This document shows, in pieces, positions 1 through 64,000 of a stretch of 64,000 nt of DNA (position 1 is the stretch's first letter; each line of letters starts with the position of its first letter). The notes under the pieces are model-generated. The model ran no database searches. It was not told the DNA's origin and saw nothing but the letters and a program-made list of their open reading frames with translations. Both the position numbers and the translations under genes were made by a program. Source of the stretch: Candidatus Parcubacteria bacterium (lineage in GTDB: Bacteria; Patescibacteriota; Minisyncoccia; Minisyncoccales; JAGMDC01); NCBI GenBank assembly GCA_023128895.1, contig JAGMDC010000003.1, positions 70,514 through 134,513 on the forward strand, in the 5' to 3' direction.

Positions 1-130
1 TACTTGGGCTTGAAAACAAAATTCGTCTGTTAAAACTTGACAAATTAGAAATAAAGAAGTATAATATAATCAGCAATGATGATAATTTCGTCATATTAAA
101 ATTAAATAAGGATTGTTTTTAGAATTTTAC

Positions 131-170
131 ATCACCGAATTGTCCGTCTTACGCGGACAGCTCGGTGATG
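131..170. promoter_or_regulatory. 17-bp imperfect inverted repeat (CATCACCGAATTGTCCG / CGGACAGCTCGGTGATG) ending 5 nt before the ATG of the downstream gene
   Basis: Read directly in sequence; stem arms differ at 2 positions. Confidence 0.5.
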
Positions 171-174
171 TAAA

Positions 175-1275
175 ATGATAGTAATAGTCGGAGACCTACA
201 TCTTGTGGATGAGAGCGTAATGCCAAATATGCCATCAGCGACAATAGAAAAAATTTTCGCAAAAATAATCAAAAGTATAGAACAAACAAAACCAAACAGA
301 CTCACATTAGTTCTAAACGGAGACATCTTTGATACGCTTACTTCTGAACTGTGGCTCACAAATGAGTTCAATGGAGACACAGCGATAAAAGTGTTCCGGG
401 GTGTCCAAAAAACAGAAAGCGCGAAAATTTTCCAAAGAAAAATCAACAAACTTTGTTCAATGATTTCAGTAGAAATCCAGTATATCAGCGGTAATCACGA
501 TTTAACAAACGAATTTCCGCAATTGCGAAAAAAAATCAGCGATTTTCTTGGAATGGAAGTAGGAAAAAATATTTTCTTCGTAGACGAATTCTTTGACAAA
601 GCAACATCTGTTTACGCGACGCACGGGGACAAAAACGACGCATGGAAAATCTGGAAAACTAATTTTGGGAACCAAATGCAAATATGGTTCACAGTGAAAG
701 CATTGGTTGATATCAGAGACAAGACAGGCAACTTGAATTTCAAAAAAATCGCTAATGTCGGCGAAGTTCTTCCCAGAAAAAGAACTGAATTTATAAAAGC
801 AGTCCTGGGAGAGAAAGACGGAAACACAGCGAAAATAATAATAAGGCAGACAACAGAACAATTTTTCGCCAGTGATTCCACAAGAAACGCAATCAGAGCG
901 TTTTTCAATAAAAGACCAGTAATGGCGAAAATAACGGAAAAAATAGTTTGCAACAAAATAACTGCTGGGATTCTATCCCGCTTATTATTAGCATACTATT
1001 ACACAATAGAGAGAGATTTCAGAAACGCAAAACAAAAAAAGGAGATAAATAAATATCTCCGCGACAAAGGAATTCAAGCAAGATACATTGTCGTGGGGCA
1101 TACCCACGAAGAAGAACATTCAAAAATAGCGGGAACAGGCATAAAGTTCGTCAACCTCGGGTATTGTCAAAAACCCGGAGAAGGACTAGAAAAGTACAAT
1201 AAAATCAGAGGAAATATTTTTGTTTCCGACGAGTCATCCACAAAAATCATAAATATAAAAATCCCTGGCGCTTAA
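175..1275 (+). CDS. calcineurin-like metallophosphoesterase
   Basis: Motifs GDLHL, GDIFD, GNHD, VVGHTHEE typical of the metallophosphatase fold. Confidence 0.75.
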   Translation: MIVIVGDLHLVDESVMPNMPSATIEKIFAKIIKSIEQTKPNRLTLVLNGDIFDTLTSELWLTNEFNGDTAIKVFRGVQKTESAKIFQRKINKLCSMISVEIQYISGNHDLTNEFPQLRKKISDFLGMEVGKNIFFVDEFFDKATSVYATHGDKNDAWKIWKTNFGNQMQIWFTVKALVDIRDKTGNLNFKKIANVGEVLPRKRTEFIKAVLGEKDGNTAKIIIRQTTEQFFASDSTRNAIRAFFNKRPVMAKITEKIVCNKITAGILSRLLLAYYYTIERDFRNAKQKKEINKYLRDKGIQARYIVVGHTHEEEHSKIAGTGIKFVNLGYCQKPGEGLEKYNKIRGNIFVSDESSTKIINIKIPGA

Positions 1276-1322
1276 ACGGCTAAAATTGTTTTAAGTACCA
1301 GGGAAAATTTTTTTTACTAAAT

Positions 1323-4109
1323 TTATTCAATTTTGATTTTTGGAGATTTGCGTGTTTGGATTTTTTCTTGAATTTGAATTATCTTAAATTCTTCGTCATC
1401 GCTTTGCGGCGGCTCAATTTCTATTCTGTCGCCTTTTTTAATTTGGTCCGACAAAATCGCTTTTGCCAGCACGTTTTCCACTGTATTTTGAATTACTCTA
1501 TTCATTTCCCGCGCGCCAAAAGCAGGAGAATATCCTAATTCCACAATTTTCGTTTTCAAAGCAGGTGTGATATGAAAATCAATTTCTTTTTTCTTTAGCC
1601 CTTGCCTTACTTTATTCAGCATTAACGCAGAAATCCCCAATAAATGCCTTTTTGTTAACGGCTTGAACAGAACTACTGCGTCAAATCTATTGATAAATTC
1701 GGGCCTAAACATTCTTTTTTCAAACAGCATGCTCATAAGGTCTTTTTTAATAAGATCCATTTTAGTGTCTTCTTCAAGGTCCCTTACGATAATAGCGGCG
1801 CCGGCGTTTGAAGTCGCGATAATAATACAATTGCGAAAATTAACTCCCCTGCCCAATCCGTCAGTCAAATGACCTTCGTCCAAGACTTGCAAAAACAAAT
1901 TCAAAATATTTGGATGCGCTTTTTCTATTTCATCCAATAAAATTAAAGAAAACGGATTCCTTCTCACTTTACTGGTTAAAAGCCCGAACTGCTCTGTGGA
2001 TCCAATCAAACGCGCAATATCTTCTGTAGTTTGAAACTCTGACATATCCAACCGTATCATTTTATCTTCTCTTCCAAAATAAATTTCGCTTAACGCCTTT
2101 GAGGTCTCAGTCTTCCCTACTCCAGTAGGGCCCAAGAATAAGAACGTTCCGATCGGCTTCTTTCTTTGTTTAATCTCAGCGCGCGCGCGGCGCATGCTCG
2201 CGGAAATTTCTTTAACCGCTTCTTCCTGATTAATAATGCGCTGGTGAATTAATTTCTCCAAATTCAATAATTTTTCTTTTTCTTTTGTTTCTACATCCCC
2301 TACAGGGATTTCTGTTTTCTTGGTGATAATTTCCGCAACATGCTTTGGCACAACTATTTTGTTTCCCCTTTTTTTCGCGGTATGGACAACCACCTCGTCC
2401 AGTAAATCCAGGGCTTTTTTGGGAAAAGGAATATCCTCTAAATACCGCTCGGAATATTGTATCGCGCTCTTTAACGCTGAATAACTTATAAACACGCCAT
2501 GCCTGTTTTCAAACCTTGGCGATGAATTTTCTAAAACTCTTAATGTTTCTTTTTTGGAAAGTTCCGGAACTTTGACTTTCTCAAAAAGAGACGCTGTTGA
2601 AGCGTTACGCTCAATCTGATTAAGCCCGGCAATGCTTGTTATGGCAATAATCTGAAATTTAGGAGAACCGAGAAACGGTCCGAGTATCGCTGATATATTC
2701 ACGGCTCCGGCTTTATTCACTGTTCCAAAATAATTATGGAACTCGTCAATCACTAAAATAACATTTCCAGCGAAAATACATTCATCAAAAATTTTCAGCA
2801 AAACGGCTTCTACCTCTTCAACGCTTTCAAGTTGGGCAACTAAACCGGATAAATTCAATTCTATTATCCTCTTATAATTCAAGGGCGAGGAACTCAAGCC
2901 GAAAACGCTTTTTTGCGCAAGCGCCTTAACAATATTTTTCTTTCCAACCCCTGGCCTTCCAGCAAGCAGAATATTATTTATCTGGGAGCGGCATAAAATT
3001 TTCTCCATCTGGTCAATCTTGGAAAAATGCCCTACTTGTTCATAATGCGCGTATCGCATATATTTGCTCCAATTTACTGAATACTGGTCCAAGGTAATAG
3101 TATAAGCCATTGCCCAGTCCTTTGCCAAACTTCCTTTTTTCGCTAAATTTTTAGGGTCCCAAAATCTTTTATCCTGTTCAATTCTTTGTTCTATTCTCGT
3201 TTTCCAATCGCATAAATTGCTGATATCCTCAGGCTTGAGACTATTTTTTGTCAAAAAATTTTTAAAAGTTTGGTTATGTTTGGCAAGGGACAACAGGATG
3301 TCGCACGTACTCACGCGTTCGCGCTTTTTCTGAAAAGCGATTATTAAAGATTCCAAAATAACATCATGGAAGTCCACAAAATAATCCGAACTATCCGGTT
3401 TTGCGCGGAAATGAGTCTGGGATTGGCGCAATTTCGCTTTTAATAATTTTTGAATTTCTTGCGTCAACAAAAGCGCCCTGTTAAACACAAAATTTAATTC
3501 AGGATTTTTGTCTATAAGAAAATAGAACAAAATCGACGAATTCAAAGGAATTTTATTTTTCTTCGCAAATTTTATTGCTGCTGATACCGCGCTCGCTGAG
3601 CCAAAATCTAAAAATTCGGCAAGATTGTGTTTGCCTACAATATACATTTCGTCTTTCTTCTGTCTTTCATAGATACCTTTTTTGCGAACTTTCACAATGC
3701 TGGACAAAGGCGCTTTCAAAGCAGGATTTTTGAGATACTCAAAAAACTTTTCCAAAATCAAAGACGCGATTCCGAAACACAGAAAGATCATTGACAAACC
3801 CAATAACCGCAAACATATTGGATTGGAATAGATAAACGTTAAAGAAAATGTCTTTATTACGTCTATTAAATATATTTCAAACACTTTTATAATTTCTGTG
3901 TCGCCTCTTTGCGCGAAATATGTTTCAATCGGCGAGGTTATAAAAATAAAATAAAAAGTCAGGAGTATACATGCGATAAGACAAATAATGAACAAAATAA
4001 TAAAAATTCGCCTAAAAAAGTTTGCCAACTTAAAAGACGGGTGCTTTGCTACTTTCAGCGCCCTGTAAATATCTGCCTGTTTCAGGTCAAAATAAAATTC
4101 TGAAGCCAT
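1323..4109 (-). CDS. membrane-anchored ClpB/ClpC-like AAA+ ATPase with two nucleotide-binding domains
   Basis: Two Walker A sites (GRPGVGKK; GPTGVGKTE), Walker B (VIDEFH; LLDEIEKAH) and the sensor region NCIIIATSN. The N-terminus has 2 predicted TM helices instead of a canonical Clp_N-only start. Confidence 0.8.
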   Translation of the reverse strand: MASEFYFDLKQADIYRALKVAKHPSFKLANFFRRIFIILFIICLIACILLTFYFIFITSPIETYFAQRGDTEIIKVFEIYLIDVIKTFSLTFIYSNPICLRLLGLSMIFLCFGIASLILEKFFEYLKNPALKAPLSSIVKVRKKGIYERQKKDEMYIVGKHNLAEFLDFGSASAVSAAIKFAKKNKIPLNSSILFYFLIDKNPELNFVFNRALLLTQEIQKLLKAKLRQSQTHFRAKPDSSDYFVDFHDVILESLIIAFQKKRERVSTCDILLSLAKHNQTFKNFLTKNSLKPEDISNLCDWKTRIEQRIEQDKRFWDPKNLAKKGSLAKDWAMAYTITLDQYSVNWSKYMRYAHYEQVGHFSKIDQMEKILCRSQINNILLAGRPGVGKKNIVKALAQKSVFGLSSSPLNYKRIIELNLSGLVAQLESVEEVEAVLLKIFDECIFAGNVILVIDEFHNYFGTVNKAGAVNISAILGPFLGSPKFQIIAITSIAGLNQIERNASTASLFEKVKVPELSKKETLRVLENSSPRFENRHGVFISYSALKSAIQYSERYLEDIPFPKKALDLLDEVVVHTAKKRGNKIVVPKHVAEIITKKTEIPVGDVETKEKEKLLNLEKLIHQRIINQEEAVKEISASMRRARAEIKQRKKPIGTFLFLGPTGVGKTETSKALSEIYFGREDKMIRLDMSEFQTTEDIARLIGSTEQFGLLTSKVRRNPFSLILLDEIEKAHPNILNLFLQVLDEGHLTDGLGRGVNFRNCIIIATSNAGAAIIVRDLEEDTKMDLIKKDLMSMLFEKRMFRPEFINRFDAVVLFKPLTKRHLLGISALMLNKVRQGLKKKEIDFHITPALKTKIVELGYSPAFGAREMNRVIQNTVENVLAKAILSDQIKKGDRIEIEPPQSDDEEFKIIQIQEKIQTRKSPKIKIE

Positions 4110-4467
4110 AAATAAAGCAGGAAAATAAAAAGATTGGCAAAATCAGCCATCCTAAAAAAATTATAATTCCAGCAATAACAACAATTATTTCCGTTATAAT
4201 TCCAATAATAATCATACCTGTTCTGATAATTGAGCCTATCATTCTGGAAATCATATTCATGCAAAATGTTTCAAAATATTCTTTTGGGTCAAACCCCCTT
4301 GCGTACGGTTCCTGATATTTATGCCAATACGAAAACAAAGTTCTCAAAAGTAAAGGCACAGACCAATAATTGAAATTAAAGGCAAGAAAATTTTTCCAAG
4401 CCCTTAAAATCGCGCGCGCCTGCGCGCAATAATGCCAATAAAGATACTGAATTATGATATTAGACAT
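4087..4467 (-). CDS. hypothetical small membrane protein (start uncertain; abuts the tRNA 3' end)
   Basis: ORF with a hydrophobic C-terminal half; no RBS room, overlaps the downstream gene start by 23 nt. Confidence 0.3.
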   Translation of the reverse strand: MSNIIIQYLYWHYCAQARAILRAWKNFLAFNFNYWSVPLLLRTLFSYWHKYQEPYARGFDPKEYFETFCMNMISRMIGSIIRTGMIIIGIITEIIVVIAGIIIFLGWLILPIFLFSCFIYGFRILF

Positions 4468-4469
4468 AG

Positions 4470-4543
4470 TGGACGATACAGGACTCGAACCTGTGGCCTC
4501 TGCGATGTGAACGCAGCGCTCTAACCAACTGAGCTAACCGTCC
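4470..4543 (-). tRNA. tRNA-Val (anticodon CAC)
   Basis: Cloverleaf hand-folded: acceptor GGACGGT/ATCGTCC, anticodon stem CTGCG/CGCAG with loop TTCACAT, T-loop GTTCGAGTC. Confidence 0.85.
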
Positions 4544-4594
4544 TGTTAAATTATATTAACATTTTTCTTTTGTAAAGAAAAGAAGTACAATAGA

Positions 4595-4760
4595 ATGAGA
4601 GTGTGGGACAATATTTTTCGTAGCGAGAGTTTCAAAATTTGAGACAAATTTTTCAAATAATTTTTGAAACCTGTATGGAATACAAGTTGAGGAAATTTTT
4701 GGGAAATTTGACCGAATTTTGGAAGTTGCAGCAGAAAGGATATTGTTCTACACTCTCATA
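4595..4760. repeat. pair of inverted copies of a ~20-22-nt motif (ATGAGAGTGTGGGACAATAT at 4595-4614; GATATTGTTCTACACTCTCATA at 4739-4760) bounding a ~166-bp unit
   Basis: Seen in sequence; a third copy lies upstream of murA (21040-21061, minus). Confidence 0.6.
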
Positions 4761-4763
4761 ATT

Positions 4764-6644
<1,881 letters not shown>

Positions 6645-6677
6645 ATAACAAAAATTCAACAACCCACAACCAAAAAA

Positions 6678-6708
6678 CCAGCGCTTTCAGCACTGGTTTT
6701 GATTTTTT
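6678..6708 (+). terminator. rho-independent terminator (CCAGCGC-TTTCA-GCACTGG + T-run)
   Basis: Hairpin followed by TTTTGATTTTTT immediately after the stop of the 4764..6644 gene. Confidence 0.7.
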
Positions 6709-6757
6709 CCATACATTTTATTTTAATCTGGCGAGCTTTCCATGCCGAATCTCGAAA

Positions 6758-6810
6758 GTAGCCTAAGCGAAACTACGGTTCGCCAAAGGCTACGGCGAAG
6801 CGAAGGCGGG
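6758..6810. repeat. GC-rich palindromic element (GTAGCC...GGCTAC with a GCGAAGCG core)
   Basis: Shares the GCGAAGCG/CGCTTCGC + GGCGGG motif family with the elements at 54464, 55910 and 61772. Confidence 0.5.
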
Positions 6811-6871
6811 AGTTATTGAATAAAGTCTGAACTTTTTTTTCAACAAAATCCCGACGCTGAATTTTGATTTT

Positions 6872-6889
6872 GCCGCGCTTCGCGCGGAC
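6872..6889. repeat. GC palindrome GCCGCGCTTCGCGCGGAC
   Basis: Seen in sequence. Confidence 0.5.
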
Positions 6890-6965
6890 TAACAGGTGGC
6901 AAAAATTTCCCCTCTCAAACTTTCCCCATTTTTGCCGTTTGCTTAATTTCAGAAGGAATTTTGGG

Positions 6966-6996
6966 TTCCCGACCTCGCTTTGCGAGGTCGGGAAAA
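6966..6996. repeat. perfect palindrome TTCCCGACCTCGC-TTT-GCGAGGTCGGGAA between convergent genes
   Basis: Seen in sequence; no flanking U-run, so terminator function is uncertain. Confidence 0.5.
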
Positions 6997-7055
6997 ATTA
7001 TTATTGATTCTTTTTAAAAATGTCTTTTAACTTTCTTTAATCATCTGTTTCTTTT

Positions 7056-7346
7056 TTACTCCAAGAACTTAATCAAAATTGCCGCAAACCATAATATAAA
7101 CAATGTGATGCTCCACCAAAAAAACTTCTTCTGTGCATTTTTATCAAGTACTGATTTCCCTTCTTCTTCTTGACCATAGAGTAAATGAAATGCGTTATCT
7201 ATTACATGACCAGAAATACCATAGATAAAAGTAACTAGACCATAATAAAAATAATCAGGACTCCAAAGTGCAGCGATAGAAAAAGCAAGTCCGAAAACCG
7301 CAATATTTAAAAAATAAGAAACCTTGTCATTTATTAATAAATTCAT
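7056..7346 (-). CDS. hypothetical small membrane protein (3 TM helices)
   Basis: ORF; hydrophobic segments. Confidence 0.5.
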   Translation of the reverse strand: MNLLINDKVSYFLNIAVFGLAFSIAALWSPDYFYYGLVTFIYGISGHVIDNAFHLLYGQEEEGKSVLDKNAQKKFFWWSITLFILWFAAILIKFLE

Positions 7347-7358
7347 AAATTTATTTAC

Positions 7359-8006
7359 TTAATTATTGTTGCTCGACTTCTGATTGTTCTTTTTTGTCTT
7401 TTGCTTTTTCTCAATAATCTCAACAAAAGGAGAATCATTAACAATTTCTATTGTGCCATGCTTGTTAAATTTAGCCCATTGATAAATTCCTAAAATTTTT
7501 AAATAATCATTATAAAAATCCTCGGTTTTCTTTATGACATAATTGACATCCTCTCGGCTGAGATTGTTCCATATCTTTTTTACCTCGGGCAATGCTATCT
7601 TTTTATCACGGTGAGCAGACAATTTATTTCTTACTTTCCTATATTTTCCATTTTTTGAAAATTCTCTTAATTCTTGCAGAAATTGATTAATTTTTTTCAA
7701 TATCTCTTTTTGTTGTTCACATTTAATAGATTGGCATTCAATGATTAGATTTTTAAATTCTTGAAATTTATCATACATTGAACATATATCCATTATTATA
7801 TATTTAAGAATCGCTCTTTTTCTATGCGGATCCTTTTGCTCCGCATATATTTCACTAAGACATGAAACATCGTCGTATATTAGCCTAAAAAGGTAAAGTT
7901 GTTTCGTTAAAGATTCTTCCGGAAAAAATTTGCTTTCGTTATAATCGCTAAAAGGATGATAAATATCATCCCTATCTTTATTGTAAAAATAATTGCTTTT
8001 GTCCAT
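7359..8006 (-). CDS. hypothetical protein with a HEPN-like Rx5H motif (RNKLSAH); possible Abi-like ribonuclease
   Basis: Motif R-x5-H near residue 125; the AT-rich context suggests an acquired segment. Confidence 0.35.
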   Translation of the reverse strand: MDKSNYFYNKDRDDIYHPFSDYNESKFFPEESLTKQLYLFRLIYDDVSCLSEIYAEQKDPHRKRAILKYIIMDICSMYDKFQEFKNLIIECQSIKCEQQKEILKKINQFLQELREFSKNGKYRKVRNKLSAHRDKKIALPEVKKIWNNLSREDVNYVIKKTEDFYNDYLKILGIYQWAKFNKHGTIEIVNDSPFVEIIEKKQKTKKNNQKSSNNN

Positions 8007-8064
8007 AATCTAAAATATTTATTTAACTTCTGCGTCTGGAATTTCAGAAGTTGCAATTATATAG

Positions 8065-9633
8065 TTATAACTCTGGAGTATTAGAATGCGATTCTTCTAA
8101 AATCGGCAAATAGTTTACATAACCTACGCACCTTATATCGTCGTTCCCATCATAAATCATGGATTCTATAATATTTTTATCTTGAGTCCCCCAATAATTT
8201 TCAGAGGCTGAAAAAGTGTTAATACTGCCATCTGATAATTTCAAAACTATATTACTCATATCAATAAAGGAATTGTATTTGATCGTAACTTCTGATGAAT
8301 CTTGACTCATAACTATGATATAAAAATTGAAGTAACCCGTATTATTGATTGAGTGTCCTTTATAAAAAAAATTATTTTTTATACAAACTTTAACATCATT
8401 ATCAGTAAATATTCTAAAACCATATGTATTTACAAACTTATTATAGTTAATATTAATATTTCCGGAAGGAAACGCCATCGTTGACTGTTCGGCTAAATTA
8501 ATAAGTTCAGAATGTTGTAAATGAAAATGTCCATTATGATTGCCACCAGGCCAAAACATAAGTCCATTTTTAACTATACAATACTCTAAATCTAAAAATG
8601 CACTATCATATCCGGTAATATGAAAAAAATCAGAATCATTTCCACCATCAAAAGTAATCCTATCCCCTTTAATACCATGGGCATATATCGTGCCGTTAAT
8701 TAAAAACATATCACCACTTGTAGGTTTTGTAACTATTACGCCCGGTTTAATAGTAAGCGTTACACCTAATGGTATCTGAACAGTGCTGGTTATTATATAG
8801 GGACTATTTTTTGTTGTCCAAATAGTATTTTCAGAAATTATACCGCCTACTTCAGTGCCCGCTATCATCTCTTTCTTATAGAAAACTTGAATCATATCGT
8901 CATAATAAGGTGCTTTATACTGATTGTCAGAATTTTTCACAAACACCCTTAAATGTATTGTTTCTAGGTTAAAGATGTCATTATCAATAGTTACAGTAAC
9001 TTGATCCTCTGTTTGCCAAGTATTTGGAAATCCCGTGCCAACAAATTGGTAAAGAACCGGATTAGCGATTATATTATTAATCTCAACCCTTATTGTAATA
9101 GTTTCTCCCTCCTTTAATTCTGGCCAAGGACTCAACCAAGTGGTATTTTTACCGTTATACTCTGATTGAAGTTGTACATTATCTTTGGTATCGGTCAGCT
9201 TAATTATAGTAGCGTATTTAGTTTTAGATACTTCTTCAGCTTTTTCTTCCTCAACTTCTGGAATAAATTCTGGCCCTGCGGTTTCTTCTTGGATTGGTTG
9301 AATCTCTGATTCAGTTTCTGTTTTTTCTGCTAATTCTTGGTCCTGTTGGACGATTTCGTCTTCATCTATTTTTTGTTGAAAAATTTCTTCCTCTGTTGGT
9401 TCATCTTCTGATTTTGGTTCTTGTCCATTTTGCAATTCTTCTTTTGCTTCCTCATCTTTTACAGTTATAATTTCCTTGTTTTGTTCTAATACTCCAGAAA
9501 TATCAGCGGTAATAGATGGCGATTTTTCCTGCCTATGTAAAACAACACCAGCTCCTACTGATGAGGCGACGATAACTATAATAGCAATTATTAAAATCGG
9601 TATTTGAATAAATCCTTTTTGACTATTCATCAT
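8065..9633 (-). CDS. secreted/surface protein: N-terminal signal anchor, acidic linker, parallel beta-helix-like repeats
   Basis: N-terminal hydrophobic helix, E/D-rich region, N/G-rich repetitive strands. Confidence 0.55.
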   Translation of the reverse strand: MMNSQKGFIQIPILIIAIIVIVASSVGAGVVLHRQEKSPSITADISGVLEQNKEIITVKDEEAKEELQNGQEPKSEDEPTEEEIFQQKIDEDEIVQQDQELAEKTETESEIQPIQEETAGPEFIPEVEEEKAEEVSKTKYATIIKLTDTKDNVQLQSEYNGKNTTWLSPWPELKEGETITIRVEINNIIANPVLYQFVGTGFPNTWQTEDQVTVTIDNDIFNLETIHLRVFVKNSDNQYKAPYYDDMIQVFYKKEMIAGTEVGGIISENTIWTTKNSPYIITSTVQIPLGVTLTIKPGVIVTKPTSGDMFLINGTIYAHGIKGDRITFDGGNDSDFFHITGYDSAFLDLEYCIVKNGLMFWPGGNHNGHFHLQHSELINLAEQSTMAFPSGNININYNKFVNTYGFRIFTDNDVKVCIKNNFFYKGHSINNTGYFNFYIIVMSQDSSEVTIKYNSFIDMSNIVLKLSDGSINTFSASENYWGTQDKNIIESMIYDGNDDIRCVGYVNYLPILEESHSNTPEL

Positions 9634-9824
9634 CTATAACGATAACATAAAACCTTTAATTTTGCAAGTGTTTTTTTTGGTTTTCAATTTTTTTCGGCCC
9701 GTTATTAAAGCAAGCGGGCAAAAAATGGGGCGGATTTTTTGCCTATTAAGATGTCCGCCTTCTTTGGTAAACTAATGAAACGGATTTGAAAGGAAAAAAT
9801 TGTTTCACAATTTTTTCCGCCAAT

Positions 9825-9902
9825 CCCTGTAAAAATTTAATCCAATTCTAATTAAAAAATTTTATGGCGGCGTTTAATATAAAATGTAAAATTTTTACAG
9901 GG
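9825..9902. repeat. 14-bp perfect inverted repeat CCCTGTAAAAATTT / AAATTTTTACAGGG separated by 50 bp
   Basis: Seen in sequence, in the promoter region of the 8065..9633 gene. Confidence 0.5.
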
Positions 9903-9914
9903 TTTGGCTCGCCA

Positions 9915-9947
9915 CCGAAAATAAACAAAACGGCGCTGAAAGCGCCG
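9915..9947 (-). terminator. rho-independent terminator after the tRNA cluster (GGCGCTGAAAGCGCC + U-run on minus)
   Basis: Hairpin followed on the minus strand by UUUUGUUUAUUUUC. Confidence 0.7.
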
Positions 9948-9968
9948 CAATTATCAAAATGTCCTATC

Positions 9969-10046
9969 TGGCGGGAGCGACCGGATTCGAACCGGCGATC
10001 TCATCCGTGACAAGGATGCGCTTTAAACCAGCTAAGCTACGCCCCC
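9969..10046 (-). tRNA. tRNA-Asp (anticodon GTC), CCA encoded
   Basis: Acceptor GGGGGCG/CGCTCCC, anticodon stem CATCC/GGATG, loop TTGTCAC, T-loop GTTCGAATC. Confidence 0.85.
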
Positions 10047-10063
10047 ATAATAGAAAAAGTAAA

Positions 10064-10084
10064 GTGCCTAGGGCAGGAATCGAA
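10064..10084 (-). repeat. 21-nt direct duplicate of the 3' end (T-arm + acceptor) of the adjacent tRNA(CAU)
   Basis: GTGCCTAGGGCAGGAATCGAA is identical to 10205-10225. Confidence 0.8.
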
Positions 10085-10202
10085 GAGTTGCCCGAAGGCG
10101 GTGTTTTACCTCGCTTCGCTCGGCAAAACGCGGGAGGTAGGTTCTCACCACACCCTTAGCAAGTAAGAATTTTAGGCGCCTTCGGCGCTTAAAAATTCTC
10201 AC

Positions 10203-10276
10203 TGGTGCCTAGGGCAGGAATCGAACCTACATTGGCCGCTTATGAGACGGTCTTAGACGCCAGTCTACTCCTAGGC
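10203..10276 (-). tRNA. tRNA-Met-like (anticodon CAT; elongator-type G1-C72), CCA encoded
   Basis: Acceptor GCCTAGG/CCTAGGC, D-stem TAGA/TCTA, anticodon loop CTCATAA, T-stem GTAGG/CCTGC; could also be tRNA-Ile2. Confidence 0.8.
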
Positions 10277-10288
10277 ATGTAGGTATAA

Positions 10289-10972
10289 TCATACTCTGCT
10301 TAATCCCTCTTTCCATCCATTAATTTTTCTCCTCAAGCGAGTCCCCTTGTGCACCAAAACTCTTAAATTACCGTAATGAGTATCGTGATTTGGATAAATT
10401 CTTTTTGATTTAGCTTTTATCAAAGTTGTCTTGGTAAATTGCGACAAAGGAATCCCCGTCACATTTGACCAATACTTTTCTACTTTTTTTACTCTTTCTT
10501 TATGAACTTCGTTAATCCTAATAGATAAAGAAAATCTTTCTTTAGAAACTTTACAAATTTCTTCAAACCATTTCAACATTAATAAAACTATCCGCGGGTC
10601 TGAATTTACAAAACCAACTTGGTCATTGCTTGAATGATTATATCCTTCACTCCAATATATTGAAATTCCGCTTATAAAAAGGTCTCGCCTACTAATTTTG
10701 CCTACTTCCTTTACCCCTTCTTTCTTTAATTTGGCTGTTTCTTCTATTCTGGTCTTTCTCACCTTTTCTAAAAAAATCATTCTTCCTTTATAACTACCGG
10801 CGCTTTGTTTCTTCGCCAATCTTTCAATTTGTTCAGGGGCGAGGGATATATCTCGACACCAACTGCTTATAGTGCCGCTTTTCTGCATATCAAGTTTTCT
10901 CGCAATTTCACTTATACTAAAACCTTTCTTGCGAAATTCTTGCGCTAAATATTTTTTCTTAATCACTGCCAT
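10289..10972 (-). CDS. hypothetical protein with an N-terminal helix-turn-helix motif
   Basis: Segment FSISEIARKLDMQKSGTISSW is HTH-like; start moved to the internal ATG (MAVIKKK) because the upstream part overlaps the tRNA 3' exon/terminator. Confidence 0.5.
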   Translation of the reverse strand: MAVIKKKYLAQEFRKKGFSISEIARKLDMQKSGTISSWCRDISLAPEQIERLAKKQSAGSYKGRMIFLEKVRKTRIEETAKLKKEGVKEVGKISRRDLFISGISIYWSEGYNHSSNDQVGFVNSDPRIVLLMLKWFEEICKVSKERFSLSIRINEVHKERVKKVEKYWSNVTGIPLSQFTKTTLIKAKSKRIYPNHDTHYGNLRVLVHKGTRLRRKINGWKEGLSRV

Positions 10973-10990
10973 ATAAAAATATAAAACTTG

Positions 10991-11270
10991 TTGCGGTGCC
11001 TGGAATTGCACCAGGGTCTCGAGCTTCTTTTATATTAACCATTTGTTTCCAAATGGAATGGACTATCCCATCCCCCCGCTTACTTAAATGGGGGGCTCTC
11101 ATTATAGTCTCTGAACCTTCCGAGCGCTCAAAGCGTTGAGTGCTTGGCTTGGCTGCTGATTGTCCAATTAAGGAGTTCCCAGCAATTTCGAGAGTTTGTC
11201 TGCGGAATATTACTATTCCGAGCCACACAATCTGTATGGGGCTCGCAAGATACTACTTCTCCACACCGCT
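10991..11270 (-). tRNA. tRNA(CAU) gene (Met/fMet/Ile2 type, A1xA72 mismatch) interrupted by a group I intron after nt 36
   Basis: Exons 11236-11270 and 10991-11026 fold into a cloverleaf (acceptor GCGGUG/CACCGC, D-stem GAGA/UCUU, anticodon stem CGAGC/GCUCG, loop CCCAU|AA, T-arm CCUGG-UGCAAUU-CCAGG). Confidence 0.75.
11027..11235 (-). ncRNA. group I intron (~209 nt, small bacterial tRNA-intron type)
   Basis: Conserved cores: P AAAUUGCUGGGAAC, Q AAUCAGCAGCCAAGCC, R GGUUCAGAGACUAUAA, S GGGAUAGUCC. P1 pairs exon GAGCCCCAU with IGS GUGUGGCUC with a U.G at the 5' splice site; the intron ends in G. Confidence 0.75.
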
Positions 11271-11305
11271 ATAAAAAAAATATCTACGAAAAATTTTCGT
11301 TGTAT

Positions 11306-11339
11306 ATCTATATCATACCGTAAAATAAAAAAAAATCAA
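11306..11339 (-). promoter_or_regulatory. sigma70-like promoter (TTGATT-16-TATGAT) driving the intron-containing tRNA
   Basis: Read on the minus strand ~35 nt upstream of the tRNA 5' end. Confidence 0.55.
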
Positions 11340-11376
11340 GGCGCGGCGCGCTTTGAATTATATCTGCGTGAATATT

Positions 11377-11940
11377 TTACAGCAATCCCAAACTAATTAA
11401 TACAGATCTGTATGTTTCTAAAATTTTCTTTGTTTGTTCCGCTTCTAATTTGAAATCGGGATCCGCAATAATATAATTTCTGTTCTTATGCGCTTTTAGC
11501 AATTGTTCTTTGTCTTTGAAAATCATTGGACTTAAATTTTTAACTTTTTCTTCAAATGTCTTACCTGAATAACCTGATTTTTTCAGCATCTCGTCAAGCA
11601 AAGAATCCGCTTCTATCACTGCCAGCTTATATTCTGTTTCCCTGCCTGTGTCTATTTTCTTAAAAATCCTGTCCCACTGTTTAGTCAATCGTTTTACGCC
11701 ATACGGTTTGAAAGTTAAAAACTGAACAATATTTTCTACATACCTTAGCCGCAGCCAATCGGTCTTGGCAATGAGAAATACCAGCCATAAAATCAAAAAC
11801 AAAGAAAAGGCCCAAAATATCGGCTTTGCAATCCCTAAAATCTGTTGCATTACCAAGGGCATTTCTGTTTGCGCGACTTGCGCGAATATTACCTGCGGTT
11901 CAAAACTTTCAATATATGAAATAATGTCTTTTGGCTCCAT
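11377..11940 (-). CDS. hypothetical membrane-anchored protein
   Basis: ORF with one TM helix. Confidence 0.5.
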   Translation of the reverse strand: MEPKDIISYIESFEPQVIFAQVAQTEMPLVMQQILGIAKPIFWAFSLFLILWLVFLIAKTDWLRLRYVENIVQFLTFKPYGVKRLTKQWDRIFKKIDTGRETEYKLAVIEADSLLDEMLKKSGYSGKTFEEKVKNLSPMIFKDKEQLLKAHKNRNYIIADPDFKLEAEQTKKILETYRSVLISLGLL

Positions 11941-11943
11941 ACT

Positions 11944-11977
11944 CTAAATTATTCTAAATTCTAAATTCTAAATTCTA
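11944..11977. repeat. heptamer tandem repeat (CTAAATT)x4-5
   Basis: Seen in sequence, intergenic. Confidence 0.8.
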
Positions 11978-13411
11978 TACCCTATATTCTAATTCCCTCG
12001 CGATGTCTAAAATTTTTTCTTCTTCAAACACATTACCGATAAGTTGAAGCCCTACTGGAAGATTATCAACTTTGCCGCACGGCAAAGACAAAGCAGGCAG
12101 GCCAGCCAAATTCACTGAAATAGTGAAAATATCAGAAAGATACATAGTAATAGGGTCGTCAACTTTTTCTCCGAGTTTGAAAGCAGTAGTGGGCGAAACT
12201 GGCGCCATAATAACATCTATATCCTGAAACGCTTTATTAAAATCCTCAATAATTCTTGTTCTCACTTTCTGCGCCTTCAAATAATACGCGTCATAATATC
12301 CAGCGGAAAGCGCGTAAATCCCAAGCATAATCCTGCGCCGAACTTCCTTGCCAAAGCCCTTTCCTCTTGTCTGTAAATATACATCCAAAAGATTATCCTG
12401 ATTTTTGGATTCTGAATAACCGTATTTTATTCCGTCAAATCTCGCGAGATTGGCGCTTGCTTCAGACGGAGAAATAATATAATAAACAGCTAACGCGTAT
12501 TTTGTGTGAGGCAAAGAGATTTCCTTTATTTTCGCGCCCATTTTCTCGTATTGTTTAATCGCGCTTCTGATTGTTTTCTCAACTTCCGGATTTATGCCTT
12601 TTACAAAATATTCCTTCGGAACCCCTATTCTTAAATTTTGAATTTTGCTTTGCCACGCCGTAGTTTTAGCGGAGGCGGGATTTATTTCTACGCTTGTGGA
12701 ATCCATCTCGTCTCTGCCGCGTATCGCGTTAAACACTATTTTAGCGTCCTCAACTGTTTTCGTTATTGGTCCAATCTGGTCCAAAGAAGAAGCAAACGCG
12801 ATTAAACCATTCCTGGAAACAGCGCCGTAACTCGGCTTCAGCCCGACTACTCCGCAAAAAGACGCCGGCAAACGGACAGACCCGCCGGTGTCAGAGCCAA
12901 GCGCGAAAGCGCACTCGTCTGCCGCAACCGCCGCGGCTGACCCTCCTGAAGAACCGCCCGGTACGCGCTCCAAATCGCAGGGATTTTTTGTGGGCCCAAA
13001 CGCGGAATTTTCTGTTGACGAACCCATTGCAAATTCGTCTAAATTTGTTTTTCCTAAAAACACACTCCCCTGCTTATTAAGTTTTTTTATTACTCCAGCA
13101 TCGTATGGGGCGATATAATTTTCTAAAATTTTTGAACCGGCAGTGCTTTGTTCTCCTTTAATCAAAATATTATCTTTAATGGCGCAGGGAATTCCAGCAA
13201 GCAGCGGCAATTTTTCGTTTTTAAAAATTAAATCATCAATTTTTTTTGCCTGTTCTATTGCTAACTTTTCAGTAACATGTAAATAAGCGAAAATATCCTT
13301 ATCGCTTTGTTTTATTTTATCTAAATACGCGTTAGCCAATTCTAATGCTGAAAATTTTTTATCTTTCAGTCCCTGATGAGTTTGTGTGATTGTAAGAGTA
13401 GTCAAATTCAC
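11975..13411 (-). CDS. gatA: Glu/Asp-tRNA amidotransferase subunit A
   Basis: Amidase signature GGSSGGSAAAVA. Confidence 0.9.
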   Translation of the reverse strand: MNLTTLTITQTHQGLKDKKFSALELANAYLDKIKQSDKDIFAYLHVTEKLAIEQAKKIDDLIFKNEKLPLLAGIPCAIKDNILIKGEQSTAGSKILENYIAPYDAGVIKKLNKQGSVFLGKTNLDEFAMGSSTENSAFGPTKNPCDLERVPGGSSGGSAAAVAADECAFALGSDTGGSVRLPASFCGVVGLKPSYGAVSRNGLIAFASSLDQIGPITKTVEDAKIVFNAIRGRDEMDSTSVEINPASAKTTAWQSKIQNLRIGVPKEYFVKGINPEVEKTIRSAIKQYEKMGAKIKEISLPHTKYALAVYYIISPSEASANLARFDGIKYGYSESKNQDNLLDVYLQTRGKGFGKEVRRRIMLGIYALSAGYYDAYYLKAQKVRTRIIEDFNKAFQDIDVIMAPVSPTTAFKLGEKVDDPITMYLSDIFTISVNLAGLPALSLPCGKVDNLPVGLQLIGNVFEEEKILDIARELEYRV

Positions 13412-13686
13412 AATATTGGTTTAACTTTTACATATCTATTTTTTGTTTCTGGTGCTGATTTCACTAATTGAGCAACTGTTTTCGGCAATTGTTTTTTCGC
13501 CACATCCTCTCTAACAATATTTTCCAAAAAATAAGCATGGCTTGTTGGTTTGACATCAGAGACATCCACTTGTTCTAATTCTTTAAAAAAATCAAAAATC
13601 GAAGAAAGTTCTTTTTGTATTTTTGCCAGTTCCTGCGCTGACAATCCCAAACGCGCCAATTTAGCAATGTGTTTAACATCAAACAT
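13408..13686 (-). CDS. gatC: Glu/Asp-tRNA amidotransferase subunit C
   Basis: Size, position before gatA, conserved N-terminal motif. Confidence 0.8.
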   Translation of the reverse strand: MFDVKHIAKLARLGLSAQELAKIQKELSSIFDFFKELEQVDVSDVKPTSHAYFLENIVREDVAKKQLPKTVAQLVKSAPETKNRYVKVKPIL

Positions 13687-13690
13687 AATT

Positions 13691-14764
13691 TTACTTGGGT
13701 GGTTCTAATTCCTCTGCGTCTACAAGCACTTCCTGAAGTTCGTCAAGATTCTCTAACACCATTCCAGCACCGCGCGCTACTGCTGTTAAAGGGTCGTCAA
13801 TAATCTTGCAGGGAATTTTTGTTTCTTTGGTAATTAAAGTATCAAGGCCCCTTAAAAGCGAACCGCCGCCGCCTAAATGTATGCCTTTAGACATAATGTC
13901 GGCTAATAACTCCGGCGGGGTCTCTTCTATTGTTGTTTTGACCATATCAACAATCTGCTTTACTGATTTTTCCAAAGCCCTGCGAATATCTTGGTCTGTT
14001 ACTGCAATTTCTTCAGGCAAACCAGTAACTAAATTTCTTCCCCTAATAGGCATTTCTCTTTTTTCTTTCAACGGATACGCGGATCCAATACCGATTTTGA
14101 CATCTTCAGCTGTTCTTTCCCCCACCAACAGCTTAAACTCCTCCTGCGCAAAATAAATAATGTCTTGATTCAACTTATCACCTGCTATTCTCAAACTTTT
14201 AGAAATCACCAAGCCGCCCAAAGATATCACCGCGATTTCAGTGGTACCGCCGCCAATGTCCACAATAAAATTTCCGCCCGCTTCCTGAACAGGAAGACGC
14301 GCGCCAATAGCAGACGCCATTGGCTGTTCTATTAAATACACTTTTCTCGCGCCGGCTGATTTAGTGGCGTCCTGAACCGCCTTTTTTTCCACCTCTGTTA
14401 CTCCGCAGGGAATGCCAATAATCACCCGCGGAGAAGAAATCAGCATAAATTTGCTTTTGCGAATTTTCTCAATAAAATATTTTAGCATCTGTTCTGTCAC
14501 TTCAAAATCAGAAATAACTCCTTTTACCAAAGGACGAGTGGCAACAATATTGCCCGGAGTTCTGCCAACCATTTTTTTTGCCTCGTTTCCAATGGCAAGA
14601 ACTCTGCCTGTCTTTTGGTTTATCGCGACAACAGACGGTTCTGAAATAACAATTCCTCTGCCACGGACATAAACTAAAGAATTTGCCGTACCCAAATCAA
14701 TGGCAATATCCTGCGAAAAACGAGAAAGAATTTTATTTAAAATATTTGTAATTTTGATATGCAT
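13691..14764 (-). CDS. mreB: rod-shape-determining protein MreB
   Basis: Actin-like ATPase motifs DLGTANSLVYV, DIGGGTTE. Confidence 0.9.
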   Translation of the reverse strand: MHIKITNILNKILSRFSQDIAIDLGTANSLVYVRGRGIVISEPSVVAINQKTGRVLAIGNEAKKMVGRTPGNIVATRPLVKGVISDFEVTEQMLKYFIEKIRKSKFMLISSPRVIIGIPCGVTEVEKKAVQDATKSAGARKVYLIEQPMASAIGARLPVQEAGGNFIVDIGGGTTEIAVISLGGLVISKSLRIAGDKLNQDIIYFAQEEFKLLVGERTAEDVKIGIGSAYPLKEKREMPIRGRNLVTGLPEEIAVTDQDIRRALEKSVKQIVDMVKTTIEETPPELLADIMSKGIHLGGGGSLLRGLDTLITKETKIPCKIIDDPLTAVARGAGMVLENLDELQEVLVDAEELEPPK

Positions 14765-15975
14765 TTGATTAATCTAATTTGTTTCTTATTTCTTTGTTTA
14801 ACTTCTACGCAATTTTTCTCCAAAGTTTTTTCGCTTACAACAATTCTATAAGGTATCCCCATTAAATCAGCATCGGCAAACTTTTCGCCCGGCGACTTGT
14901 CTTCTCTATCGTCATACAATATTTCAATTCCTTGTTTTTCTAAATCTTGATATACTTTCTCTGTTTGTTTTTTAATTTTCAAGTTATTGCCTATTTGAAT
15001 TAAATGCGCTTGATACGGCGCAATCTCTTTTGGCCAGATAATTCCTTTGTCATCGTGATGAATTTCTACAACCGCGCCCATCAAACGAGGAAGTCCAATG
15101 CCGTAACAGCCCATTTCCACTAATTTTTTTGAGCCGTCTTGAGCTGTAAAAAAGAAATTAAACGGTTCAGTATATTTTGTCCTTAATTTAAAAATATTGC
15201 CAGCTTCTATGGCTTTTTCCTGCCTAAACTTTGTTTTACCGCACTCAGGGCATTTTGAATGTTCCTGTTTAATTTCCTTATTAATGGCTAATCCGCAATT
15301 TTCGCAAATATAAATAGTATCCTCTCCAGCAGAAGTTATTGTTTGAAATTCATGAGAATATTTTGAAAAACTTCCGCCGCTCGCCAAAGTTAGATGAGTC
15401 TGCAAACCAATCCCGCATCGCTTGAATATCTTAAAATACGCTTTCTTGGCTTTCTCATAATAAATATCCAAATCCTTTTCTGAAGTATGGAAAGAATACA
15501 AATCTTTCATAACAAATTCCTTGCTCCTTAAAATACCTGATTTAGCTCTTAATTCGTCTCTGAATTTATCCTGAATTTGATACACATAGCAAGGTAAATC
15601 CTTGTATGACGAAACATATTTCTGGACTAATGGAACAATAACTTCTTCGTGAGTGGCTCCTAAACCGTACTCCTGCCCTGATTTTCCTTTGACTTTATAA
15701 AGTTCTTCAAAAATTTTCCACCTATTTGTTTGCTCCCAATTTTTTTTTGGAACTAATGCGGGCATTAAAATTCTTTGCCCTCCAATTGCCTGTATTTCTT
15801 CACAAATTATTTTCTCAATTTTTTCCAAAACGCGCAACCCCGTTGGCAAAAAAACATAAACGCCAGCGCTCAATTTATCAACAAAACCAGCCCTTATTAA
15901 AAACTGAGCATTAACGCTTTTCTCATCTTTCGGCGCTTGTTTAACTGTTTTGGTGAACAATTTTGACTGCCTCAT
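14737..15975 (-). CDS. proS: prolyl-tRNA synthetase (compact form with a Cys4 ribbon between motifs 2 and 3)
   Basis: Class II motif 2 FRDELRAKSGILRSKEFVMKDLYSF; start set at MRQSKLF (the track extends to 16002). Confidence 0.8.
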   Translation of the reverse strand: MRQSKLFTKTVKQAPKDEKSVNAQFLIRAGFVDKLSAGVYVFLPTGLRVLEKIEKIICEEIQAIGGQRILMPALVPKKNWEQTNRWKIFEELYKVKGKSGQEYGLGATHEEVIVPLVQKYVSSYKDLPCYVYQIQDKFRDELRAKSGILRSKEFVMKDLYSFHTSEKDLDIYYEKAKKAYFKIFKRCGIGLQTHLTLASGGSFSKYSHEFQTITSAGEDTIYICENCGLAINKEIKQEHSKCPECGKTKFRQEKAIEAGNIFKLRTKYTEPFNFFFTAQDGSKKLVEMGCYGIGLPRLMGAVVEIHHDDKGIIWPKEIAPYQAHLIQIGNNLKIKKQTEKVYQDLEKQGIEILYDDREDKSPGEKFADADLMGIPYRIVVSEKTLEKNCVEVKQRNKKQIRLIKCISKLQIF

Positions 15976-16064
15976 ATTATTTAATCTTATCCCAAAATTC
16001 AAAATTAATCAAATTAAAAATTCCGAGAAATCTTCTCGGAATTTTTAATTTCTACAAGTAATTG

Positions 16065-17147
16065 TTAAAACAAGCGTTGAATATCTTTGAATGTGACGAA
16101 AATCAATAATAATATTAATAGATAGAAAAAGAAAACCGTGAGATTCTGTTCAACTTTTTGGGACACTGGCTTTTTTCTGATTGCCTCAATTCCCAAGAAT
16201 ACTAATTTGCCGCCGTCCAACGCGGGAATCGGCAAAATATTAAACAGCGCCAGGAAAATAGAAATTGTGGCTATAAGCTGAATAAAATAACTCGCGCCCA
16301 AAGAACTCATTTTAGCCAATAAGCCAAAAATTCCTACTGGACCCATTACTTGCGCTCCTGCCGGCATTCCCTGTCCGTTGATTAAATTGGAAATCACCAT
16401 GCCCCAGCCGCGCACAGCGCCGATAGTCAAATCAACAACGCTTATCGCGCCATGGATTGGCGCTTCATACCAGGGATAGGATTTTGTTGATGTTCTTATT
16501 AAACCCACTCCCATAGCGCCTTCGTTTTCAGGCGGCTCTTTCCTTGGCGTCAAACCTGTTTCAAAAATTTTCTCTCCTCTTTCAATGGTCAAAAATATTT
16601 CCTTGCCTAAATTCTCTCTAACTAATTCCTGCAATTCTACAACTTTGTCAATTTCTGTTCTTGAGTCCCCGGCGTTAATTTTTATTACAGCGTCTCCGGG
16701 CATTAATCCCGCTTGTTCCGCTGGCGAATTCGGCGCAATCATTATCACGCGAACCCTGGGGTCTATTAAGCCCTGCGCCTCATCACTCACAGCCGCCGGT
16801 ACGCCAAGACTCAATGCTATGCTAATAAGAATCCAGGAAATAATCCAGAACATTACAACACCGCCGAGAACAATTAACATTCTCTGGTAAATCGGTTTCT
16901 TGGCAAAACTTTTTATATCTTCTATGCCGCCCTCTTCTCCCCTGACCCTCACAAACGCGCCTAAAGGAATAAGATTTAATGAATAAATCGTATCCCCTAT
17001 TTTTTTGCCGAAAATGCGCGGCGGATAACCAATGCCAAATTCGTCAACAGCCACCCCGAATTTCTTGGCTAAAATAAAATGCCCGAACTCATGCAGGACA
17101 ATTAAACTCATCAAAGCGATAAACGCTATAATAATAGTAAAAACCAT
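16065..17147 (-). CDS. rseP: RseP-like site-2 zinc metalloprotease with PDZ domain
   Basis: HEFGH motif, multiple TM helices, PDZ-like segment. Confidence 0.85.
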   Translation of the reverse strand: MVFTIIIAFIALMSLIVLHEFGHFILAKKFGVAVDEFGIGYPPRIFGKKIGDTIYSLNLIPLGAFVRVRGEEGGIEDIKSFAKKPIYQRMLIVLGGVVMFWIISWILISIALSLGVPAAVSDEAQGLIDPRVRVIMIAPNSPAEQAGLMPGDAVIKINAGDSRTEIDKVVELQELVRENLGKEIFLTIERGEKIFETGLTPRKEPPENEGAMGVGLIRTSTKSYPWYEAPIHGAISVVDLTIGAVRGWGMVISNLINGQGMPAGAQVMGPVGIFGLLAKMSSLGASYFIQLIATISIFLALFNILPIPALDGGKLVFLGIEAIRKKPVSQKVEQNLTVFFFYLLILLLIFVTFKDIQRLF

Positions 17148-17171
17148 AAATTAGATATTAAATATTAAATA

Positions 17172-17762
17172 TTACGATTCTATTTCTTTTCTCTTATTCT
17201 CTCCCATTTCCTCAACTTTTTTGTTATATTTGTCAACCAAATCCTGCAAATCATCTTTTGCCCTGTACTTATTGTCTTCTGAAATCTCCCCTGCCATTTG
17301 CTTGTCTTGAATTTCTCTCCACGCATCCTCCCTCCAATGCCTTATTGTTTTTCTCGCGTCTTCCTGCTTTTCAGAAATAAATTTTAACAAATTTTTTCTA
17401 TATTCTTCTGTCAGCGGAGGAAAACTTAAACGAATTGTTTCCTTGTCTACTATTGGCGAAGCAACAACTGCGGACTGGGCAATAGATTTTTCAATCGACT
17501 CTAAATACGACTTATCCCAGGGCTGAATAACAATCTCACGCGGCCCTGTCACAGAAATCGTGGCTAATTGCTTTAAGGGAAACTTCTGGCCAAAACAATC
17601 CGCAACAATATCTTCAACTAAAGAAGGAGAGACTCTGCTCGTCCTTAATTTCGCCATCTCTTTTTCCAAAAATTCAATCACCTTTTCCATTTCCGGCTCA
17701 ATTTTTTTAATAATCTCATCATACATATATTTTATGATAGCAAAAACTCTGCTATCCGACAA
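17172..17762 (-). CDS. frr: ribosome recycling factor
   Basis: Size and conserved RRF sequence pattern. Confidence 0.85.
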   Translation of the reverse strand: MSDSRVFAIIKYMYDEIIKKIEPEMEKVIEFLEKEMAKLRTSRVSPSLVEDIVADCFGQKFPLKQLATISVTGPREIVIQPWDKSYLESIEKSIAQSAVVASPIVDKETIRLSFPPLTEEYRKNLLKFISEKQEDARKTIRHWREDAWREIQDKQMAGEISEDNKYRAKDDLQDLVDKYNKKVEEMGENKRKEIES

Positions 17763-17765
17763 GGA

Positions 17766-18734
17766 TCAAAATTCTAACATCAGGGTTTCAAGGGCTAATC
17801 TGGTATTGATGTTAGTCGTAGCAAAAGAAAACTGGAGTTTTGAAATGGTCTTAATAATTTTTTGCAATTGTATTAGAGAATAATTTTTCTGTTTTGGATT
17901 CTGTTCCGCGGATTTCAAAGTATTTATTATTCTGTTCCTAATATGCCTGGACCAAATACTCAAGACTTTTTTAATGTCCTGCGGCTCTTGTTTAGACAAT
18001 TCCTGGACATATTGGAATCGCGCGAACAAATCAAATTGGCTCAATTTATTAAAATCTTTTACTCTTTGCTCTATCTCCAGCAATTTTTTTGGGTCTTTTA
18101 AAAAATTCAACGCCAAACCAGGCCTGCCCAAAGAAAAATCAACAATTTTTTCAATTTGAGATTCAGGAACACTTTGTTCTTTAATTTCCGCGCTGATTTC
18201 GCTTTTATCCACTAAAGAAAATTTAATTTTCTGAACCCTGGACAAAATGGTAGGCAAAATTCTGTCGGGATATTCAGTTATTAAAATAAAAAGCGCCCTT
18301 CCTTTTGGTTCTTCCAAAGTTTTCAAAAAAGAATTCTGCGCTTCCTGAGTCATAGAATGCGCCTGGTCTATCACGGCTGTCTTGAATAAAGAACGAGACG
18401 GGCTTAAAGAAAAATAATACTCTAATTTTCTTAATTGCGCGATTTTCATTTCTTTGTTGTCCGGCTTTAATAATGTAAAATCCGGAAAAATTCCTTTTTC
18501 AATATCACGGCAATTGCGGCAAACCCCGCATGGCTTGTTTGACTCTTTCTCGCCCGCCTGCAACGCTTTCGGCGTAGCCGATGCGGGCAGGCAATTCAGA
18601 AATTTAATAAATTCTATGGCTAATGTTTTCTTGCCAATATGCGACGGCCCATAAAATAAATAAGCGTGGGAAAGCCGTCCCAGCTTATAGGAATTTTCTA
18701 AAAATTTCCATTGTTTTTGATGCCCTAAAATCAT
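17766..18734 (-). CDS. holB: DNA polymerase III delta' subunit
   Basis: Walker A GPSHIGKKT and zinc module CGVCRNCRDI. Confidence 0.8.
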   Translation of the reverse strand: MILGHQKQWKFLENSYKLGRLSHAYLFYGPSHIGKKTLAIEFIKFLNCLPASATPKALQAGEKESNKPCGVCRNCRDIEKGIFPDFTLLKPDNKEMKIAQLRKLEYYFSLSPSRSLFKTAVIDQAHSMTQEAQNSFLKTLEEPKGRALFILITEYPDRILPTILSRVQKIKFSLVDKSEISAEIKEQSVPESQIEKIVDFSLGRPGLALNFLKDPKKLLEIEQRVKDFNKLSQFDLFARFQYVQELSKQEPQDIKKVLSIWSRHIRNRIINTLKSAEQNPKQKNYSLIQLQKIIKTISKLQFSFATTNINTRLALETLMLEF

Positions 18735-18757
18735 AAACTAAAACATCAAAGTTCAAA

Positions 18758-19765
18758 TTACTTCTTTGACATTATGCTTTTCTTATATATATCCAAATTT
18801 TCCAAAACCGCGCCAGTGCCTTTTGCAACGCAAAGCAAAGGATTTTCCGCCACGAAACAAGGAACCCCTGTTTCCTGAGAAATTTTTTCCTCAATATTTC
18901 TTAATAAAGCCCCTCCTCCGGAAATTACCATTCCTTTATCCATTATGTCTGCTGAAATCTCAGGCGGCGTTTCCCTTAAGACAATTTTCACATTTTGAAT
19001 TATTTCATTTAAGACATCTGAAGTCGCTTCACAAATCTCGTTAGACGAAACCTTAATTGTTCTTGGGAGCCCTGAAATCAAATCCCTTCCCCTGATTTCC
19101 AATTTTTTTTCTTCTTTCTCGGGCAAAGCTGTCCCGATTTTTATCTTTATATCTTCCGCTGTTTGTTCCCCTACCGCTAAATTGTGCTTTCTTTTAATGT
19201 ACTCTGATATTACATAATTAATTTTATCGCCGGCCACTCTTAACGAAGACGATGTTACAATCCCGCCCAAAGAAATAGCCGCTACTTCAGAAGTGCCTCC
19301 TCCAATATCTACTATTAAATGCCCAGAACAAGTATTAATGGGAATACCAGCGCCAATTGCCGCTAAAATCGGCTCTTTCGCGATATACACCGCTTTCGCG
19401 CCTGCGTTCATTCCCGCCTCTATTACTGCCCTCTTTTCTGTGGAAGTAATTCCGGCAGGGACGGCAATCATTAATTCCGGTTTAAAAAATCGGAACGAAC
19501 CGACAACTTTAACAATAAAATACCTGATCATTGCCTGCGTTACTCTAAAATCAGCAATTACGCCGTCTTTTAACGGCCTGTAAACTTTAATAGTGCCTGG
19601 AGTTCTGCCTATCATTTCCTTTGCCTGCGCCCCTACTGCCAAAATTTTATTCTCGTCTAAAGATACCGCCACAACTGACGGCTCCTGCAAAACAATGCCT
19701 TTGTTTGGAACAAAAACCAAAGAGTTTGCTGTTCCTAAATCTATGCCAATTTTTTTAATAAACAT
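18758..19765 (-). CDS. MreB paralogue
   Basis: DLGTANSLVFV, DIGGGTSE. Confidence 0.85.
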   Translation of the reverse strand: MFIKKIGIDLGTANSLVFVPNKGIVLQEPSVVAVSLDENKILAVGAQAKEMIGRTPGTIKVYRPLKDGVIADFRVTQAMIRYFIVKVVGSFRFFKPELMIAVPAGITSTEKRAVIEAGMNAGAKAVYIAKEPILAAIGAGIPINTCSGHLIVDIGGGTSEVAAISLGGIVTSSSLRVAGDKINYVISEYIKRKHNLAVGEQTAEDIKIKIGTALPEKEEKKLEIRGRDLISGLPRTIKVSSNEICEATSDVLNEIIQNVKIVLRETPPEISADIMDKGMVISGGGALLRNIEEKISQETGVPCFVAENPLLCVAKGTGAVLENLDIYKKSIMSKK

Positions 19766-19776
19766 AATTCTTGATT

Positions 19777-21039
19777 TTAAATTTTTATTCTTTTAATATC
19801 CGCGCCTAAACTTTGGAGTTTCTGTTCAAAATTTTCATATCCTCTGTCAATTTGATTAATATTATTCATAATTGTTTCTCCTTTTGCCAGCAAAGCCGCA
19901 ACAACAAGAGACGCGCCAGCCCTAATATCCCAACTTTCAATACTTAAACCGCACAGAGAAGTTTTTCCGAATATAATAGCCCTGTGCGGGTCAACAATTT
20001 CTATGTCAGCTCCCATTTTTCGCAATTCTTGAAGATAATTAAACCTTGATTCATACAAAGGATCGTGCACCAAACTCTTGCCCTGAGCTTGAGTCAAAAG
20101 CACGGAAGTAAAAGGCAGAAAATCAGTGGGAAACCCTGGATAGAAAAATGTTTGCACTCTTGCCGGCTTAAGATTTGGAGAATACCCGACTGTGATGGAA
20201 TTTTCCCCTTTCTTAAAATTAACTCCTATTTCTTCTAATTTGTCTAAAAACAAATCTAAATGGTCAAGGCGGATATTTTTAATATTTACTTCACCAGGAG
20301 TCACGCATCCGGCAGTAATAAAAGTTACAGTCACAATAGGGTCCGGAATTATTGTATGCTCTACTCCTTTCAAATCCTCCCTGCCCCTGATTGTAATAGT
20401 ATGACCTCCCAATCCATTAATTTCCACGCCCATCTTTTTCAGCATTTCTCCGACATCCTGCACTTGCGGTTCGCAAGCCGCTCCCTTTATAATCGTTTCG
20501 CCCGGAAGAAGCGATGCCGCAAGCATAACATTTTCAGTAGCAGTTACGCTAAACTCTTTTAAGACAATTTCTGTTGGCACCAAATTTTTTGCTTGAAAAA
20601 AATAAAAATCTCCCTGTTCTTTAATTTCCGCGCCTAATTTCTTTAATGCTTCCAAATGAGTTGTAATAGGCCTTAAACCGATTTTGTCGCCCCCTGGACG
20701 CGGAATTTTTAATGACCCAAACCTTGCGAGCAATGGCCCTATCAGTAAAACAGATAATCGTGTTTTCGCGAATTTCTCAAAATCAAGATTTTCCGGCTTG
20801 ACTTCTCTTGTGTTGATTCTTATTTTCTTTGTGTCCAAGCGCTCTATTTTCGCGCCCATATCTTTGAGAATATTTAATATCACAAAAACATCTTCTACCA
20901 GAGGAAGATTGTCAATAATCACATCTTCATTGGTTAAAAGCGAAGCGGTTAATACGGGACCGGCAGAATTTTTATATCCCTCAATTTCAACTTCGCCGTT
21001 CAACGGTTTTCCGCCCTGAATAATAAATTTCTCTGACAT
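19777..21039 (-). CDS. murA: UDP-N-acetylglucosamine 1-carboxyvinyltransferase
   Basis: MurA N-terminal pattern FIIQGGKPLNGEV; start set at MSEKF (the track's longer start abuts a terminator T-run). Confidence 0.9.
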   Translation of the reverse strand: MSEKFIIQGGKPLNGEVEIEGYKNSAGPVLTASLLTNEDVIIDNLPLVEDVFVILNILKDMGAKIERLDTKKIRINTREVKPENLDFEKFAKTRLSVLLIGPLLARFGSLKIPRPGGDKIGLRPITTHLEALKKLGAEIKEQGDFYFFQAKNLVPTEIVLKEFSVTATENVMLAASLLPGETIIKGAACEPQVQDVGEMLKKMGVEINGLGGHTITIRGREDLKGVEHTIIPDPIVTVTFITAGCVTPGEVNIKNIRLDHLDLFLDKLEEIGVNFKKGENSITVGYSPNLKPARVQTFFYPGFPTDFLPFTSVLLTQAQGKSLVHDPLYESRFNYLQELRKMGADIEIVDPHRAIIFGKTSLCGLSIESWDIRAGASLVVAALLAKGETIMNNINQIDRGYENFEQKLQSLGADIKRIKI

Positions 21040-21115
21040 TGTGTTGCTATGAGAGTGTAGAACAATATCATTATACCCCCAAAAATCCCCTCCTGTCAAA
21101 TTTCGCGCGCTCATA

Positions 21116-21137
21116 AAAAAAAGCGGCTCAACGAGCC
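21116..21137 (-). terminator. terminator hairpin GGCTCAACGAGCC flanked by A8/T-run (bidirectional)
   Basis: Seen in sequence directly after the stop of the 21138..22304 gene. Confidence 0.7.
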
Positions 21138-22304
21138 TTAATTTTTTATTTTATAAGTGGCGTATTCGAAAGGGAGCCATGGATTTGCATAAAGAAGCTT
21201 TGCTACAAACGAAAAGGAAGATATCCCTGAAAAATCAATCCCCTGCAAGGAACGACCCAATTTATTTAATTTTTCGTCTTCCAAAGCGCGAGCAAACTTC
21301 GTAAATTTATAGAGTTTATCAAACTCTTTCCCTGTCTTTTCCCAAAGAATTTTTTCGTACTCTCTCAATCCTTCAGCGCTTGTGTCTCCATTTTTAATAG
21401 CGTTATACGCGGTGCGCGCTGCAAAATTTCCCGACAGCATAGCATATCTTATACCGCCCCCTGTCAATGGATTAACTTCCCTCGCCGCGTCTCCTACAAG
21501 GAGAATGTTGTCCGCGCTATGCGCTTTTATAGACGCCCCTGGAATTTTTCCTGCAGATATGCCCATAATCCCGTATTTAGAAAAATTCGCGTTCACGAAC
21601 TTATCTAAATAACCAGCAATAATACTTCTGTCTGCATCAAACATACCTATCCCAACATTTGCGAGACCGTTTCCTTTTGGAAAAATCCAAACATATCCTC
21701 CGCCTGGCGTATATTTATTGCCTATATAAATCTTTGCGCGGTCTAAATCCTTTAACTCTAAGGAATATAAAAGATATTGTTGGCAATATATCCAATCGGC
21801 GTTATCTATTCCAACGTTTATCCCGGCTAATCGTCCTATGTTTGAGTTTGGGCCATCTGCTGCAATCACTACATTAGCAAAAAGAGAAAATTTCTCACCA
21901 GAATGTAAAATCTCAAGTTTGGCTTTTCCATTCTCTTTTGCAAATCCTTTCGCTTTAGCGCGCATCAAAATATCAGCGCCAGCATCCATTGCTCTCGTTG
22001 CCAAATGTCTCTCAAAAAGCGGCCTGTCTAAAATATAAGCTCTGTCGTTAACAGAAGCATTAGTTCCGTCAGGGAAAAAGACGTCAAGACCTTTTATTTC
22101 CGTGGATACATATTTTTTATCCACTGGTCCTAAAATTTCTTCAATGTGCCTTTGTCCCACTCCTTCCGCGCAATTGGAGGAATATCCTATACTCCTTTGC
22201 TGCTCCACTAATAAAACATTCAAACCTATTTCAGCTGCTATTTTCGCAGCCCAGGACCCGCCGGGTCCAGCCCCAACAACTATCACATCATATTCTTTTT
22301 CCAT
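21138..22304 (-). CDS. FAD-dependent oxidoreductase, geranylgeranyl-reductase family
   Basis: N-terminal GxGxxG FAD fold YDVIVVGAGPGGSWAAKIAAEIGLNVLLVE. Confidence 0.75.
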   Translation of the reverse strand: MEKEYDVIVVGAGPGGSWAAKIAAEIGLNVLLVEQQRSIGYSSNCAEGVGQRHIEEILGPVDKKYVSTEIKGLDVFFPDGTNASVNDRAYILDRPLFERHLATRAMDAGADILMRAKAKGFAKENGKAKLEILHSGEKFSLFANVVIAADGPNSNIGRLAGINVGIDNADWIYCQQYLLYSLELKDLDRAKIYIGNKYTPGGGYVWIFPKGNGLANVGIGMFDADRSIIAGYLDKFVNANFSKYGIMGISAGKIPGASIKAHSADNILLVGDAAREVNPLTGGGIRYAMLSGNFAARTAYNAIKNGDTSAEGLREYEKILWEKTGKEFDKLYKFTKFARALEDEKLNKLGRSLQGIDFSGISSFSFVAKLLYANPWLPFEYATYKIKN

Positions 22305-22340
22305 TTTCTATCCTCTCCTGTTTTTTTATATATTCAAAAT

Positions 22341-22409
22341 CTTATGTGCCGATGGCTTCCTATTTTCGCCATCAAGCAAATATTAACACTTTTCTTTCCT
22401 GTTTGTCAA
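22341..22409 (-). promoter_or_regulatory. promoter (TTGACA-17-TTAATAT) plus leader hairpin GATGGC-N11-GCCATC; copy 1 of a duplicated module
   Basis: ~65-bp direct repeat with 23238-23304. Confidence 0.6.
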
Positions 22410-22555
22410 TTTTTTTTTACAACAAGCGGCATAAAAAAAAATGCCTAATCGTGTCAGCTAAATTTCAGCCAAACACTAATTAAACAAATGTTTGCGATTA
22501 TGGCGCTAATGCCCCTTAACCCACTTTATAACTTCTTTCATTTGTTTTATCCCCT

Positions 22556-23200
22556 CTATATCGCCCGTATCCTCAAAAAAATATCCAATGCCAGTTCTCC
22601 ATAAATCCCAGCATAGTGTTTTTCTCCCAATTCTTTGTAACACTCTGATATTCCGGCATAAGTCAACGCCTCACCTCTCTCGTCGCCTACTTTCTTACGA
22701 GCAGCCAATGCCATTTCGTAGAGCAAAATCGCTCTCTCCGCACTCCCTTTCACTTGCTCAATATACGCAACACTCTGCATCATATTTCCGACATCCTTAT
22801 CACTCGCCGCATGGTCACTCTCACTCATCGCTTTCAAAAGCGCCATTTTCGTTGCTTCTACCTCTTCGTCCGAAATCGGAATATTACCATAGACTTTGCA
22901 GATAAACATCTCAAACCACGTATAAGCAAGTTGAATTGGATCATCATTCCTGTACCCAGCCGCGTGTTGCAAACTTTCAACCGCATACTCGTATTTGCCC
23001 ATTGCCCGAAGTATTCTACCTTCACAATGGCAAATCAATCCTTTTAATATTCTTGATTTGCTTTCGGGTAAAAAATCTGCTTGGTCCCATGCTTCCCTCA
23101 ATGCTTGTAACGCCGCATTGTTATTGCCTTTCTCTGAAAGCCCATTTGCTCTATCAATCATTTTCTTTATTTCTTTTCTATCCATTTTTTTCTTTTTCAC
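22556..23200 (-). CDS. hypothetical TPR-like helical repeat protein
   Basis: ORF; helical repeat character. Confidence 0.5.
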   Translation of the reverse strand: MKKKKMDRKEIKKMIDRANGLSEKGNNNAALQALREAWDQADFLPESKSRILKGLICHCEGRILRAMGKYEYAVESLQHAAGYRNDDPIQLAYTWFEMFICKVYGNIPISDEEVEATKMALLKAMSESDHAASDKDVGNMMQSVAYIEQVKGSAERAILLYEMALAARKKVGDERGEALTYAGISECYKELGEKHYAGIYGELALDIFLRIRAI

Positions 23201-23237
23201 TTCCTGTTCTTTTTATTATTTATCTATTATTCATATC

Positions 23238-23304
23238 CTTATGTGCCGATGGCCTCTTTTTTCGCCATCAAGCAAACGTTAACACTTTATTTTTTATTTG
23301 TCAA
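23238..23304 (-). promoter_or_regulatory. promoter + leader hairpin module, copy 2
   Basis: Direct repeat of 22341-22409. Confidence 0.6.
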
Positions 23305-24753
23305 ATCAGAATGTTTGACAAGGACTTTTTTCTCGAAATATTGTAAAAGATATGGGAGTTTATCGCGCGGACGCAGTTTATCGCGCGAGCGCTGTTCAGC
23401 GATTTTCCAACTCAGATAAAACGCTGTAATACATTCTTTCTTTGTTCCAACGCACTCCAACGGCTTTACTTTCTTCTCCCCTATCAATTCCTTCATAATC
23501 GGCAATAATTCTTTTTTCTCAAAAAGGTTTTCGTGAAAAATTATGAGCAGTTCTTTCTCTTTTAAAAACGGATATAAAATTGAAAATACAAACAAACATT
23601 TGGAACAATTGTTGCACCACTTTCCTAACGGCTTTCTTGTTCCTGAATGAGTTTTTCGCGCTTCATTGCAGCTCAAAAATACGGAAAAATATCGCGAAAA
23701 TTTGGAAAACATTTTAGCGATTTGTATTTCGTCAAACTTTCTTAAAAAATTAAAATAATTAATGTCTTTTGTTAGATATTTTTTAATATAATTTTTGAAT
23801 TTTTTTTCAAAATCCGCGGTTTTTGAATACTGGTGATTGATAATTTTCCCTAAATATTCTACATTGCCTTCGTTAGCGCTTTTCTCGCACGACATTGCCA
23901 CATTTTCATATCCAAACAGCGCGGCGCAGAAAACAGCCAAATTAGAAACAATAGCAGTTATAGGAGTATGGCCGTTAAGAAACTCTTTTTGAATTAGTTT
24001 TATTAAAGCAGGGTCAATTTTCCGCTTTATAATTATAGGATTTTTAATGCCGGCGATTTTGAAAATCTTAAAATGCTCTTTTGTAGGATTTAAAACAAAA
24101 CAATTTAATTGTTTCACGGACAACTCGCTTTTCAATGTTTCCAATGTTGTGATAGAATCCTTGCCCTCGCCCATTGGAATCAGCACCTTGCCATTTATAG
24201 CTTGCGGAGGCCGGGTCTCCACACCAATTCCATTGGCGTGGGGGCGGGCCTCCGTCAATTTTGCGGAGGTCGGGTTTCCTTTTGCTTTGCCTGTTGAAAC
24301 AATTTTTAAAAAATTTGGCTGTTTGAAATCAATTTTATTCTCATAAAAGAACTGCCCCATTCCATTCAATATAAAGTCCTCCCACCATTTGATTTGCGCT
24401 TTATTAAGATACCCTGCTCTGATTTCTATTTTTGGCGAACAAGTCGTTTTCCAATAACTTGGAATTTCCATCATTCCAATATGGAAAACAAAATTATCAA
24501 ACGCGCTCTCCCCTATTTTTTCTTTTATTCTCTTAATTTGTTTTTGATTCACATTCTCAATCAAAATTCTCGGCTTAAATTCAATACTACGAGAACGGTT
24601 CTCGTAGTGTTGAATTTTAAAATCAAAAAACAATTCCAAATTATTTTTAGATATTTTGCAGGAATAATCCTGATAAACAAACTTTGGATATTTTTTCCTT
24701 AAATCCTTTGCTTTCATATACTTCATTATTGCTAAAAACCCTGAAAAAAGCAA
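23287..24753 (-). CDS. hypothetical protein; possible PP-loop-like (GEGKDS) ATP-pyrophosphatase domain with C-terminal CxxC
   Basis: SGGKDS-like motif LIPMGEGKDS; CNNCSKC. Confidence 0.35.
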   Translation of the reverse strand: MLFSGFLAIMKYMKAKDLRKKYPKFVYQDYSCKISKNNLELFFDFKIQHYENRSRSIEFKPRILIENVNQKQIKRIKEKIGESAFDNFVFHIGMMEIPSYWKTTCSPKIEIRAGYLNKAQIKWWEDFILNGMGQFFYENKIDFKQPNFLKIVSTGKAKGNPTSAKLTEARPHANGIGVETRPPQAINGKVLIPMGEGKDSITTLETLKSELSVKQLNCFVLNPTKEHFKIFKIAGIKNPIIIKRKIDPALIKLIQKEFLNGHTPITAIVSNLAVFCAALFGYENVAMSCEKSANEGNVEYLGKIINHQYSKTADFEKKFKNYIKKYLTKDINYFNFLRKFDEIQIAKMFSKFSRYFSVFLSCNEARKTHSGTRKPLGKWCNNCSKCLFVFSILYPFLKEKELLIIFHENLFEKKELLPIMKELIGEKKVKPLECVGTKKECITAFYLSWKIAEQRSRDKLRPRDKLPYLLQYFEKKVLVKHSDLTNKK

Positions 24754-24801
24754 AAAAAAATAACTGGGTTGAATTTTAACTCAGCTTGATTTTTTTTAAT
24801 T

Positions 24802-25203
24802 TCATTGCATCTTTTGAACATCTATCATTTTATTGGAACAGCGCTTACAGCGTGACTTAGTGGTTATTTGGTAAATTGTCCCTATCTCCCATTCATTGAA
24901 TTTCGAAGAGCCTATCGTTATAGAAAAACCATTCTCGAAAACAATGATGTGTCTGAGTGTGAATATTCTAATTTCAACCACTTTCCCGATATATCTTTTT
25001 TTCTCTGAAGACCATCTATGTTCCTTTGGTATTTCAACTATTATAGTTTCTACAACACTTTGATTAACTGGCTCCTTGACTTTAATATCTTTGCACGTAA
25101 CGATTACTGGTTGTTCCTCGTATCTTACTGATGTTGCTATCAACCCAAATAAAAACGCTGCTGCAATCACAACAAATATCACATTTCTTGTTCTTTCCCT
25201 CAT
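24802..25203 (-). CDS. hypothetical protein with an N-terminal TM anchor
   Basis: ORF. Confidence 0.45.
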   Translation of the reverse strand: MRERTRNVIFVVIAAAFLFGLIATSVRYEEQPVIVTCKDIKVKEPVNQSVVETIIVEIPKEHRWSSEKKRYIGKVVEIRIFTLRHIIVFENGFSITIGSSKFNEWEIGTIYQITTKSRCKRCSNKMIDVQKMQ

Positions 25204-25299
25204 GCCTTTCTACCTCCTATTTTTTTTTAAATTTGATGAAAATTTTCTTTTTCTCATCTCTGTCTTTCTTTTAACAAATCTTTAAGGATTAGTCAATGA

Positions 25300-26400
25300 T
25301 TATAACCCTTCTTCGGAAAGTTGTTTGAGCAGGTCCTTTTGCTTTCTGGAAAGATGCTTTGGAATATCAACATCTAATTTTACATAAAGGTGGCCCCTGC
25401 CAAATCCGGAAAAATGCGGAATTCCTTTTCTGGAAATTCTCAATATCTTGCCTGACTGAGTAGCGCTCGGAACTTTTAATAAAATTTTAGTGCCATCCAA
25501 ATTAGAAATTTCTATCTCGCTTCCCAGAGCTGCCCGCGAAAAAGAAACTGGGACTGAAATATGCAAGTCGTCGCCTGTTCTCTTAAACACAGGATGCTTC
25601 TTGACAAAAATGCGGACATATATATTTCCTGACTCGCCTCCCCTAATTCCAGCATCGCCTTTGCCTTCAATTTTTATTACTTGATTGCTATCAACTCCTG
25701 CCGGGATAAAAATTTTAATTTTTTCTTCGCCCTGTACTCTTCCCTCGCCTTTGCAGACATTGCAGGGTTTTTCCGGTTTTGTTCCTTCGCCTTTACACTC
25801 CGGACAAATAGTATAATGCGTTATAGAGCCAAGAAATGTTCTTTTAATCTGCTGAACCTGTCCCGTTCCCCTGCAGGAAAAACACTCTTTTACAGCAGTA
25901 CCCGGCTCCGCGCCTGTCCCTTTGCATCTGGAGCAGGTATTCATTTTATAAAGTTTGATTTCGCGCGCCTGATTTTTTAACACTGCTTCCAAAGGAAGTT
26001 CTATGTCTATTTGAATATTATCCCCTCTTTTAATATCTGTTTTTCGCTCAGCCCTGCCAAACCCATGACCAAAAAACTCTCCAAATATATCTCCCATATC
26101 TCCAAATCCAAATTCCGCTCCCTGCCCGAATTTATCTCTCATCGCTTCAAAATCAAATCCGCCAGCGCCGAAACCGGGACCTCCTTGCGCGCCGCCTTCA
26201 AATACCCTGCCAAATTTGTCATATTGCTCTCTCTTGCTTTTATCAGAAAGAATTTGATAAGCTTCGTTTATCTCCTTAAATTTTTTTTCGTCGCCGCCTT
26301 TGTCTGGATGGTATTTATGGGCAAGCTTCCTATATGCTTTTTTTATATCCTGTTCTGTGGCATTCTTCGCCACCCCCAGGATTTGATAATAATCAGCCAT
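25300..26400 (-). CDS. dnaJ: chaperone DnaJ
   Basis: J-domain HPD motif, G/F region, four CxxCxGxG repeats. Confidence 0.95.
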
Positions 26401-26415
26401 AAATAAAAAAATGAT

Positions 26416-26586
26416 GAGCGAGGCAACAAGCCCTCAATGGCAAACATCGGAGGCGCCTGAGCATGGTCCGAGCCCCCACACCTAATTTAGGTGTGGGGGC
26501 TCGGTCAGGCGCTGAGATATTAGACCCCAAAATCCCGCTGGGATTTTGAGGGTCGGTGCCTTGAGGACTTCGTTGCCGAGCGAATT
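26416..26586. repeat. ~170-nt structured intergenic element, copy 1 (between dnaK and dnaJ)
   Basis: Terminal ~20-bp inverted repeats GAGCGAGGCAACAAGCCCTCAA/TTGAGGGCTTCGTTGCCgaGCG, with internal hairpins CCGAGCCCCCACACC...GGTGTGGGGGCTCGG and CAAAATCCC-GCT-GGGATTTTG. Confidence 0.85.
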
Positions 26587-26595
26587 ATTTATGAA

Positions 26596-28491
26596 TTACT
26601 TCTCCTTATATTCGCCTTCTTCCGCGGTTTTGTCGTCAGTTTGTTTGTCGTCTTTATTTTCTCCTTCCTGCGGAGGAGTTTGCTGCTGCGTTTGCTGATA
26701 CATTTGCGCCCCTACTTTCTGAATTGCTTGGGACAATTCTTCTGTCTTTTGTTTAATTTCTTCTATGCTATCGCTATCTTTTACTTTCCTTAACGCTTCT
26801 ATTTTTTCTTCTATCTCTTTTTTTGTTTCTGCTGAAACCTTGTCTCCAGCGTCTTTCAGGGTCTTTTTTGTTGTGTATATCAAACTATCCGCCAAATTTT
26901 TTGCTTCAATTGTTTCTTTCTTTTTCCTGTCTTCTTCAGCGTGCAATTCCGCGTCTTTTTTCATTTTATCCACTTCTTCGTCTGACACGCCGCAAGAACC
27001 CTCAATCCTTATTGATTGGGTTTTCCCGCTCGCTTTATCTTTCGCTGAAACATTTAAAATTCCGTTCGCGTCAATGTCAAAACTCACTTCTATTTGAGGC
27101 ACGCCGCGCGGCGCGGGCGGAATTCCGTCTAAAATAAATCTGCCCAATGTCTTATTATCCGCGGAACTCGGCCTCTCGCCCTGCAAAATATGAATTTCCA
27201 CTGAGGGCTGATTGTCAGCAGCAGTTGAAAAAACCTGCGTCTTGGAAGTTGGAATAGTTGTATTTTTTGAAATCAAAATAGTGTTAACCTGTCCCATTGT
27301 TTCAATACCCAAAGACAACGGCGTTACATCTAAAAGCAAAACATCTTTTACTTCCCCTTGTAATATGCCCGCCTGGACCGCGGCGCCCATTGCGACAACT
27401 TCGTCAGGATTAATGCCTTTATGCGGCTCTTTGCCGAATAAATTTTTAATTTCTTCCTGTATTTTCGGCATTCTTGTCTGGCCTCCTACCAACACTATCT
27501 CGTGGATATCTTTTATTTCCATACCAGCGTCCTTTAATGTTTGTTTTGTTAATTCAATTGACCTGTCAACATATTCTTTGACTAATTCTTCAAACTCCGC
27601 GCGCGTTAATTTATAAAGAAGATGCTTGGGTCCGGAACTATCAGAAGTCACAAATGGAATATTAATTTCTGTCTCTAATGTAGTGGACAATTCAACTTTG
27701 GCTTTCTCCGCCGCTTCTTTTAGCCGCTGTAAAGCCAATTGGTCTTGCGATAAATCAATTCCCTGATCTTGCTTAAATTTATCCACCAGCCATGTAATAA
27801 TTTTTTGGTCAAAATCATCTCCCCCTAAATGAGTGTCTCCGCCAGTAGATTTCACTTCCACTGTATCCTCACTCACATCCAAAACAGAAACATCAAATGT
27901 TCCTCCGCCAAAGTCATATACAATAATGTTTTTCTCTCCCTGCTTTGTTAAGCCGTAAGCCAGCGCCGCGGCAGTTGGCTCGTTAATTATTCTTTTCACT
28001 GTAAATCCAGCTACCTCGCCCGCGACTTTTGTCGCCTTTCTCTGTGAATCGTCAAAATAAGCGGGACAAGTGATAATCGCTTCTGTGATTTTTTCGCCTA
28101 ATTTCTCTTCCGCGTCTGCTTTCAATTTCTGCAAAAACATTGCTGAAATTTCCAATGGCTTGTACCATTTATCTCCCATTTTTACTTCCACTCCCCCATC
28201 AGACGCCTCTTTTAATTCATAAGGGAGAAGTTTTTTGTCCTTTTGAATTTCTAAATCAGAAAACCGGCGGCCTACCAGCCGTTTAACAGAAAAAATAGTA
28301 TTTTGGGAATTAGTTATCTGCTGTCTTTTTGCCAAAATACCTGCTAATCTCTCATTATTTTTGCCCAACGCAACAACAGAAGGCGTGGTACGCGCACCCT
28401 CTTTATTTTCAATAATTTTCGGCTCCCCTGCCTCAACAACGGCCATTGCCGAATAAGTTGTTCCTAAATCAATACCTAATATCTTTGACAT
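26596..28491 (-). CDS. dnaK: chaperone DnaK (Hsp70)
   Basis: [16 protein letters not shown] motifs. Confidence 0.95.
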
Positions 28492-28540
28492 ATTTGTGAT
28501 TAAATACCACCCCTAAACAGACAGCATAGAGATGGTTTTC

Positions 28541-28578
28541 TATACATTATATATTATACATTATACATTATACAAAAT
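28541..28578. repeat. tandem heptamer (ACATTAT/ATTATAC)x4 in the dnaK upstream region
   Basis: Seen in sequence. Confidence 0.8.
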
Positions 28579-28590
28579 AGCGCGTAAAAA

Positions 28591-30984
28591 TCAAGATTTG
28601 GTTTGTCTTAATTTTGACAAAAGAAAAATTGTCTTAATGATTGTATCTGGGTTCAAAGAAATACTCTCTATCCCTTCTTTAACTAAAAATTCCGCAAACG
28701 CCGGAAAGTCGCTCGGAGCGTTTCCGCAGATGCCGCAGTATTTTTTCTTTTTGTTGCAAAGTTTAATAACTTGCGATATCATTTCTTTCACAGCTGGATT
28801 TCTTTCGTCGCTGATATGCGCGATGCGCGCGTTATCTCTGTCCATTCCCAATATTAATTGCGTTAAATCGTTTGACCCGATAGACATTCCGTCAAAAATT
28901 TCTAAAAATTCATCTGCTAAAATAACATTAGACGGAATCTCGCACATTACAATTACTTTCAACTCATCTTTGCCTTTTTCCAAGCCAAATTTTTTCATTA
29001 AAGCGATCACGGCTCTTCCCTCTTCCGGGGTTCTGCAAAATGGAACCATTACTGTAATATTTTTCAAACCGAATTCATCACGCGTTTTCTTTATCGCCTT
29101 ACATTCCATTTCAAACGCTGGCTGAAATTCCTTGTCTAAATAACGGCAAGCGCCTCTAAATCCAAGCATTGGATTTGATTCTTCGTTTTCAAATAATTCC
29201 CCTCCAATAAGATTTTTATATTCATTAGTCTTGAAATCAGACAGACGCACAATCACTTCTTTCGGATAGAACGCAGACGCGATTATCCCCACGCCTTCCG
29301 CAAGTTTATCCACAAAATACTGCTCTTTGTCTTTATACCCAATCGTCAACTCCTCCACCTTCTTAATTATTTTTTTGAATTTCTGGCTTGGGATTTCCTT
29401 GAATTTATTCAGGGCTAATGGATGTATTCTAATCTTCTCGGCAATAATAAATTCCTCGCGCGCCAGACCAACCCCATTATTCGGCAAAAACGAATTCTTA
29501 AAAGCAATATCCGGCGTTCCGATATTAAGCATTATCTTTGTTTTAATCTTTGGAATTTTCTTCAAATTATATTTCTTAATTTCGAATGAAATTTTTCCAG
29601 AATAAATTTTCCCGTCCAGCCCCTGAGAGCAGTCAATGGTAATTTCTTGGTTATTTTTCAAAATTTTAGTGCCGCGCAAAGTTCCTACAATGCAGGGAAT
29701 TCCCAATTCTCTTGAAACAATTGCCGCGTGGCATACCTTGGAGCCTTCGTCGGTAATAACAGCGCTGGCTATTCTTATCGCAGGCACCCAGTCAGGGTCG
29801 GTCATCTTAGTTACCAAAATTTCTCCTTTCTGAAACTGAGCAATTTCAGAAACATTTGAAATAATTCTCACTCTCCCTTGCCCAATTTTATTTCCAACAG
29901 CAATCCCGCGCAAAATCGGTTTATCTTTTGATTTAATTTTATATTCTTCGTAAAATGTTTTAACTTGCGCTGCGTGAACTGTTTCAGGCCTGGATTGGAC
30001 AATAAATAAATCCCCTGTCTTTCCGTCTTTCGCCCATTCGATATCCTGCGGCAGATTATAAAGCTTTTCTATATCGCAAGCCCATTGGGCCAGCTTCAAA
30101 ATTTCATCATCAGAAAGTGAAAATTTTGTTTGGTCTTTTGGCAAAACTTTTGTTTGTTTCAACCCGCCCTTCCTATTATAAACATACTTTATATTTTTTC
30201 TGCCTAAACTGCGGGAAATTATTGGCTTATAGCCCTGCTTCAATGTCGGCTTAAACACGTAAAATTCGTCCGGGGTAATCTTTCCTTTTACAATGAGCTC
30301 CCCTACTCCATATATTGAATTTATTAAAATAACATCAGGAAATCCAGTTTCAGTATCCAGAGTGAACATTACGCCGGCAGAACCCAAATCAGACCTTACC
30401 ATTTTCTGTATACACACAGACAAAGCGATTTTCAAATGCTCAAATCCCTTTTCCTCGCGATACGCGATAGCTCTGTCAGTGAACAAAGAAGCCATGCATT
30501 TTTTAACCGAGCTTAATAATTCCCGCTCGCCAGTAATATTAAGATATGATTCATGCTGTCCAGCAAAACTAGCGCTCGGCAGGTCTTCCGCTGTTGCCGA
30601 ACTCCTAACAGCAACACTCAAATTCTTCTCATTATATTCCTGCGACAATTTTCTATAATTTTTCAAAATCGCTTTTTCCAAATCTTCTGGAAAATTTGCC
30701 GCTAAAACCAAATCCCGCGCGCTTTTCCCGGTTTCTTGCAAATTCTTAATGCTCTTGGGATTAAATTTCTTAAAAATTTCTTTTAATTCCTTGTCAATCT
30801 TATTTTCTTTCAAAAAATACCAAAACGCGTCTGCCGTAAGCGCGAACCCGTCAGGAATTTTTATTCCTTTTTTAGTTAATTGCGAAAACATCTCGCCCAA
30901 TGACGCGTTCTTGCCCCCGACCAAACCAACATCGCTCTTGCGAATCTCCTTAAACCATAAAATATATTTTTGATTTTTCATCAT
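28591..30984 (-). CDS. ppsA: phosphoenolpyruvate synthase / pyruvate, water dikinase
   Basis: PEP-utilising mobile domain CHAAIVSRELGIPCIVG; ATP-grasp N-terminal. Confidence 0.85.
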   Translation of the reverse strand: MMKNQKYILWFKEIRKSDVGLVGGKNASLGEMFSQLTKKGIKIPDGFALTADAFWYFLKENKIDKELKEIFKKFNPKSIKNLQETGKSARDLVLAANFPEDLEKAILKNYRKLSQEYNEKNLSVAVRSSATAEDLPSASFAGQHESYLNITGERELLSSVKKCMASLFTDRAIAYREEKGFEHLKIALSVCIQKMVRSDLGSAGVMFTLDTETGFPDVILINSIYGVGELIVKGKITPDEFYVFKPTLKQGYKPIISRSLGRKNIKYVYNRKGGLKQTKVLPKDQTKFSLSDDEILKLAQWACDIEKLYNLPQDIEWAKDGKTGDLFIVQSRPETVHAAQVKTFYEEYKIKSKDKPILRGIAVGNKIGQGRVRIISNVSEIAQFQKGEILVTKMTDPDWVPAIRIASAVITDEGSKVCHAAIVSRELGIPCIVGTLRGTKILKNNQEITIDCSQGLDGKIYSGKISFEIKKYNLKKIPKIKTKIMLNIGTPDIAFKNSFLPNNGVGLAREEFIIAEKIRIHPLALNKFKEIPSQKFKKIIKKVEELTIGYKDKEQYFVDKLAEGVGIIASAFYPKEVIVRLSDFKTNEYKNLIGGELFENEESNPMLGFRGACRYLDKEFQPAFEMECKAIKKTRDEFGLKNITVMVPFCRTPEEGRAVIALMKKFGLEKGKDELKVIVMCEIPSNVILADEFLEIFDGMSIGSNDLTQLILGMDRDNARIAHISDERNPAVKEMISQVIKLCNKKKKYCGICGNAPSDFPAFAEFLVKEGIESISLNPDTIIKTIFLLSKLRQTKS

Positions 30985-30987
30985 ATT

Positions 30988-31623
30988 TTAAACCGCAATA
31001 ATTTTATTTTTAATCAGAAAATCTTTTACTGTTTCAAAAATTTTCTGATGCCCAACGGAATTCGGATGCACTCCGTCTTCTAATAATTTTTTATAATCCA
31101 ATTTGAGCCAATCCTCAAAAATTTCAATAAAATGAACATTATTTTTCTTGCAAACTTGCTTTATTATTTGGTCGTATTTTTGAATGTATTCATTTTTGTA
31201 TGACTCATCCGAGTTCCAAGGGATTGGATTGACTTTTACTTCTTCAACAGGAGTCAGCCCAGCAAAAATAATCTTTGAAGAAAATTTTTGGACAATATTT
31301 GTCAACTTTTGAATATTATTTTCAAAATTTTTTATTGAAACTCTCGAACTATTTTTACTATAAATAAATTCGGAATCATTTAAACCAGTTTGAATTATTA
31401 TTACATTACTTTCTTTATACTTTTGCTCTATCCTCACCTTACATTCATTTTCAATCCGTTTCAGCAATTGTGTTGAAATATCACCAGGATTCCCTAAATT
31501 AAAAACTTCATTAAATTTTCCAGTTGTCTTAAACCAAATCTTGAATCTATTTACCCAACCGCCATATTTAATATCATCCGCTCCCCAAACTATACTATCT
31601 CCAAAAACTAAAATTCTTGCCAT
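30988..31623 (-). CDS. SGNH/GDSL hydrolase
   Basis: N-terminal GDSIVWG. Confidence 0.7.
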   Translation of the reverse strand: MARILVFGDSIVWGADDIKYGGWVNRFKIWFKTTGKFNEVFNLGNPGDISTQLLKRIENECKVRIEQKYKESNVIIIQTGLNDSEFIYSKNSSRVSIKNFENNIQKLTNIVQKFSSKIIFAGLTPVEEVKVNPIPWNSDESYKNEYIQKYDQIIKQVCKKNNVHFIEIFEDWLKLDYKKLLEDGVHPNSVGHQKIFETVKDFLIKNKIIAV

Positions 31624-31635
31624 GAAATTAATTTA

Positions 31636-32085
31636 TTAAAAAAGTTTTAATGTTAATGTCGTTACTATAACGCCGGCGATCAAAACGCCTAAAAATATCA
31701 ATGGCAGTGCTTTCTTAAATGGAATCCTGAAAATAAAAGCGCAGATAGAGCCTGTCCACGCGCCGGTAAAAGGCAAAGGAATTGCCACTAAAATAACTAA
31801 CGCCAATTCCTTCCAAACTTCAAATTTTTTCTGATGATTTTTTCTGTTTCTATCAAACAGCCATACAAAAAAGCGATTAAATCTATACCACCGATGGCTT
31901 AAATATTCAGAAGCGGGACCTAACAGCAAAAGCAGAAACACTACTGGAACCATATTGCCCAAAACAGAAAACACAAAAGCAGTTTTAACAGGCAGATGAT
32001 AAACCTCTAAGGCAACAGGAATAGACGCGCGCAACTCCCCTATTGGCGTCATCGCGATAAAAAATGTTTGAAGTTCAGCAATCAT
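31636..32085 (-). CDS. small multidrug-export-like membrane protein (COG2426-like)
   Basis: 4 TM helices; TPIGELRASIP motif. Confidence 0.5.
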   Translation of the reverse strand: MIAELQTFFIAMTPIGELRASIPVALEVYHLPVKTAFVFSVLGNMVPVVFLLLLLGPASEYLSHRWYRFNRFFVWLFDRNRKNHQKKFEVWKELALVILVAIPLPFTGAWTGSICAFIFRIPFKKALPLIFLGVLIAGVIVTTLTLKLF

Positions 32086-33122
32086 TGTTTTCTCAAGTAC
32101 TCTGCCGCTTTTTCCGGCTCAATAGTTGAAATCTCTATGCCAGTGCAAAGTTCAAACCCAGCCCAGGTAGATGTTTTTGGCAGAATAGACAAATGCCAGT
32201 GATAAAAATCGTAATTTTTCCCGTCGCACGGCGCTGTATGAATAAAAAAATTATACGACGGATTATTCAACCCTTTATAAAGTTTATGCATTGCCATTTG
32301 CAACACTTCCGCAAGAGCCCATTTCTGTTTCTCGCTGATTCTCTCAAAATAAGCAGAATGCTGTTTGGGCGAAATCACGATTTCAAACGCCATTCTTGAC
32401 GCAAAAGGACATAAAGCTACAAAATATTTATTCTCAAACACAATTCTTTTCTTATTTTTAATATCCCATTTGTTCATTAAGCAGTGAACGCATTTTTTAC
32501 TATCCTTAAAAAATTTTTTGGAGCAGTTTAGCCCTGACTGGATGTCTGGATCCATAATAGGAATAGCGATAATCTGGGAATGCGGATGCGCTATGGAAGC
32601 GCCAGCTTCCGGACCATGATTGTGAAAAATAGAAACATAATTAACGAATTTTTCTTTCATCAAATCAAGATATCTGTCTTGATAAACATCAATTACTTCT
32701 TTAATTTGCGTTTGGGAAAATTGCGCTATCTGCTTTCTATGGTCTTTTGTTATTATTACTTCATGAAAACCCGCGGCGTTCATCAAATGATAAGGGCCTT
32801 CTGTTCTTTTATTTATTTTTTCATTATAAATAAACGCCGGATATTTATTCGGCACTGACACTACAGACCATCGTTTAGGAATCCCGCCTTTTGCGGTTAT
32901 ATCAACCTTCTTGCCGTCATAAAAAACCATCAAAGGTTTCTCCTGTTTGGAAAGATGGCAAAACACGCAATCTCGCGGAGAAACATGCTCTATAATTTTC
33001 TTGTCCTTTTTAAATGTTTCAGGCCTTCGCGCGCGGCCAGTGGCAATGACCACCCAATCTCCGCTTACTAAATCAAAACGAAGTTCTGACGGAAATTTTG
33101 CTTTTTTACTTTTATTTATCAT
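32082..33122 (-). CDS. galT: galactose-1-phosphate uridylyltransferase
   Basis: HIT-like HPHSQIIAIP; zinc ligands CVFC..H. Confidence 0.85.
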   Translation of the reverse strand: MINKSKKAKFPSELRFDLVSGDWVVIATGRARRPETFKKDKKIIEHVSPRDCVFCHLSKQEKPLMVFYDGKKVDITAKGGIPKRWSVVSVPNKYPAFIYNEKINKRTEGPYHLMNAAGFHEVIITKDHRKQIAQFSQTQIKEVIDVYQDRYLDLMKEKFVNYVSIFHNHGPEAGASIAHPHSQIIAIPIMDPDIQSGLNCSKKFFKDSKKCVHCLMNKWDIKNKKRIVFENKYFVALCPFASRMAFEIVISPKQHSAYFERISEKQKWALAEVLQMAMHKLYKGLNNPSYNFFIHTAPCDGKNYDFYHWHLSILPKTSTWAGFELCTGIEISTIEPEKAAEYLRKQ

Positions 33123-33852
33123 CGTACTTTTTCAACACCAAATTTTTTCTAATGTGGAAAACATCTATCAGCATTTTTACCATATTTTTGAAACCCACTG
33201 TGCTTGTAGTGTCGTTTATCCATCTCACTGGTACTTCTTTTATCTCATAACCCATTTTTTTTGCCAAGACCAAAATTTCAACATCAAAAGCAAAACGGTC
33301 AATTTTACACTTTGGAAAAATATCCTCTACCGACTTTGCGGTGAATCCCTTAAACCCGCATTGAGTATCCCAAATTCCCCTTAACCCTGAAACAATTTGG
33401 ACAATTAAATTAAAAATATTGCCAAGTATTATTCTCCACCAGGGCTGAGACACGGCAATATCCGCGCCTTTTATATCCCGCGAGCCAATCACGACTTCGC
33501 GTCCCTTGTCAAATTCAGGCCACATCTTTTCTATGTGGTTTATAGTTGTAGAATTATCAGCGTCCATAAACACGCAAAATTCTCCTTTTGCTTCCAACAT
33601 TCCCTGCCGCGTCACAAAACCTTTCCCGCGATTTTTTTTATTATCAATCAAACGCAAATTTTTAATTTCCGGTAAAACCTGGCTCACTTCCTCTGCTGTC
33701 TTGTCCGGCGAACCGTCATTAACAACAATAATTTCATAAGTATATTTTTGGCTCCTCAAATACTCATCAATTTTTTTTAAGGTATCTCCAATACGACCCG
33801 CTTCTTTATAAGCCGGAATTATAACTGACAAATGAATTTTTTTATTATCCAT
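33112..33852 (-). CDS. family 2 glycosyltransferase (dolichyl-phosphate sugar transferase-like)
   Basis: LSVIIPAYKE ... VVNDGSPD, DAD motif. Confidence 0.85.
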   Translation of the reverse strand: MDNKKIHLSVIIPAYKEAGRIGDTLKKIDEYLRSQKYTYEIIVVNDGSPDKTAEEVSQVLPEIKNLRLIDNKKNRGKGFVTRQGMLEAKGEFCVFMDADNSTTINHIEKMWPEFDKGREVVIGSRDIKGADIAVSQPWWRIILGNIFNLIVQIVSGLRGIWDTQCGFKGFTAKSVEDIFPKCKIDRFAFDVEILVLAKKMGYEIKEVPVRWINDTTSTVGFKNMVKMLIDVFHIRKNLVLKKYDDK

Positions 33853-33883
33853 AATAATTTTTTTATTATTTATCTATTGTACC

Positions 33884-33919
33884 AAAAAAATATAAAAAAA
33901 AGTAGGGTGATAAAACCCT
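33884..33919 (-). terminator. rho-independent terminator (AGGGT-GATAAA-ACCCT + U-run)
   Basis: Seen directly after the stop of the 33921..34490 gene. Confidence 0.65.
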
Positions 33920-33920
33920 T

Positions 33921-34490
33921 TTAATCAATTATATTTTTTACTTGTTCTAAAATCTCTCGCAACTCATTCAATGTGCTGCCATTATGGAACGCTCTAATCT
34001 GCCGTATTACTGAAAAATAACTGGGTATTGCTTGTTCCAATAAACCTGTGCGCAAAAATCTGTCTATTGAACCAGTCTGCATAGTAATATCAGCGTAAAC
34101 ATAGCTAATTCTCTCTTGAATATCCGCAATTTGGCGTACTATATTGTTTCCTTGGAAAGCCGATTCTAATTTATTCAAATGCATTATTATCTTTTGCAGC
34201 CAATCAATGTATCCCTCTAAAATACTTGTGTCTATGTGTAAAACATCTTTATCGCTGACTTTTGTGAAAAAATATTGATTAAACGTTTCAATCTGTTCAA
34301 TCATTTTTTCTAAAAAAACAACAAGTCCTTGCGCGTAATATCCTTCATCAATCATTTTTTTCACAAAAATATTGAATGGCATCAAATCTAAATCTGCTTC
34401 TGTAATTTTTCTAAATCCTGAAATCGATTTTTCTGTTTTTGCCTTTTTATGTACGCCAAAACTTTCAAAAATCTTTTTCATTTCTCCCAT
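33921..34490 (-). CDS. hypothetical protein
   Basis: ORF. Confidence 0.5.
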   Translation of the reverse strand: MGEMKKIFESFGVHKKAKTEKSISGFRKITEADLDLMPFNIFVKKMIDEGYYAQGLVVFLEKMIEQIETFNQYFFTKVSDKDVLHIDTSILEGYIDWLQKIIMHLNKLESAFQGNNIVRQIADIQERISYVYADITMQTGSIDRFLRTGLLEQAIPSYFSVIRQIRAFHNGSTLNELREILEQVKNIID

Positions 34491-34630
34491 AATTATCCCC
34501 TCCTATTTTATGATTTATTGAATGTACTATCTCAAACTTAACAAACTATCTTGAATTTGTAAAGAAAAAATTCAAAAAATAAGTAAAAAAATTCGGGGAA
34601 AGAATTAATTCAAGCCCCATGATTGCGATT

Positions 34631-35026
34631 TTACCAATCGATTACCTCTATGAAGGGATTTTCCGCGCGCATGATCCGAGTCCAAATGTCTATGACTCTC
34701 CGAGGATGGACAGTTTTCCACTCTCCTTTCAAAATAACTCCTATCACACTAACCCTTCTCCCTGGAGTTAAATCTCCAAAATATATATTATTCCAAAGAT
34801 TATAGCTTTCTCCCTCTACTGCCAGATAGTAAGGGCCCAACCTTATCGCTTCACTGAGACACATTCCTTCGCGAGGCATTATTTGGATAATCAATCCTCC
34901 TGCTTTTTCCAATACTTCCATGCAAGAAAGTATTTCTTCTATCATTTGTTCTGTTGTTATCTCTATCTTTTTCTTCCCTTTTATCTCTTTTCCCACCTTT
35001 TTCACTTCTTCCAATATTTTTCCCAT
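34631..35026 (-). CDS. hypothetical small protein, unit 3 of the tandem array (paralogue of 35571..35960)
   Basis: Shares the N-terminal pattern MGxxLxxxxEV..K..KKxT.EAMIEEIxxCM with the 129-aa paralogue; C-terminus divergent. Confidence 0.6.
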   Translation of the reverse strand: MGKILEEVKKVGKEIKGKKKIEITTEQMIEEILSCMEVLEKAGGLIIQIMPREGMCLSEAIRLGPYYLAVEGESYNLWNNIYFGDLTPGRRVSVIGVILKGEWKTVHPRRVIDIWTRIMRAENPFIEVIDW

Positions 35027-35171
35027 ATTTATCTATCACATCCTAATTTGTGCTAAATTTAGTATTACTTATCGTCTTATTTCTGTCAAGACTTTGGTGT
35101 CATGAGTTTGAAAAAATAAGTAAAAAAATTCGGGGAAAAAATTGATTCAATCCCCATGTTCACTATATGTG
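35027..35171 (-). repeat. repeat unit: terminator-like hairpin + remnant of the map 3' end (carrying TTGACA) + RBS region
   Basis: Near-identical to 35427-35570 and partially to 34578-34630 and 35961-36040. Confidence 0.8.
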
Positions 35172-35426
35172 TTAATCCCAAAACTTTTTTGTTGCCCTTA
35201 TTCCGAACTCTGGTTTGCCTTCTCTTGTGACTATGATAAATTCAAACTTATCTTCTCGTTTGACTAAAATCGAATTTATGGCTTGCATCATTTCTTCTTC
35301 ACTAAATGATGTAAATTGTTGCGCGCTTAAATTCTTTTTTATCTCCTCACAAGTGACAACCCCTTTGGAATACACTATTATTTTCATTACGGCTCTTCTA
35401 AGGCCAACATTTTTTGGTTCTGCCAT
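35172..35426 (-). CDS. hypothetical small protein, unit 2 of the tandem array
   Basis: ORF preceded by the same duplicated promoter/RBS module. Confidence 0.55.
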   Translation of the reverse strand: MAEPKNVGLRRAVMKIIVYSKGVVTCEEIKKNLSAQQFTSFSEEEMMQAINSILVKREDKFEFIIVTREGKPEFGIRATKKFWD

Positions 35427-35570
35427 ATTACACCCCTTAATTTATGCTAAATTTAACATAAACTAATCCTTGATTTCTGTCAAGACTTTGGTGTCATGAG
35501 TTTGAAAAAATAAGTAAAAAAATTCGGGGAAAGAATTAATTCAAGCCCCATGATTGCGCCGCCACAAAAA
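35427..35570 (-). repeat. repeat unit (as 35027-35171)
   Basis: Contains CATGACACCAAAGTCTTGACAGAAATCAAGGATTAG, copied from the map C-terminus (..HGPKVLTEIKD*). Confidence 0.8.
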
Positions 35571-35960
35571 TCATCTCACTATTTTTACACTAAAATTCTC
35601 GGAAAGAATTATGTCTTCCCAAATTTTTCTCGCTTGGGCAAGCACTGGGGTCCCTTTCTCCCATAATCGATCCAACCCGCCAGCAAATATTTCATATAAC
35701 TGTTGTTCTAAGGTATCTGAAGTTTGAACTAACAAGTTGCTCCACCCAGCATGAGGTATAGACAAATAATTCCCTGCTATTCTTATCTTTCGTTTCGAAT
35801 CCATCGAATCAACTATCGCAATCTCTAACACTTTTCCAATTTCCGCTGCTTTAGCCATACACTTCATGATTTCTTCTATCATCGCTTCAGATGTCAATTT
35901 TTTTCTCGATTTTTTTTCTTTTTCCACGACTTCATTAATTTTATCTAACACATTTCCCAT
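35571..35960 (-). CDS. hypothetical small protein, unit 1 of the tandem array
   Basis: ORF immediately downstream of map. Confidence 0.6.
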   Translation of the reverse strand: MGNVLDKINEVVEKEKKSRKKLTSEAMIEEIMKCMAKAAEIGKVLEIAIVDSMDSKRKIRIAGNYLSIPHAGWSNLLVQTSDTLEQQLYEIFAGGLDRLWEKGTPVLAQARKIWEDIILSENFSVKIVR

Positions 35961-35998
35961 TTTTTATCACCCCTAATTAGTGCTAAATATAGCATAAA

Positions 35999-36751
35999 CT
36001 AATCCTTAATTTCTGTCAAGACTTTGGGACCATGAGCAGTAATTGCGATAGTGTGCTCAAAGTGCGCGCAGACAGACCCGTCAATTGTTTGAAAAGCATG
36101 CCCGTCTGGACCTCTTCTAATTTTCCAATCCCCTGTAGTGAGCATTGGCTCAATGCAAAAAACCATTCCCGGTTTAATAACCGCGCCAGCGCGGCGCTTG
36201 CCGTAATTCAAAACTTCTGGCTCTTCGTGAAGTTCTTTGCCAATCCCATGCCCGCATAGTTCGCGCACAACTCCGAATCCTTGGTCTTCAGCGTGGCGCT
36301 GGATAGTGTTCCCAATATCTCCAAAAGTGTTTCCTGGACGCGATTTCTTAATTCCCCTCTTCAGCGCTTTCTTTGTCGCCCTTATTAAACGCAAAATTTC
36401 CGGAACAACTTCTCCAACTGGAACAGTTATTGCCATATCAGAAAGATATCCTTTATATTTCAAACCTAAATCTAAGGTTATAATATCTCCCTGCTTTAAC
36501 TTATAATCACACGGAACTTCGTGGACGATTGACTGATTTACTGACGAACACAATGCCGCTGGATACCCGCCATAACCCTTGAATGCCGGTTCTGTGTTAT
36601 ATTTAAAAATAAGGTCCTCTGCGGCCTTATCTAATTGTTTGGTAGTAATCCCCACATCAACCATCTGCTCCAATTGTTTCACAATTTTTGCCAAAATTTT
36701 ACCCGCTTCCGCCATTATTGCGATTTCCTGTTTGGTTTTTATAGAAATCAT
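35999..36751 (-). CDS. map: methionine aminopeptidase type I
   Basis: Pita-bread fold metal ligands (D..D..H..E..E). Confidence 0.9.
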   Translation of the reverse strand: MISIKTKQEIAIMAEAGKILAKIVKQLEQMVDVGITTKQLDKAAEDLIFKYNTEPAFKGYGGYPAALCSSVNQSIVHEVPCDYKLKQGDIITLDLGLKYKGYLSDMAITVPVGEVVPEILRLIRATKKALKRGIKKSRPGNTFGDIGNTIQRHAEDQGFGVVRELCGHGIGKELHEEPEVLNYGKRRAGAVIKPGMVFCIEPMLTTGDWKIRRGPDGHAFQTIDGSVCAHFEHTIAITAHGPKVLTEIKD

Positions 36752-37407
36752 TTAATTTTCTCAAGGATTTCTTTGAAGACATCGTCAATCGGCTGTTCGC
36801 CGTTAATTTTAATAAGCCGATTTTGTTGTTTATAATACTCAACTACTTCTACAACTGTATTATCATAATAATCAAGACGATTATTTATGGCTTCAACGCT
36901 ATCATCGCGCCGAGTAATTAACTCTCCCCCGCATTTATCGCAAACTTTCAATTTCTTAAATTCGCCCACCCATGGAATTAATCGCCCACACTCCTTGCAA
37001 ATCCTTCTTTTGGTCAAACGGCCAATCGCTTCTTCTCTGGAAATATCAATTAATAAATTAAAAGTATTTTCTTTGCGTTCCAAAAATTCTAAAAATCTAT
37101 CTAATGCTTGCGCCTCGCTAACTCTGCGAGGAGCGCCATCAAGAATAAATCCCTGATCTTCTTTAAGATTATAAGCAAAACTATGCATCCATAAAGTTGC
37201 TGCCAAATCATCTAATGGGAATCCGCCCTCTCTCACAATTTTTTTAACTCTCGCGCCCGTGTCTGTGTCAGCTTTTAATAAATCTCTAAATAAATCACCA
37301 GTGGAAATATAACAAAAATCGCCAAATTCTTTCATTAAAAGTTTCGCTTGTGTCCCTTTGCCTGAACCAGACCTTCCTATTAAAGTAAAATTTATTGGTT
37401 TGTCCAT
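36748..37407 (-). CDS. adk: adenylate kinase with zinc-ribbon LID
   Basis: P-loop GRSGSGKGTQ; CKECG...CDKCG; start set at MDKPINF because the track's upstream extension lies inside repeat copy 2. Confidence 0.85.
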   Translation of the reverse strand: MDKPINFTLIGRSGSGKGTQAKLLMKEFGDFCYISTGDLFRDLLKADTDTGARVKKIVREGGFPLDDLAATLWMHSFAYNLKEDQGFILDGAPRRVSEAQALDRFLEFLERKENTFNLLIDISREEAIGRLTKRRICKECGRLIPWVGEFKKLKVCDKCGGELITRRDDSVEAINNRLDYYDNTVVEVVEYYKQQNRLIKINGEQPIDDVFKEILEKIK

Positions 37408-37417
37408 AATGATAAAT

Positions 37418-37589
37418 GAGCAAGGCAACAAGTCCTCAATGGCAAACATCGGAGGCGCCTGAGCATGGTCCGAGCCCCTACACCTAAATTAGGTGTGGGG
37501 GCTCGGTCAGGCGCTGAGATATTAGACCCCAAAACCCACCTTAGGGGTTTGAGGGTCGGTGCCTTGAGGGCTTCGTTGCCTTGCGAATT
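37418..37589. repeat. ~170-nt structured intergenic element, copy 2 (between secY and adk)
   Basis: Same architecture as 26416-26586 with compensatory substitutions in stems. Confidence 0.85.
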
Positions 37590-37599
37590 TAATTAAACG

Positions 37600-38877
37600 T
37601 TAAAATGTTTCGTAGTCCCTCATTTGCAATTGCGCGTTAATCTGCTTCATTGTTTCCAGCACAACTGACACAATAATCAAGAGAGCTGTTCCTCCCAACA
37701 AGAACTGAAACACCATCACGCCGGTAATTCCGCCTATAATAGACGGCATTATCGCGATAGTTCCCAAAAATAAAGCCCCAAAAAGCAAAATCCTGTTCAG
37801 AATATAATACAAAAAATTAGCAGTTGACTCTCCCGGCCTTATTCCAGGCACAAAGCCCCCCATTTTCTGCAAATTTGTTGCTATCGCCTTAGGGTCAAAA
37901 GTTACAGCAGTGTAAAAATAAGTGAACAGCACAACTAAAATAAAATACAAAGTCGCGTAGACCCAGGGATTTTGAAATAAATCCCCTACTGTTTGCGCGA
38001 CACTTCCAACTATGCCGCCCGCGCCTGCCAAAAAACTGGCGATCATTCCCGGGAAAAGCATTAGAGACAAAGCGAAAATAATAGGGATTACGCCTGCCGG
38101 ATTAATATTTAATGGCAAATAAGTTGAGACCCCGCCATACATTTTCTGCCCCCGCACTCTTTTTGCGTAAGAAACAGGGATATTCCGGCGCGCTTCGTTC
38201 ACAACAACCACGCCGGCAATTATAAGAATAGCCATTATGAAAAAAGCAATGTATGTAGGAATTGCGGAAGGATCCCAAGTGATAAACATCTGGCGAATAT
38301 TATTTGGAAAATCAGCAATAATTCCAGCGAAAATCAAAAGCGAAACTCCATTGCCAATTCCTTTTTCGGTAATCAGTTCTCCCAGCCACATTAAAAACAC
38401 GGCTCCAGCGACCACAGTTAAAATTGAACTGGCCATTAAAGCGGGTGAAAGAGAGCCGATAAGCCCCTGTCTTTGAAATAAAGTTAACATAGCAAATCCC
38501 TGCAATGTAGCCAAAGGCACAGTGAGCACTCTTCCATATTGATTAAATTTTTGCCTGCCTGCTTCCCCTTCCTCTTTATACATTTTTTCAAACGCGGGAA
38601 AAATCATGGTCAAAAGTTGTAAAATAATCACTGCTGTAATATACGGCCCCAATCCAAGCATCACAATGGAAAGATTGTCCAACGCCCCGCCGGTAAACAT
38701 ATTCATAAGCCCGAACATCTGATTTCTCTCAAAAAACTCTCTTAAATTTTCTATATCAATTCCGGGGATAGGAATATTCGCGCACAGCCGAAAAACAAAA
38801 AAAATAAATAAAACAAACAACATTTTATTGCGCAAATCGTGAATTTTCAATATTTGTATAAGTTTATCTAAAATCAT
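37600..38877 (-). CDS. secY: preprotein translocase SecY
   Basis: 10-TM SecY pattern. Confidence 0.95.
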   Translation of the reverse strand: MILDKLIQILKIHDLRNKMLFVLFIFFVFRLCANIPIPGIDIENLREFFERNQMFGLMNMFTGGALDNLSIVMLGLGPYITAVIILQLLTMIFPAFEKMYKEEGEAGRQKFNQYGRVLTVPLATLQGFAMLTLFQRQGLIGSLSPALMASSILTVVAGAVFLMWLGELITEKGIGNGVSLLIFAGIIADFPNNIRQMFITWDPSAIPTYIAFFIMAILIIAGVVVVNEARRNIPVSYAKRVRGQKMYGGVSTYLPLNINPAGVIPIIFALSLMLFPGMIASFLAGAGGIVGSVAQTVGDLFQNPWVYATLYFILVVLFTYFYTAVTFDPKAIATNLQKMGGFVPGIRPGESTANFLYYILNRILLFGALFLGTIAIMPSIIGGITGVMVFQFLLGGTALLIIVSVVLETMKQINAQLQMRDYETF

Positions 38878-39311
38878 TTTAATTCTTTGATTTTTCCGCC
38901 AATTTTTTCTATCTTTTCTTTCGCTGTTTTAGATATTTTGCAATCTTCAATAATCAATGCTTTGGTTATCTGCCCCTTTCCTAAAATTTTAACTCGCGGA
39001 ATTCTTTTTTCTATTTTACGAATTATTCCTTTTTTAAGCAAGGCTGCTGGATTTACTTTTTCTTTATCCTGGAAATATTTTTCAAAAAAAGCAAAATTTA
39101 TTTCCAAAAAATTCTTTGGTTTGGGATTAAATTTATAACCCCTTAATTTTGGGTATCTCTTAAGCAACCCGCGGACCATTGGTTCTTTATTGCTGCCAGA
39201 TCTTGATTTCTGTCCTTTTAATCCGCGTCCAGCATAAGTGCCGCGCTTCCCTCCGCGGGCAACGCGCTTTCTTGTTTTTGTTTTATGATTTGGTTTAAGT
39301 TCATTCAACAT
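38874..39311 (-). CDS. rplO: 50S ribosomal protein L15
   Basis: uL15 sequence pattern; follows rpsE directly (no rpmD). Confidence 0.9.
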   Translation of the reverse strand: MLNELKPNHKTKTRKRVARGGKRGTYAGRGLKGQKSRSGSNKEPMVRGLLKRYPKLRGYKFNPKPKNFLEINFAFFEKYFQDKEKVNPAALLKKGIIRKIEKRIPRVKILGKGQITKALIIEDCKISKTAKEKIEKIGGKIKELK

Positions 39312-39317
39312 AAATTA

Positions 39318-39851
39318 TTACTTTTTAGTTTTTTTATCAACATCGCTACGCTCGCCTGCATCGCTATGCGAAGCATTGCGGGCAGGTGTGTTTCCTAACA
39401 TCTCTAACGCTGCAATAGTTGCTTTTGCGTTGTTTAATTTATTTCTGGTCTTCCCGAGTACCTTTGAAGATATATTTTTAATTCCAGCCAAAGAACAAAT
39501 TACCCTGACTGTGCCGCCTGCGACTAATCCTCTGCCTTCTTTTTGCGGCTTAAGCAGGACTTTTGCGGCTCCAAATTTGGAAATCACTTCATAAGGAATA
39601 GTGCCTTGTGAAATAGGAACTTTGATTAAATTCTTTTTTGCCAACCTGGTTGCTTTTTCTATGCCCTGCGCTACATCAGAACCCTTGGCCACTCCAACTC
39701 CAACTCTCCCTTTTTTATCGCCAACAACCATTACAGCGCGAAACCGAAGACGGCGGCCGCCAGCAGTCACCCGTGTTACTCTTGCCAAATCCAAAAGTTT
39801 AGAATCGAACTCGTCTTTTGGCTTATTTTTACGAAATCTTTGATTAAACAT
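39318..39851 (-). CDS. rpsE: 30S ribosomal protein S5
   Basis: uS5 pattern; start set at MFNQRF (the track extends to 39890). Confidence 0.9.
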   Translation of the reverse strand: MFNQRFRKNKPKDEFDSKLLDLARVTRVTAGGRRLRFRAVMVVGDKKGRVGVGVAKGSDVAQGIEKATRLAKKNLIKVPISQGTIPYEVISKFGAAKVLLKPQKEGRGLVAGGTVRVICSLAGIKNISSKVLGKTRNKLNNAKATIAALEMLGNTPARNASHSDAGERSDVDKKTKK

Positions 39852-39877
39852 AATAAAATAATAAATGATTTTTACTC

Positions 39878-39905
39878 TTGACAAAACCAATCAATGTGCT
39901 ATAAC
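39878..39905 (+). promoter_or_regulatory. sigma70-like promoter TTGACA-16-TATAAC
   Basis: Seen in sequence 20 nt upstream of the SD AAGGAGGT. Confidence 0.6.
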
Positions 39906-39924
39906 CTTATCAAGGAGGTTAAAA

Positions 39925-40164
39925 ATGGAAATAGGAACTACTTTTATTTTTGTGATAGCGCTATGTATAATAAGTTTGTGCCATTTGATTTTTTCTTTCG
40001 GCATAAATTTTACCATGGGAAATATGGTTAAAATCGCTGAATCTAATGGTACCAAACTTGAATCTGCTATCAAAAAAATAAAATATGTTAACAGATTAAG
40101 CAATACGATAGCACTCTGTGTCGCCATGTTAGCGCTGGGGATACTAATAGCACAATCCATTTAA
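39925..40164 (+). CDS. small (79 aa) two-TM membrane protein encoded antisense within the rplR-rpsE gap
   Basis: Strong SD AAGGAGGT 5 nt before the ATG; two hydrophobic helices; weak terminator after the stop. Confidence 0.55.
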   Translation: MEIGTTFIFVIALCIISLCHLIFSFGINFTMGNMVKIAESNGTKLESAIKKIKYVNRLSNTIALCVAMLALGILIAQSI

Positions 40165-40211
40165 ATGTTTGCAGGCGGACAAATTCACCTGTATTTTTTT
40201 TATTCAATTTT

Positions 40212-40613
40212 TTAAAATTTCAATCCTGCTTCGCGGGCTCCCTCTGCCAGGGCTTTCACTCTTCCGTGATATTTATATCCGCCTCTGTCAAAAACAATTT
40301 TTTTAATTTTCTTTTCCAGCGCTCTCTCGGCAACCAACTTCCCTACTGCGTATGCCAGCGCTGTTTTGCCTGCCTGCTCGGTAGGCAGGCCTGCCTGCTC
40401 GGTAGGCAGGGCCTTGCGGTCTCCAGCGTCTGGTTTTTTAATTTCTTTTTCCTGCGCCTCAACAATTGTATTCCCTTTTTCGTCATCAATAAGCTGCGCG
40501 TAAATATGCTGATGCGACCGAAAAACGCAAAGACGCGGAATTTTAATAGTTCCAGACACTTTTGCTCTCACCCGTTTATGCCGCCTAATTTTCTTTTCTT
40601 GTTTCTTTAACAT
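40212..40613 (-). CDS. rplR: 50S ribosomal protein L18 carrying an in-frame 14-aa insertion (LPTEQAG x2)
   Basis: uL18 C-terminal pattern; insertion encoded by the tandem palindromic 21-mers. Confidence 0.9.
40369..40410. repeat. tandem duplication of the palindromic 21-mer CCTGCCTGCTCGGTAGGCAGG inside the rplR coding sequence
   Basis: Seen in sequence; the same 21-mer occurs between genes at 41795 and, as a variant, at 50128. Confidence 0.85.
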
Positions 40614-40636
40614 ATTTTAACTTAAAAATAAATAAT

Positions 40637-40803
40637 GAGCGAGGCAACAAGCCCTCAATGGCAAACATCGGAAGCGCCTGAGCATGGTCTCCGAGCCACG
40701 CCTACTGGCGGGGCGAGGAGTCAGGCACTGAGATATTAGACCCCAAAATTCCGCTGGGAATTTTGAGGGTCGGTGCCTTGAGGGCTTCGTTGCCTTGCGA
40801 ATT
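40637..40803. repeat. ~170-nt structured intergenic element, copy 3 (between rplF and rplR)
   Basis: Outer helix and hairpin A conserved; hairpin B replaced by a different GC-rich hairpin. Confidence 0.85.
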
Positions 40804-40821
40804 GTTATAAACTACAAAACC

Positions 40822-41364
40822 TTACTCTGCTGTCGCGGCTTTTTTGCCCACTTTCTTTCTTACAATTTCTCCTTCATATCTGATTCCTTTGCCTTTATAC
40901 GGCTCTGGAGGCCGAATTTTTCTTATTTTCGCGGCTGTCTGCCCAACTTTTTCCTTATCAATGCCGGAAACAGTGATTATATTTTTCTCTACTGAAAATT
41001 TCACTCCTGGGACAGATGAAAACTCTACTGAATGGCTAAATCCCACCTGTAAAATTAAATCTTCACCTTGCAAATTTGCCTTATATCCCAATCCCTGCAC
41101 CTCTAATTTCTTTTCATAACCATGAACTACTCCTTCCACCATATTAGAAACCAAACTCCTGGTTAATCCCCAAAAAGCATTAGATTTTTTTGTCTCTGCT
41201 TGCAATAAAACAATAATCTCTCCTTGTTTTTGCTCCAACTTAATTTCAGGCCGAATCTCTCGCGAGAGTTCTCCTTTTGGTCCTTTGACCACAATTTTCT
41301 GACCATCAATTTTCACTTCAACGCCTTCTAATATTTTAATTGGTTTTTTACCTATCCTTGACAT
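40822..41364 (-). CDS. rplF: 50S ribosomal protein L6
   Basis: uL6 pattern. Confidence 0.9.
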   Translation of the reverse strand: MSRIGKKPIKILEGVEVKIDGQKIVVKGPKGELSREIRPEIKLEQKQGEIIVLLQAETKKSNAFWGLTRSLVSNMVEGVVHGYEKKLEVQGLGYKANLQGEDLILQVGFSHSVEFSSVPGVKFSVEKNIITVSGIDKEKVGQTAAKIRKIRPPEPYKGKGIRYEGEIVRKKVGKKAATAE

Positions 41365-41383
41365 AAATAATAATTTTCAATTT

Positions 41384-41770
41384 TTACCATACTTCGCATA
41401 TTATTTCGCCGCCTAAATTCTGCTTGCGCGCGTCTTCGTCTGTCATTAAACCCTTTGAAGTGGAAATAACAGACATACCAAATCCGCCTTTAACTTTTTT
41501 AAGTTTATCTTTAACGCTATAAATTCTCTGGCCTTGTTTGGAAACTCTTTTAAGCCCCTGTATAGCCGGCCGTTTATCCTGATATTTCAACGCAATCTCT
41601 ATTACAGCACGAGTTTTTCTTCCCTTTTTCTCTACCTTGCCTAAAAATCCCTGTTTTTCTAAAATTTTAGCAATCTCATACTTAAAATTAGAAAATGGAA
41701 TATTCACTGATGGATGTTCCACCATTTGCGCGTTCCTTATTCTATTGAGCATATCAACAATTGTATCCAT
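41384..41770 (-). CDS. rpsH: 30S ribosomal protein S8
   Basis: uS8 pattern. Confidence 0.9.
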   Translation of the reverse strand: MDTIVDMLNRIRNAQMVEHPSVNIPFSNFKYEIAKILEKQGFLGKVEKKGRKTRAVIEIALKYQDKRPAIQGLKRVSKQGQRIYSVKDKLKKVKGGFGMSVISTSKGLMTDEDARKQNLGGEIICEVW

Positions 41771-41794
41771 AATAAATTTAAAACTTAAAATTTG

Positions 41795-41815
41795 CCTGCC
41801 TGCTCGGTAGGCAGG
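41795..41815. repeat. hairpin element CCTGCC-TGCTCGGTA-GGCAGG upstream of the rpsH start
   Basis: Identical 21-mer to the rplR insertion. Confidence 0.8.
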
Positions 41816-41824
41816 AAACTTGAT

Positions 41825-42010
41825 TTACCAAGAAGATTTTTTTACTCCGGGAATTTCGCCTTTATTCGCCATTTCCCTAAAACATATACGGCATAAACCA
41901 AACTTTCTCATATATCCCCTATTTCTGCCGCACTTAAAACAACGCAGCACTTTACGAGTGGAAAACTTTGGTTTCTTTTTTGATTTTGCTATTTGTGATT
42001 GTTTAGCCAT
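41825..42010 (-). CDS. rpsN: 30S ribosomal protein S14 (Zn-ribbon type Z)
   Basis: CxxC...CxxC, 61 aa. Confidence 0.9.
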
Positions 42011-42013
42011 AAA

Positions 42014-42571
42014 TTATTTTTTTATGGGAAATCCTAATAATTTAAATAACTCTAATCCTTGTTCTTTATTTTTAGCTGTGGTCGCAATCACGGTCTCAAA
42101 TCCAAACATAACTTTTGATTTTTCAGGAGATATTTCTGGAAAAGAAATATGTTCTTTCACAGCAATAGTTAAATTACCAGTAGCGTCAACAGATTTTGCG
42201 TCAATTCCTCTAAAATCTCTTGACCGAGGAAGCGCTATATGAATCAACCTGTCTAAAAAATCATACATCTTTTTTCTCCTTAGCGCAACCATTGCGCCGA
42301 TAATCATACCCTCGCGAATTTTGAAACCAGCGATTGATTTTTTTGCCTTGGTCAAAACAGGCGCCTGCCCGCAAATCAAAGACAAATCATGCGCGATTGA
42401 CTCTTGAATTTTCTTTTTCTCGTCAGATGTCTTATCTGAAACCAATCTGCCAAAACCAGTATTAACAACCACTTTATCAATTTTAGGCACTGCCATATCA
42501 TTCTTATAACCGAATTTTTTCTTCATTGCGCCTACAACTTCCTTTTGATATTTTTCTTTTAAATTTATCAT
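42014..42571 (-). CDS. rplE: 50S ribosomal protein L5
   Basis: uL5 pattern. Confidence 0.9.
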   Translation of the reverse strand: MINLKEKYQKEVVGAMKKKFGYKNDMAVPKIDKVVVNTGFGRLVSDKTSDEKKKIQESIAHDLSLICGQAPVLTKAKKSIAGFKIREGMIIGAMVALRRKKMYDFLDRLIHIALPRSRDFRGIDAKSVDATGNLTIAVKEHISFPEISPEKSKVMFGFETVIATTAKNKEQGLELFKLLGFPIKK

Positions 42572-42879
42572 ATTTCTTCACCGCACTTTTTACAAATTCT
42601 ATTTTTTATTTTCTTTTCTTTGTCAACTTTATATCCTATTCTCACTGCTTTACCGCATTTAGGACATATTATTTTTACATTGGAAATACTCAAAGGCCCG
42701 GGCATTTCAACAATCTGCCCTTTTTCTCCGCTTTTTTTCGGCCTCACGCTCTTTTTTCTAATATTGATTCCTTCCACCAAAACTTTCCCTTTTTTTGGAA
42801 GCGCTTGCAAGACCTTGCCTTTCCTGCCGCGGTCTTTGCCGGAAATTATTAAAACTGTGTCATTTTTGCGTATTTTCAT
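42568..42879 (-). CDS. rplX: 50S ribosomal protein L24 with a C-terminal zinc-ribbon extension
   Basis: KOW motif; CPKCG...CKKCG. Confidence 0.9.
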   Translation of the reverse strand: MKIRKNDTVLIISGKDRGRKGKVLQALPKKGKVLVEGINIRKKSVRPKKSGEKGQIVEMPGPLSISNVKIICPKCGKAVRIGYKVDKEKKIKNRICKKCGEEI

Positions 42880-43247
42880 ACTATATCTTTTGCCATTCCC
42901 GCAATTTTTTCATAACCCATTTCTTTTATTTCGCGGGCTATGGGACCTAAAATTCTCCCGCCTTTGGGATTTTTAGTAGTGCCCTCTAAAATTACAGCGG
43001 CATTATCGTCAAATCTAATATAAGAGCCGTCTTTTCTCCTAAATTCTTTTTTTTGCCTTACAATCACCGCCCTCACTTTATCATGCTTTTTCACAATTTT
43101 TCTTGGTTCCGCTTTTTTCACAGCAGCAACAATAACATCTCCTATTCGCGCGTATCTCCTGCGGCTCCCGCCCAATACCTTAAAACACTGAACTATTTTT
43201 GCTCCAGTATTATCTGCTATTTTTAACATTGTTTGCGGCTGAATCAT
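42876..43247 (-). CDS. rplN: 50S ribosomal protein L14
   Basis: uL14 pattern. Confidence 0.9.
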   Translation of the reverse strand: MIQPQTMLKIADNTGAKIVQCFKVLGGSRRRYARIGDVIVAAVKKAEPRKIVKKHDKVRAVIVRQKKEFRRKDGSYIRFDDNAAVILEGTTKNPKGGRILGPIAREIKEMGYEKIAGMAKDIV

Positions 43248-43474
43248 AATTTTTTAATTACTCGCCAACATTTATCTTTTGATATTGGTCTGGTTTCCTC
43301 AATTACTACTTTATCTCCAACTTTATATTCTCCCTCTTCATAATGCGCTTTATATTTTTTGTGAAGCTTAAAACGCCTCTTATATTTAGGGTCTTTTTTA
43401 ATTCTTTCAACCTTAACAACCAATGTGTTCTTCATTTTGTCTGAAACAATTATTCCTGTTAATTGATGTTTCAT
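43244..43474 (-). CDS. rpsQ: 30S ribosomal protein S17
   Basis: uS17 pattern. Confidence 0.9.
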   Translation of the reverse strand: MKHQLTGIIVSDKMKNTLVVKVERIKKDPKYKRRFKLHKKYKAHYEEGEYKVGDKVVIEETRPISKDKCWRVIKKL

Positions 43475-43653
43475 AATTTAGTTAGTATAGTTAGTATTCG
43501 CGCGATGTCTCTTCTTTTTGAACGAATTTCCCGCACATTTTTCACCTTACCAGAAGCCAAATCAAAACGCAACTGGCGAAGTTTTTCTCTATCCTGTTCT
43601 AAAAGTCCTTTTAATTCTTTTTCTGATTTTTGTCTTAATTCGTTTGGTTTCAT
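43471..43653 (-). CDS. rpmC: 50S ribosomal protein L29
   Basis: uL29 pattern. Confidence 0.85.
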   Translation of the reverse strand: MKPNELRQKSEKELKGLLEQDREKLRQLRFDLASGKVKNVREIRSKRRDIARILTILTKL

Positions 43654-43664
43654 CGTTATATAAA

Positions 43665-44069
43665 TTATCGCATTATGAACTTAGTTCTTATAGGCATTTT
43701 CTCTCCAGCGCGCTTTAACGACTCTTTTGCCGCCTCCTCTTCTATGCCGTCAATCTCAAACATAATTCTACCCGGCTTTATTGGAAAACAATAATATTCC
43801 ACTCCGCCCTTTCCTCCTCCCATAGGCGTTTCATTTCCTTTTTGCGTCACTGGCTTGTATGGAAAAATTCTTATCCAAAGCTTTCCTCTTTTTTTCAAAT
43901 ATCTAATAATCGCCCTGCGCGCGGCTTCAATCTGTCTAGAATTTATCCATTTTGCTTCCAGTGCTTTTAATCCAAAACTGCCAAAAGCCAATTCTGTTCC
44001 TCTTGTCTCTATCCCTTTTGAACTGCCCTTATGCCATTTGCGATGTTTAACTTTTTTAGGAATTAACAT
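43665..44069 (-). CDS. rplP: 50S ribosomal protein L16
   Basis: uL16 pattern. Confidence 0.9.
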   Translation of the reverse strand: MLIPKKVKHRKWHKGSSKGIETRGTELAFGSFGLKALEAKWINSRQIEAARRAIIRYLKKRGKLWIRIFPYKPVTQKGNETPMGGGKGGVEYYCFPIKPGRIMFEIDGIEEEAAKESLKRAGEKMPIRTKFIMR

Positions 44070-44085
44070 ATACTGTGATTGCTAA

Positions 44086-44811
44086 TTAATCAAATTTTTC
44101 ACCTTTATATATCCATACTTTTATTCCAACAACCCCATAATTGCAATGAGCACTGGCTGTGCCATAATCAATTTCCGCTCTTAGTGTTTGCCTTGGTAAA
44201 GACCCGATTTTCAGCCATTCCTTGCGCGCAATTTCTTTCCCGTCCAACCTGCCGGCGACCTGAATCCGCGCGCCTTTTATTCCCTTTGAATTCATTATTT
44301 TGTCCAATCCCTGTTTAAGCGCCCTTCTGTATGGAAAACGTTTTTCCAATTGAGATGCCACCAATTGAGCCACCAAACTTGATTTTGTCCACGGCTCTCT
44401 AATTTCCTTAATGTCAATTTTTACTTTCTTGGTTTGTTTGGTGTCGCTTACGCTGATTTCTTTTTTTGCTTTTTCCTTGTTTTTTATTTTCTTGAGAGAA
44501 AGTGTCTCTTTCCTCCTGGAAATTTTAGAAATTTTTTGTTCTATTTTTTCTCTTAATTCTTCCACGCCCTTGCCGCCTCTCCCAATAATCAAACCAGGCC
44601 TTGAAGTATTTATAATAATATTTATTTTGTCAGGGGACTTTTCTATCTCAACGCTTTGCAGACCGCAGTCCTTTAACTGTTTTTCCAGAAAACTCCGTAT
44701 CACAAAATCCTCCTCTAAAAATTCTGCGAGATTTTTCTTTGTCTGCCACCTTGAATCCCAATCATTGGCATCTCTTAAACGATATGCTTTTGGGTGAACT
44801 CTATGAGACAT
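44086..44811 (-). CDS. rpsC: 30S ribosomal protein S3
   Basis: KH domain, uS3 pattern. Confidence 0.9.
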   Translation of the reverse strand: MSHRVHPKAYRLRDANDWDSRWQTKKNLAEFLEEDFVIRSFLEKQLKDCGLQSVEIEKSPDKINIIINTSRPGLIIGRGGKGVEELREKIEQKISKISRRKETLSLKKIKNKEKAKKEISVSDTKQTKKVKIDIKEIREPWTKSSLVAQLVASQLEKRFPYRRALKQGLDKIMNSKGIKGARIQVAGRLDGKEIARKEWLKIGSLPRQTLRAEIDYGTASAHCNYGVVGIKVWIYKGEKFD

Positions 44812-44813
44812 AA

Positions 44814-45356
44814 TTAAAATGCTTTTCGCCTAAACACTCTTTTTAATCCTGTTGCGCGCTCCGGCCTTTGTTTTTCAAATTCCGGCTTTATTTTTCGCTT
44901 CTTCACCTTAACAGGTATTTTTCTCTCTCTTTCTGCTTCTATCTTTTCTTTTGTCGGCTCCTCAACACCTTTTTTGGGCAAAATTTTCTTTTTCTTTTTT
45001 ATTTCTTTTTTCTCAATTTCATCCAATACCAAGGTAATATGCGAAGTCCTTTTCCGAATCTCATTAGCCCTGCCCCGTGATACTGGACGCCATCGTTTAG
45101 GTTTGGGGCCCTCGTCAACTAACAATTTAGAGATATAAAGCTCGGCAATATTTTCTATTTGAAAATTATTTTTTGCGTTGGCAATTGCGGAGTTTAATAA
45201 TTTCAACATAGGAATACTCGCTTTTTTATCCGCAAAATTCAAAATCTTTTGAGCTTTCTCAACTGATTTTCCTTTTATCAAATCAGCAATTAATCTTACT
45301 TTCCTTGGTGTAATATGTAAATAACTTAATTTCGCTTTTATAATCATAATTCTCAT
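44814..45356 (-). CDS. rplV: 50S ribosomal protein L22 with a K/R-rich C-terminal extension
   Basis: uL22 pattern. Confidence 0.9.
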
Positions 45357-45649
45357 TTCTCTTGTTTCACTTTTGCTTCCTGCTCTCTCTGCATTTTGCC
45401 TCCATGCCTTACAAATTTTGTGGTAAAAGAGAACTCTCCCAACTTATGCCCCACCATATCTTCAGTGATATACACAGGAGCAAATTCTTTTCCATTATGG
45501 ACCCCAAAAGTAAAACCCACCATTTCAGGCGTGATAATACAAAAACGCGCCCATGTTTTAATAATGGTTTTATCTTCTTTTCTCAAATTGCTGATTTTCT
45601 TCATCAACTTCTCGTCTATATATGGTCCTTTCTTTAAACTTCTAGACAT
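45353..45649 (-). CDS. rpsS: 30S ribosomal protein S19
   Basis: uS19 pattern. Confidence 0.9.
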
Positions 45650-45673
45650 ATTCTATTTTTAAGTGAAGCGAGG

Positions 45674-45705
45674 GAAGTCCAAGTGAGCTTGCTCGCTTGG
45701 ACTTC
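45674..45705. repeat. 15-bp stem hairpin GAAGTCCAAGTGAGC-TTG-CTCGCTTGGACTTC between rpsS and rplB
   Basis: Seen in sequence. Confidence 0.7.
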
Positions 45706-45737
45706 AGAGCGAACGCAGAAAATTTATCCCGCAGGGT

Positions 45738-46574
45738 TCATTTTCTTTTCTTTATTTTCCTTCTTCTAATAATAAACTTGTTTGTTTGTTTGTTCTTTTT
45801 TCTAGTTCTTGCGCCTAAAGCCGGCTTTCCCCACGGTGTCTTTGGATGCGGCATTCCAGCCCCTGATCTTCCTTCTCCGCCGCCCATTGGATGGTCGCAA
45901 GGATTCATAGCGCTTCCTCTCACTGTAGGCCTTTTTCCCATATGCCTTTTTCTGCCTGCTTTGCCTAATTTAATAAACCGATGTTCTGGATTGGAAACTA
46001 TTCCTATCGAAGCAAATCCTTGCATAGGAACTTTCCTAATCTCAGAAGACGGCATTTCCAAATGAATATATTTTCCCTCTTGGCCTAAAACTTTGGCTGA
46101 AGTTCCCGCGCCTCTCACTATCTGTCCTCCCTGCCCGGGACTAAGTTCAATATTGTGAACCATTGTCCCTGCTGGAATATTTCTCAATTCCATTCTATTG
46201 CCTGGTTTTAATTCCGTTTTTTTCGAAAAAATAATCTCATCCCCGACTTTCATATTCTGCGCGGCTAAAATATATTTTCTCTCTTTGTCTTTATACTCCA
46301 AAAGCGCAATAAAGGCAAATCGATTAGGGTCGTATTCTACGGCAATCACTTTCGCAGGCACATCTATTTTACTCTGCCCAAATTCAATAATTCTGTAAAT
46401 ATGTTTAGCGCCCCCTCCTCTGTGCCTCACTGTAATTCTGCCTGATAAATTTCTTCCTGATTTTTTCTTCAATGATTTAATCAGCGCCCTTTCAGGCTTT
46501 TTTTTAGTCAATCCAGAAAAATCCGCGCCTCTCGTCCCTCTTGTCCCTGAAGTTGTTGGTTTATATATTTTCAT
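45738..46574 (-). CDS. rplB: 50S ribosomal protein L2
   Basis: uL2 pattern. Confidence 0.95.
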   Translation of the reverse strand: MKIYKPTTSGTRGTRGADFSGLTKKKPERALIKSLKKKSGRNLSGRITVRHRGGGAKHIYRIIEFGQSKIDVPAKVIAVEYDPNRFAFIALLEYKDKERKYILAAQNMKVGDEIIFSKKTELKPGNRMELRNIPAGTMVHNIELSPGQGGQIVRGAGTSAKVLGQEGKYIHLEMPSSEIRKVPMQGFASIGIVSNPEHRFIKLGKAGRKRHMGKRPTVRGSAMNPCDHPMGGGEGRSGAGMPHPKTPWGKPALGARTRKKNKQTNKFIIRRRKIKKRK

Positions 46575-46600
46575 AATTATGAGTGAGGGAGGAATACAAA

Positions 46601-46628
46601 AACTTGTTTTTGTATTCCAACCGAGCGA
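46601..46628. repeat. 12-13-bp stem hairpin GGAATACAAAAAC-TTG-TTTTTGTATTCC between rplB and rplW
   Basis: Seen in sequence. Confidence 0.7.
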
Positions 46629-46657
46629 GTAATTATGCGGCTTTGCCGCAATAAAAT

Positions 46658-47119
46658 TTATCGTGGAAGTAACTCTATCTTCTGTCCTTCCTTAACTTTT
46701 ACAATGGCTTTTCTATACCCCTGTTTCCAACCCATAGTTTTTCCAACCCGTCTTTTCCTTCTGGGAATATTAATCACATTAACCCTTACAACATCTACGC
46801 CGTAAACATCTTCCACTGCTTGTCTAATTTCCTGTTTGTTCGCTTTTTGCGCAACATTAAAAATATACTGATTTTTTTCAACCAAATCAGTTGCTTTTTC
46901 TGAAATATGAGGGATTTTCAATATTTTATAACTTATTCCTGTTTTTATTACTGATTTTCTTTTTTTAGCAACTATTTTCTTCTCTGCTGGCTTCTTTAGT
47001 TTCGCTGGCTTAACACCAACTCTTTCTTCTTTCTTTTCCTTTACTGCCTTTACTTCTTCTTTCTTTTCCTCTTTTATTTCCTCTTTTTTCTTTTTCCTTA
47101 AAAAATTAAATATACTCAT
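46658..47119 (-). CDS. rplW: 50S ribosomal protein L23 with a K/E-rich N-terminal extension
   Basis: uL23 pattern. Confidence 0.9.
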   Translation of the reverse strand: MSIFNFLRKKKKEEIKEEKKEEVKAVKEKKEERVGVKPAKLKKPAEKKIVAKKRKSVIKTGISYKILKIPHISEKATDLVEKNQYIFNVAQKANKQEIRQAVEDVYGVDVVRVNVINIPRRKRRVGKTMGWKQGYRKAIVKVKEGQKIELLPR

Positions 47120-47125
47120 AAAATT

Positions 47126-47782
47126 TCATTTAACAAATGTTTTTTCTATTACTTTTATTGATGGCCTTGCCATCATAATATATTTATATTTTAAAATATC
47201 CAAACAATTCAAGTCTTTTGCCTGCATTACCGCTGTATCAGGAATGTTTCTCGCTGCTCTGACTATATTCTCGTCTTTTTCCGGAATAACAATCAAAAAA
47301 CTTGCTTTTTCTTTATTTTGTTTTGCTATTAAATTCGCGATTTCTTTTGTTTTTGGCTTGTCTAGCTTGAACTCGTCTAAAATAATCAACAACCCATTCT
47401 TTGCTTTTTGGCTTAAAGCCATAATCAGGGCTTTCCTTCTCATTTTTAATGGAATAATTTTCTTAAAATTTCGCTTATTTGTAGGCCCAAAAGTTATACC
47501 GCCGCCGCGCCATATAGGAGACCTGTTTGACCCTACTCTTGCCCTGCCTGTCCCTTTCTGGCGCCAGGGCTTTCGTCCGCCGCCTCTCACCTCTCCCTTG
47601 TCTTTTGTATGGGCTGAAACCTGCCTTCTATTCGCCATTTGCGATACAACCACCTGATGCACCAAATCAGAATTAAAATCCTCGCCAAACACCTTGTCCG
47701 GCAAATCCATGTTCTTTGTTTCATCTTTCTCGATTTTCTTGGGTTTATCTTTTTTTTGATTGTCTAATTGTGTTTCTGCCAT
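47126..47782 (-). CDS. rplD: 50S ribosomal protein L4
   Basis: uL4 pattern. Confidence 0.9.
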   Translation of the reverse strand: MAETQLDNQKKDKPKKIEKDETKNMDLPDKVFGEDFNSDLVHQVVVSQMANRRQVSAHTKDKGEVRGGGRKPWRQKGTGRARVGSNRSPIWRGGGITFGPTNKRNFKKIIPLKMRRKALIMALSQKAKNGLLIILDEFKLDKPKTKEIANLIAKQNKEKASFLIVIPEKDENIVRAARNIPDTAVMQAKDLNCLDILKYKYIMMARPSIKVIEKTFVK

Positions 47783-47798
47783 TGTTTTTTTTAATTTT

Positions 47799-48395
47799 TC
47801 ATCCTCTGATTTCCAGTAATGTGCCGCGCCTGCCGGGAACCGCGCCTTTTACAGCGATTAAATTATTCTCTTTGTCTATTTTAACTATTTTCAAATTCTT
47901 TACAGTTGTTCTGTCAGCGCCCATTCTGCCAGGCATTTTTCTTCCCTTGATAACTCTTTGCGGCCAAGCACTCCCCACTGACCCTATTGTTCTTTCTTCG
48001 TGTTTAGCTCCATGCGTCGCTTTCCTGCCGTGGAACCCATGCCTTTTTACGCCCCCTTGAAACCCCTTTCCTTTGGAAATTCCTGAAATTTTTACTTTGT
48101 CCATTAGGTCAAAAACTGAAACATCAATTGCATCGCCTTGTTTAATATCTTTAATATCCTGTTCAACAATTCTATATTCTCTAATGTATTTATATTCTTT
48201 GCCTTTTTCTGTTTTCTTTATATTTTTTGTTTTCTTATCAAAACCGATTTGTATTGCTTCGTATTCATCCGTGTCCTTTGTCTTGAGCTGCAATACCTTG
48301 CAGGGACCTGCTTCAATCAAAGTAACTGGAATTACATTCCCTTGTTCGTCAAAGAGCTGGCTCATTTCTAATTTTTTACCTAAAATAAATTTCAT
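47799..48395 (-). CDS. rplC: 50S ribosomal protein L3
   Basis: uL3 pattern. Confidence 0.9.
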   Translation of the reverse strand: MKFILGKKLEMSQLFDEQGNVIPVTLIEAGPCKVLQLKTKDTDEYEAIQIGFDKKTKNIKKTEKGKEYKYIREYRIVEQDIKDIKQGDAIDVSVFDLMDKVKISGISKGKGFQGGVKRHGFHGRKATHGAKHEERTIGSVGSAWPQRVIKGRKMPGRMGADRTTVKNLKIVKIDKENNLIAVKGAVPGRRGTLLEIRG

Positions 48396-48410
48396 CTTTT
48401 TTTTCTAATC

Positions 48411-48436
48411 AAAAACTGAGCGCTAGCCCAGTTTTT
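48411..48436. repeat. hairpin AAAAACTG-N10-CAGTTTTT between rplC and rpsJ
   Basis: Seen in sequence. Confidence 0.6.
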
Positions 48437-48526
48437 AATATACAGACTAGTTTAATTTTTCATTTATCAATTTTGGAATATGTGCCTAAAACAATTGTCA
48501 TATTCTTAAAATTTATTCAAAAACAT

Positions 48527-48859
48527 TCACATTTTAATTTCAATATCCACGCCAGCAGGCAAAGTCAAATTTGTCAAAGCGTCAATAATCCTTGAATTTG
48601 GATTTAAGATGTCAATCAGCCGCTTGTGGGTTCTCATTTCAAACTGTTCTCTGCTGTCTTTATGGATAAAAGTAGACCTATTCACAGTATATTTGTGAAT
48701 TTCTGTTGGCAAAGGAATAGGCCCTAAAACCTCGGCTCCATAACGCAAAGCAGTCTCCACGATTTGTCGACTGCTTGTGTCAATTACTTTATGGTCGTAA
48801 GCCCGAAGTTTTATCCGTAATTTTGGCTTAACTTCTTCTGCTAATTTTTTTGTTGCCAT
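48527..48859 (-). CDS. rpsJ: 30S ribosomal protein S10
   Basis: uS10 pattern. Confidence 0.9.
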
Positions 48860-48903
48860 CTTAAAGAACTTTTGTCTAAATTATGAATTATGAATTCTTA
48901 ATT

Positions 48904-50103
48904 CTATTTTATGATTTTTGTTACTACCCCTGCTCCCACTGTTTTGCCGCCTTCTCTGATAGCAAATCTCTGCTGTTCTTCCATAGCAATAGGAACAATT
49001 AATTTGATTTTCAGAGTGGCCGTATCTCCTGGCATAACCATTTCTGTTCCTTCCGGCAAGACCACATCTCCCGTAACATCAGTTGTTCTGAAATAAAACT
49101 GCGGCTTGTATCCGCTGAAAAACGGAGAATGCCTTCCTCCTTCTTCTTTACTCAATACGTAAACCTCTCCATCAAATTCAGTATGAGGCGTAATGGTTCC
49201 CGGTTTTGACAAAACTTGGCCTCTTTCAACATCTTCTTTTTTAAGTCCGCGCAATAAAACCCCGACATTATCCCCTGCTCGCGCTTCGTCCAATGTTTTA
49301 TTAAACATCTCCATGCTCACCGCAACTGTTTTTTGGGTTGGTTTGATTCCAACAACCTCTATTTCGTCGTTTGAATGAATAACGCCTCTTTCAACTCTGC
49401 CCGTTGGCACAGTCCCCCTGCCAGCAATAGAAAACACATCCTCAACAGCCATTAAAAACGGCTTGTCAATGTCTCTTTCCGGTTCTGGAATAAATTCGTC
49501 CACCTTGTCCATCAACTCCAAAATTGGCTTTATATTTTCATCGTCAACAGATTTGCCTTCCAAAGCTTTTAACGCGGAACCTCTTATAATAGGAACTTTA
49601 TCTCCGGGATATTCATATTTGGTTAAAAGTTCGCGAATTTCCGATTCCACTAAATCAATAATTTCTGGGTCGTCCACTGCGTCGCATTTATTCAAAAATA
49701 CCACTAATGAAGGCAGGCCAACCTGGCGAGCCAAAAGAATATGCTCTCTTGTCTGCGGCATAGCGCCGTCAGGAGCGGAAACAACTAAAATCGCTCCGTC
49801 CATCTGCGCCGCGCCAGTCACCATATTTTTAATATAATCAGCGTGCCCTGGGCAATCAATATGCGCGTAATGGCGTTTTTCCGTTTCATATTCAACATGG
49901 CAGACATTAATAGTAACGCCGCGCTCTTTTTCCTCCGGTGCTGAATCAATCTCGCTCACGCCTTTTTCGCTCGCTTTCAGGCCTTTTAATTTAAGCGCGT
50001 GTAAAATCGCGGCTGTTAAAGTGGTTTTGCCGTGATCCACATGGCCAATAGTGCCGATATTCAAATGAGGTTTTACTCTCTCAAATTTTTCTTTCTCTGC
50101 CAT
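48904..50103 (-). CDS. tuf: elongation factor Tu
   Basis: [18 protein letters not shown]; start set at MAEKEKF (the track extends to 50175). Confidence 0.95.
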
Positions 50104-50127
50104 GAAAAACTTAAAACTTGAAACATA

Positions 50128-50147
50128 CCTGCCTGCCGATAGGCAGG
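50128..50147. repeat. hairpin CCTGCC-GATA-GGCAGG flanked by direct repeats GTTTCAAGTTT, immediately upstream of the tuf start
   Basis: Variant of the 21-mer element at 41795 and in rplR. Confidence 0.75.
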
Positions 50148-50261
50148 AAACTTGAAACTTAATTAAAGGTTTCAAATTTTATATCTCAAATTCATAAAAT
50201 TATATTATGTTATATTATGTTAATATATCAAAATTAAAAAAAAAGTCAACAGTTATTCATC

Positions 50262-50561
50262 TTACACAGGTAAATTCTCAATATCTGCTTCTTCATCTTC
50301 TTCCTGGATAGGTATTTCTAAAAAATTCTTGCCTTCCTGGCTCAAACCTTCCTGCTCGCGCTCGCGTTCCTTGTCCTGCTCCTGCTTCTTATCCTGCTCA
50401 ATTATTAAATCCGCTTTGTCAAAAGGGTTGTTCTTATATCCTTCCACTATCTTTTTATAATCACCGAAACTCATCACAGTTAAAACAGGCCTGCCGTCCT
50501 CAACAATTATAAACTTGCCGCCGTCTTTTTCTATTAAATTTTTAATCTCATCTAAATTCAT
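50262..50561 (-). CDS. hypothetical small acidic protein (Phd/YefM-antitoxin-like N-terminus, weak)
   Basis: ORF between tuf and fusA. Confidence 0.4.
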   Translation of the reverse strand: MNLDEIKNLIEKDGGKFIIVEDGRPVLTVMSFGDYKKIVEGYKNNPFDKADLIIEQDKKQEQDKEREREQEGLSQEGKNFLEIPIQEEDEEADIENLPV

Positions 50562-50728
50562 ATAATTTACTTATAGCAAACTTTCCAAAAAAAATCAAAT
50601 TATTAAATAAAAATTTTTACTGTCGAACAACAGCATCAAATAATTTCAAACCCATAGACCAGTCCGTAGGTCTATCTTTAAAACTAACAATTGGAATTCA
50701 AAAATTATTTCTCGCTCTCATCTTCATC

Positions 50729-50953
50729 CTAGTTTTCGCTCACTTTTTCTAATTTCTCGCGGGTTTCCTCTAATTCTTTTTGCTTTTTATTCTCTTCCGC
50801 TTCCTGAACAAGTTTCATCCTGGTGGTTTTTTCTAATTTCTCTTTATCCGGTTTCAAGCCCCCTTTTTCTTCTTTAGTTCCTCCCGTATCTTTTTCCACT
50901 AATCTTCTTCGAACTCCTTTAAAATAACTTTTCTCTAAAAAACCTCTTGGCAT
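50729..50953 (-). CDS. hypothetical small K/E-rich protein
   Basis: ORF. Confidence 0.4.
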   Translation of the reverse strand: MPRGFLEKSYFKGVRRRLVEKDTGGTKEEKGGLKPDKEKLEKTTRMKLVQEAEENKKQKELEETREKLEKVSEN

Positions 50954-51090
50954 AATTTTTATAATTTTTTATTTATATTTTGAACCCGACCTTTTTCAAT
51001 CGATTTTTTGAATTCCTTATTTTTGTAATTCTGATATTCTCCATATTTAACATATTCTATCACAAATAGAATTTTATGGAAAACTAAAAT

Positions 51091-51113
51091 GTCCCGAGAA
51101 ATATTCTCGGGAC
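51091..51113 (-). terminator. terminator hairpin GTCCCGAGAA-ATAT-TCTCGGGAC downstream of fusA
   Basis: Seen in sequence. Confidence 0.65.
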
Positions 51114-51116
51114 ATT

Positions 51117-51170
51117 TTCTTATTCTATATTCTATATTCTATATTCTATATTCTATATTCTATATTCTAT
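51117..51170. repeat. heptamer tandem repeat (TATTCTA)x7 overlapping the fusA stop codon
   Basis: Seen in sequence. Confidence 0.85.
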
Positions 51171-53272
51171 ATTCTCTTGCCTTCAATGATTTCTTGTGTG
51201 ATGTTTGCAGGTATCTCTTCATAATCGTCAAATTCCATTGTGAAATTGCCTCTGCCCTGCGTCAGAGAACGTAAAGCAGTAGCATACCCAAACATTTCAG
51301 ATAAAGGAATTTTCGCGCTTATAACTTTCGTATTCAACCTATCTTCTGTTTCTTCAATCTTGCCGCGTCTGCTGGACAAATCGCCGATAACATCGCCGAA
51401 AAATTCTTCTGGAATAACTACTTCTAATTTCATAATTGGTTCTAATAGATACGCTTGCGCGCGCTTAGCCGCGCTCTGCAAAGCCATTGACCCGGCAATT
51501 TTAAACGCGATTTCAGAAGAATCAACCTCGTGGAAAGACCCGTCATATAGGGCGCAGGACAAATCAATCAATGGATAACCAGCCACAACGCCTTTTGACA
51601 TTGCTTCTTTAATTCCTTTTTCTACCGCCGAAATAAATTCTTTTGGAATAACTCCTCCTTTTATCTCGTCAATAAATTCAAAGCCCTCTCCTCTTTCTTT
51701 TGGCTCAACTCTGACCCAAACATGGCCGTATTGTCCCCTGCCGCCTGACTGCTTAATGTATTTCGCTTCTGCTTGAGCTTCTGTCTTAATTGTTTCTTTA
51801 TACGCAACCTGGGGCCTGCCAACATTTGCTTCAACATTAAATTCTCTTTTCATTCTATCCACAAGAATATCCAAATGAAGTTCGCCCATTCCGGAAATAA
51901 TTGTTTCGCCGGTGTCCGGGTCTCCTTTAATTTTGAAAGTCGGGTCTTCGTCTGACAATTTTTTAAGCGCCAAGCCCATTTTCTCCTGGTCTGCTTTTGT
52001 CTTTGGTTCAATGCGGATGGAAATTACCGGCTCTGGGAAAGTAATCTCTTCTAAAATCACAGGAGCGTTTTCCGCGCACAAACTATTTCCAGTTCCAGTA
52101 TTTTTAAGACCCACTGTTGCCGCGATGTCGCCGGCAAATAATTCATCAACCTCCTCCCTTTCCGCGGCATGCATTCTCAAAATTCTTCCCAAACGCTCTT
52201 TTTCGCCAGTATTGGCGTTTACGATATAAGAACCCTTTATTATAGAACCGGAATAAACTCTGAAATATGTCAAGGTTCCCACATAAGGGTCTGCGGCGAT
52301 TTTGAAAGCCAAAGCGCAGAACGGTTCGTCATCGCTTGCTTTCTTTTCAACCTCCTTGTTTGTCTTGGGGTCTATGCCTTTAATTGGAGGCAGGTCAACA
52401 GGCGAAGGCAGGTAATCAACAGCAGCGTCCAATACCAGCTGAACTCCGGTATTTTTCAGCGCTGAACCGCAAAATACTGGAATCAGTTTATAGTCAATAG
52501 TTGCTTTTCTTAAAACTTGTTTGATTTTCTCAACAGGAATTTCTTTGCCGGCAAGATATTGCTCCAACATTTCCGCATCTTCCGCAGCAACTTTTTCAAT
52601 AAGTTTTTCGCGCCATTTTTTCGCGTCGTCTAATAAATCCGCAGGAACCTCTTCTTCCTTCACTTCCTCGCCTAACTTGCCCCCAAATCTCATTGCCTTC
52701 ATAGACAGCAAATCAATCACGCCTTTAAGATTTTCTTCCAAACCAATGGGAATCTGCATTGCTACAGCATTAGGGGAAAGTTTTTGCCCAATTGAAGCAA
52801 AACTCTTTTCAAAAGACGCGCCCATTCTGTCTAATTTATTTATAAAACAAATTCTTGGAACATTAAATTTATCTGCCTGTCGCCACACTGTTTCTGACTG
52901 CGGCTCCACTCCGGCAACTCCGTCAAAAACAACCACAGCGCCGTCCAGTACCCGCAGAGACCTTTGGACCTCCACTGTAAAGTCAATATGTCCGGGAGTG
53001 TCAATAATATTTATCCTGTGTTCATTGGTCTTGTCTTTTGTGGTATATTCTCTTGGAGACCAAAAACAAGTTGTTGCCGCGGAAGTAATGGTTATACCTC
53101 TTTCCCGCTCCTGTTCCATCCAGTCCATAACTGCCTCGCCCTCGTGGACTTCGCCGATTTTATGGGAAATTCCCGTGTAAAACAAAACACGCTCGGTAAA
53201 TGTTGTCTTGCCGGCGTCAATATGAGCTATTATACCTATGTTACGATATTTTTCTATTGAATATTTGCGCAT
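51167..53272 (-). CDS. fusA: elongation factor G
   Basis: [14 protein letters not shown] and EF-G domain IV/V patterns. Confidence 0.95.
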
Positions 53273-53361
53273 AAAATAATTACTACCACAAAGTCAGCAA
53301 AAAATAAATCAGAATTAATACTAAAATAAAAGTAAAAATGAAATCTATTGGACCAGCCATA

Positions 53362-53417
53362 AGAATAGAATTTAGAATATAGAATTTAGAAGAATTATTC
53401 CAGATTCTATATTCTAT
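53362..53417. repeat. heptamer repeats (TAGAATT/TAGAATA) with an inverted copy ATTCTATATTCT; overlaps the rpsG stop
   Basis: Same TTCTAWA family as 51117 and 11944. Confidence 0.8.
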
Positions 53418-53881
53418 CTGGCGAAATGGGCGAAGGCGCGGTTTGCGTCTGCCATACGATGTGTGTCGTTTTTCTTTTTCACCGCGGATCCCTCATTACT
53501 AGACGCGGCAATCAATTCTTCCGCTAATTTTTCTTTCATTGGCTTGCCCTTTTTTGCCTTAGACGCGTTTATCAGCCACCTCATAGCCAAACTAATTTTC
53601 CTCTCCCCTCTCACTTCTCTTGGAACTTGGTAAACAGCTCCTCCAATTCTTTTTGACTTTACTTCCATATCTGGCGCGGCATTCGCCATTGCCAAATCAA
53701 AAATCTCTAATGGATCTTTCTTTGTTTTTTCTTTAATAATGTCAAAAGCGCTATAAACGATTTTTACAGCAATAGTTTTCTTGCCTTTGCGCATTATCTG
53801 GTTGATAAATTTGGCAACCATTACATTGTCATACACAATATCCCCTGGAATTATTCTTTTTGAAATTTTTTTGCGAGCCAT
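53414..53881 (-). CDS. rpsG: 30S ribosomal protein S7
   Basis: uS7 pattern. Confidence 0.9.
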
Positions 53882-53889
53882 AATAAATA

Positions 53890-54300
53890 TTATTTTGGTT
53901 TCTTGGTGCCATACTTGCTTCTTACTTGTTTTCGCCCTTCCACTCCGCCAGTATCCAAAACGCCCCTCACAATATGATACCGCACTCCGGGCAAATCCTT
54001 TACTCTGCCTCCCCTTAATACAACAACTGAATGCTCCTGTAAATTATGCCCAATGCCTGGAATATACGCTGTCACCTCCATTCCATTGCTCAACCGCACC
54101 CTTGCGACTTTGCGCATTGCTGAATTCGGCTTTTTGGGAGTAGTTGTAAAAACTTTTAAGCACACTCCCCTCTTGAAAGGAGAAGGATGTTTAATTGGCT
54201 TGTTTTTTAACACATTAAAACTGAAACTCAAAGCAGGCCTTTTAGTCGGCTTTTTCGCTGTTCTCCTATTTTTTTTAAGTAATTGATGAATTGTCGGCAT
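53890..54300 (-). CDS. rpsL: 30S ribosomal protein S12
   Basis: uS12 pattern. Confidence 0.9.
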
Positions 54301-54301
54301 A

Positions 54302-54350
54302 ATAAAATCATTAACGAATTATTCAATTAACGAATTAACGAATTACGAAT
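54302..54350. repeat. tandem AATTAACGAATT-type repeats in the rpsL 5' UTR
   Basis: Seen in sequence. Confidence 0.7.
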
Positions 54351-54360
54351 TAAAATAATT

Positions 54361-54415
54361 AAGCATAAGTATATATGCTTATATATAATCTAACAAAACG
54401 CAAAAAAAAAGTCAA
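54361..54415 (-). promoter_or_regulatory. putative rpsL promoter (TTGACT-17-TAGATT) followed by the palindrome AAGCATAAGTATATATGCTT
   Basis: Read on the minus strand. Confidence 0.5.
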
Positions 54416-54416
54416 A

Positions 54417-54591
54417 TTTTGTAAAAAAAATTGCCCAAAATAGGATGCATTTTTCTGCTCGCTCCTGCCCGCAACGCTTCGCGTAGCGATGCAGGCGGGC
54501 GGAAAAGTAAATAAACTCGCTTCGCTCGCTTATTTTCTTTTCGCTCACTTCTCAAAAAAATGAGGACGCAGCGCGCCCCATAAATTATGTA
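54417..54591. repeat. ~170-bp conserved 3' tail of cassette copy 1, with a GC-rich palindromic core (54464-54502)
   Basis: Near-identical to 55853-56020 (1 indel). Confidence 0.9.
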
Positions 54592-54593
54592 TA

Positions 54594-55457
54594 CTATATT
54601 GTCTCGAGTTTTTTTACGAGTTTATCGACTCTCCTATCGAGTTTCCTTCTAGAAATTTTACCCGAATTCCATTTTTTAGAAAGTTCTATAATCTCTGCCC
54701 GTTCTCTGCCAATCACTATTACTCCCTTATCCCGCAATTTTTCATAAACTCGCGCAGGTTTCTTCAAACCTTTTCTTGGATAGGTTTGCCATGTCAGCAT
54801 ATGGTCCGCCGCTTTCATGATCAGCTTTATTTGCTCTCTGTCAAGCCAGTCAAATCCGAGAAACTTATCTACACTATCCAACAAATTTTCGTGCGCAAAA
54901 ATTTCATTTGCTAAACTCTCTACCGTGCCATGGCATACCATCTGATATATAATCTCCCGCAAGACTTGAGTTCTATACTCTTTCTCGTCTATCCCGACTT
55001 CCTTCACTGCTTCAATCATCTTCTCCACATTATGCGGAAAAGATAATTTACTCGTATTCAGAAACATCTCTTTCCACGGCTCTTTATCTAAACCCTGGCC
55101 TATTCTCTGCGAAAACTGGCTCACTGTTCTTACTTCCTCAACAGTGAAATGTCTGCGGATATCCCTGAACAAAAGGAGCAAACTCGTTCGTCCCAAACTA
55201 ACCATGTCTAATGTTGTGAGCAAACGCAAATCAATGTCTGCAGGAATTTTCAATATTGCTTCCAGCACATCTAGCCAATTTCTCTTGCGCCACGCGTCCC
55301 AAACTTTGCTAATTTGCTCATTTAAGAACAAATTCTTTTGCTCGCTGAAAAATTCCTCGCCCGCCGCGTCCAGAAATCCTATTTCTGAAAGATATGCAAA
55401 CTCTTCTTCTTTCAAAACCGATTTTGCTTTTATTTCTTCTTCCACTTTTATACCCAT
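54594..55457 (-). CDS. 287-aa hypothetical protein P1 (cassette copy 1)
   Basis: Paralogue of 56024..56887: the N-terminal ~150 aa are ~90% identical at DNA level, the C-terminal half diverged. Confidence 0.7.
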   Translation of the reverse strand: MGIKVEEEIKAKSVLKEEEFAYLSEIGFLDAAGEEFFSEQKNLFLNEQISKVWDAWRKRNWLDVLEAILKIPADIDLRLLTTLDMVSLGRTSLLLLFRDIRRHFTVEEVRTVSQFSQRIGQGLDKEPWKEMFLNTSKLSFPHNVEKMIEAVKEVGIDEKEYRTQVLREIIYQMVCHGTVESLANEIFAHENLLDSVDKFLGFDWLDREQIKLIMKAADHMLTWQTYPRKGLKKPARVYEKLRDKGVIVIGRERAEIIELSKKWNSGKISRRKLDRRVDKLVKKLETI

Positions 55458-55458
55458 T

Positions 55459-55650
55459 TTATACCTCCTTTTTTTCTTTCAAATTCTGCTCCCATAATTC
55501 ATCTCTTCTCTCTTTTTCCGCTTTTTCCAACAGGACTTCGCAGCGCTTCACATTTTCCTGCGCTTCCTCCAACTCATTTTTTTTCAACTCAACATATGCC
55601 TTAGCAAGCCCAACTCTGGCCCTGCAAGACTCAACCTCTCTTTCGCCCAT
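55459..55650 (-). CDS. 63-aa coiled-coil protein (cassette copy 1), translationally coupled to P1
   Basis: Stop TAA then ATG of P1 1 nt later; SD GGAGG inside its 3' end; shares the C-terminus ..LWEQNLKEKKEV with 56891..57079. Confidence 0.6.
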   Translation of the reverse strand: MGEREVESCRARVGLAKAYVELKKNELEEAQENVKRCEVLLEKAEKERRDELWEQNLKEKKEV

Positions 55651-55721
55651 TTTTTTTCCTATCTTTTCTGATCAAAACACTTTCCTTAGTATGCTTTCCT
55701 CTACAAATTGTAATGTGCTTC

Positions 55722-55782
55722 TCTGATATCCATTATATTACAATTTTCTCCTAAATTGTCAAATAACTTTCAGCGCGCCGAG
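55722..55782 (-). promoter_or_regulatory. cassette 1 promoter TTGACA-17-TAATATAAT with the downstream operator-like palindrome TACAAATTGTA
   Basis: Duplicated at 57137-57197. Confidence 0.65.
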
Positions 55783-55852
55783 GCCACAGCGAAGTGACCT
55801 CGGCAGAATACCTTCGCTTGATGGTGGGGTATTAAAAATGTATCCCTGAGGT

Positions 55853-56020
55853 ACATTTGTAAAAAAAATTGCCCCAAATAGGATGCATTTTTCTGCTCGC
55901 TCCTGCCCGCAACGCTTCGCGTAGCGATGCAGGCGGGCGGAAAAGTAAATAAACTCGCTTCGCTCGCTTATTTTCTTTTCGCTCACTTCTCAAAAAAATG
56001 AGGACGCAGCGCGCCCCATC
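55853..56020. repeat. ~170-bp conserved 3' tail of cassette copy 2
   Basis: Direct repeat of 54417-54591. Confidence 0.9.
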
Positions 56021-56023
56021 ATA

Positions 56024-56887
56024 TTATTTTATTTCTATCGCAAGCCCGGCTTTCTTGATTACCCGCTTGACTTTCCTGACCATTTTTTCATATGAGAATT
56101 TATTTCTGTCGTATCCGTCGCGAATCTCTATTATCTTCTCTCTCGCTTCACCAATCCAGACATCGTGTCCCTCTTCTATTAGCGTTTTATACACATTGCA
56201 CGCGGCTCTAAAACTCTTTCGCGACAGCAGAGTATCACCTGCTTGTAACAGTTCTCTTGCGTGCATCTGTTGCCCGTGCATATACTTATCCATATATGCC
56301 ACAATTTCAACAAAATCACTGTTACCCTCTAGATATTCAACCAAACCTTGGTTTTCCTTGGTTATTTCAATCATGTGTTCCCAAATTACTTGTATATACT
56401 CGTCTTTGTCTATCCTTGTTTCCGCTACTGCTTCAATCATCTTTTCTATGCCGTCCTCCGCATCTGGAAAATACTTTCTTGCCATTTCCAGAAACATCTC
56501 TTTCCACGGCTCTTTATTTAAATCCTGACCTGCTCTCCGCGAAAACTGACTCACTGTTCTTACTTCCTCAATAGTGAAATGTCTGCGGATATTCCAGAAC
56601 AAAAGGAGCAAACTCGTTCGTCCCAAATTAACCATGTCTAATGTTGTGAGTAAACGCAAATCAATGTCTGAATCAATGTCTGCAGGAATTTTCAATATTG
56701 CTTCAAGCACGCCTAGCCAATTTCTCTCGTACCACGCGTCCCAAACTTTGCTAACTTGCTCATTTAAGAACAAATTCTTTTGCTCGCTGAAAAATTCCTC
56801 GTCTGCCGCATCCCAAAACCCTACTCCTAAAAGATACGCAAACTCTTCTTCTTTCAAAACCGATTTTGCTTTTATTTCTCCTACCAT
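56024..56887 (-). CDS. 287-aa hypothetical protein P2 (cassette copy 2)
   Basis: See P1. Confidence 0.7.
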   Translation of the reverse strand: MVGEIKAKSVLKEEEFAYLLGVGFWDAADEEFFSEQKNLFLNEQVSKVWDAWYERNWLGVLEAILKIPADIDSDIDLRLLTTLDMVNLGRTSLLLLFWNIRRHFTIEEVRTVSQFSRRAGQDLNKEPWKEMFLEMARKYFPDAEDGIEKMIEAVAETRIDKDEYIQVIWEHMIEITKENQGLVEYLEGNSDFVEIVAYMDKYMHGQQMHARELLQAGDTLLSRKSFRAACNVYKTLIEEGHDVWIGEAREKIIEIRDGYDRNKFSYEKMVRKVKRVIKKAGLAIEIK

Positions 56888-56890
56888 ATC

Positions 56891-57079
56891 TTATACCTCC
56901 TTTTTTTCTTTCAAATTCTGCTCCCATAATTTATCGTCTTCCTCTTTTTCCACTTGTTCTAATTGTCCTTTCCAATACGCCAAATCTTCCATCGCTCCCT
57001 CAAATGCCACTCTTTTTCGCTCAACATCCATCTCTGCGGCCTCAACCATACGCTTACAATGCTCTTTTTTTTCTTCCAC
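56891..57079 (-). CDS. 62-aa coiled-coil protein (cassette copy 2), GTG start
   Basis: SD AAGGAGG 9 nt upstream of the GTG. Confidence 0.55.
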   Translation of the reverse strand: MEEKKEHCKRMVEAAEMDVERKRVAFEGAMEDLAYWKGQLEQVEKEEDDKLWEQNLKEKKEV

Positions 57080-57136
57080 TTTTCATGCCTCCTTTTTTTT
57101 CTTTCATTATAGCACTCGCCTCAATATGCTTGCCTC

Positions 57137-57197
57137 TACAAATTGTAATGTGCTTCTTTGGTATCCATTATATTACAATTTTCTCCCAATTTGTCAA
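57137..57197 (-). promoter_or_regulatory. cassette 2 promoter + operator palindrome
   Basis: Same as 55722-55782. Confidence 0.65.
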
Positions 57198-57232
57198 ATA
57201 ACTTTTAGTGAATTTCACTCCCAAGCACAATT

Positions 57233-57272
57233 AAAATGACAATCCGTGCCAACGCGCACGGATTGTCATTTT
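57233..57272. terminator. perfect 17-bp inverted repeat AAAATGACAATCCGTGC-caacgc-GCACGGATTGTCATTTT (bidirectional terminator)
   Basis: Seen in sequence after the stop of the M50 peptidase gene. Confidence 0.75.
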
Positions 57273-57310
57273 AATGATAATATTGCTTTCCCTCGTAGTT
57301 TTCGCACTTC

Positions 57311-57952
57311 TCAAAAGAACGGAACGCCGACGATTAAATAAAACAAATAGTTAATCAAAGGCAATATCCATTGAAGGCAGAAAAAAATCACGAAAAGCAA
57401 AATAAACAAACCGTACTGAGTTAAAATGATTTTTACATTTTCCATACTTCGCGGCAGAAACGCGAAAAGAATATGAGACCCGTCCAACGGCGGGATTGGC
57501 AAAAGATTAAACACTGCTAAAAGCAGATTAACCCATACAATATATCCGAAAACAAAAATCAAACTCTGGGAAAAATGGTCCATTCCAAAAGGCAAAAATC
57601 TCAATAATAACCCAAACACAATTGCCAATGAAATATTTGCCAAGGGTCCTGCGGCGCCGACTTTTGCCGCGCCGTATTTCTGGTCTCGGAAATTATACGG
57701 ATTTATTGGAACTGGCTTTGCCCAACCGAAAATCACGCCAGCGCCAGTAAGCATACTTGTTAAAATCAAAAACCCTGGCACAATGATAGAACCTATTGGG
57801 TCCAAGTGCTTTAATGGATTTAATGTCAGACGGCCAGCCATTTTCGCGGTGGGGTCGCCCAAAAAATTAGCGACTTCGCCGTGCGCAACCTCATGTATCA
57901 CAACCGAAAAAAGAAATATAATAATAATTAAAATCAATACAAAAATTTCCAT
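57311..57952 (-). CDS. M50-family site-2 protease-like membrane metalloprotease
   Basis: HEVAHG motif, multi-TM. Confidence 0.8.
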   Translation of the reverse strand: MEIFVLILIIIIFLFSVVIHEVAHGEVANFLGDPTAKMAGRLTLNPLKHLDPIGSIIVPGFLILTSMLTGAGVIFGWAKPVPINPYNFRDQKYGAAKVGAAGPLANISLAIVFGLLLRFLPFGMDHFSQSLIFVFGYIVWVNLLLAVFNLLPIPPLDGSHILFAFLPRSMENVKIILTQYGLFILLFVIFFCLQWILPLINYLFYLIVGVPFF

Positions 57953-58053
57953 ATTTTTATTATATCAAAAAATCAAACTCTTGCCAAATTTTTGGAAATG
58001 GTCTATGATAACGATTGACTAATTATCATTTATCAGTAATCATTTATCTAATT

Positions 58054-58269
58054 ATGAAACAGTGTCCTATTTGCCAAAAAAAATCAATAATGGCACGAAA
58101 GTTGAACAAACTAAGGGGAAAGTATAACCCAAGCCCTAAAAAACGAAAATATCCCAATCTGCAATGGGTAAGAGTTCCTATGGATGTAAAACCAAAATTC
58201 AAGGAATTTGCGGGCAAAAGAATTCTTGCCTGCACAAAATGCATTAAATCGCTTTCAAAATTAAAATAA
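58054..58269 (+). CDS. rpmB: 50S ribosomal protein L28 (Zn-ribbon)
   Basis: CPICQKK...ACTKC; start set at MKQCPIC. Confidence 0.75.
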   Translation: MKQCPICQKKSIMARKLNKLRGKYNPSPKKRKYPNLQWVRVPMDVKPKFKEFAGKRILACTKCIKSLSKLK

Positions 58270-58271
58270 CA

Positions 58272-58304
58272 AAAGCCCTAATATCAGGGCTTTCGTTTTA
58301 TTTT
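58272..58304 (+). terminator. rho-independent terminator AGCCCT-AATATC-AGGGCT + T-run
   Basis: Seen in sequence. Confidence 0.8.
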
Positions 58305-58350
58305 CGGCGATTTTTTTTTACAAAAAAAATCCCGCATTTGCGAGATAAGT

Positions 58351-58520
58351 TAAAGCCCTGCGTTCTTTTTGTTGCAAAGATCACTAGATAGTCAAAGCCC
58401 TGCGTTCTCTTTAGAATCTGGAAAGCAATCCATAAGGGTGCTCCCTTTTGTTGCAAAGATCACTAGATAGTCAAAGCCCTGCGTTCTCTTTAGAATCTGG
58501 AAAGCAATCCACGTGGGTGT
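58351..58520. repeat. 79-bp tandem repeat, ~2.2 copies
   Basis: Units 58367-58431 and 58446-58510 identical; partial leading copy. Confidence 0.85.
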
Positions 58521-58672
58521 CCGCATACATAGCCCAAGGGCTATCTAAATATAGAACTCCCGAAGAAAACTTTTGTCCCAGAATCTATTTAGAAAACAAC
58601 AGGACCATTATCAGTGTAGCATATTTTACCCCCAAAAGTCAATACTAAATTTTACAGCTGCGTAGGTCACTG

Positions 58673-59737
58673 TTAAACTTTTAGGATATCAACTAATTGA
58701 TGGATTAGGGACAGAACAACCGGAGGAGGCATTAAACTGTAAACTGGCTCGTTCTTTTCATCTTGGACTACCCATGGCTTTTCAATTATTCTCGCTTTTC
58801 CTTCCTGTTTATCCCATTGATAAGAATATGCGGGAGTAATCTCATATTTATCAATATATTCGTCTGCCTTGTCCACGGGCACTGAATTTCTTAATAAAAT
58901 TTTGGGAATTCCGCGCAAAGAAAATGCTTTCTTGATTAACTCATCGTCTAAATTCAATCGCTCCCTTATCGGCTTTATGCCAAACTCGTCCCCTTCTTTT
59001 TGGAGCATTTCCGCGTTCTCGCACCCTGGCTCGTCGCACATTAGAAAAAATTCCTTTTCCTGCTCCCTGTATCCGATTTTTGAAGTCGGCAATAATTTCA
59101 AATTTCTTGATGTCTTGCACTTTGGACAAACCCTTCTGTATTTTATTCTCTCATCAATTATATTTTCCGGTACATCAATCAAAACAAAAATATCAGGATC
59201 CTGCCTGTAATCAATCAAATCCCTAAAAAACAAAGAAAAGCCAATCTGGTCCAGTGCCCTGGGAAAACCGTCAATGAAAATCGCTTTGCCTTTTTGTTTG
59301 GCTATTTCCCTTTTAACCAAACATAAAACCAATTCTGTTGGAAGCAATTTTTTTGTGCTTCTTAACTCCAATAAGGAAATTATTTCTTCAATCCCGAGCC
59401 AGCCGCGATAATTATTTTTCAGAAATTCAATCAATTGCGCGCGCTTGTCTTTGTCTTTCAATTCCTCGTCTATTTCCCTTGCCATATCCCCTACTGAAAA
59501 ATGGAATATTTTTTCAGGGCCTATTATTTCGGCAAACATTTTCGCGTAAGTCCCTTTGCCTGAATTTTTTTTGCCCAGAAGATAAATAATAAAACTATTG
59601 TGTTCCAAATATTCTTTTATTTTTTTTATTTCCTTTTCTGCCTTCAATTCAAAATACTCCTTTCTTTGCGCAGGGTCTGTTAAATCAAATTTCTTGTCTA
59701 TATCTTGTTTCTTTGTCTTAAAAAGAGGAAAGTCCAT
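58673..59737 (-). CDS. adenylate-kinase-family P-loop protein with zinc ribbon and a ~120-aa C-terminal extension
   Basis: GKKNSGKGT P-loop; CPKCK...CDEPGC. Confidence 0.6.
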   Translation of the reverse strand: MDFPLFKTKKQDIDKKFDLTDPAQRKEYFELKAEKEIKKIKEYLEHNSFIIYLLGKKNSGKGTYAKMFAEIIGPEKIFHFSVGDMAREIDEELKDKDKRAQLIEFLKNNYRGWLGIEEIISLLELRSTKKLLPTELVLCLVKREIAKQKGKAIFIDGFPRALDQIGFSLFFRDLIDYRQDPDIFVLIDVPENIIDERIKYRRVCPKCKTSRNLKLLPTSKIGYREQEKEFFLMCDEPGCENAEMLQKEGDEFGIKPIRERLNLDDELIKKAFSLRGIPKILLRNSVPVDKADEYIDKYEITPAYSYQWDKQEGKARIIEKPWVVQDEKNEPVYSLMPPPVVLSLIHQLVDILKV

Positions 59738-60623
59738 AATTATCTTGCGTTTTAATTTTTAAATTACTGCCATCGGAAAAAATTTTAATGTCGCCGTTTT
59801 GGTCTGTTCTTAATATATTTATATCAAATTTTTCCAAAGTTGCCAATGTTTCAGGATATGGATGCCCATATCTATTATTTCTCCCGCACTGTATCACCGC
59901 GATTTTTGGACTCACTGCTTCAATAAATTCCTGTGCTGTTGATGTTTTGCTCCCGTGATGCCCGACTTTCAGCACATCTGAATCCAAATAAATCCCTTCT
60001 TCTATCAATTCATTCTCTACTGATTTGAAAGCGTCGCCTGTGAATAAAAAAGAATTTTCTCCAAAACTTAAACGCGCGATAACAGAAGTGTTATTAACGC
60101 TCTTAATTTCCTGACTTTCTAAACTCTCAAATGGATAAAGGACTTCCAGTTTATAATATTCAGAACTATTGCCTGAAAAAATTTTCACACCCGCTTGCGC
60201 TATAATTATATTCGCGCCTTCGTCTTGAATAATTTTTTGCCACTCCTTATATTCTGCCGTGTTTCTTATAATGCCTGTCCATAAAATATTTTCCACTTTG
60301 TATGATTTCAACACTTCAATCAGGCCCGCTATATGGTCGTGCTCCGGATGGGTCAAAATAATCAAATCAATTGTCCTGTCCCAATACGGCATTGTTTGCG
60401 ATAATTTTCTCAAAATCGCTGTACTGCTAGGTCCGCCGTCAATTAAAATCTGGTGCTGTTGCGGCGTTTGAATAAAAATCGCGTCGCCTTGGCCTATATC
60501 AAAAAAATTGACTTCTAATGGCTGGGGTTTGGTTAAATCCCATAAAATCAATCCAGCTGTAGCGTTGCACAGAAGCAGACCAAACAAAATATATTTTGTA
60601 TAATTAATCTCTTTCTTGTACAC
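59718..60623 (-). CDS. metallo-beta-lactamase-fold hydrolase (ComEC C-terminal-domain-like), membrane anchored
   Basis: HPEHDHIAG motif. Confidence 0.75.
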   Translation of the reverse strand: MYKKEINYTKYILFGLLLCNATAGLILWDLTKPQPLEVNFFDIGQGDAIFIQTPQQHQILIDGGPSSTAILRKLSQTMPYWDRTIDLIILTHPEHDHIAGLIEVLKSYKVENILWTGIIRNTAEYKEWQKIIQDEGANIIIAQAGVKIFSGNSSEYYKLEVLYPFESLESQEIKSVNNTSVIARLSFGENSFLFTGDAFKSVENELIEEGIYLDSDVLKVGHHGSKTSTAQEFIEAVSPKIAVIQCGRNNRYGHPYPETLATLEKFDINILRTDQNGDIKIFSDGSNLKIKTQDNYGLSSF

Positions 60624-60643
60624 GATTATGTAATCATATTCAA

Positions 60644-60678
60644 ATAGCCAAAAACCGCTTTCAGCGGTTTTTGGCTAT
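60644..60678. terminator. hairpin CCAAAAACCGCT-TTCA-GCGGTTTTTGG
   Basis: Seen in sequence. Confidence 0.75.
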
Positions 60679-60698
60679 TTGATAACTATCAAAATCTG

Positions 60699-60878
60699 TT
60701 ACTTTTTGCTCGGAAGAATTTTAAACATCTTTGTCCCGCATTCAGGGCAAATTCCTGTCATTGCTCTTCTCTTTGTTCCGCCTTTGCCTTTCATAGTAAT
60801 TTCCTTCGGATCATTCATAGTTCTTTTTTCTTTACATTTTACGCAATAAGCGATATTTTCAGTTTTTTCTTCAGCCAT
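60699..60878 (-). CDS. 59-aa zinc-ribbon protein (CVKCKEK...CPECGTKMF), not in the supplied ORF track
   Basis: Hand translation: MAEEKTENIAYCVKCKEKRTMNDPKEITMKGKGGTKRRAMTGICPECGTKMFKILPSKK. Confidence 0.55.
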   Translation of the reverse strand: MAEEKTENIAYCVKCKEKRTMNDPKEITMKGKGGTKRRAMTGICPECGTKMFKILPSKK

Positions 60879-61023
60879 AATATTAAATAATTAATAATTA
60901 ATAATTCTCCGACCTTTACCCTGTTAAATAATTTCGCCTTTGGCGAAATTGCCGCAAAGCGGCATTTAACGGGGTGAACTTTTCTACAACTTTATTTTAC
61001 CTTAAATCAAGTAAAAAAGATAG

Positions 61024-62415
61024 TCAACCCCTATCATTGCGAAATTTATTCTGGAAAAAATCTTTGAGGTCTTTGACTTTTATTCTTTGCTGCTTCATTG
61101 TAATGCGGTCACGGACTGTTAAATCATCATTTTCCAATGTTTCAAAATCTATTGTCAGGCAGAAAGGCGTGCCAATTTCGTCCTGGCGGCGGTAGCGGCG
61201 GCCTATTGAGCCAACCTCGTCATACTGGCAAACAAACTTAAATTTTAACAACTGATATACTTCTTTTGCTTTTTTTACCAAATCCGGCTTGTTTTTTACT
61301 AATGGAAAAACAGCGATTTTCACAGGCGACAAGCGCTTATCCAAGTTTAGAACCGCCTCAACCTCTTTCACTGATTTGGTTGTTTCTGTTCTTCCGCCTT
61401 TTATCTCGGAATACGCCTCGCATAGAAACGCCAAAGCGCTTCTTCCTACTCCAACAGATGTTTCAATAACATAAGGCGTATATTTCTCTTTTGTGTCAGG
61501 GTTAAAATACTTTAATTCCTCTTTGCTGTGTTTGGTATGATTAGATAAATCATAATCTCCCCTATTATGGACTCCTTCTATTTCCTTCCATCCAAAGGGA
61601 AACTTGTATTCAATGTCAATTTGCCTCTTAGCGTAATGCGCTCTGTCCTTTCTTGGTATTTCTATGGCGCGCAGGTTTTCTTTTTTAATCCCTAAATCAA
61701 TATACCAGTTCATTCGCTGTTCTTTCCAATATTCAAACCAGTCATCCGGAGTTTTCGCGTCTTTCGGATTACCCGCCCGCATCGCTACGCTTCGCTTGCG
61801 AAGCGTTGCGGGCGGGGAGAACCATTGCATTTCCATTTGCTCAAACTCGCGCACGCGAAAAATAAAATTTCCCGGAGTTATCTCGTTTCTAAACGCTTTG
61901 CCAATTTGCGCGATTCCGAAAGGCGGCTTCAGGCGCATGGAATTCATCACATTCAAAAAATTTACATAAATCCCCTGACAGGTTTCAGGCCTTAAATACG
62001 CAATAGAACTGTCATCTTCAACAGGCCCAACAAATGTTTTCATCATCAAATTAAATTTTTTCGGCTTTGTGAGCCCGCCGCCGCACTCCGGACAAATATT
62101 TTTTTGAAGTTCATCCAGCTTAAATCGCTTGTGGCATTTCCTGCACTCAACTAATTCATCGGCAAACCCGGCTGTAAGATGGCCTGACGCCTGCCATACT
62201 TTTGGCGACATTAAAATACTCGCGTCTATCCCAACAATATTATCCTGTTTTTTTGTCATTTCATCCCACCAGAGTTGTTTAATATTTCTTTTCATCTCCG
62301 CGCCCAACGGCCCAAAATCATAACAACTGCCAAAACCGCCGTATATCTCTGACGACAAAAAAACAAATCCGCGGCGTTTGCACAAAGATATAATTTTATC
62401 CATTAAATTAATCAT
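61024..62415 (-). CDS. glyQS: glycyl-tRNA synthetase (alpha2 type) with an in-frame palindromic-element insertion
   Basis: Class II motifs; FRNEITPGNFIFRVREFEQMEMQWF. Confidence 0.9.
   Translation of the reverse strand: MINLMDKIISLCKRRGFVFLSSEIYGGFGSCYDFGPLGAEMKRNIKQLWWDEMTKKQDNIVGIDASILMSPKVWQASGHLTAGFADELVECRKCHKRFKLDELQKNICPECGGGLTKPKKFNLMMKTFVGPVEDDSSIAYLRPETCQGIYVNFLNVMNSMRLKPPFGIAQIGKAFRNEITPGNFIFRVREFEQMEMQWFSPPATLRKRSVAMRAGNPKDAKTPDDWFEYWKEQRMNWYIDLGIKKENLRAIEIPRKDRAHYAKRQIDIEYKFPFGWKEIEGVHNRGDYDLSNHTKHSKEELKYFNPDTKEKYTPYVIETSVGVGRSALAFLCEAYSEIKGGRTETTKSVKEVEAVLNLDKRLSPVKIAVFPLVKNKPDLVKKAKEVYQLLKFKFVCQYDEVGSIGRRYRRQDEIGTPFCLTIDFETLENDDLTVRDRITMKQQRIKVKDLKDFFQNKFRNDRG
61772..61817. 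repeat. GC-rich palindromic element CCCGCCCGCATCGCTACGCTTCGC-TTGC-GAAGCGTTGCGGGCGGGG inside glyQS (encodes ..SPPATLRKRSVAMRAGNP..)
   Basis: Related in sequence to the cassette-tail core at 54464-54502. Confidence 0.8.
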
Positions 62416-63992
62416 TGGACTATTCCCTGCTCCTCGCTCACAGATTGGTCGTCAGGTAGAGTAGTATTAACAGCAGGGCTCTTAATAGACAGAAGCTGTT
62501 CTGTCCAGATATCTTCGCCAATTATTTCCGCTTCGCTGATAATATCAGGAATACTGCCTCTCTGGGCTTCATCAGGCGTAAAAGCAACCTGGAAAGCAAT
62601 ATTAGGCGTAGAAGTCGCATTCAACGACGCTTCATCTGTAAACAAATCCCCAACATCCCAAACAATTTCCCTGGACACAGAATCAAACGCAAATTTTTCT
62701 TTTTGCTCCTCCGGGAAAATCTCGCCCGTGAGTTCAGATTGCGGCGGCAAAATCGCTTTCACTTTCACATTTTCAATATCATTATAATAATCCCCTACCT
62801 GCCACATAATAGTATAAGTATTTCTTTCTCCGGCCCTTGGCGGTACGGGTCCGGAATTCCCGAAAATTTCGTCCTGAAAATATCCTTTTTGCGCAAACTC
62901 CAGAACAGTGTTTATTTTTGTTGCAAATTCCTGGCGCGCCTGGCTCAAAATAATTTTGTCTTTTACCACAAGATTTCTGTCCTCCCCGGTAATATCCCAT
63001 CTTTCTTTTAATTCTATCCAAAATTCCACTATTCCTTCTTCTTGCGCGTCTAAAAATTTAAGTTTTGGCACTCTGCGCGAATCAAAAATTATGGAATTGT
63101 CTCCTGTTTCAAAACTGCCTGTATTAGACCTCAATGTTTGAAAATCATAAGCATGACCCTGCAGTTTTACAACTAAAAACAAATCCGTGAGTAAATCCTG
63201 TCCTATATTTTTGAAAAAAATCTCATAATGAAGCAAACTGCCCGGGTCGGCAATATACTCTGGATTTCCGTTTATCTGCTGTGATATGAACAACGACGGT
63301 TCAACTATTTCTATGCTCTGGAATATCTGCTTTAGCAAAACAAACTCTCCATTCTGCCAAATGCCCAATTCCGCTTGCAAAAGTTTCCGCTCGTTCGGTT
63401 CCCCGAATACTTCGCCAAAAACCTCAATTTTGCCTCCCTGAGCTTTGCTCAAAACCCCGATATCCCACTCTGTTTTTTCTATTGCTTTTGGCTTGCTGGA
63501 TATAAACTCAAAACCAGAAGGATATATTATTTTTACCCTTAATCCGGAAATCGGATAGTCAATATTTGAAAAATAATTCAAACGAAATTTGCTTTGTTTT
63601 CCTGCTTCGGTTTTGGAAGGAAAATCAAATTCAAAAGTCAGAGGAACTTTTTCTATTATTGTAGTAAAACTTGTCGTTGATTCATATTTCGCCTGTAAAT
63701 TTTTAGGAACATAACTTAACCATGCCTTGGCTATTTTTGCGTCGCCATCTTTGCCCAATAATCTTGCTTTAAATTTGAAAGTTCTTTCTTCACCGGGATA
63801 AATTGCTTCCCCTAAATCTTCTGAATGTAAAATTTCTCTTAACAAACCATTTTCAACAATGGAATTTTCTGGATATTCAAAAATCAATTCTGGATTCTCT
63901 ACTCTAACATTTCCGTTATTTTTATATTTAACAATATATTCCACTTCCTGGGCCAAATCCGCGCTTTCCATACCTAAAATTTCCAGCTTCAC
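62412..63992 (-). CDS. large hypothetical protein (possibly extends beyond the window end)
   Basis: ORF; first Met 8 nt from the window edge. Confidence 0.5.
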   Translation of the reverse strand: MKLEILGMESADLAQEVEYIVKYKNNGNVRVENPELIFEYPENSIVENGLLREILHSEDLGEAIYPGEERTFKFKARLLGKDGDAKIAKAWLSYVPKNLQAKYESTTSFTTIIEKVPLTFEFDFPSKTEAGKQSKFRLNYFSNIDYPISGLRVKIIYPSGFEFISSKPKAIEKTEWDIGVLSKAQGGKIEVFGEVFGEPNERKLLQAELGIWQNGEFVLLKQIFQSIEIVEPSLFISQQINGNPEYIADPGSLLHYEIFFKNIGQDLLTDLFLVVKLQGHAYDFQTLRSNTGSFETGDNSIIFDSRRVPKLKFLDAQEEGIVEFWIELKERWDITGEDRNLVVKDKIILSQARQEFATKINTVLEFAQKGYFQDEIFGNSGPVPPRAGERNTYTIMWQVGDYYNDIENVKVKAILPPQSELTGEIFPEEQKEKFAFDSVSREIVWDVGDLFTDEASLNATSTPNIAFQVAFTPDEAQRGSIPDIISEAEIIGEDIWTEQLLSIKSPAVNTTLPDDQSVSEEQGIVQ

Positions 63993-64000
63993 GCTTTCTT

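Follow-up and report, generated by a model that had tools for sequence, protein, structure and literature searches.

A 20-21-nt GC-rich hairpin repeat of Candidatus Parcubacteria, other bacterial phyla and phages as a probable selfish insertion element

Overview

The CCTGCC-loop-GGCAGG hairpin of a Candidatus Parcubacteria bacterium is, with a probability of about 70%, a very small (20-21 nt), GC-rich and near-palindromic selfish insertion element and not a leader signal. The family to which it belongs is almost invariant in many bacterial phyla and in phages, and it thus behaves like a mobile DNA element, among the smallest known, rather than like a gene-control signal. Copies are added precisely, at positions where close relatives have none, with a target duplication of no more than 0-1 nt, and hairpin tips, tandem heptamer arrays and the element's own copies are favoured as sites. 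The 20-nt form is kept out of coding sequence, whereas the 21-nt form survives within the reading frame, in surface loops of essential proteins (L18 in this genome), and the orientation and frame that read LPT(E/G)QAG predominate among coding copies.

Hairpin copies in the window

The window is the whole stretch of DNA analysed (64,000 nt). Three exact matches of the 21-mer CCTGCCTGCTCGGTAGGCAGG were found on its + strand, against 0.01 expected from shuffled sequence, and allowing up to three mismatches added none, so that the repeat described in the first-pass annotation is real, with a tandem pair in frame in rplR and one copy between rpsN and rpsH. Since the local genes all lie on the minus strand, the mRNA-sense form of the 21-mer is CCTGCCTACCGAGCAGGCAGG, which as RNA folds into a hairpin with a 7-bp stem and a 7-nt loop (-10.6 kcal/mol). 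A variant, CCTGCCTGCCGATAGGCAGG on the + strand, occupies the tuf leader and is best taken as a 20-nt form, CCTGCCTATCGGCAGGCAGG in mRNA sense, with one base deleted and one substitution relative to the 21-mer. The consensus of this family (family 1) is the near-palindrome CCTGCCTRCC-GGYAGGCAGG, and the 21-mer of the window corresponds to the 20-mer consensus plus one extra A in the loop. Two of the four window copies are in coding sequence:

40390..40410, minus strand: family-1 21-mer, copy 1 (5' in the mRNA), in frame in rplR and read as LPTEQAG (exact match, translation)
40369..40389, minus strand: family-1 21-mer, copy 2, tandem to copy 1, in frame in rplR (exact match)
41795..41815, minus strand: family-1 21-mer in the rpsN-rpsH spacer, ending 24 nt before the rpsH ATG (41770)
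50128..50147, minus strand: family-1 20-nt copy CCTGCCTATCGGCAGGCAGG in the tuf 5' leader, ending 24 nt before the tuf ATG (50103)

Insertions into ribosomal protein genes

The tandem pair falls within the following gene:

40212..40613, minus strand: rplR (L18) ORF, 133 aa (translation, alignment)

Here L18 has 133 aa in comparison with 119 aa in close relatives, which agrees with the lengthening by 14 aa originally read from the in-frame pair. The further proposal that a repeat had colonised a coding sequence was borne out by alignment, as the L18 gene of a strain with 99.4% nucleotide identity over 19 kb lacks exactly the 42 nt; the presence of an L18 without the insert in so close a strain also speaks against LPTEQAG being a conserved part of related L18 proteins. 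The insert is missing at loci L024, L025 and L029, where the empty site reads gac cgc aag gcc/aaa aca (the slash marks the insertion point), and the alignment places this point in a loop whose length varies among the L18 proteins of Parcubacteria. The identical 133-aa protein was found on nine contigs from several samples, so that a fault in a single assembly does not explain the insert. Between two 99.4%-identical strains, most indels of at least 6 nt are gains or copy-number changes of GC-rich structured units, located in L18, L23, S5 and the L6/L18 spacer. The family-1 insertions of the window are all recent, and the second of the two L18 units may have originated by slippage or by a second insertion.

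A second family, with units of 36-39 nt and ends similar to those of family 1, is polymorphic in L23, L22, S5, L18 and holB. Its members in the window are:

39350..39386, minus strand: family-2 unit CCTGCCCGCAATGCTTCGCATAGCGATGCAGGCGAGC, in frame in the C-terminus of rpsE (S5)
18552..18591, minus strand: family-2 variant in a DNA polymerase III delta' (holB-like) ORF, 17766-18734
54464..54500, plus strand: intergenic family-2 unit in the first copy of a 1.43-kb tandem duplication
55902..55938, plus strand: intergenic family-2 unit in the second copy of the 1.43-kb duplication

The number of units in S5 is one in the window, two at L026 and four at L029, L22 of L025 carries one further unit, and the Pfam domain of the holB-like ORF spans about 12 aa more than its profile.

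Distribution and insertion sites

The first-pass annotation was right in seeing a genuine repeat family and missed its span over many phyla and phages. The exact 21-mer occurs far outside the loci of the window, in 23 genome stretches from CPR, Bacteroidota, Nitrospirota and Elusimicrobia MAGs (596 Gb searched), where by our own calculation about 0.3 chance matches would be expected. At least 120 loci of family 1 were obtained in a metagenome scan, and two patterns of the family were found in 48 and 15 viral stretches, respectively; the exact 21-mer is absent from IMG/VR, where the 20-mer family and another 21-mer are present. The copy number of the exact 21-mer looks low, with 1-3 per GTDB genome. 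PLSDB plasmids and GenBank phages gave only chance-level matches in GC-rich replicons (E about 0.04 or higher), and the sole match outside metagenome assemblies, a coding one in the GC-rich DNA of one Raoultella gene (two species), was taken as chance. With hardly any change in sequence, family 1 occurs in CPR, Bacteroidota, Nitrospirota and Elusimicrobia as well as in viral contigs, and the phages that harbour it may act as carriers between phyla.

The settings in which family 1 was seen comprise the tips of larger hairpins, heptamer arrays, its own copies (L058, L059, L063, L064, L091, L096, L106, L121 and L147), the variable arm of a phage tRNA and in-frame positions in housekeeping genes. 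In 36 of 143 copies the two flanks pair with each other across the element for 6 bp or more (2.4% in controls), and direct repeats of at least 7 nt spanned it in 24 of the 143 (3.8% in controls). The preference for hairpin tips could come from selection, an insertion preference not being required. If a copy is counted as coding when the open frame extends for 80 aa or more to either side of it, coding copies number 0 of 73 for the 20-nt form in comparison with 13 of 42 for the 21-nt form, nearly all of the latter being translated as LPT(E/G)QAG. Orientation is unbiased among intergenic copies (20 to 26) and biased in coding sequence (20 to 6). Alignment of the interrupted ValRS with a solved homologue leaves a gap of exactly 7 aa at the element, and in the PcrA/UvrD alignment the solved homologue (PcrA) has split gaps of 6 and 3 aa there.

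Some of these features would also be expected if no dedicated mobility existed and copies arose through errors of replication or repair, for instance template switching at hairpins or slippage, and through gene conversion among copies already present, the likeness across phyla reflecting a sequence favoured by these processes. Tandem number varies indeed (2 in L18; 1, 2 or 4 in S5), junctions show 0-2 nt of microhomology, and hairpin tips and repeat arrays are prone to slippage. Such processes, however, do not account well for new sites without homology to the donor flanks, for complete copies nested within copies, or for a 20-nt sequence whose loop is identical in no fewer than four phyla and in phages, which cannot be convergent given the 23 matches found for the 21-mer against the 0.3 or so expected. 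We consider this explanation rather unlikely.

The tuf and rpsH leaders

Both intergenic copies of the window lie within heptamer repeats, and a candidate promoter was located upstream of tuf:

50104..50160, minus strand: AAGTTTY heptamer array of the tuf leader, host array of the 20-mer (array without hairpin at L158)
41771..41822, minus strand: AAGTTTT/AAATTTT heptamer repeats flanking the 21-mer in the rpsN-rpsH spacer (repeat matches, comparison with L027)
50222..50249, minus strand: best promoter-like site, TTGACT-16-TATATT with a TG extension (consensus match only)

In the sister genome GCA_029935855.1, whose EF-Tu is 95% identical, the tuf leader matches that of the window except that precisely the 20-mer is missing (L158), and the rpsN-rpsH spacer (L027) is without the hairpin and one heptamer, a difference of 28 nt that corresponds to caagttt plus the 21-mer in the window. 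The spacer copy is present at L024, L025 and L028, and the tuf 20-nt variant occurs in identical form at L057 and L074. The GTTTCAAGTTT repeats noted on either side of the tuf copy are real, and the five matches of AAGTTTYAAGTTT (1.15 expected) all fall within the two leaders. A 7-nt target duplication at the rpsH flank (caagttt/caaattt) was considered and dropped, the tuf site being a precise insertion into a pre-existing heptamer array. The hairpins had been placed upstream of rpsH and tuf, which is correct, and abutting the start codons, which is not, as each ends exactly 24 nt before the ATG. This common distance, together with the common orientation of both copies, could be explained by function or by a common target array.

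It could be argued that the hairpin is a functional RNA in the leaders of highly expressed genes, where it might stabilise the mRNA, serve as a processing site or attenuator, or organise the start site in an organism without Shine-Dalgarno sequences, with the L18 copies as a by-product. The sense orientation and fixed spacing of both intergenic copies, a stable fold (-10.6 to -11.2 kcal/mol), the lengthening of the stem by the flanks in the tuf leader and the terminator-like appearance of the tuf copy in a simple scan all fit such a role. Nevertheless, the hairpin is missing from both leaders of the sister genome, so that conservation at homologous positions (L027, L158), as expected for a regulatory RNA, failed, and other relatives with 95% EF-Tu identity carry a different tuf leader, (TTGTTCA)x4. 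The original link between hairpin, leaders of top-expressed genes and lack of a Shine-Dalgarno sequence was not supported, for the same reason and also because none of the 28 window genes checked has such a sequence, its absence therefore not being special to tuf and rpsH. Elsewhere the family is found in any context and in either orientation, and the metagenome copies show neither an orientation bias in intergenic sites nor a preference for any gene position. Rfam returned no match at the hairpins at gathering thresholds over the whole window, and none at E<=1 on the 204-nt element. In the terminator scan the tuf copy was flagged with a weak tail, TATGTTTCAA, and the rpsH and L18 copies were not; terminator-like matches in the region (11, versus 8.4 in shuffles) are not above expectation, and some family-1 copies at other loci stand before T-runs (L013, L017). 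If the candidate promoter at 50222..50249 were used, the tuf hairpin would be inside the 5' UTR. Altogether, a leader function is improbable, and the rpsH and tuf hairpins are probably near-neutral passengers.

An artefact of sequencing or assembly, in which an adapter-like oligonucleotide was put into contigs, is effectively refuted: matches come only from metagenome-derived assemblies (the Raoultella chance match aside) and are nearly invariant in unrelated organisms, but the rpsN-rpsH copy was inherited by strains with point substitutions beside it, the nine contigs with the L18 insert stem from independent samples and assemblers, copies bear mutations, the distribution of the two forms (0/73 versus 13/42) reveals selection on the reading frame, and the native gene continues exactly in the flanks.

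Comparison with known small repeats

As a selfish insertion element, family 1 comes closest to the SDR1-8 repeats of Nostocaceae, which Elhai and colleagues reportedly described as units of 21-27 nt, some of them hairpin-forming. These SDRs are also said to be embedded in tandem heptamer repeats, nested in their own copies and precisely inserted into otherwise conserved sequence, and they are not known to encode a protein. Family 1 shares with them its size (20-21 nt), a hairpin with a 7-bp stem, the location in heptamer arrays (AAGTTTY at tuf and rpsH), the nesting in itself and the precision of its insertion. The work of Elhai et al. is cited in PMC3116915, PMC5861425 and PMC2884548, and PMC5861425 gives SDRs as restricted to a single cyanobacterial subgroup. 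The hosts of family 1, in contrast, are CPR, Bacteroidota, Nitrospirota, Elusimicrobia and phages, in which it is nearly invariant; its sequence is probably unrelated to those of SDR1-8, and it has a 21-nt subfamily in frame in essential protein genes. Family 1 is therefore best read as working like an SDR without being a member of that group.

REP/REPIN sequences are dispersed, hairpin-forming, GC-rich palindromes of 20-40 bp, mobilised by RAYT and occasionally found inside ORFs, without target duplication (PMC3116915, PMC3733652). Family 1 resembles them in being a dispersed GC-rich hairpin palindrome, sometimes in ORFs and without target duplication, but its ends are CCTGCC and GGCAGG(C), with no terminal GTAG or CGTC (GTAG is only internal, at the loop-stem junction of the + strand). 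Moreover, it spans phyla and is neither lineage-specific nor mainly extragenic, and it does not share the preference of REPs for spacers of co-directional and convergent genes. The Rickettsia palindromic elements (Ogata et al. 2000, cited in PMC3733652) measure about 100-150 bp, are CGTC-tagged and belong to one genus. They too are palindromic selfish DNA that sits in the reading frame of functional protein genes, in a genome that is small and AT-rich, although the family-1 units here have 21 nt and those of family 2 have 36-39 nt.

Yeast mitochondrial GC clusters, of 30-50 bp, include an optional in-frame cluster in var1 and spread by gene conversion in crosses. Like family 1, they are short GC-rich palindromes of an AT-rich genome that vary from strain to strain and are tolerated within the reading frame of a ribosomal protein gene; they differ in being organellar, longer and unrelated in sequence. 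MITEs have 70-300 or more bp, IS-derived terminal inverted repeats and target-site duplications of fixed length. Family 1 is also non-autonomous with inverted termini, but its unit has 20-21 nt and its insertions are precise (42 nt, 20 nt), without duplication and with junctions that are ambiguous by no more than 1 nt.

Possible route of mobility

Copying would take place in trans, by an enzyme not encoded beside the element. The most likely route would proceed either through single-stranded hairpin DNA, with an HUH/Y1 transposase or a system of the REP/RAYT kind, or through an RNA intermediate, as proposed for cyanobacterial SDRs. No transposase, HUH or reverse transcriptase domain was detected with Pfam in 20 ORFs of the window and 10 ORFs of a copy-rich phage, and no cognate RAYT (Y1 HUH transposase) was found among the 20 ORFs of the 64-kb window, which covers only part of the genome. 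Copies never flank a candidate mobilising gene. As possible mobilising units, two copies 1.9 kb apart at L093 have merely ABC permease genes between them, and the pairs at L019 enclose an ELP3-like gene and a putative methyltransferase-like gene, the latter by sequence reading; both were rejected. The sortase LPXTG motif, rRNA or tRNA mimicry, CRISPR repeats, sequencing adapters, a DDE-transposon footprint and the REP GTAG tag were also rejected, on sequence or junction evidence.

A bolder and more tentative possibility, which we hold at somewhat less than even odds, is that CCTGCCTRCCGGYAGGCAGG represents an active, horizontally spreading 20-nt 'nano-transposon' of several phyla and phages, with a 21-nt derivative adapted to coding genes (LPT(E/G)QAG) and 36-39-nt units that share its termini and machinery. 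A literature search with DNA strings and with the peptides LPTEQAG and LPTGQAG found no published description of the family, and keywords led only to REP, RPE and SDR background.

Significance

Until now, descriptions of very small mobile repeats have presented them as an oddity of a single cyanobacterial group, with an unsolved mechanism. Similar behaviour is seen here for one nearly invariant 20-21-nt hairpin over several phyla and phages, with clean empty/filled pairs at 99.4% identity. Such inserts also call for caution, since they yield indels between strains, peptide motifs that are spuriously 'low-complexity' (LPTEQAG, PARNASHSDAGG) and what look like leader hairpins, all of which can wrongly pass for regulatory or functional features. 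In the minimal genomes of CPR, the essential ribosomal proteins L18, S5, L22 and L23 are being lengthened by selfish DNA, and the family offers a tractable system for how a 20-nt sequence gets copied and moved between phyla. If the nano-transposon reading is true, no known mobile DNA would be smaller or more widely distributed.

Family-1 copies and their empty sites

The window has a G+C content of 37.7%, and its 38-54 kb part is a minus-strand str/S10/spc ribosomal protein cluster. The encoded EF-Tu has the same sequence as a protein labelled Candidatus Parcubacteria bacterium. The 21-mer CCTGCCTGCTCGGTAGGCAGG occurs in the window as three exact matches against 0.01 expected, with no copies beyond these three when up to three mismatches were allowed, which together with a 20-nt relative upstream of tuf confirms the repeat that the first-pass annotation had observed.

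Family-1 copies in the window
Starts 40369, 40390 and 41795, plus strand: exact 21-mers
40212-40613: L18 ORF, containing the tandem pair of 21-mers in frame, read as 14 residues
50128-50147: 20-nt relative of the 21-mer, upstream of tuf

In its mRNA-sense form, CCTGCCTACCGAGCAGGCAGG, the unit is predicted to fold into a hairpin whose stem has 7 bp and whose loop has 7 nt; the energy is -10.6 kcal/mol for RNA and -6.1 kcal/mol for DNA. The tuf copy is the family 20-mer with one substitution, and the 21-mer is the 20-mer with one extra A. Both the rpsH and the tuf copies end exactly 24 nt upstream of the respective ATG and are embedded in AAGTTTY heptamer repeats, which in the window are confined to these two leaders.

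All four copies are insertions relative to relatives. That a repeat family had invaded L18, as first proposed from the sequence, was borne out by the orthologue alignment, where close orthologues, at 119 aa, are without the 14 residues, and by the contig Ga0451374_82457 of a near-identical strain (L024/L029; 99.4% identity across 18,956 aligned bases). There the empty site reads gac cgc aag gcc aaa aca, and the window has exactly 42 extra nt between gc(c) and (c)aaa, with a one-base C ambiguity at the junction and no target duplication. The 133-aa L18 recurred on 9 contigs, obtained from several samples and with several assemblers, and the insert is therefore not a single-assembly artefact. 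In the sister genome GCA_029935855.1, the tuf leader (L158; EF-Tu 95% identical) reads ...aagtttcaaattt|tatattccaagttttaagtttctATG, that is, the window leader minus exactly the 20-mer, and the rpsN-rpsH spacer (L027) is taaataaagttttaagttttaagattattATG, to which the window adds 28 bases, caagttt plus the 21-mer. The rpsH copy is common to the closer strains L024, L025 and L028, and L024 has an A-for-C substitution adjoining it; this sharing and the neighbouring substitution indicate vertical inheritance of the copy among them.

Leader hairpins

A role of the hairpins in the leaders, related to the missing Shine-Dalgarno (SD) motif, had also been suggested, and it does not hold. No SD-like motif was found upstream of any of the 28 window genes checked (e.g. 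37600-54300), so that its absence at rpsH and tuf is a property of the genome. In the sister genome the corresponding leaders function with no hairpin, which leaves a conserved regulatory role unsupported. This organism appears to initiate translation independently of SD motifs; the start regions of the window genes are A/T-rich. Searches of Rfam at the hairpins gave no match, and a simple terminator scan flagged only the tuf copy among them, with a weak T tail, in a region whose terminator-like counts were not above shuffles. The best promoter-like site 5' of tuf, a consensus match TTGACT-16-TATATT at 50249-50222, would place the tuf hairpin within the 5' UTR if used. The leader hairpins may have a lineage-specific side effect.

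Heptamer tandem repeats lie directly 5' of the start codons of highly expressed genes, with AAGTTTY at 50104-50160 (tuf) and 41771-41822 (rpsH). In other relatives at 95% EF-Tu identity the tuf leader is not the same and carries (TTGTTCA)x4 ahead of the ATG (L156:9950-10000 and L157:9950-10000).

Family 2 and other insertions in the population

Of the indels of at least 6 nt that separate the window from L029, the majority are GC-rich structured units that were either inserted or changed in copy number.

Inserted units in the window and its relatives
L18: 42-nt indel between the window and L029, extra in the window
40619-40822, 26405-26589 and 37407-37592: three window copies of a structured repeat, ~190-204 nt
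39877-40212: 336-nt insert between L18 and S5, absent from L029, not visibly GC-rich or palindromic
Extra in L029 relative to the window: one 36-nt unit within L23; three additional 36-nt units at the C-terminus of S5; 79-nt hairpin-rich insert
L025: 36-nt unit in L22

The ~190-204-nt repeat has a long terminal stem, GCAAGGCAACGAAGCCCTCAAGG...CCATTGAGGGCTTGTTGCCTCGC, and the 204-nt copy (40619-40822) gave no Rfam match even at E<=1. This copy fills the L6/L18 spacer and, given its absence from the 99.4%-identical L029, is also a recent insertion. On the strand opposite, the 336-nt insert has an ORF of 99 aa (39865-40164), for which Pfam returned no match.

The family-2 consensus is CCTGCCCGCAAYGCTTCGCRTAGCGATGCAGGCGGGC, with a predicted fold of -21.4 kcal/mol, and its four window copies lie in S5, in a holB-like gene and in two intergenic sites. 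Both families share CCYGCC...GCAGGC-type ends, and the units in coding sequences have lengths of 21, 36 and 39 nt, all divisible by three. The S5 C-terminus carries one tandem 36-nt family-2 unit in the window (39350-39386), two in L026 (an 85%-identical relative) and four in L029, reading roughly as PARNASHSDAGG; the copy number is thus polymorphic within an essential ribosomal protein. The L18 of L026 (at 339-737) has a 39-nt family-2 unit at exactly the codon position of the 21-mers of the window, which suggests that the site is either a hot spot for insertions or uniquely tolerant of them.

Elsewhere in the window, a ~1.43-kb tandem duplication (54418-57208; 74-99% identity by segment) contains two 287-aa ORFs, both negative in Pfam and each followed by a family-2 unit, and a direct repeat family of 57-122 nt is present in several copies between small ORFs at 34571-36036. 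A group I intron match (Rfam RF00028, 78 bits; 11039-11248, minus strand) is located between ORFs 10289-11011 and 11377-11940, near tRNA genes at 9969-10276, and the minus-strand ORF 7359-8006, with a HEPN AbiU2 domain of the abortive-infection type, adjoins unannotated ORFs.

Distribution of family 1

Among GTDB species genomes, a scan covering only the exact 21-mer, the rarer form, gave 23 stretches against ~0.3 chance matches calculated for 596 Gb. The hosts, labelled as on the MAG records, are CPR-type taxa (Saccharibacteria, Doudna-, Andersen- and Niyogibacteria) as well as Sphingobacteriales, Chitinophagaceae, Saprospiraceae, Elusimicrobia and Thermodesulfovibrionia. The sole isolate match was in one Raoultella gene of two species, coding and in GC-rich DNA, and is taken to be chance. 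A metagenome scan with CCTGCCTAYC-N2-4-CAGGCAGG gave at least 120 loci; among the matches listed, the commonest form was the 20-mer CCTGCCTACCGGCAGGCAGG (78/122), a 20-nt palindrome with one mismatch, followed by the 21-mer CCTGCCTACCGGACAGGCAGG (22/122).

On IMG/VR viral contigs, 48 stretches match CCTGCCTRCCGGYAGGCAGG, mostly as a perfect palindrome in GC-rich phages, and 15 match CCTGCCTACCGGACAGGCAGG. One of these contigs, with at least six family copies, is a bona fide phage: among the protein families matched by its ORFs are terminase and adaptor. In PLSDB plasmids and GenBank phages, matches were at chance level only.

Insertion context and coding copies

The context was studied in 146 family-1 instances among the matches listed, the relatives of the window being left out. 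Junctions are C-flanked: in 140 distinct copies, the 3' base is C in 108 and the 5' base in 67. In 36/143 copies the sequences on its two sides pair with each other over 6 bp or more (2.4% in controls), and in 17/143 over 8 bp or more (0.4%); the element is therefore often the tip of a larger palindrome. Such host palindromes include terminator-like hairpins and widespread modules (gattgcttcg...ctcgcaatgac, ccctcaccc...gggagaggg). Direct repeats of 7 nt or longer bracket the element in 24/143 copies against 3.8% of controls, often as heptamer arrays (CTCGTCA, CATTTAC, CCTTAAC or ACTGAAA), and complete copies are found at most one base from the centre of other copies (L058, L059, L064, L091, L106 and other stretches). 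This use of hairpin tips, heptamer arrays and self-copies reflects insertion preference or preferential survival there. In IMG/VR contigs, the 20-nt palindrome forms the extra-long variable arm of a predicted phage tRNA-Met (L190:2239-2330) and interrupts a tRNA-like D-loop at L201:495-560, where ARAGORN calls no tRNA.

Exclusion from coding sequence depends on length. Among the matches listed, none of the 73 20-nt copies lies in a frame that stays open for 80 codons or more to each side, against 13 of the 42 21-nt copies (19/42 at 50 codons or more). Coding copies nearly all read LPTEQAG or LPTGQAG, the second frame of the sense orientation. Their orientation is 20 to 6 within CDSs, while intergenic copies are unbiased (20 sense, 26 antisense), a contrast that speaks for selection on the peptide rather than for strand-specific insertion. 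Intergenic copies use convergent and divergent spacers equally (12 and 13); all these counts are among the matches listed. Essentially all of the evidence is drawn from metagenome assemblies, and this coding-frame selection shows that the copies are real genomic DNA. Hosts of 21-nt copies include ValRS, where the structure 1gax has a gap exactly at the element (RFVLLSR-------EGF opposite a 17-aa stretch), and PcrA/UvrD, where the gap in 1pjr/2pjr is split into 6 and 3 residues about the element. From their translations, we take further hosts to be LeuRS, UvrC, ThiE, a GH67 enzyme, a Gfo/Idh/MocA oxidoreductase and phage ORFs.

Mobilisation and relation to known repeats

Family-1 units were precisely gained at sites empty in close relatives, with no fixed target duplication. 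The missing duplications argue against a DDE transposase. The element would be mobilised in trans; no candidate enzyme was found in the 64-kb window or adjoining copies elsewhere. A hairpin substrate and single-stranded targets would fit HUH/Y1 enzymes (IS200/IS605, RAYT). An RNA-mediated route would fit too, by analogy with the one reportedly proposed for cyanobacterial SDRs by Elhai et al. in 2008. The tandem units in L18 and S5 could be explained by slippage following a first insertion.

By behaviour, the closest match is the SDR class, whose members are 21-27 nt long, form hairpins, sit in heptamer arrays and nest within themselves; it has been reported only from Nostocaceae (PMC5861425). 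REP/REPIN elements end in a GTAG or CGTC tag, are lineage-specific and RAYT-associated, and lie mostly outside genes, with a preference for the spacers of co-directional and convergent gene pairs (PMC3733652, PMC3116915); family 1 differs from them in tag, lineage-specificity and extragenic bias. Rickettsia RPEs also colonise proteins in frame but are five times longer, and MITEs have TIRs and target duplications. Our literature search found no paper with the family DNA sequences or the LPTEQAG/LPTGQAG peptides. Altogether, family 1 is best regarded as a very small mobile repeat in a new form that extends across phyla.

Follow-up and report, generated by a model that had tools for sequence, protein, structure and literature searches.

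Two tandem two-gene units upstream of rpsL in a Patescibacteria (Parcubacteria-group) bacterium, found within the 64,000-nucleotide stretch of DNA analysed here (the window), are best explained as ancient paralogues that would each specify a helical binding scaffold and its coiled-coil partner. Taken whole, this reading is held tentatively, at somewhat under an even chance; as to the nature of the pair, the likeliest is a binding scaffold without enzymatic activity, accompanied by a coiled-coil partner. The pair is a real, undescribed and very fast-evolving orphan unit, and it is shown to belong natively to a small group of Parcubacteria at the genus level. Its novelty lies in the absence of a match to any known family, fold or system; no new mechanism is demonstrated.

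The units are co-oriented on the minus strand, lie approximately 1,435 nt apart and share the same order, that is, a promoter, an 85-90-nt leader, a coiled-coil ORF of 62 or 63 aa, a coupled 287-aa ORF and an intrinsic terminator (Table 1). Both copies have a promoter and a terminator of their own, as expected of the tandem, self-contained two-gene transcription unit proposed in the first-pass annotation. The strong TTGACA promoter that it assigned to each unit is also present, but with a spacer of 16 nt and not 17. Translational coupling, with a Shine-Dalgarno sequence inside the small gene, is likewise borne out: the proximal unit has its stop and start codons arranged as TAA-A-ATG, the distal unit as TAA-GAT-ATG, and the AGGAGG Shine-Dalgarno sequence of the large gene is located within the small gene. 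The perfect 17-bp terminator thought to bracket the unit is, however, found on the distal side only and, because it directly follows the M50 peptidase gene, it is read as the terminator of that gene and not as part of the cassette.

Table 1. Features of the two units and their surroundings, numbered from the first nucleotide of the window
Feature	Position	Strand	Remarks
Perfect 17-bp hairpin	57226-57272	minus	Directly 3' of M50 peptidase gene; distal side only
M50 peptidase gene, upstream neighbour	57311-57952		Pfam PF02163
Distal promoter-like site, TTGACA-16-TAATAT	57170-57197	minus	Also in L001, L084, L085
Distal 5' leader, non-coding	57080-57169	minus	Palindrome TACAATTTGTA at 57137-57147
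Distal small ORF, 62 aa, GTG start, acidic coiled-coil	56891-57079	minus	C-terminal motif DKLWEQNLKEKKEV
Distal large ORF, 287 aa, all-alpha, C-terminal type A	56024-56887	minus	
Distal intrinsic terminator, GGGGCGCGCTGCGTCC + T7	55992-56019	minus	
Distal 131-nt structured repeat	55861-55991	minus	Begins right after terminator T run; closes with its own T8 run
Inter-unit spacer	55763-55860	minus	Two small hairpins, including GCCGAGG...CCTCGGC; found at no other junction
Proximal promoter-like site, TTGACA-16-TAATAT	55735-55762	minus	
Proximal 5' leader	55651-55734	minus	Palindrome at 55702-55712
Proximal small ORF, 63 aa, ATG start, coiled-coil	55459-55650	minus	C-terminal motif DELWEQNLKEKKEV
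Proximal large ORF, 287 aa, all-alpha, C-terminal type B	54594-55457	minus	
Proximal intrinsic terminator	54554-54581	minus	
Proximal 131-nt structured repeat	54423-54553	minus	Stretch missing in L001
rpsL promoter-like site, TTGACT-17-TAGATT + upstream TG	54387-54415	minus	Kept in L001, L084, L086, L093
rpsL (S12), then rpsG, fusA	53890-54300	minus	Fixed downstream neighbour

The two copies are ancient paralogues, distinguished by C-terminal types A (distal) and B (proximal). A near-identical block begins 19 codons before the end of the small gene and extends to codon ~135 of the large gene, with a dS of 0.02 in the small-gene portion and 0.13 over large-gene codons 0-135, whereas the C-terminal half of the large gene is saturated at synonymous sites. 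Because of this disparity, the alternation of similar and dissimilar regions, earlier taken for conserved/variable domain swapping, is better ascribed to gene conversion between ancient paralogues, and the conserved N-terminal half reflects a recent event of this kind and not domain constraint. The identity of the N-terminal halves is otherwise much as described (~88-91% at the DNA level, with one 12-bp indel, followed by diverged C-terminal halves), but its extent is ~135 codons and not ~150. The locus thereby resembles concerted tandem paralogues (gene-conversion mosaics) in that low-dS tracts alternate with saturated ones, N-terminal halves group with others of the same genome but C-terminal halves with those of the same type in other species, one locus (L002) is a recombinant hybrid in which an A-type small gene is joined to a B-type large gene, and a copy has been lost in the close relative L001. 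Loss of copies is also seen between near-identical strains, and copies are shown to be gained, lost and hybridised through homologous recombination. Such behaviour accounts for the evolution of the locus, not for its function.

Tandem B+A copies are also present in L084, an independent assembly from another species, which, together with the saturation of the C-terminal halves, argues that the duplication is no assembly artefact, an outcome that the first-pass annotation had named as fatal to its own interpretation. A collapsed or expanded repeat might in principle give rise to a near-identical tail and N-terminal block, but the probability that the units are a duplication artefact or spurious non-coding ORFs is negligible: the two C-terminal halves differ in their nearest relatives among other samples, units occur singly or in pairs in independent assemblies, and the large gene is under purifying selection (dN/dS 0.24-0.38). 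The dS of the large gene, 0.046, compares with 0.045-0.047 for the M50 gene and fusA, while its dN/dS, which is below 1 in all pairwise comparisons, is 0.24-0.34 vs 0.07-0.10 for the flanks. The unit is evidently inherited vertically together with those flanks and kept under moderate constraint. It also evolves very fast, far faster than its neighbours: between lineages that share 92% identity in EF-G, the large proteins are 30-44% identical.

The units occupy the slot between the M50 peptidase gene and rpsL, and the first-pass annotation had called for a search for the pair in other genomes; the pair does exist in other genomes, and the large gene occupies the same slot in at least four genus-level relatives, upstream of rpsL in L001, L084, L085 and L093. 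In 23 of 34 other Patescibacteria loci the M50 and rpsL genes are adjacent (32-234 nt apart), in keeping with the proposed insertion into an otherwise conserved neighbourhood, and the inserts at this junction in other Patescibacteria are unrelated genes. The window neighbours include M50, rpsL, rpsG, fusA and an adenylate-kinase-like gene, and the ORF at 58015-58269 is read, on its sequence, as a putative ribosomal protein L28 gene. With housekeeping genes on its flanks and the same position in all four of those relatives, the locus does not show the association with defence islands for which a check had been suggested.

The setting raises the question of whether the pair assists translation or str-operon expression as an accessory factor particular to this lineage, for instance as a ribosome-associated helical-repeat protein. 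The cassette lies directly upstream of and co-directional with rpsL in all four near lineages, the rpsL promoter directly abuts the cassette terminator (in L001, L084, L086 and L093), and the promoter and Shine-Dalgarno sequence are strong. Such a role is nevertheless improbable, for the cassette is transcribed from its own promoter to its own terminator, distant family members adjoin MFS or RND-type genes and not ribosomal genes, and the extreme divergence and the loss and gain of copies are unlike those of core translation factors.

The family of the large protein is very small, comprising 14 clusters among 1.84 billion representatives; a word-indexed homology search gave two matches in 5.8 billion clusters with a single sequence and four proteins with a family profile. 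With only ~14 clusters, conservation statistics for the family are thin. No significant match is found in Pfam, NCBIfam, PADLOC, PHROG, PDB or BFVD, so that the protein has, as first stated, no recognisable domain, by family or by fold, and a check for homology to a housekeeping enzyme likewise found none. The TPR models of Pfam stay short of the gathering threshold (TPR_6/7/8/14 at E 0.02-0.3, each in one of 17 members), and a scan of genome contigs with a 4-sequence alignment, as well as a search of the literature for the family, found nothing. The AF2 model of the large protein is confident, all-alpha and reminiscent of helical repeats, with 15 helices (pLDDT 86, pTM 0.75); an earlier model, built on four aligned sequences, could not be used (pLDDT 71, pTM 0.47). 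Helical-hairpin repeat scaffolds (TPR, 14-3-3, alpha-SNAP/Sec17-like) are among the closest known systems, the resemblance being generic and the TM-scores low. The invariant residues of the family are mostly hydrophobic or structural (L123, P127, F132, Y161), and the protein is without a catalytic signature. An RxxxxH motif of HEPN type was considered for the window copies and rejected because its histidine is not conserved across the family.

An all-alpha, non-enzymatic and very fast-evolving protein encoded by ancient, diversified tandem paralogues might be expected of an immunity or anti-effector array, or of a phage-defence sensor, with types A and B representing two specificities. We regard this as unlikely, since none of the adjacent genes encodes a cognate toxin, a secretion protein or an effector, the PADLOC-DB defence HMMs match none of the 17 family members (best E-value 0.014, for one member), no homologue is found in viral-contig scans (two family queries) or in phage records (queried with the proximal large protein only), and dN/dS does not exceed 1 in any pair. 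A second paralogue lies close by in L083 too, a point that would sit well with an array.

The small proteins of both copies end in D[EK]LWEQNLKEKKEV, and thus do keep their C-terminus, as had been claimed. The frame of the distal small ORF is maintained across indels in L001 and L002, and the small ORF is conserved in L084, L086, L093 and L094, with a [DR]xxW[AE][EQ] motif and with stop and start codons that overlap or adjoin. At L085, L087 and L088 the small ORF is missing and the large gene is intact, which argues against an obligatory antitoxin and implies that a complex of small and large protein is not obligatory. Searches of Pfam and NCBIfam with the small proteins match no DNA-binding family and give weak coiled-coil-type matches only. 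In relatives the distal leader retains conserved boxes, ATCAGARAAGCAC ... GCGAGYGCTTTGATGA. Its indels are not multiples of three, so that the leader is non-coding, and a structured RNA was also set aside, there being a weak 8-bp closing stem only, without covariation. Rfam covariance models give chance-level matches to leader and tail (E of 1.4 or worse), and the five metagenome loci that contain the leader pattern are chance matches, since none of them encodes a family member. The leader palindrome TACAATTTGTA, originally interpreted as an operator, is found in both window copies; it is broken in L001, and L084, L085 and L093 have no palindrome, so that the relatives do not keep the proposed operator.

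These features bear directly on whether the pair is a type II toxin-antitoxin or abortive-infection module in which the small protein neutralises the large one and autoregulates through the leader palindrome. Like toxin-antitoxin operons, the unit is a compact module of variable copy number in which a small upstream ORF is coupled to a larger one under its own promoter, and it evolves fast and forms hybrid alleles. Unlike them, it matches no known toxin or antitoxin domain, family or fold, its RxxxxH string is a feature of the window copies and not of the family, its small acidic coiled-coil protein matches no DNA-binding family of Pfam or NCBIfam and is dispensable in three lineages, its palindrome is not conserved, and its position is fixed and vertically inherited. 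Moreover, L002 combines small and large genes of different types (A and B, respectively), which implies that there is no strict cognate pairing. Overall, the features tested provide no positive support for the toxin-antitoxin or defence interpretation with which the locus was first presented, and a module of this type is distinctly unlikely.

A binding scaffold with a coiled-coil partner thus remains the preferred reading of the pair. The large protein would be a cytoplasmic helical-repeat (TPR/14-3-3/SNAP-like) scaffold, produced stoichiometrically with its partner and probably bound to it through the partner's conserved C-terminal Trp motif. The diverged C-terminal halves of types A and B would then recognise different targets. 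It is the speed of divergence that suggests that the target is itself fast-evolving, whether a phage, host or competitor factor. Extended further, the pair could be a conflict module, hitherto undescribed and anchored in the chromosome, of the episymbiotic Parcubacteria. It would consist of a non-enzymatic helical sensor or neutraliser and its coiled-coil partner, with recombination between A and B as ancient types of specificity and a repeat-driven gain and loss of cassettes that needs no dedicated recombinase, although we consider this rather unlikely. If the pair does mediate an interaction with phage or with the host cell, it would constitute a new type of non-enzymatic module specific to these episymbionts; otherwise, it still illustrates cleanly how concerted evolution proceeds in a reduced genome. 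In either case the locus is a well-delimited example, with a strong promoter, a str-operon neighbour, a hybrid allele and copy loss.

The tail that follows both units is 164 nt long and 99% identical between them, close to the near-identical non-coding tail of ~170 bp first reported, which is nonetheless not one element. It is made up of the cassette terminator (GGGGCGCGCTGCGTCC followed by a T run) and an inserted 131-nt structured repeat, and its near-identity marks a recent gene-conversion tract, not special constraint. The repeat would act as a structured spacer of REP/terminator-like character, offering the homology needed for unequal crossing-over, and would be neither a coding nor a mobilising part. 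It resembles REP/BIME-like repeats and MITEs in its stacked hairpins, which include GCGAAGC-type loops, in the T runs that bound it, in its variable nested GC-hairpin insertion and in the occurrence of the tail element in tandem copies in L084. It differs from them in that the full element is present only after the cassette terminator and is not dispersed in the 64-kb window, and in that neither terminal inverted repeats nor a transposase could be recognised at the tail element. A scan of metagenome contigs for the tail element gave no matches, in a collection that evidently lacks known contigs such as L084.

It is in this context that a mobile gene cassette, either integron-like or MITE-mobilised, with the 3' repeat as recombination site, has to be weighed. 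Compared with most Patescibacteria, the locus contains the unit as an insertion, the structured repeat (87-131 nt) exactly follows the cassette terminator in all five copies seen and is found only at the two loci with visible tandem large-gene copies, and the pairing of its hairpin 1 is retained by compensatory changes. Against this, the unit and its flanks have equal dS, and four lineages carry it at the same position; no integrase, transposase or other recombinase is present among the neighbouring ORFs examined; the 64-kb window holds no cassettes or full repeats beyond the two cassette-linked ones; the viral-contig scans with two family queries and the phage records searched with the proximal large protein contain none; and, unlike integron gene cassettes, single-copy loci, including L001, are without the 3' repeat. 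The chance that the unit is mobile in this sense is therefore slim, and vertical descent with homologous recombination is favoured. The inner GC hairpin of the repeat does have a related copy elsewhere in the window, at 39349-39386, and, at the position of the 17-bp hairpin that follows the M50 gene, L001 has a different hairpin.

Two cassettes, each a small coiled-coil ORF (63 and 62 aa) followed by a 287-aa all-alpha large ORF, lie in the same orientation upstream of rpsL, and all genes in this region are on the minus strand. Alignment of the units and a repeat scan give 88-91% identity between the large ORFs over approximately the first 135 codons, with a single 12-bp indel; the C-terminal halves are strongly diverged and whole-protein identity is 56%. 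The small ORFs have only their C-terminus in common, D[EK]LWEQNLKEKKEV, and the stop and start codons of small and large gene are coupled, with AGGAGG inside the small gene. The first-pass annotation described most of this anatomy correctly. It erred in treating the near-identical tail as a single feature (see below) and in bracketing each unit by a 17-bp terminator: the perfect hairpin is found on a single side and is read as the terminator of the M50 peptidase gene. The promoter spacer, previously given as 17 nt, is 16 nt in a consensus scan. Each unit has its own promoter and terminator, and rpsL a separate promoter-like site, and the units are therefore independent transcription units.

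Coordinates of features in the window and, where so labelled, at related loci
Feature	Position	Strand	Remarks
rpsL	53890-54300	-	then rpsG, fusA in succession
Separate rpsL promoter-like site	54415-54387	-	consensus scan
Intrinsic terminator, proximal unit	54579-54563	-	consensus scan
Promoter-like TTGACA-16-TAATAT, proximal unit	55762-55735	-	consensus scan
Intrinsic terminator, distal unit	56017-56001	-	consensus scan
Promoter-like TTGACA-16-TAATAT, distal unit	57197-57170	-	consensus scan
Perfect 17-bp hairpin	57226-57272		directly 3' of upstream M50 gene
Tail-element-like stretch	57273-57290		just past M50 stop codon
GC-rich hairpin	39349-39386		weaker at 61772-61816, 18545-18591
S5-like ORF	39318-39890
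AT-rich short tandem repeats	51121-51175, 11950-11990, 53365-53416, 54302-54350
Tandem duplicate of 79-nt unit	58367-58519		repeat family D17
Structured repeat, ~185-200 nt	26405-26589, 37407-37605, 40626-40819		three copies
Second tandem orphan-gene array	34571-36036		ORFs 34631-35026 (131 aa), 35571-35960 (129 aa)
Group I intron	11039-11248	-	Rfam RF00028, 78 bits
ORF downstream of intron	10289-11011
165-bp insertion	L001:5845-6009		92% identical to window 4596-4760
Additional 96-aa ORF	L093:135-425

The conserved tail of ~170 bp, measured at 164 nt and 99% identity, is a composite of the cassette terminator and a separate inserted element of 131 nt. At L001, a JGI locus with flanks 98.6% identical to the window and a single type A unit directly upstream of rpsL, the short terminator stands alone, without the 131 nt that follow it in the window. 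L084, a locus of another species (rpsL 91% identical) from an independent assembly, also has tandem copies, in the order type-B large gene, terminator, element, promoter, 81-aa small ORF, type-A large gene, terminator, element, element, rpsL; its three related copies of the element (87-93 nt) each directly follow the T run of a cassette terminator. Hairpin 1 of the element keeps its pairing via compensatory changes, and the element has no Rfam match. Tandem large-gene copies are visible at two loci, the window and L084, and the full element was seen nowhere else; we infer that it is a REP- or terminator-like structured spacer which adds homology for recombination. Immediately 3' of the M50 stop, the sequence GAGAAGTGCGAAAA is similar to the element's first 14 nt, GAGAAGTGAGCGAAAA, and may be the remnant of a copy upstream of the distal cassette (compare L084). 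The window copies contain an additional nested GC hairpin that recurs, with a GCGAAGC-type loop, within the 3'-terminal part of the S5-like ORF, where it encodes part of the C-terminal extension, ...PARNASHSDAGERSDVDKKTKK.

The host EF-G has a best match of 71% identity among 185,579 species representatives, and its best matches are mostly MAGs labelled Parcubacteria or Patescibacteria. The gap between the M50 peptidase gene and rpsL is only 32-234 nt in 23 of the 34 Patescibacteria loci that have both genes, so the cassette has been inserted into a junction that is otherwise conserved. In other lineages the slot is taken by unrelated genes. At nine of the 34 loci (L006, L016, L022, L032, L036, L055, L061, L072, L077) unrelated genes specific to the lineage fill 0.6-3.8 kb between M50 and rpsL, and the junction may be a recurrent insertion slot. 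Among related loci, L083 has two paralogues, and more distant family members adjoin MFS or RND-type genes. In L084, L086, L093 and L094 the small ORF conserves a C-terminal [DR]xxW[AE][EQ] motif and an overlapping or adjacent stop/start; it is absent from L085 (M50, leader, large gene, rpsL), L087 and L088. At L093 the order is conserved leader, additional 96-aa ORF, 72-aa small coiled-coil ORF, large gene, rpsL, rpsG, fusA.

The leader, between promoter and small ORF, is 85-110 nt long and has sequence boxes conserved in all near relatives. A coding function was rejected, since the leader carries indels whose lengths are not divisible by three, and its structure amounts to a weak 8-bp closing stem for which no covariation was found among relatives. 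The palindrome TACAATTTGTA, proposed earlier as an operator, is intact only in the two window copies; in L001, L084, L085 and L093 it is either broken or missing. Comparison lends no support to operator function.

Between window and L001, dS is 0.046 for the large gene, 0.045 for M50 and 0.047 for fusA, whereas dN/dS is 0.34 for the large gene and 0.07-0.10 for the flanks, which indicates vertical inheritance under relaxed yet real constraint. Within the genus-level group, identities of 92% for EF-G, 88-96% for rpsL and 85% for M50, against just 30-44% for the large proteins, point to a very fast-evolving family. Between the window's A and B copies, dS in the conserved block is 0.02 (the final 19 small-gene codons) and 0.13 (large-gene codons 0-135), and the C-terminal half of the large gene is saturated. 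The C-terminal halves group by type across species (type A: window distal, P0002, P0003, P0006; type B: window proximal, P0001, P0004, P0005, P0007, P0009, P0011), whereas the N-terminal halves group by genome. From these patterns, A and B are paralogues of ancient origin that gene conversion has homogenised in part, which accounts for the conserved and variable domains better than the functional domain swapping first proposed. A hybrid at L002, in which an A-type small gene is joined to a B-type large gene and the type changes where the conserved block begins, is the expected product of unequal crossing-over.

The suggestion that the system is undescribed was borne out: for the large protein, a word-indexed search of 5.8 billion clusters gave just two relatives, and exhaustive profile searching of 1.84 billion representatives with HMMER gave 14 clusters. 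The two members with source names in the collection are annotated only as 'hypothetical protein'. None of 17 aligned members has a significant match in Pfam, NCBIfam, PADLOC or PHROGs, nor has the family in PDB sequence profiles, the proximal large protein in phage records or two family queries in viral contigs. The family's invariant positions are L, P, F and Y, and the large protein may be a non-enzymatic helical-repeat scaffold. The toxin-antitoxin or defence reading is unsupported. A mobile cassette, a catalogued defence system or a toxin-antitoxin of the classical kind fits the data less well than a native, fast-evolving protein pair, probably highly expressed, because no toxin or antitoxin signature was found in the cassette proteins, three lineages do without the small ORF, small and large genes show no cognate A/B pairing, no operator is conserved, and the neighbours are housekeeping genes at a fixed, vertically inherited position. 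The fast divergence and the ancient, diversified paralogues would still fit a role in conflict (immunity or sensing). Lineage-specific unknown genes are plentiful in Patescibacteria (PMC9132574), and this locus is a clean one, open to experiment.

Several other repeats and orphan features were observed. AT-rich short tandem repeats (TATTCTA heptamers and AATTCGTTAATT-type units) occupy several intergenic leaders around fusA, rpsG and rpsL, and the corresponding rpsL leader of L085 carries a long array of AAAATTC type. The intergenic D17 duplicate (96% identical) lies near an ORF resembling ribosomal protein L28. In the ~185-200-nt repeat, a long outer stem, GGCAACGAAGCCCTCAAGG / CATTGAGGGCTTGTTGCC, encloses inner hairpins that vary between copies with pairing kept; the repeat may represent a MITE or an unknown ncRNA. 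Its third copy, directly upstream of rplR within the ribosomal-protein gene cluster, was the only one scanned against Rfam at a lax E-value threshold and had no match, and a whole-window scan was also empty there. The ORFs of the second array have no Pfam match, and its non-coding flanks are repeated too (families D8, D9, D11). The group I intron lies between two ORFs, the downstream one having only a sub-threshold match to Pfam Terminase_5, a terminase-type family. Finally, the L001 insertion, downstream of fusA, resembles a window stretch 45 kb distant, to which it also aligns weakly in inverted orientation, and thus has the look of a palindromic, MITE-like mobile repeat.

Follow-up and report, generated by a model that had tools for sequence, protein, structure and literature searches.

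The 64-kb window, meaning the whole stretch of DNA that was analysed, contains five members of a family of short GC-rich hairpins, three of them in frame in essential genes, as detected with a covariance model run with filters off. Two members are intergenic 36-nt hairpins lying in the tails of cassette 1 (54464..54499, + strand, 62.6 bits, E=4.7e-12) and cassette 2 (55902..55937, + strand, 62.6 bits, E=5e-12). The in-frame members are a 45-nt hairpin (36-nt core plus 9 apical nt) in the gene for glycyl-tRNA synthetase, GlyRS (61772..61816, - strand, 51.6 bits, E=1.5e-9), a 36-nt hairpin in the C-terminal tail of ribosomal protein S5 (39351..39386, - strand, 57.7 bits, E=6e-11), and a 39-nt variant in a HolB/DnaX-like clamp-loader gene (18553..18591, + strand, 39.2 bits, E=9e-7). 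E-values at the five sites ranged from 1e-6 to 5e-12, and the model found no member elsewhere in the window. The model was built from 36-nt forms alone because a MAFFT alignment that mixed 36- and 39-nt forms was not structure-consistent. When the 15-mer core CCCGCAACGCTTCGC was searched for with up to 3 mismatches, 8 matches were obtained in the window against 1.0 expected, a number reached by 0 of 100 shuffles. The GC content of the elements (0.64-0.73) is far above that of the whole window (0.377), as had been claimed in the first-pass annotation; the palindromes at 6758-6810 and 6872-6889, which it had regarded as related, do not score as members, and only an unrelated hairpin at 6972-6992 attains as much as E=7.7.

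In each hairpin a single-stranded head of 4 nt, CCYG, precedes a GC-rich stem in three tiers; besides the 36-nt core there are variants of 39, 42, and 45 nt. DNA folds gave -11 to -23 kcal/mol (z = -2.3 to -6.6). Changes in the stem are paired (ATGC/GCAT to ACGC/GCGT) and those in the arms compensatory (CCCGC/GCGGG to CCTGC/GCAGG; TGC/GCA to CGC/GCG), and the 39-nt form has gained one compensating base pair and a further single base, by which stem and reading frame are both kept. Judged from these folds and variants, the hairpin is under constraint. An alternative description, in which an inner segment is inverted relative to fixed arms, was dropped for compensatory arm changes after the folds had been compared; the window GlyRS copy set against that of P0006 is ambiguous in this respect.

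The cassette tails are 164 nt each (54418..54581 and 55856..56019, both repeat D4, no strand assigned) and are 99% identical to one another, compared with 74-91% for the gene bodies. The two 36-nt copies within them are identical in sequence, and the copy at 54464..54499 lies approximately 95 nt downstream of a 287-aa ORF (54594..55457, - strand). The earlier placement of the core in both tails holds, with the second copy moved to 55902-55937 from 55910-55949. In the related contig L008 the orthologous tail is conserved and is without exactly the 36 nt of the 54464..54499 hairpin, and comparison of the filled site with this empty one revealed no target-site duplication. The hairpin was evidently inserted into a conserved intergenic region, the cassette 1 tail.

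The GlyRS gene (61024..62415, - strand; 463 aa) was identified by its Pfam tRNA-synt_2b and HGTP_anticodon domains and by GlyRS structures in the PDB (E=4e-144). Its palindrome is translated in frame as ..WFSPPATLRKRSVAMRAGNPKDAKTP.., as originally read, and the element itself encodes (S)PPATLRKRSVAMRAG in frame F2. The palindrome had been described as a fuller version of the core; it is present, at 61772-61816, and consists of the 36-nt core with 9 apical bases added rather than being an ancestral full form. The first-pass annotation had also proposed that the segment is an insertion and had named a peptide ancestral in GlyRS as the contrary outcome. Insertion is what the comparison supports: the closest orthologues (P0002-P0005 and P0007), which are 80-86% identical, and most of 120 Parcubacteria GlyRS proteins are without the segment, mycobacterial GlyRS structures have an 18-residue gap where it sits, and excision of the 45-nt element in silico gives WFSNPKDAKTPDDW, restoring the length of the empty orthologues (WFCNSKDAK.. 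and WFCDPKDAK..). Filled and empty orthologues again showed no target-site duplication, and no target motif emerged from the element flanks. Across these comparisons the element comes and goes as an exact unit with no duplication of the target. A MITE, as a derivative of a DDE transposon, needs terminal inverted repeats and a target-site duplication, and neither of the two filled/empty site pairs shows such a duplication.

Inserts in the GlyRS genes of P0006 and P0008 agree with the window copy in nucleotide position and in the rare 45-nt length, and for these three copies a single old insertion followed by losses fits equally well as repeated insertion. The shared position could be taken to mean that the protein had the segment ancestrally, or else that the segment is an assembly artefact, but this is scarcely credible given that closer orthologues are without it, that its DNA belongs to a dispersed repeat family, and that assemblies of several samples and sources gave the identical gene on 9 contigs. 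In an AlphaFold2 model of GlyRS (mean pLDDT 72.5, with a poor catalytic domain), the insert (residues 202-216) is placed between a strand (193-200) and helices (217-220 and 223-240) and is predicted to form a short helix (pLDDT about 65-69).

The S5 gene (39318..39890, - strand; PDB S5 E=2e-36) has a copy that encodes PARNASHSDAGE in F1, the commonest frame of the family, and the protein ends in ..GNTPARNASHSDAGERSDVDKKTKK followed by the stop; homology with solved S5 proteins stops before this tail. The DNA polymerase III clamp-loader subunit (delta'/gamma-like; 17766..18734, - strand; PDB gamma/tau E=2e-24, delta' E=1e-12) has a copy that encodes LPASATPKALQAG in frame R2 within the context ..LNCLPASATPKALQAGEKESNKPCGVC.., corresponding to a 12-residue gap in E. 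coli gamma/tau. This 39-nt copy matches 38 of 39 nt of an insert in the GlyRS gene of another organism, P0066. Both the S5 and the HolB/DnaX-like copies had been missed in the first-pass annotation. Two tandem in-frame copies of a mini-hairpin, CCTGCCTGC-TCGGT-AGGCAGG, are located in the gene for ribosomal protein L18 (40369..40410, + strand; covariance model E=2 only), where the stretch corresponds to a 16-residue gap relative to B. subtilis L18, 14 residues being encoded by the two copies. These mini-hairpins are possibly related to the family, their likeness being limited to the arm and their membership uncertain.

Species genomes with this hairpin, often base-for-base identical, number at least 120 and come from Patescibacteria, Verrucomicrobiota, and other phyla. 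At least 31 loci share the 36-mer CCTGCCCGCAATGCTTCGCATAGCGATGCAGGCGGG without a single difference and, among the matches listed, identical 36-mers occur in hosts of 30% to 60% GC belonging to different phyla. Viral contigs yielded only 4 matches in 2.9 million, so phages are not an obvious reservoir. In the published literature, no record was found of the exact sequence, its peptides, or palindromic elements in Patescibacteria. For a census of reading frames, ORFs of at least 120 codons were considered and hosts below 48% GC were classed as low-GC. Among the matches listed, 49 of the 79 copies in low-GC hosts (62%) are inside ORFs, distributed over the frames as F1 36, R2 8, F2 3, R1 1, R3 1, and F3 0. 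The excess of F1, whose peptide is PARNASHSDAGG, is significant (binomial p=1e-15), and F3, the frame that contains a stop, is used by none of the 49. Lengths that are not a multiple of three were seen only outside ORFs among the matches listed. In other genomes, in-frame insertions were found in TrpRS, MetRS, Val/IleRS, a release factor, RadA, ribonucleotide reductase, and enolase; essential genes are a general target of in-frame insertion, with GlyRS, S5, and HolB as the instances in the window.

As read from the census, intragenic copies would survive because selection retains only those with a length that is a multiple of three and a stop-free frame. A retained hairpin would be translated as a hydrophilic loop or tail of 12-15 residues in a permissive part of the protein, and the permissive places in the window would be a hypervariable GlyRS loop, the S5 C-terminal tail, and a spacer before the clamp-loader zinc module. 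The tRNA pieces beside some copies are 5' or 3' tRNA fragments adjoining an intact tRNA copy; tRNA genes interrupted by the element were considered and rejected after ARAGORN recovered no tRNA from sequences in which the element had been removed at varying boundaries. GC clusters and byp elements belong to an organelle, the yeast mitochondrion, and the ribosome skips the byp elements. Both resemble the present family as short GC-rich palindromes invading an AT-rich genome, coding regions included, but the frame and length statistics given above indicate translation. Removal before or during translation, by RNA excision or by ribosomal bypassing of the byp kind, would suit a very stable hairpin and the copies that split tRNA-like sequences; it is nevertheless very improbable, considering that every copy inside an ORF has a length divisible by three and avoids the frame with the stop, that in no case in the census did deletion of the element repair a broken ORF, and that the split tRNA pieces are fragments beside intact copies rather than interrupted functional genes.

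The extreme sequence conservation, together with the strong bias to one frame and a hydrophilic peptide, could also reflect a host function that keeps the sequence, either as a protein-binding or regulatory DNA or RNA hairpin or as a useful peptide module, instead of selfish insertion. This we consider decidedly unlikely, since the element is present or absent among close orthologues with no effect on the gene and is carried by unrelated proteins in five reading frames as well as by non-coding DNA. Moreover, no T-run follows the hairpin on either strand, and no Rfam family was matched at the gathering threshold in the whole window, nor at E<=10 around one copy. An intrinsic terminator would need a T-run at a gene end, whereas this element is without one and three of the five copies are inside ORFs.

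A candidate partner came from the element-anchored loci, in which a GIY-YIG ORF lies no more than 50 nt away in 7 of about 120 (among the matches listed). A second sample consisted of 80 metagenome loci (221 kb) chosen for an approximately 80-aa single-domain GIY-YIG gene, and all 20 distinct covariance model sites in it, located in 16 loci, are within about 130 nt of the gene, with none elsewhere. Hairpins flank the gene on both sides in three of the 80 loci, the ORF is nested between two hairpin arms in L142, and the orientation of the hairpin relative to the ORF is variable. A hairpin detectable by the model is present in only 16 of the 80 loci, the others having different inverted repeats, and the type of repeat tracks the C-terminal motif of the protein: KTGFGRAYLKRR with GC hairpins and KT.YGKMFLKKR with AT-rich inverted repeats. 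The protein (81 aa) matches Pfam GIY-YIG (E=9e-15) and had no match in NCBIfam; the nearest solved structures are the UPF0213 proteins 1zg2 and 1ywl. On this evidence from other genomes, the family is seen as the cognate motif of a clade of such nucleases. The 64-kb window has no GIY-YIG ORF, and we infer the nuclease link for this genome because it is seen in others. Transposition activity is not known from any such GIY-YIG protein.

Ssn nucleases bind a hairpin in ssDNA and cut beside flanking hairpin repeats; their genes are flanked on one or both sides by a hairpin repeat of 20-50 nt (NTS/SRM) that is also dispersed without the gene, and the authors remarked on the resemblance to an insertion sequence (Chenal et al. 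2025, PMC11893778). The present system is alike in having a small single-domain GIY-YIG gene (about 80-100 aa) with a flanking hairpin, gene-free dispersed copies, and a repeat that co-varies with the protein. It differs in hairpin sequence, in having no CGTC or GTAG head, and in the share of copies that are intragenic and in frame, which is 62% in low-GC hosts against 2% of NTS repeats in genes (PMC11893778). The SRM consensus HGTCWY..YYVSBRH..WNVSBRG..RNCYNB had zero matches in the window and in the five copies with their flanks, and Patescibacteria, tRNA fragments, and in-frame copies all go unmentioned in the Ssn paper (PMC11893778). By analogy with Ssn nucleases and REP/RAYT systems, the tiny GIY-YIG nuclease probably recognises or moves the hairpin: it would recognise the folded form in ssDNA and drive dispersal or excision.

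Hairpin-mediated template switching, gene conversion, or repair could also spread such a sequence with no dedicated enzyme, the GIY-YIG cassettes and tRNA fragments sharing fragile or permissive sites. The 9-nt apical extensions repeat the adjoining arm in inverted form, as template switching predicts, the cassette tails look homogenised when their 99% identity is compared with the 74-91% of the gene bodies, and the orientation beside the GIY-YIG ORF varies. We nevertheless find this explanation rather unlikely, as it is hard to see how, in the absence of specific recognition, identical 36-mers would occur in hosts of 30% to 60% GC in different phyla, 20 of 20 sites across 221 kb would fall within 130 nt of a GIY-YIG gene, or repeat type would co-vary with the C-terminal motif of the protein.

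REPs are extragenic and species-specific, have GTAG or CGTC heads, and accompany a Y1 transposase. The element resembles REP/REPIN sequences in being an imperfect GC-rich palindrome of 20-40 nt whose single-stranded head is short, in its many copies, and in leaving the target unduplicated, but it has a CCYG head, is 62% intragenic in low-GC hosts, and occurs across phyla. Movement as a REP/REPIN-type element by a RAYT or IS200/IS605-family HUH (Y1) transposase, with the GIY-YIG association secondary, would agree with the 4-nt single-stranded head of the palindrome and with insertion free of target duplication, like ssDNA HUH transposition. It is an unlikely explanation all the same: the head is neither GTAG nor CGTC, most copies lie inside genes, where REPs do not, and a non-exhaustive survey of 120 element loci found no transposase in the ten largest ORF clusters, all of which are housekeeping, and GIY-YIG as the sole recurrent non-housekeeping family adjoining the element.

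The explanation that we prefer, at a probability of roughly 0.6, is that the five palindromes are gene-less copies of widespread short hairpin repeats, dispersed via a partner GIY-YIG nuclease and tolerated when translatable. A stronger version, which we put forward only tentatively, is that a minimal selfish element, made up of the hairpin plus the ~80-aa GIY-YIG gene, travels by way of ssDNA, is swapped across phyla, and writes PARNASHSDAGG-type peptides into essential proteins of Patescibacteria. If true, prokaryotes would have in this pair their first transposition-like system with a GIY-YIG nuclease as its driver, and the element would be a significant source of lineage-specific insertions, as a stereotyped peptide of 12-15 residues, in the reduced genomes of Patescibacteria. 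Ssn-type GIY-YIG nucleases would gain a concrete and testable role as partners of a mobile hairpin, so far a hypothesis in the literature, and natural nuclease/hairpin pairs could provide a set for ssDNA tools.

Rickettsia palindromic elements (RPEs) reportedly insert in frame into essential genes, with a preferred frame and in permissive protein parts, as described by Ogata et al. in 2000. RPEs are about 100-150 bp long and confined to Rickettsiales. The parallel drawn in the first-pass annotation applies to behaviour, namely in-frame palindromic insertion (GlyRS, S5, and HolB; 49 of 79 low-GC-host copies among the matches listed), and probably does not extend to kinship: the element is 36-45 nt long rather than 100-150, is probably unrelated in sequence, and occurs nearly unchanged in Patescibacteria and other phyla, while mechanistically it stands closest to the hairpin repeats that accompany small GIY-YIG nucleases. 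Rickettsia and Wolbachia are among the genomes with >300 SRM repeats (PMC11893778), which may hint at a deeper link. Selfish DNA inside essential genes, mainly known from Rickettsia, would be extended to the candidate phyla radiation and beyond by an element of only 36 nt that hardly varies between phyla. In Patescibacteria, some of the unexplained insertions in ribosomal and replication proteins and in aminoacyl-tRNA synthetases would be accounted for, and the peptides PARNASHSDAGG, PPASL.EALRAG, and LPAMLRIAMQAG can be used in annotation to flag element-derived segments. The classical CGTCATTGCGAGG motif is absent from the 64-kb window; a second GIY-YIG clade is accompanied by classical CGTCATTGCGAGG hairpins in the relatives L007 and L120.

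The core 15-mer, with up to three mismatches allowed, was matched eight times in the window against 1.0 expected, and eight matches were reached by no shuffle. A covariance model was built from 26 distinct 36-nt members of the palindrome family, and a scan of the whole window with filters off yielded exactly five sites, with E-values from 9e-7 to 5e-12. Two are intergenic and lie on the forward strand in the tails of a duplicated cassette (54464-54499 and 55902-55937, both E=5e-12). The others lie within genes, namely in the tail of ribosomal protein S5 (39351-39386, reverse strand, E=6e-11), in glycyl-tRNA synthetase (GlyRS; 61772-61816, reverse strand, E=1.5e-9), and in a HolB/DnaX-like clamp-loader gene (18553-18591, forward strand, E=9e-7). 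The family reported in the first-pass annotation was thus borne out, as was its remark on base composition, since the GC content of the copies is 0.64-0.73 versus 0.377 for the window. That annotation had located three of the five sites and missed the S5 and clamp-loader copies; its second tail copy is real, but had been placed about 8 nt off, and the palindromes at 6758-6810 and 6872-6889, which it had listed as related, are not family members by the covariance model. The S5 copy lies within the C-terminal tail and is translated as ..GNTPARNASHSDAGERSDVDKKTKK followed by the stop, and the clamp-loader copy as ..LNCLPASATPKALQAGEKESNKPCGVC..; predicted host/element junction peptides include WFSPPATLR and NTPARNASHSDAGER. 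Right after the S5 copy, AGCGTAGCGATG (39339-39350) repeats part of the element core and may be the leftover of a second, truncated hairpin copy. The cassette (~1438 bp, with ORFs of 287 and 63 aa and no significant Pfam match) is tandemly duplicated at 54418-57290. Its 164-nt tails are 99% identical, versus 74-91% for the gene bodies, which suggests that the hairpin-bearing tails were homogenised recently.

The commonest form of the element, CCTGCCCGCAATGCTTCGCATAGCGATGCAGGCGGG, has as folded ssDNA a head of four nucleotides (CCTG) ahead of three stacked stems (CCCGC/GCGGG, TGC/GCA, and TCGC/GCGA), which are closed by a 3-nt loop. Fold energies of the variants range from -11 to -23 kcal/mol, and their z-scores from -2.3 to -6.6. 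Both structure and reading frame are kept by these variants, and loop positions vary freely. A GC-richer type found in GC-rich hosts carries T12/A30 changed to C12/G30, and in a 39-nt type TCGC/GCGA is replaced by TCAGC/GCTGA plus one base, a net gain of 3 nt. The stems of the clamp-loader copy are CCTGC/GCAGG, CGC/GCG, and TCGGC/GCCGA. In the 45-nt forms, the nine extra apical nucleotides duplicate the adjoining arm in inverted orientation. Almost all of the 127 copies counted are 36, 39, 42, or 45 nt long.

The proposal that the GlyRS segment is an insertion was upheld by comparison with orthologues. Five sequences with 80-86% identity, the closest of the best 120 homologues (P0002-P0005 and P0007), read WF..P/KDAKTPD.W without the segment, which is also absent from most Parcubacteria GlyRS among the 120. 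Without its 45-nt element, the window gene reads WFSNPKDAKTPDDW, equal in length to WFCNSKDAKIPDDW of P0003 and its relatives; comparison of the filled site with this empty orthologue DNA revealed no target duplication. An ancestral segment is argued against by the solved mycobacterial GlyRS structures, which show an 18-residue gap at the element position. Identical sequence on nine contigs from ENA, NCBI, and Logan samples rules out an assembly artefact. Outside GlyRS, the orthologous intergenic tail of a relative whose GlyRS is 85% identical (L008) aligns as ..TTTACTTTTCCG/AGCGA.GCAGAAAAATGC.. and lacks exactly 36 nt. Opposite the insert in the clamp-loader protein, E. coli gamma/tau shows a gap of 12 residues, and homology of S5 to solved proteins stops ahead of the element-bearing tail.

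Two GlyRS homologues of 76-78% identity, P0006 and P0008 (the latter from locus L076), have a copy of 45 nt inserted at exactly this nucleotide position, but its asymmetric inner bases are flipped relative to the window copy. Either a single old insertion, flipped in place and later lost precisely elsewhere, or a hot spot that was hit repeatedly would account for this. Another homologue, P0066, has a 39-nt copy in the same loop that matches the window clamp-loader copy at 38/39 nt. As to the surface loop expected for the insert, it lies in a loop flanked by a strand and a helix, and the AlphaFold2 model of GlyRS is too weak to place it at the surface. The length of this loop varies from 0 to 45 residues among Parcubacteria. 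It corresponds to a hypervariable region (residues ~200-222, window 61750-61820) in homologues P0010-P0104, many of which have 10-45 extra residues there, in unrelated inserts rich in K/T/R/N, e.g. KTTRNRRETKRETDAKNW.

Frame statistics were restricted to hosts below 48% GC, as frame calls are unreliable in GC-rich hosts. Among the matches listed for these hosts, 49 of 79 copies lie within ORFs of at least 120 codons. Frame F1 (forward, peptide PARNASHSDAGG) accounts for 36 copies, R2 (reverse, PPASL.EALRAG) for 8, F2 (LPAMLRIAMQAG) for 3, and R1 (PACIATRSVAGG, L059) and R3 (RLHRWAKHCGQ, L130) for one each; F3, which contains TAG, is used by none. F1 is in excess of what equal use of the five open frames would give (p=1e-15). 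This preference is most simply explained by the F1 peptide being the most hydrophilic and loop-like, and a skew in the direction of insertion (39 forward versus 10 reverse intragenic copies) may add to it. By conserved motifs, the host proteins include TrpRS, MetRS, Val/IleRS, a release factor, RadA, ribonucleotide reductase, enolase, LepA/EF, S9, and an aspartase/fumarase-family enzyme. Lengths not divisible by three are confined to copies outside ORFs, and in no case was a broken ORF repaired by deletion of the element. Because of these limits on length and frame, and since deletion repairs no ORF, we read the element as translated, with selection purging any copy that disrupts the frame or brings in a stop codon. 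RNA-level removal or ribosomal bypassing is unsupported, given that deletion repairs no ORF and that no copy lies in F3. We put the probability at about 0.9 that the element is a repeat with insertion polymorphism and in-frame translation. The original observation is real, and its interpretation as behaviour like that of the Rickettsia palindromic elements (RPE) is supported by the in-frame copies in essential genes (GlyRS, S5, and the clamp loader).

A scan of species-representative genomes recovered at least 120 loci, whose convincing matches span a locus GC of 0.27-0.66; the exact 36-mer of the commonest form was found in at least 31. Hosts comprise many lineages of Patescibacteria (Nomura-, Giovannoni-, Moran-, Davies-, Roizman-, Collier-, Berkel-, Jorgensen-, and Saccharibacteria), Verrucomicrobiota, Kiritimatiellia, Margulisiibacteriota, Bdellovibrionales, low-GC MAGs labelled Gammaproteobacteria, and one Woesearchaeota MAG. 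Viral contigs contained just four hairpin copies.

Apart from housekeeping families, clustering of the ORFs in these loci returned a single small family, of ~80 aa, which matched Pfam GIY-YIG (E=9e-15) and lay within 50 nt of a hairpin in at least seven loci. A further 80 metagenome loci (221 kb) were fetched using the GIY-YIG protein as anchor and scanned with the covariance model. Twenty distinct hairpin sites were found in 16 of them, all lying no more than ~130 nt from the gene, with none in the rest of the 221 kb; a regex analysis was concordant on this proximity. In three of the 80 loci the gene is flanked by hairpins on both sides, and in L142 two hairpin arms enclose the ORF. GIY-YIG genes without this hairpin have AT-richer inverted repeats alongside (ACCCTGTGAAATA ... 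TATTTCACAGGGT). Proteins with these repeats form a separate cluster with the C-terminal motif KT.YGKMFLKKR, the hairpin-flanked clade having KTGFGRAYLKRR, so that repeat and protein co-vary. In a recurrent layout, a 5' (or 3') tRNA fragment split by the hairpin is followed first by the GIY-YIG ORF and then by the same tRNA in intact form (L057, L058, L102, L133, and L139; L029 and L033), and L105 and L027 show it without the GIY-YIG gene. The cassette appears to insert into tRNA genes, carrying a replacement piece. The 64-kb window contains no GIY-YIG gene, so the link to the nuclease in the source genome is drawn from other genomes. On balance, the nuclease is probably the functional partner of the hairpin.

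The closest published parallel is Ssn, single-domain GIY-YIG proteins (CDD cd10448) that bind their hairpin repeat (NTS/SRM) as ssDNA only and cut beside it (Chenal et al. 2025, PMC11893778). In that study, ssn genes were repeat-flanked in 71% of homologues, with hundreds of dispersed repeat copies, and the authors likened NTS-ssnA-NTS to an insertion sequence and drew a comparison with REP/RAYT; Patescibacteria, tRNA fragments, and in-frame copies are not mentioned. At the sequence level, the architecture of a gene with flanking hairpins is the same here, but the present hairpin has no CGTC head and does not match the SRM consensus, and whereas just 2% of NTS repeats lie in genes (PMC11893778), most copies of the present family in low-GC hosts are found inside genes. 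A second small GIY-YIG clade, flanked by several CGTCATTGCGAGG...CCTCGCAATGACG hairpins that carry the classical CGTC tag as the published Ssn repeats do, occurs in relatives L007 (1300-2050) and L120 (1300-2100); CGTCATTGCGAGG hairpins are absent from the window. The element shares its behaviour with RPE but differs from them, by description, in size, sequence, and host range, and it lacks defining features of REP/RAYT and of MITEs. The description that suits it best is that of an Ssn-like hairpin repeat, associated with GIY-YIG genes, whose intragenic lifestyle resembles that of RPE.

Other repeats were noted in the window. A 21-nt mini-hairpin, CCTGCCTGC-TCGGT-AGGCAGG, occurs as two tandem in-frame copies in ribosomal protein L18 (40369-40410), where B. 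subtilis L18 has a 16-residue gap, and singly in intergenic leaders at 41795-41815 and 50128-50147; its arm resembles the main family, with a covariance-model score of just E~2. Three copies of a ~185-nt repeat (26405-26589, 37407-37605, and 40626-40819; mean identity 86%) fill intergenic gaps in and near the ribosomal-protein operon; two hairpins inside the repeat show compensatory changes, no Rfam family was matched, and the repeat is a candidate structured RNA or second mobile element. A group I intron match (Rfam, 78 bits, E=4e-18) lies on the reverse strand at 11039-11248, near tRNA genes at 9969-10276. Arrays of 7-nt units (TATTCTA, TAAATTC), direct and inverted, flank the EF-G gene at 11950-11990, 51121-51175, and 53365-53416, and a 74-nt intergenic direct repeat (58367-58440 and 58446-58519) is 96% identical, with starts 79 nt apart. 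In a 641-aa ORF (4719..6644), an AACCAG repeat array encodes PEPEPEPE and is followed by a GC-rich stretch encoding PRPRLPQLSRLPRLLRLPRP (5464-5559, 5620-5683).
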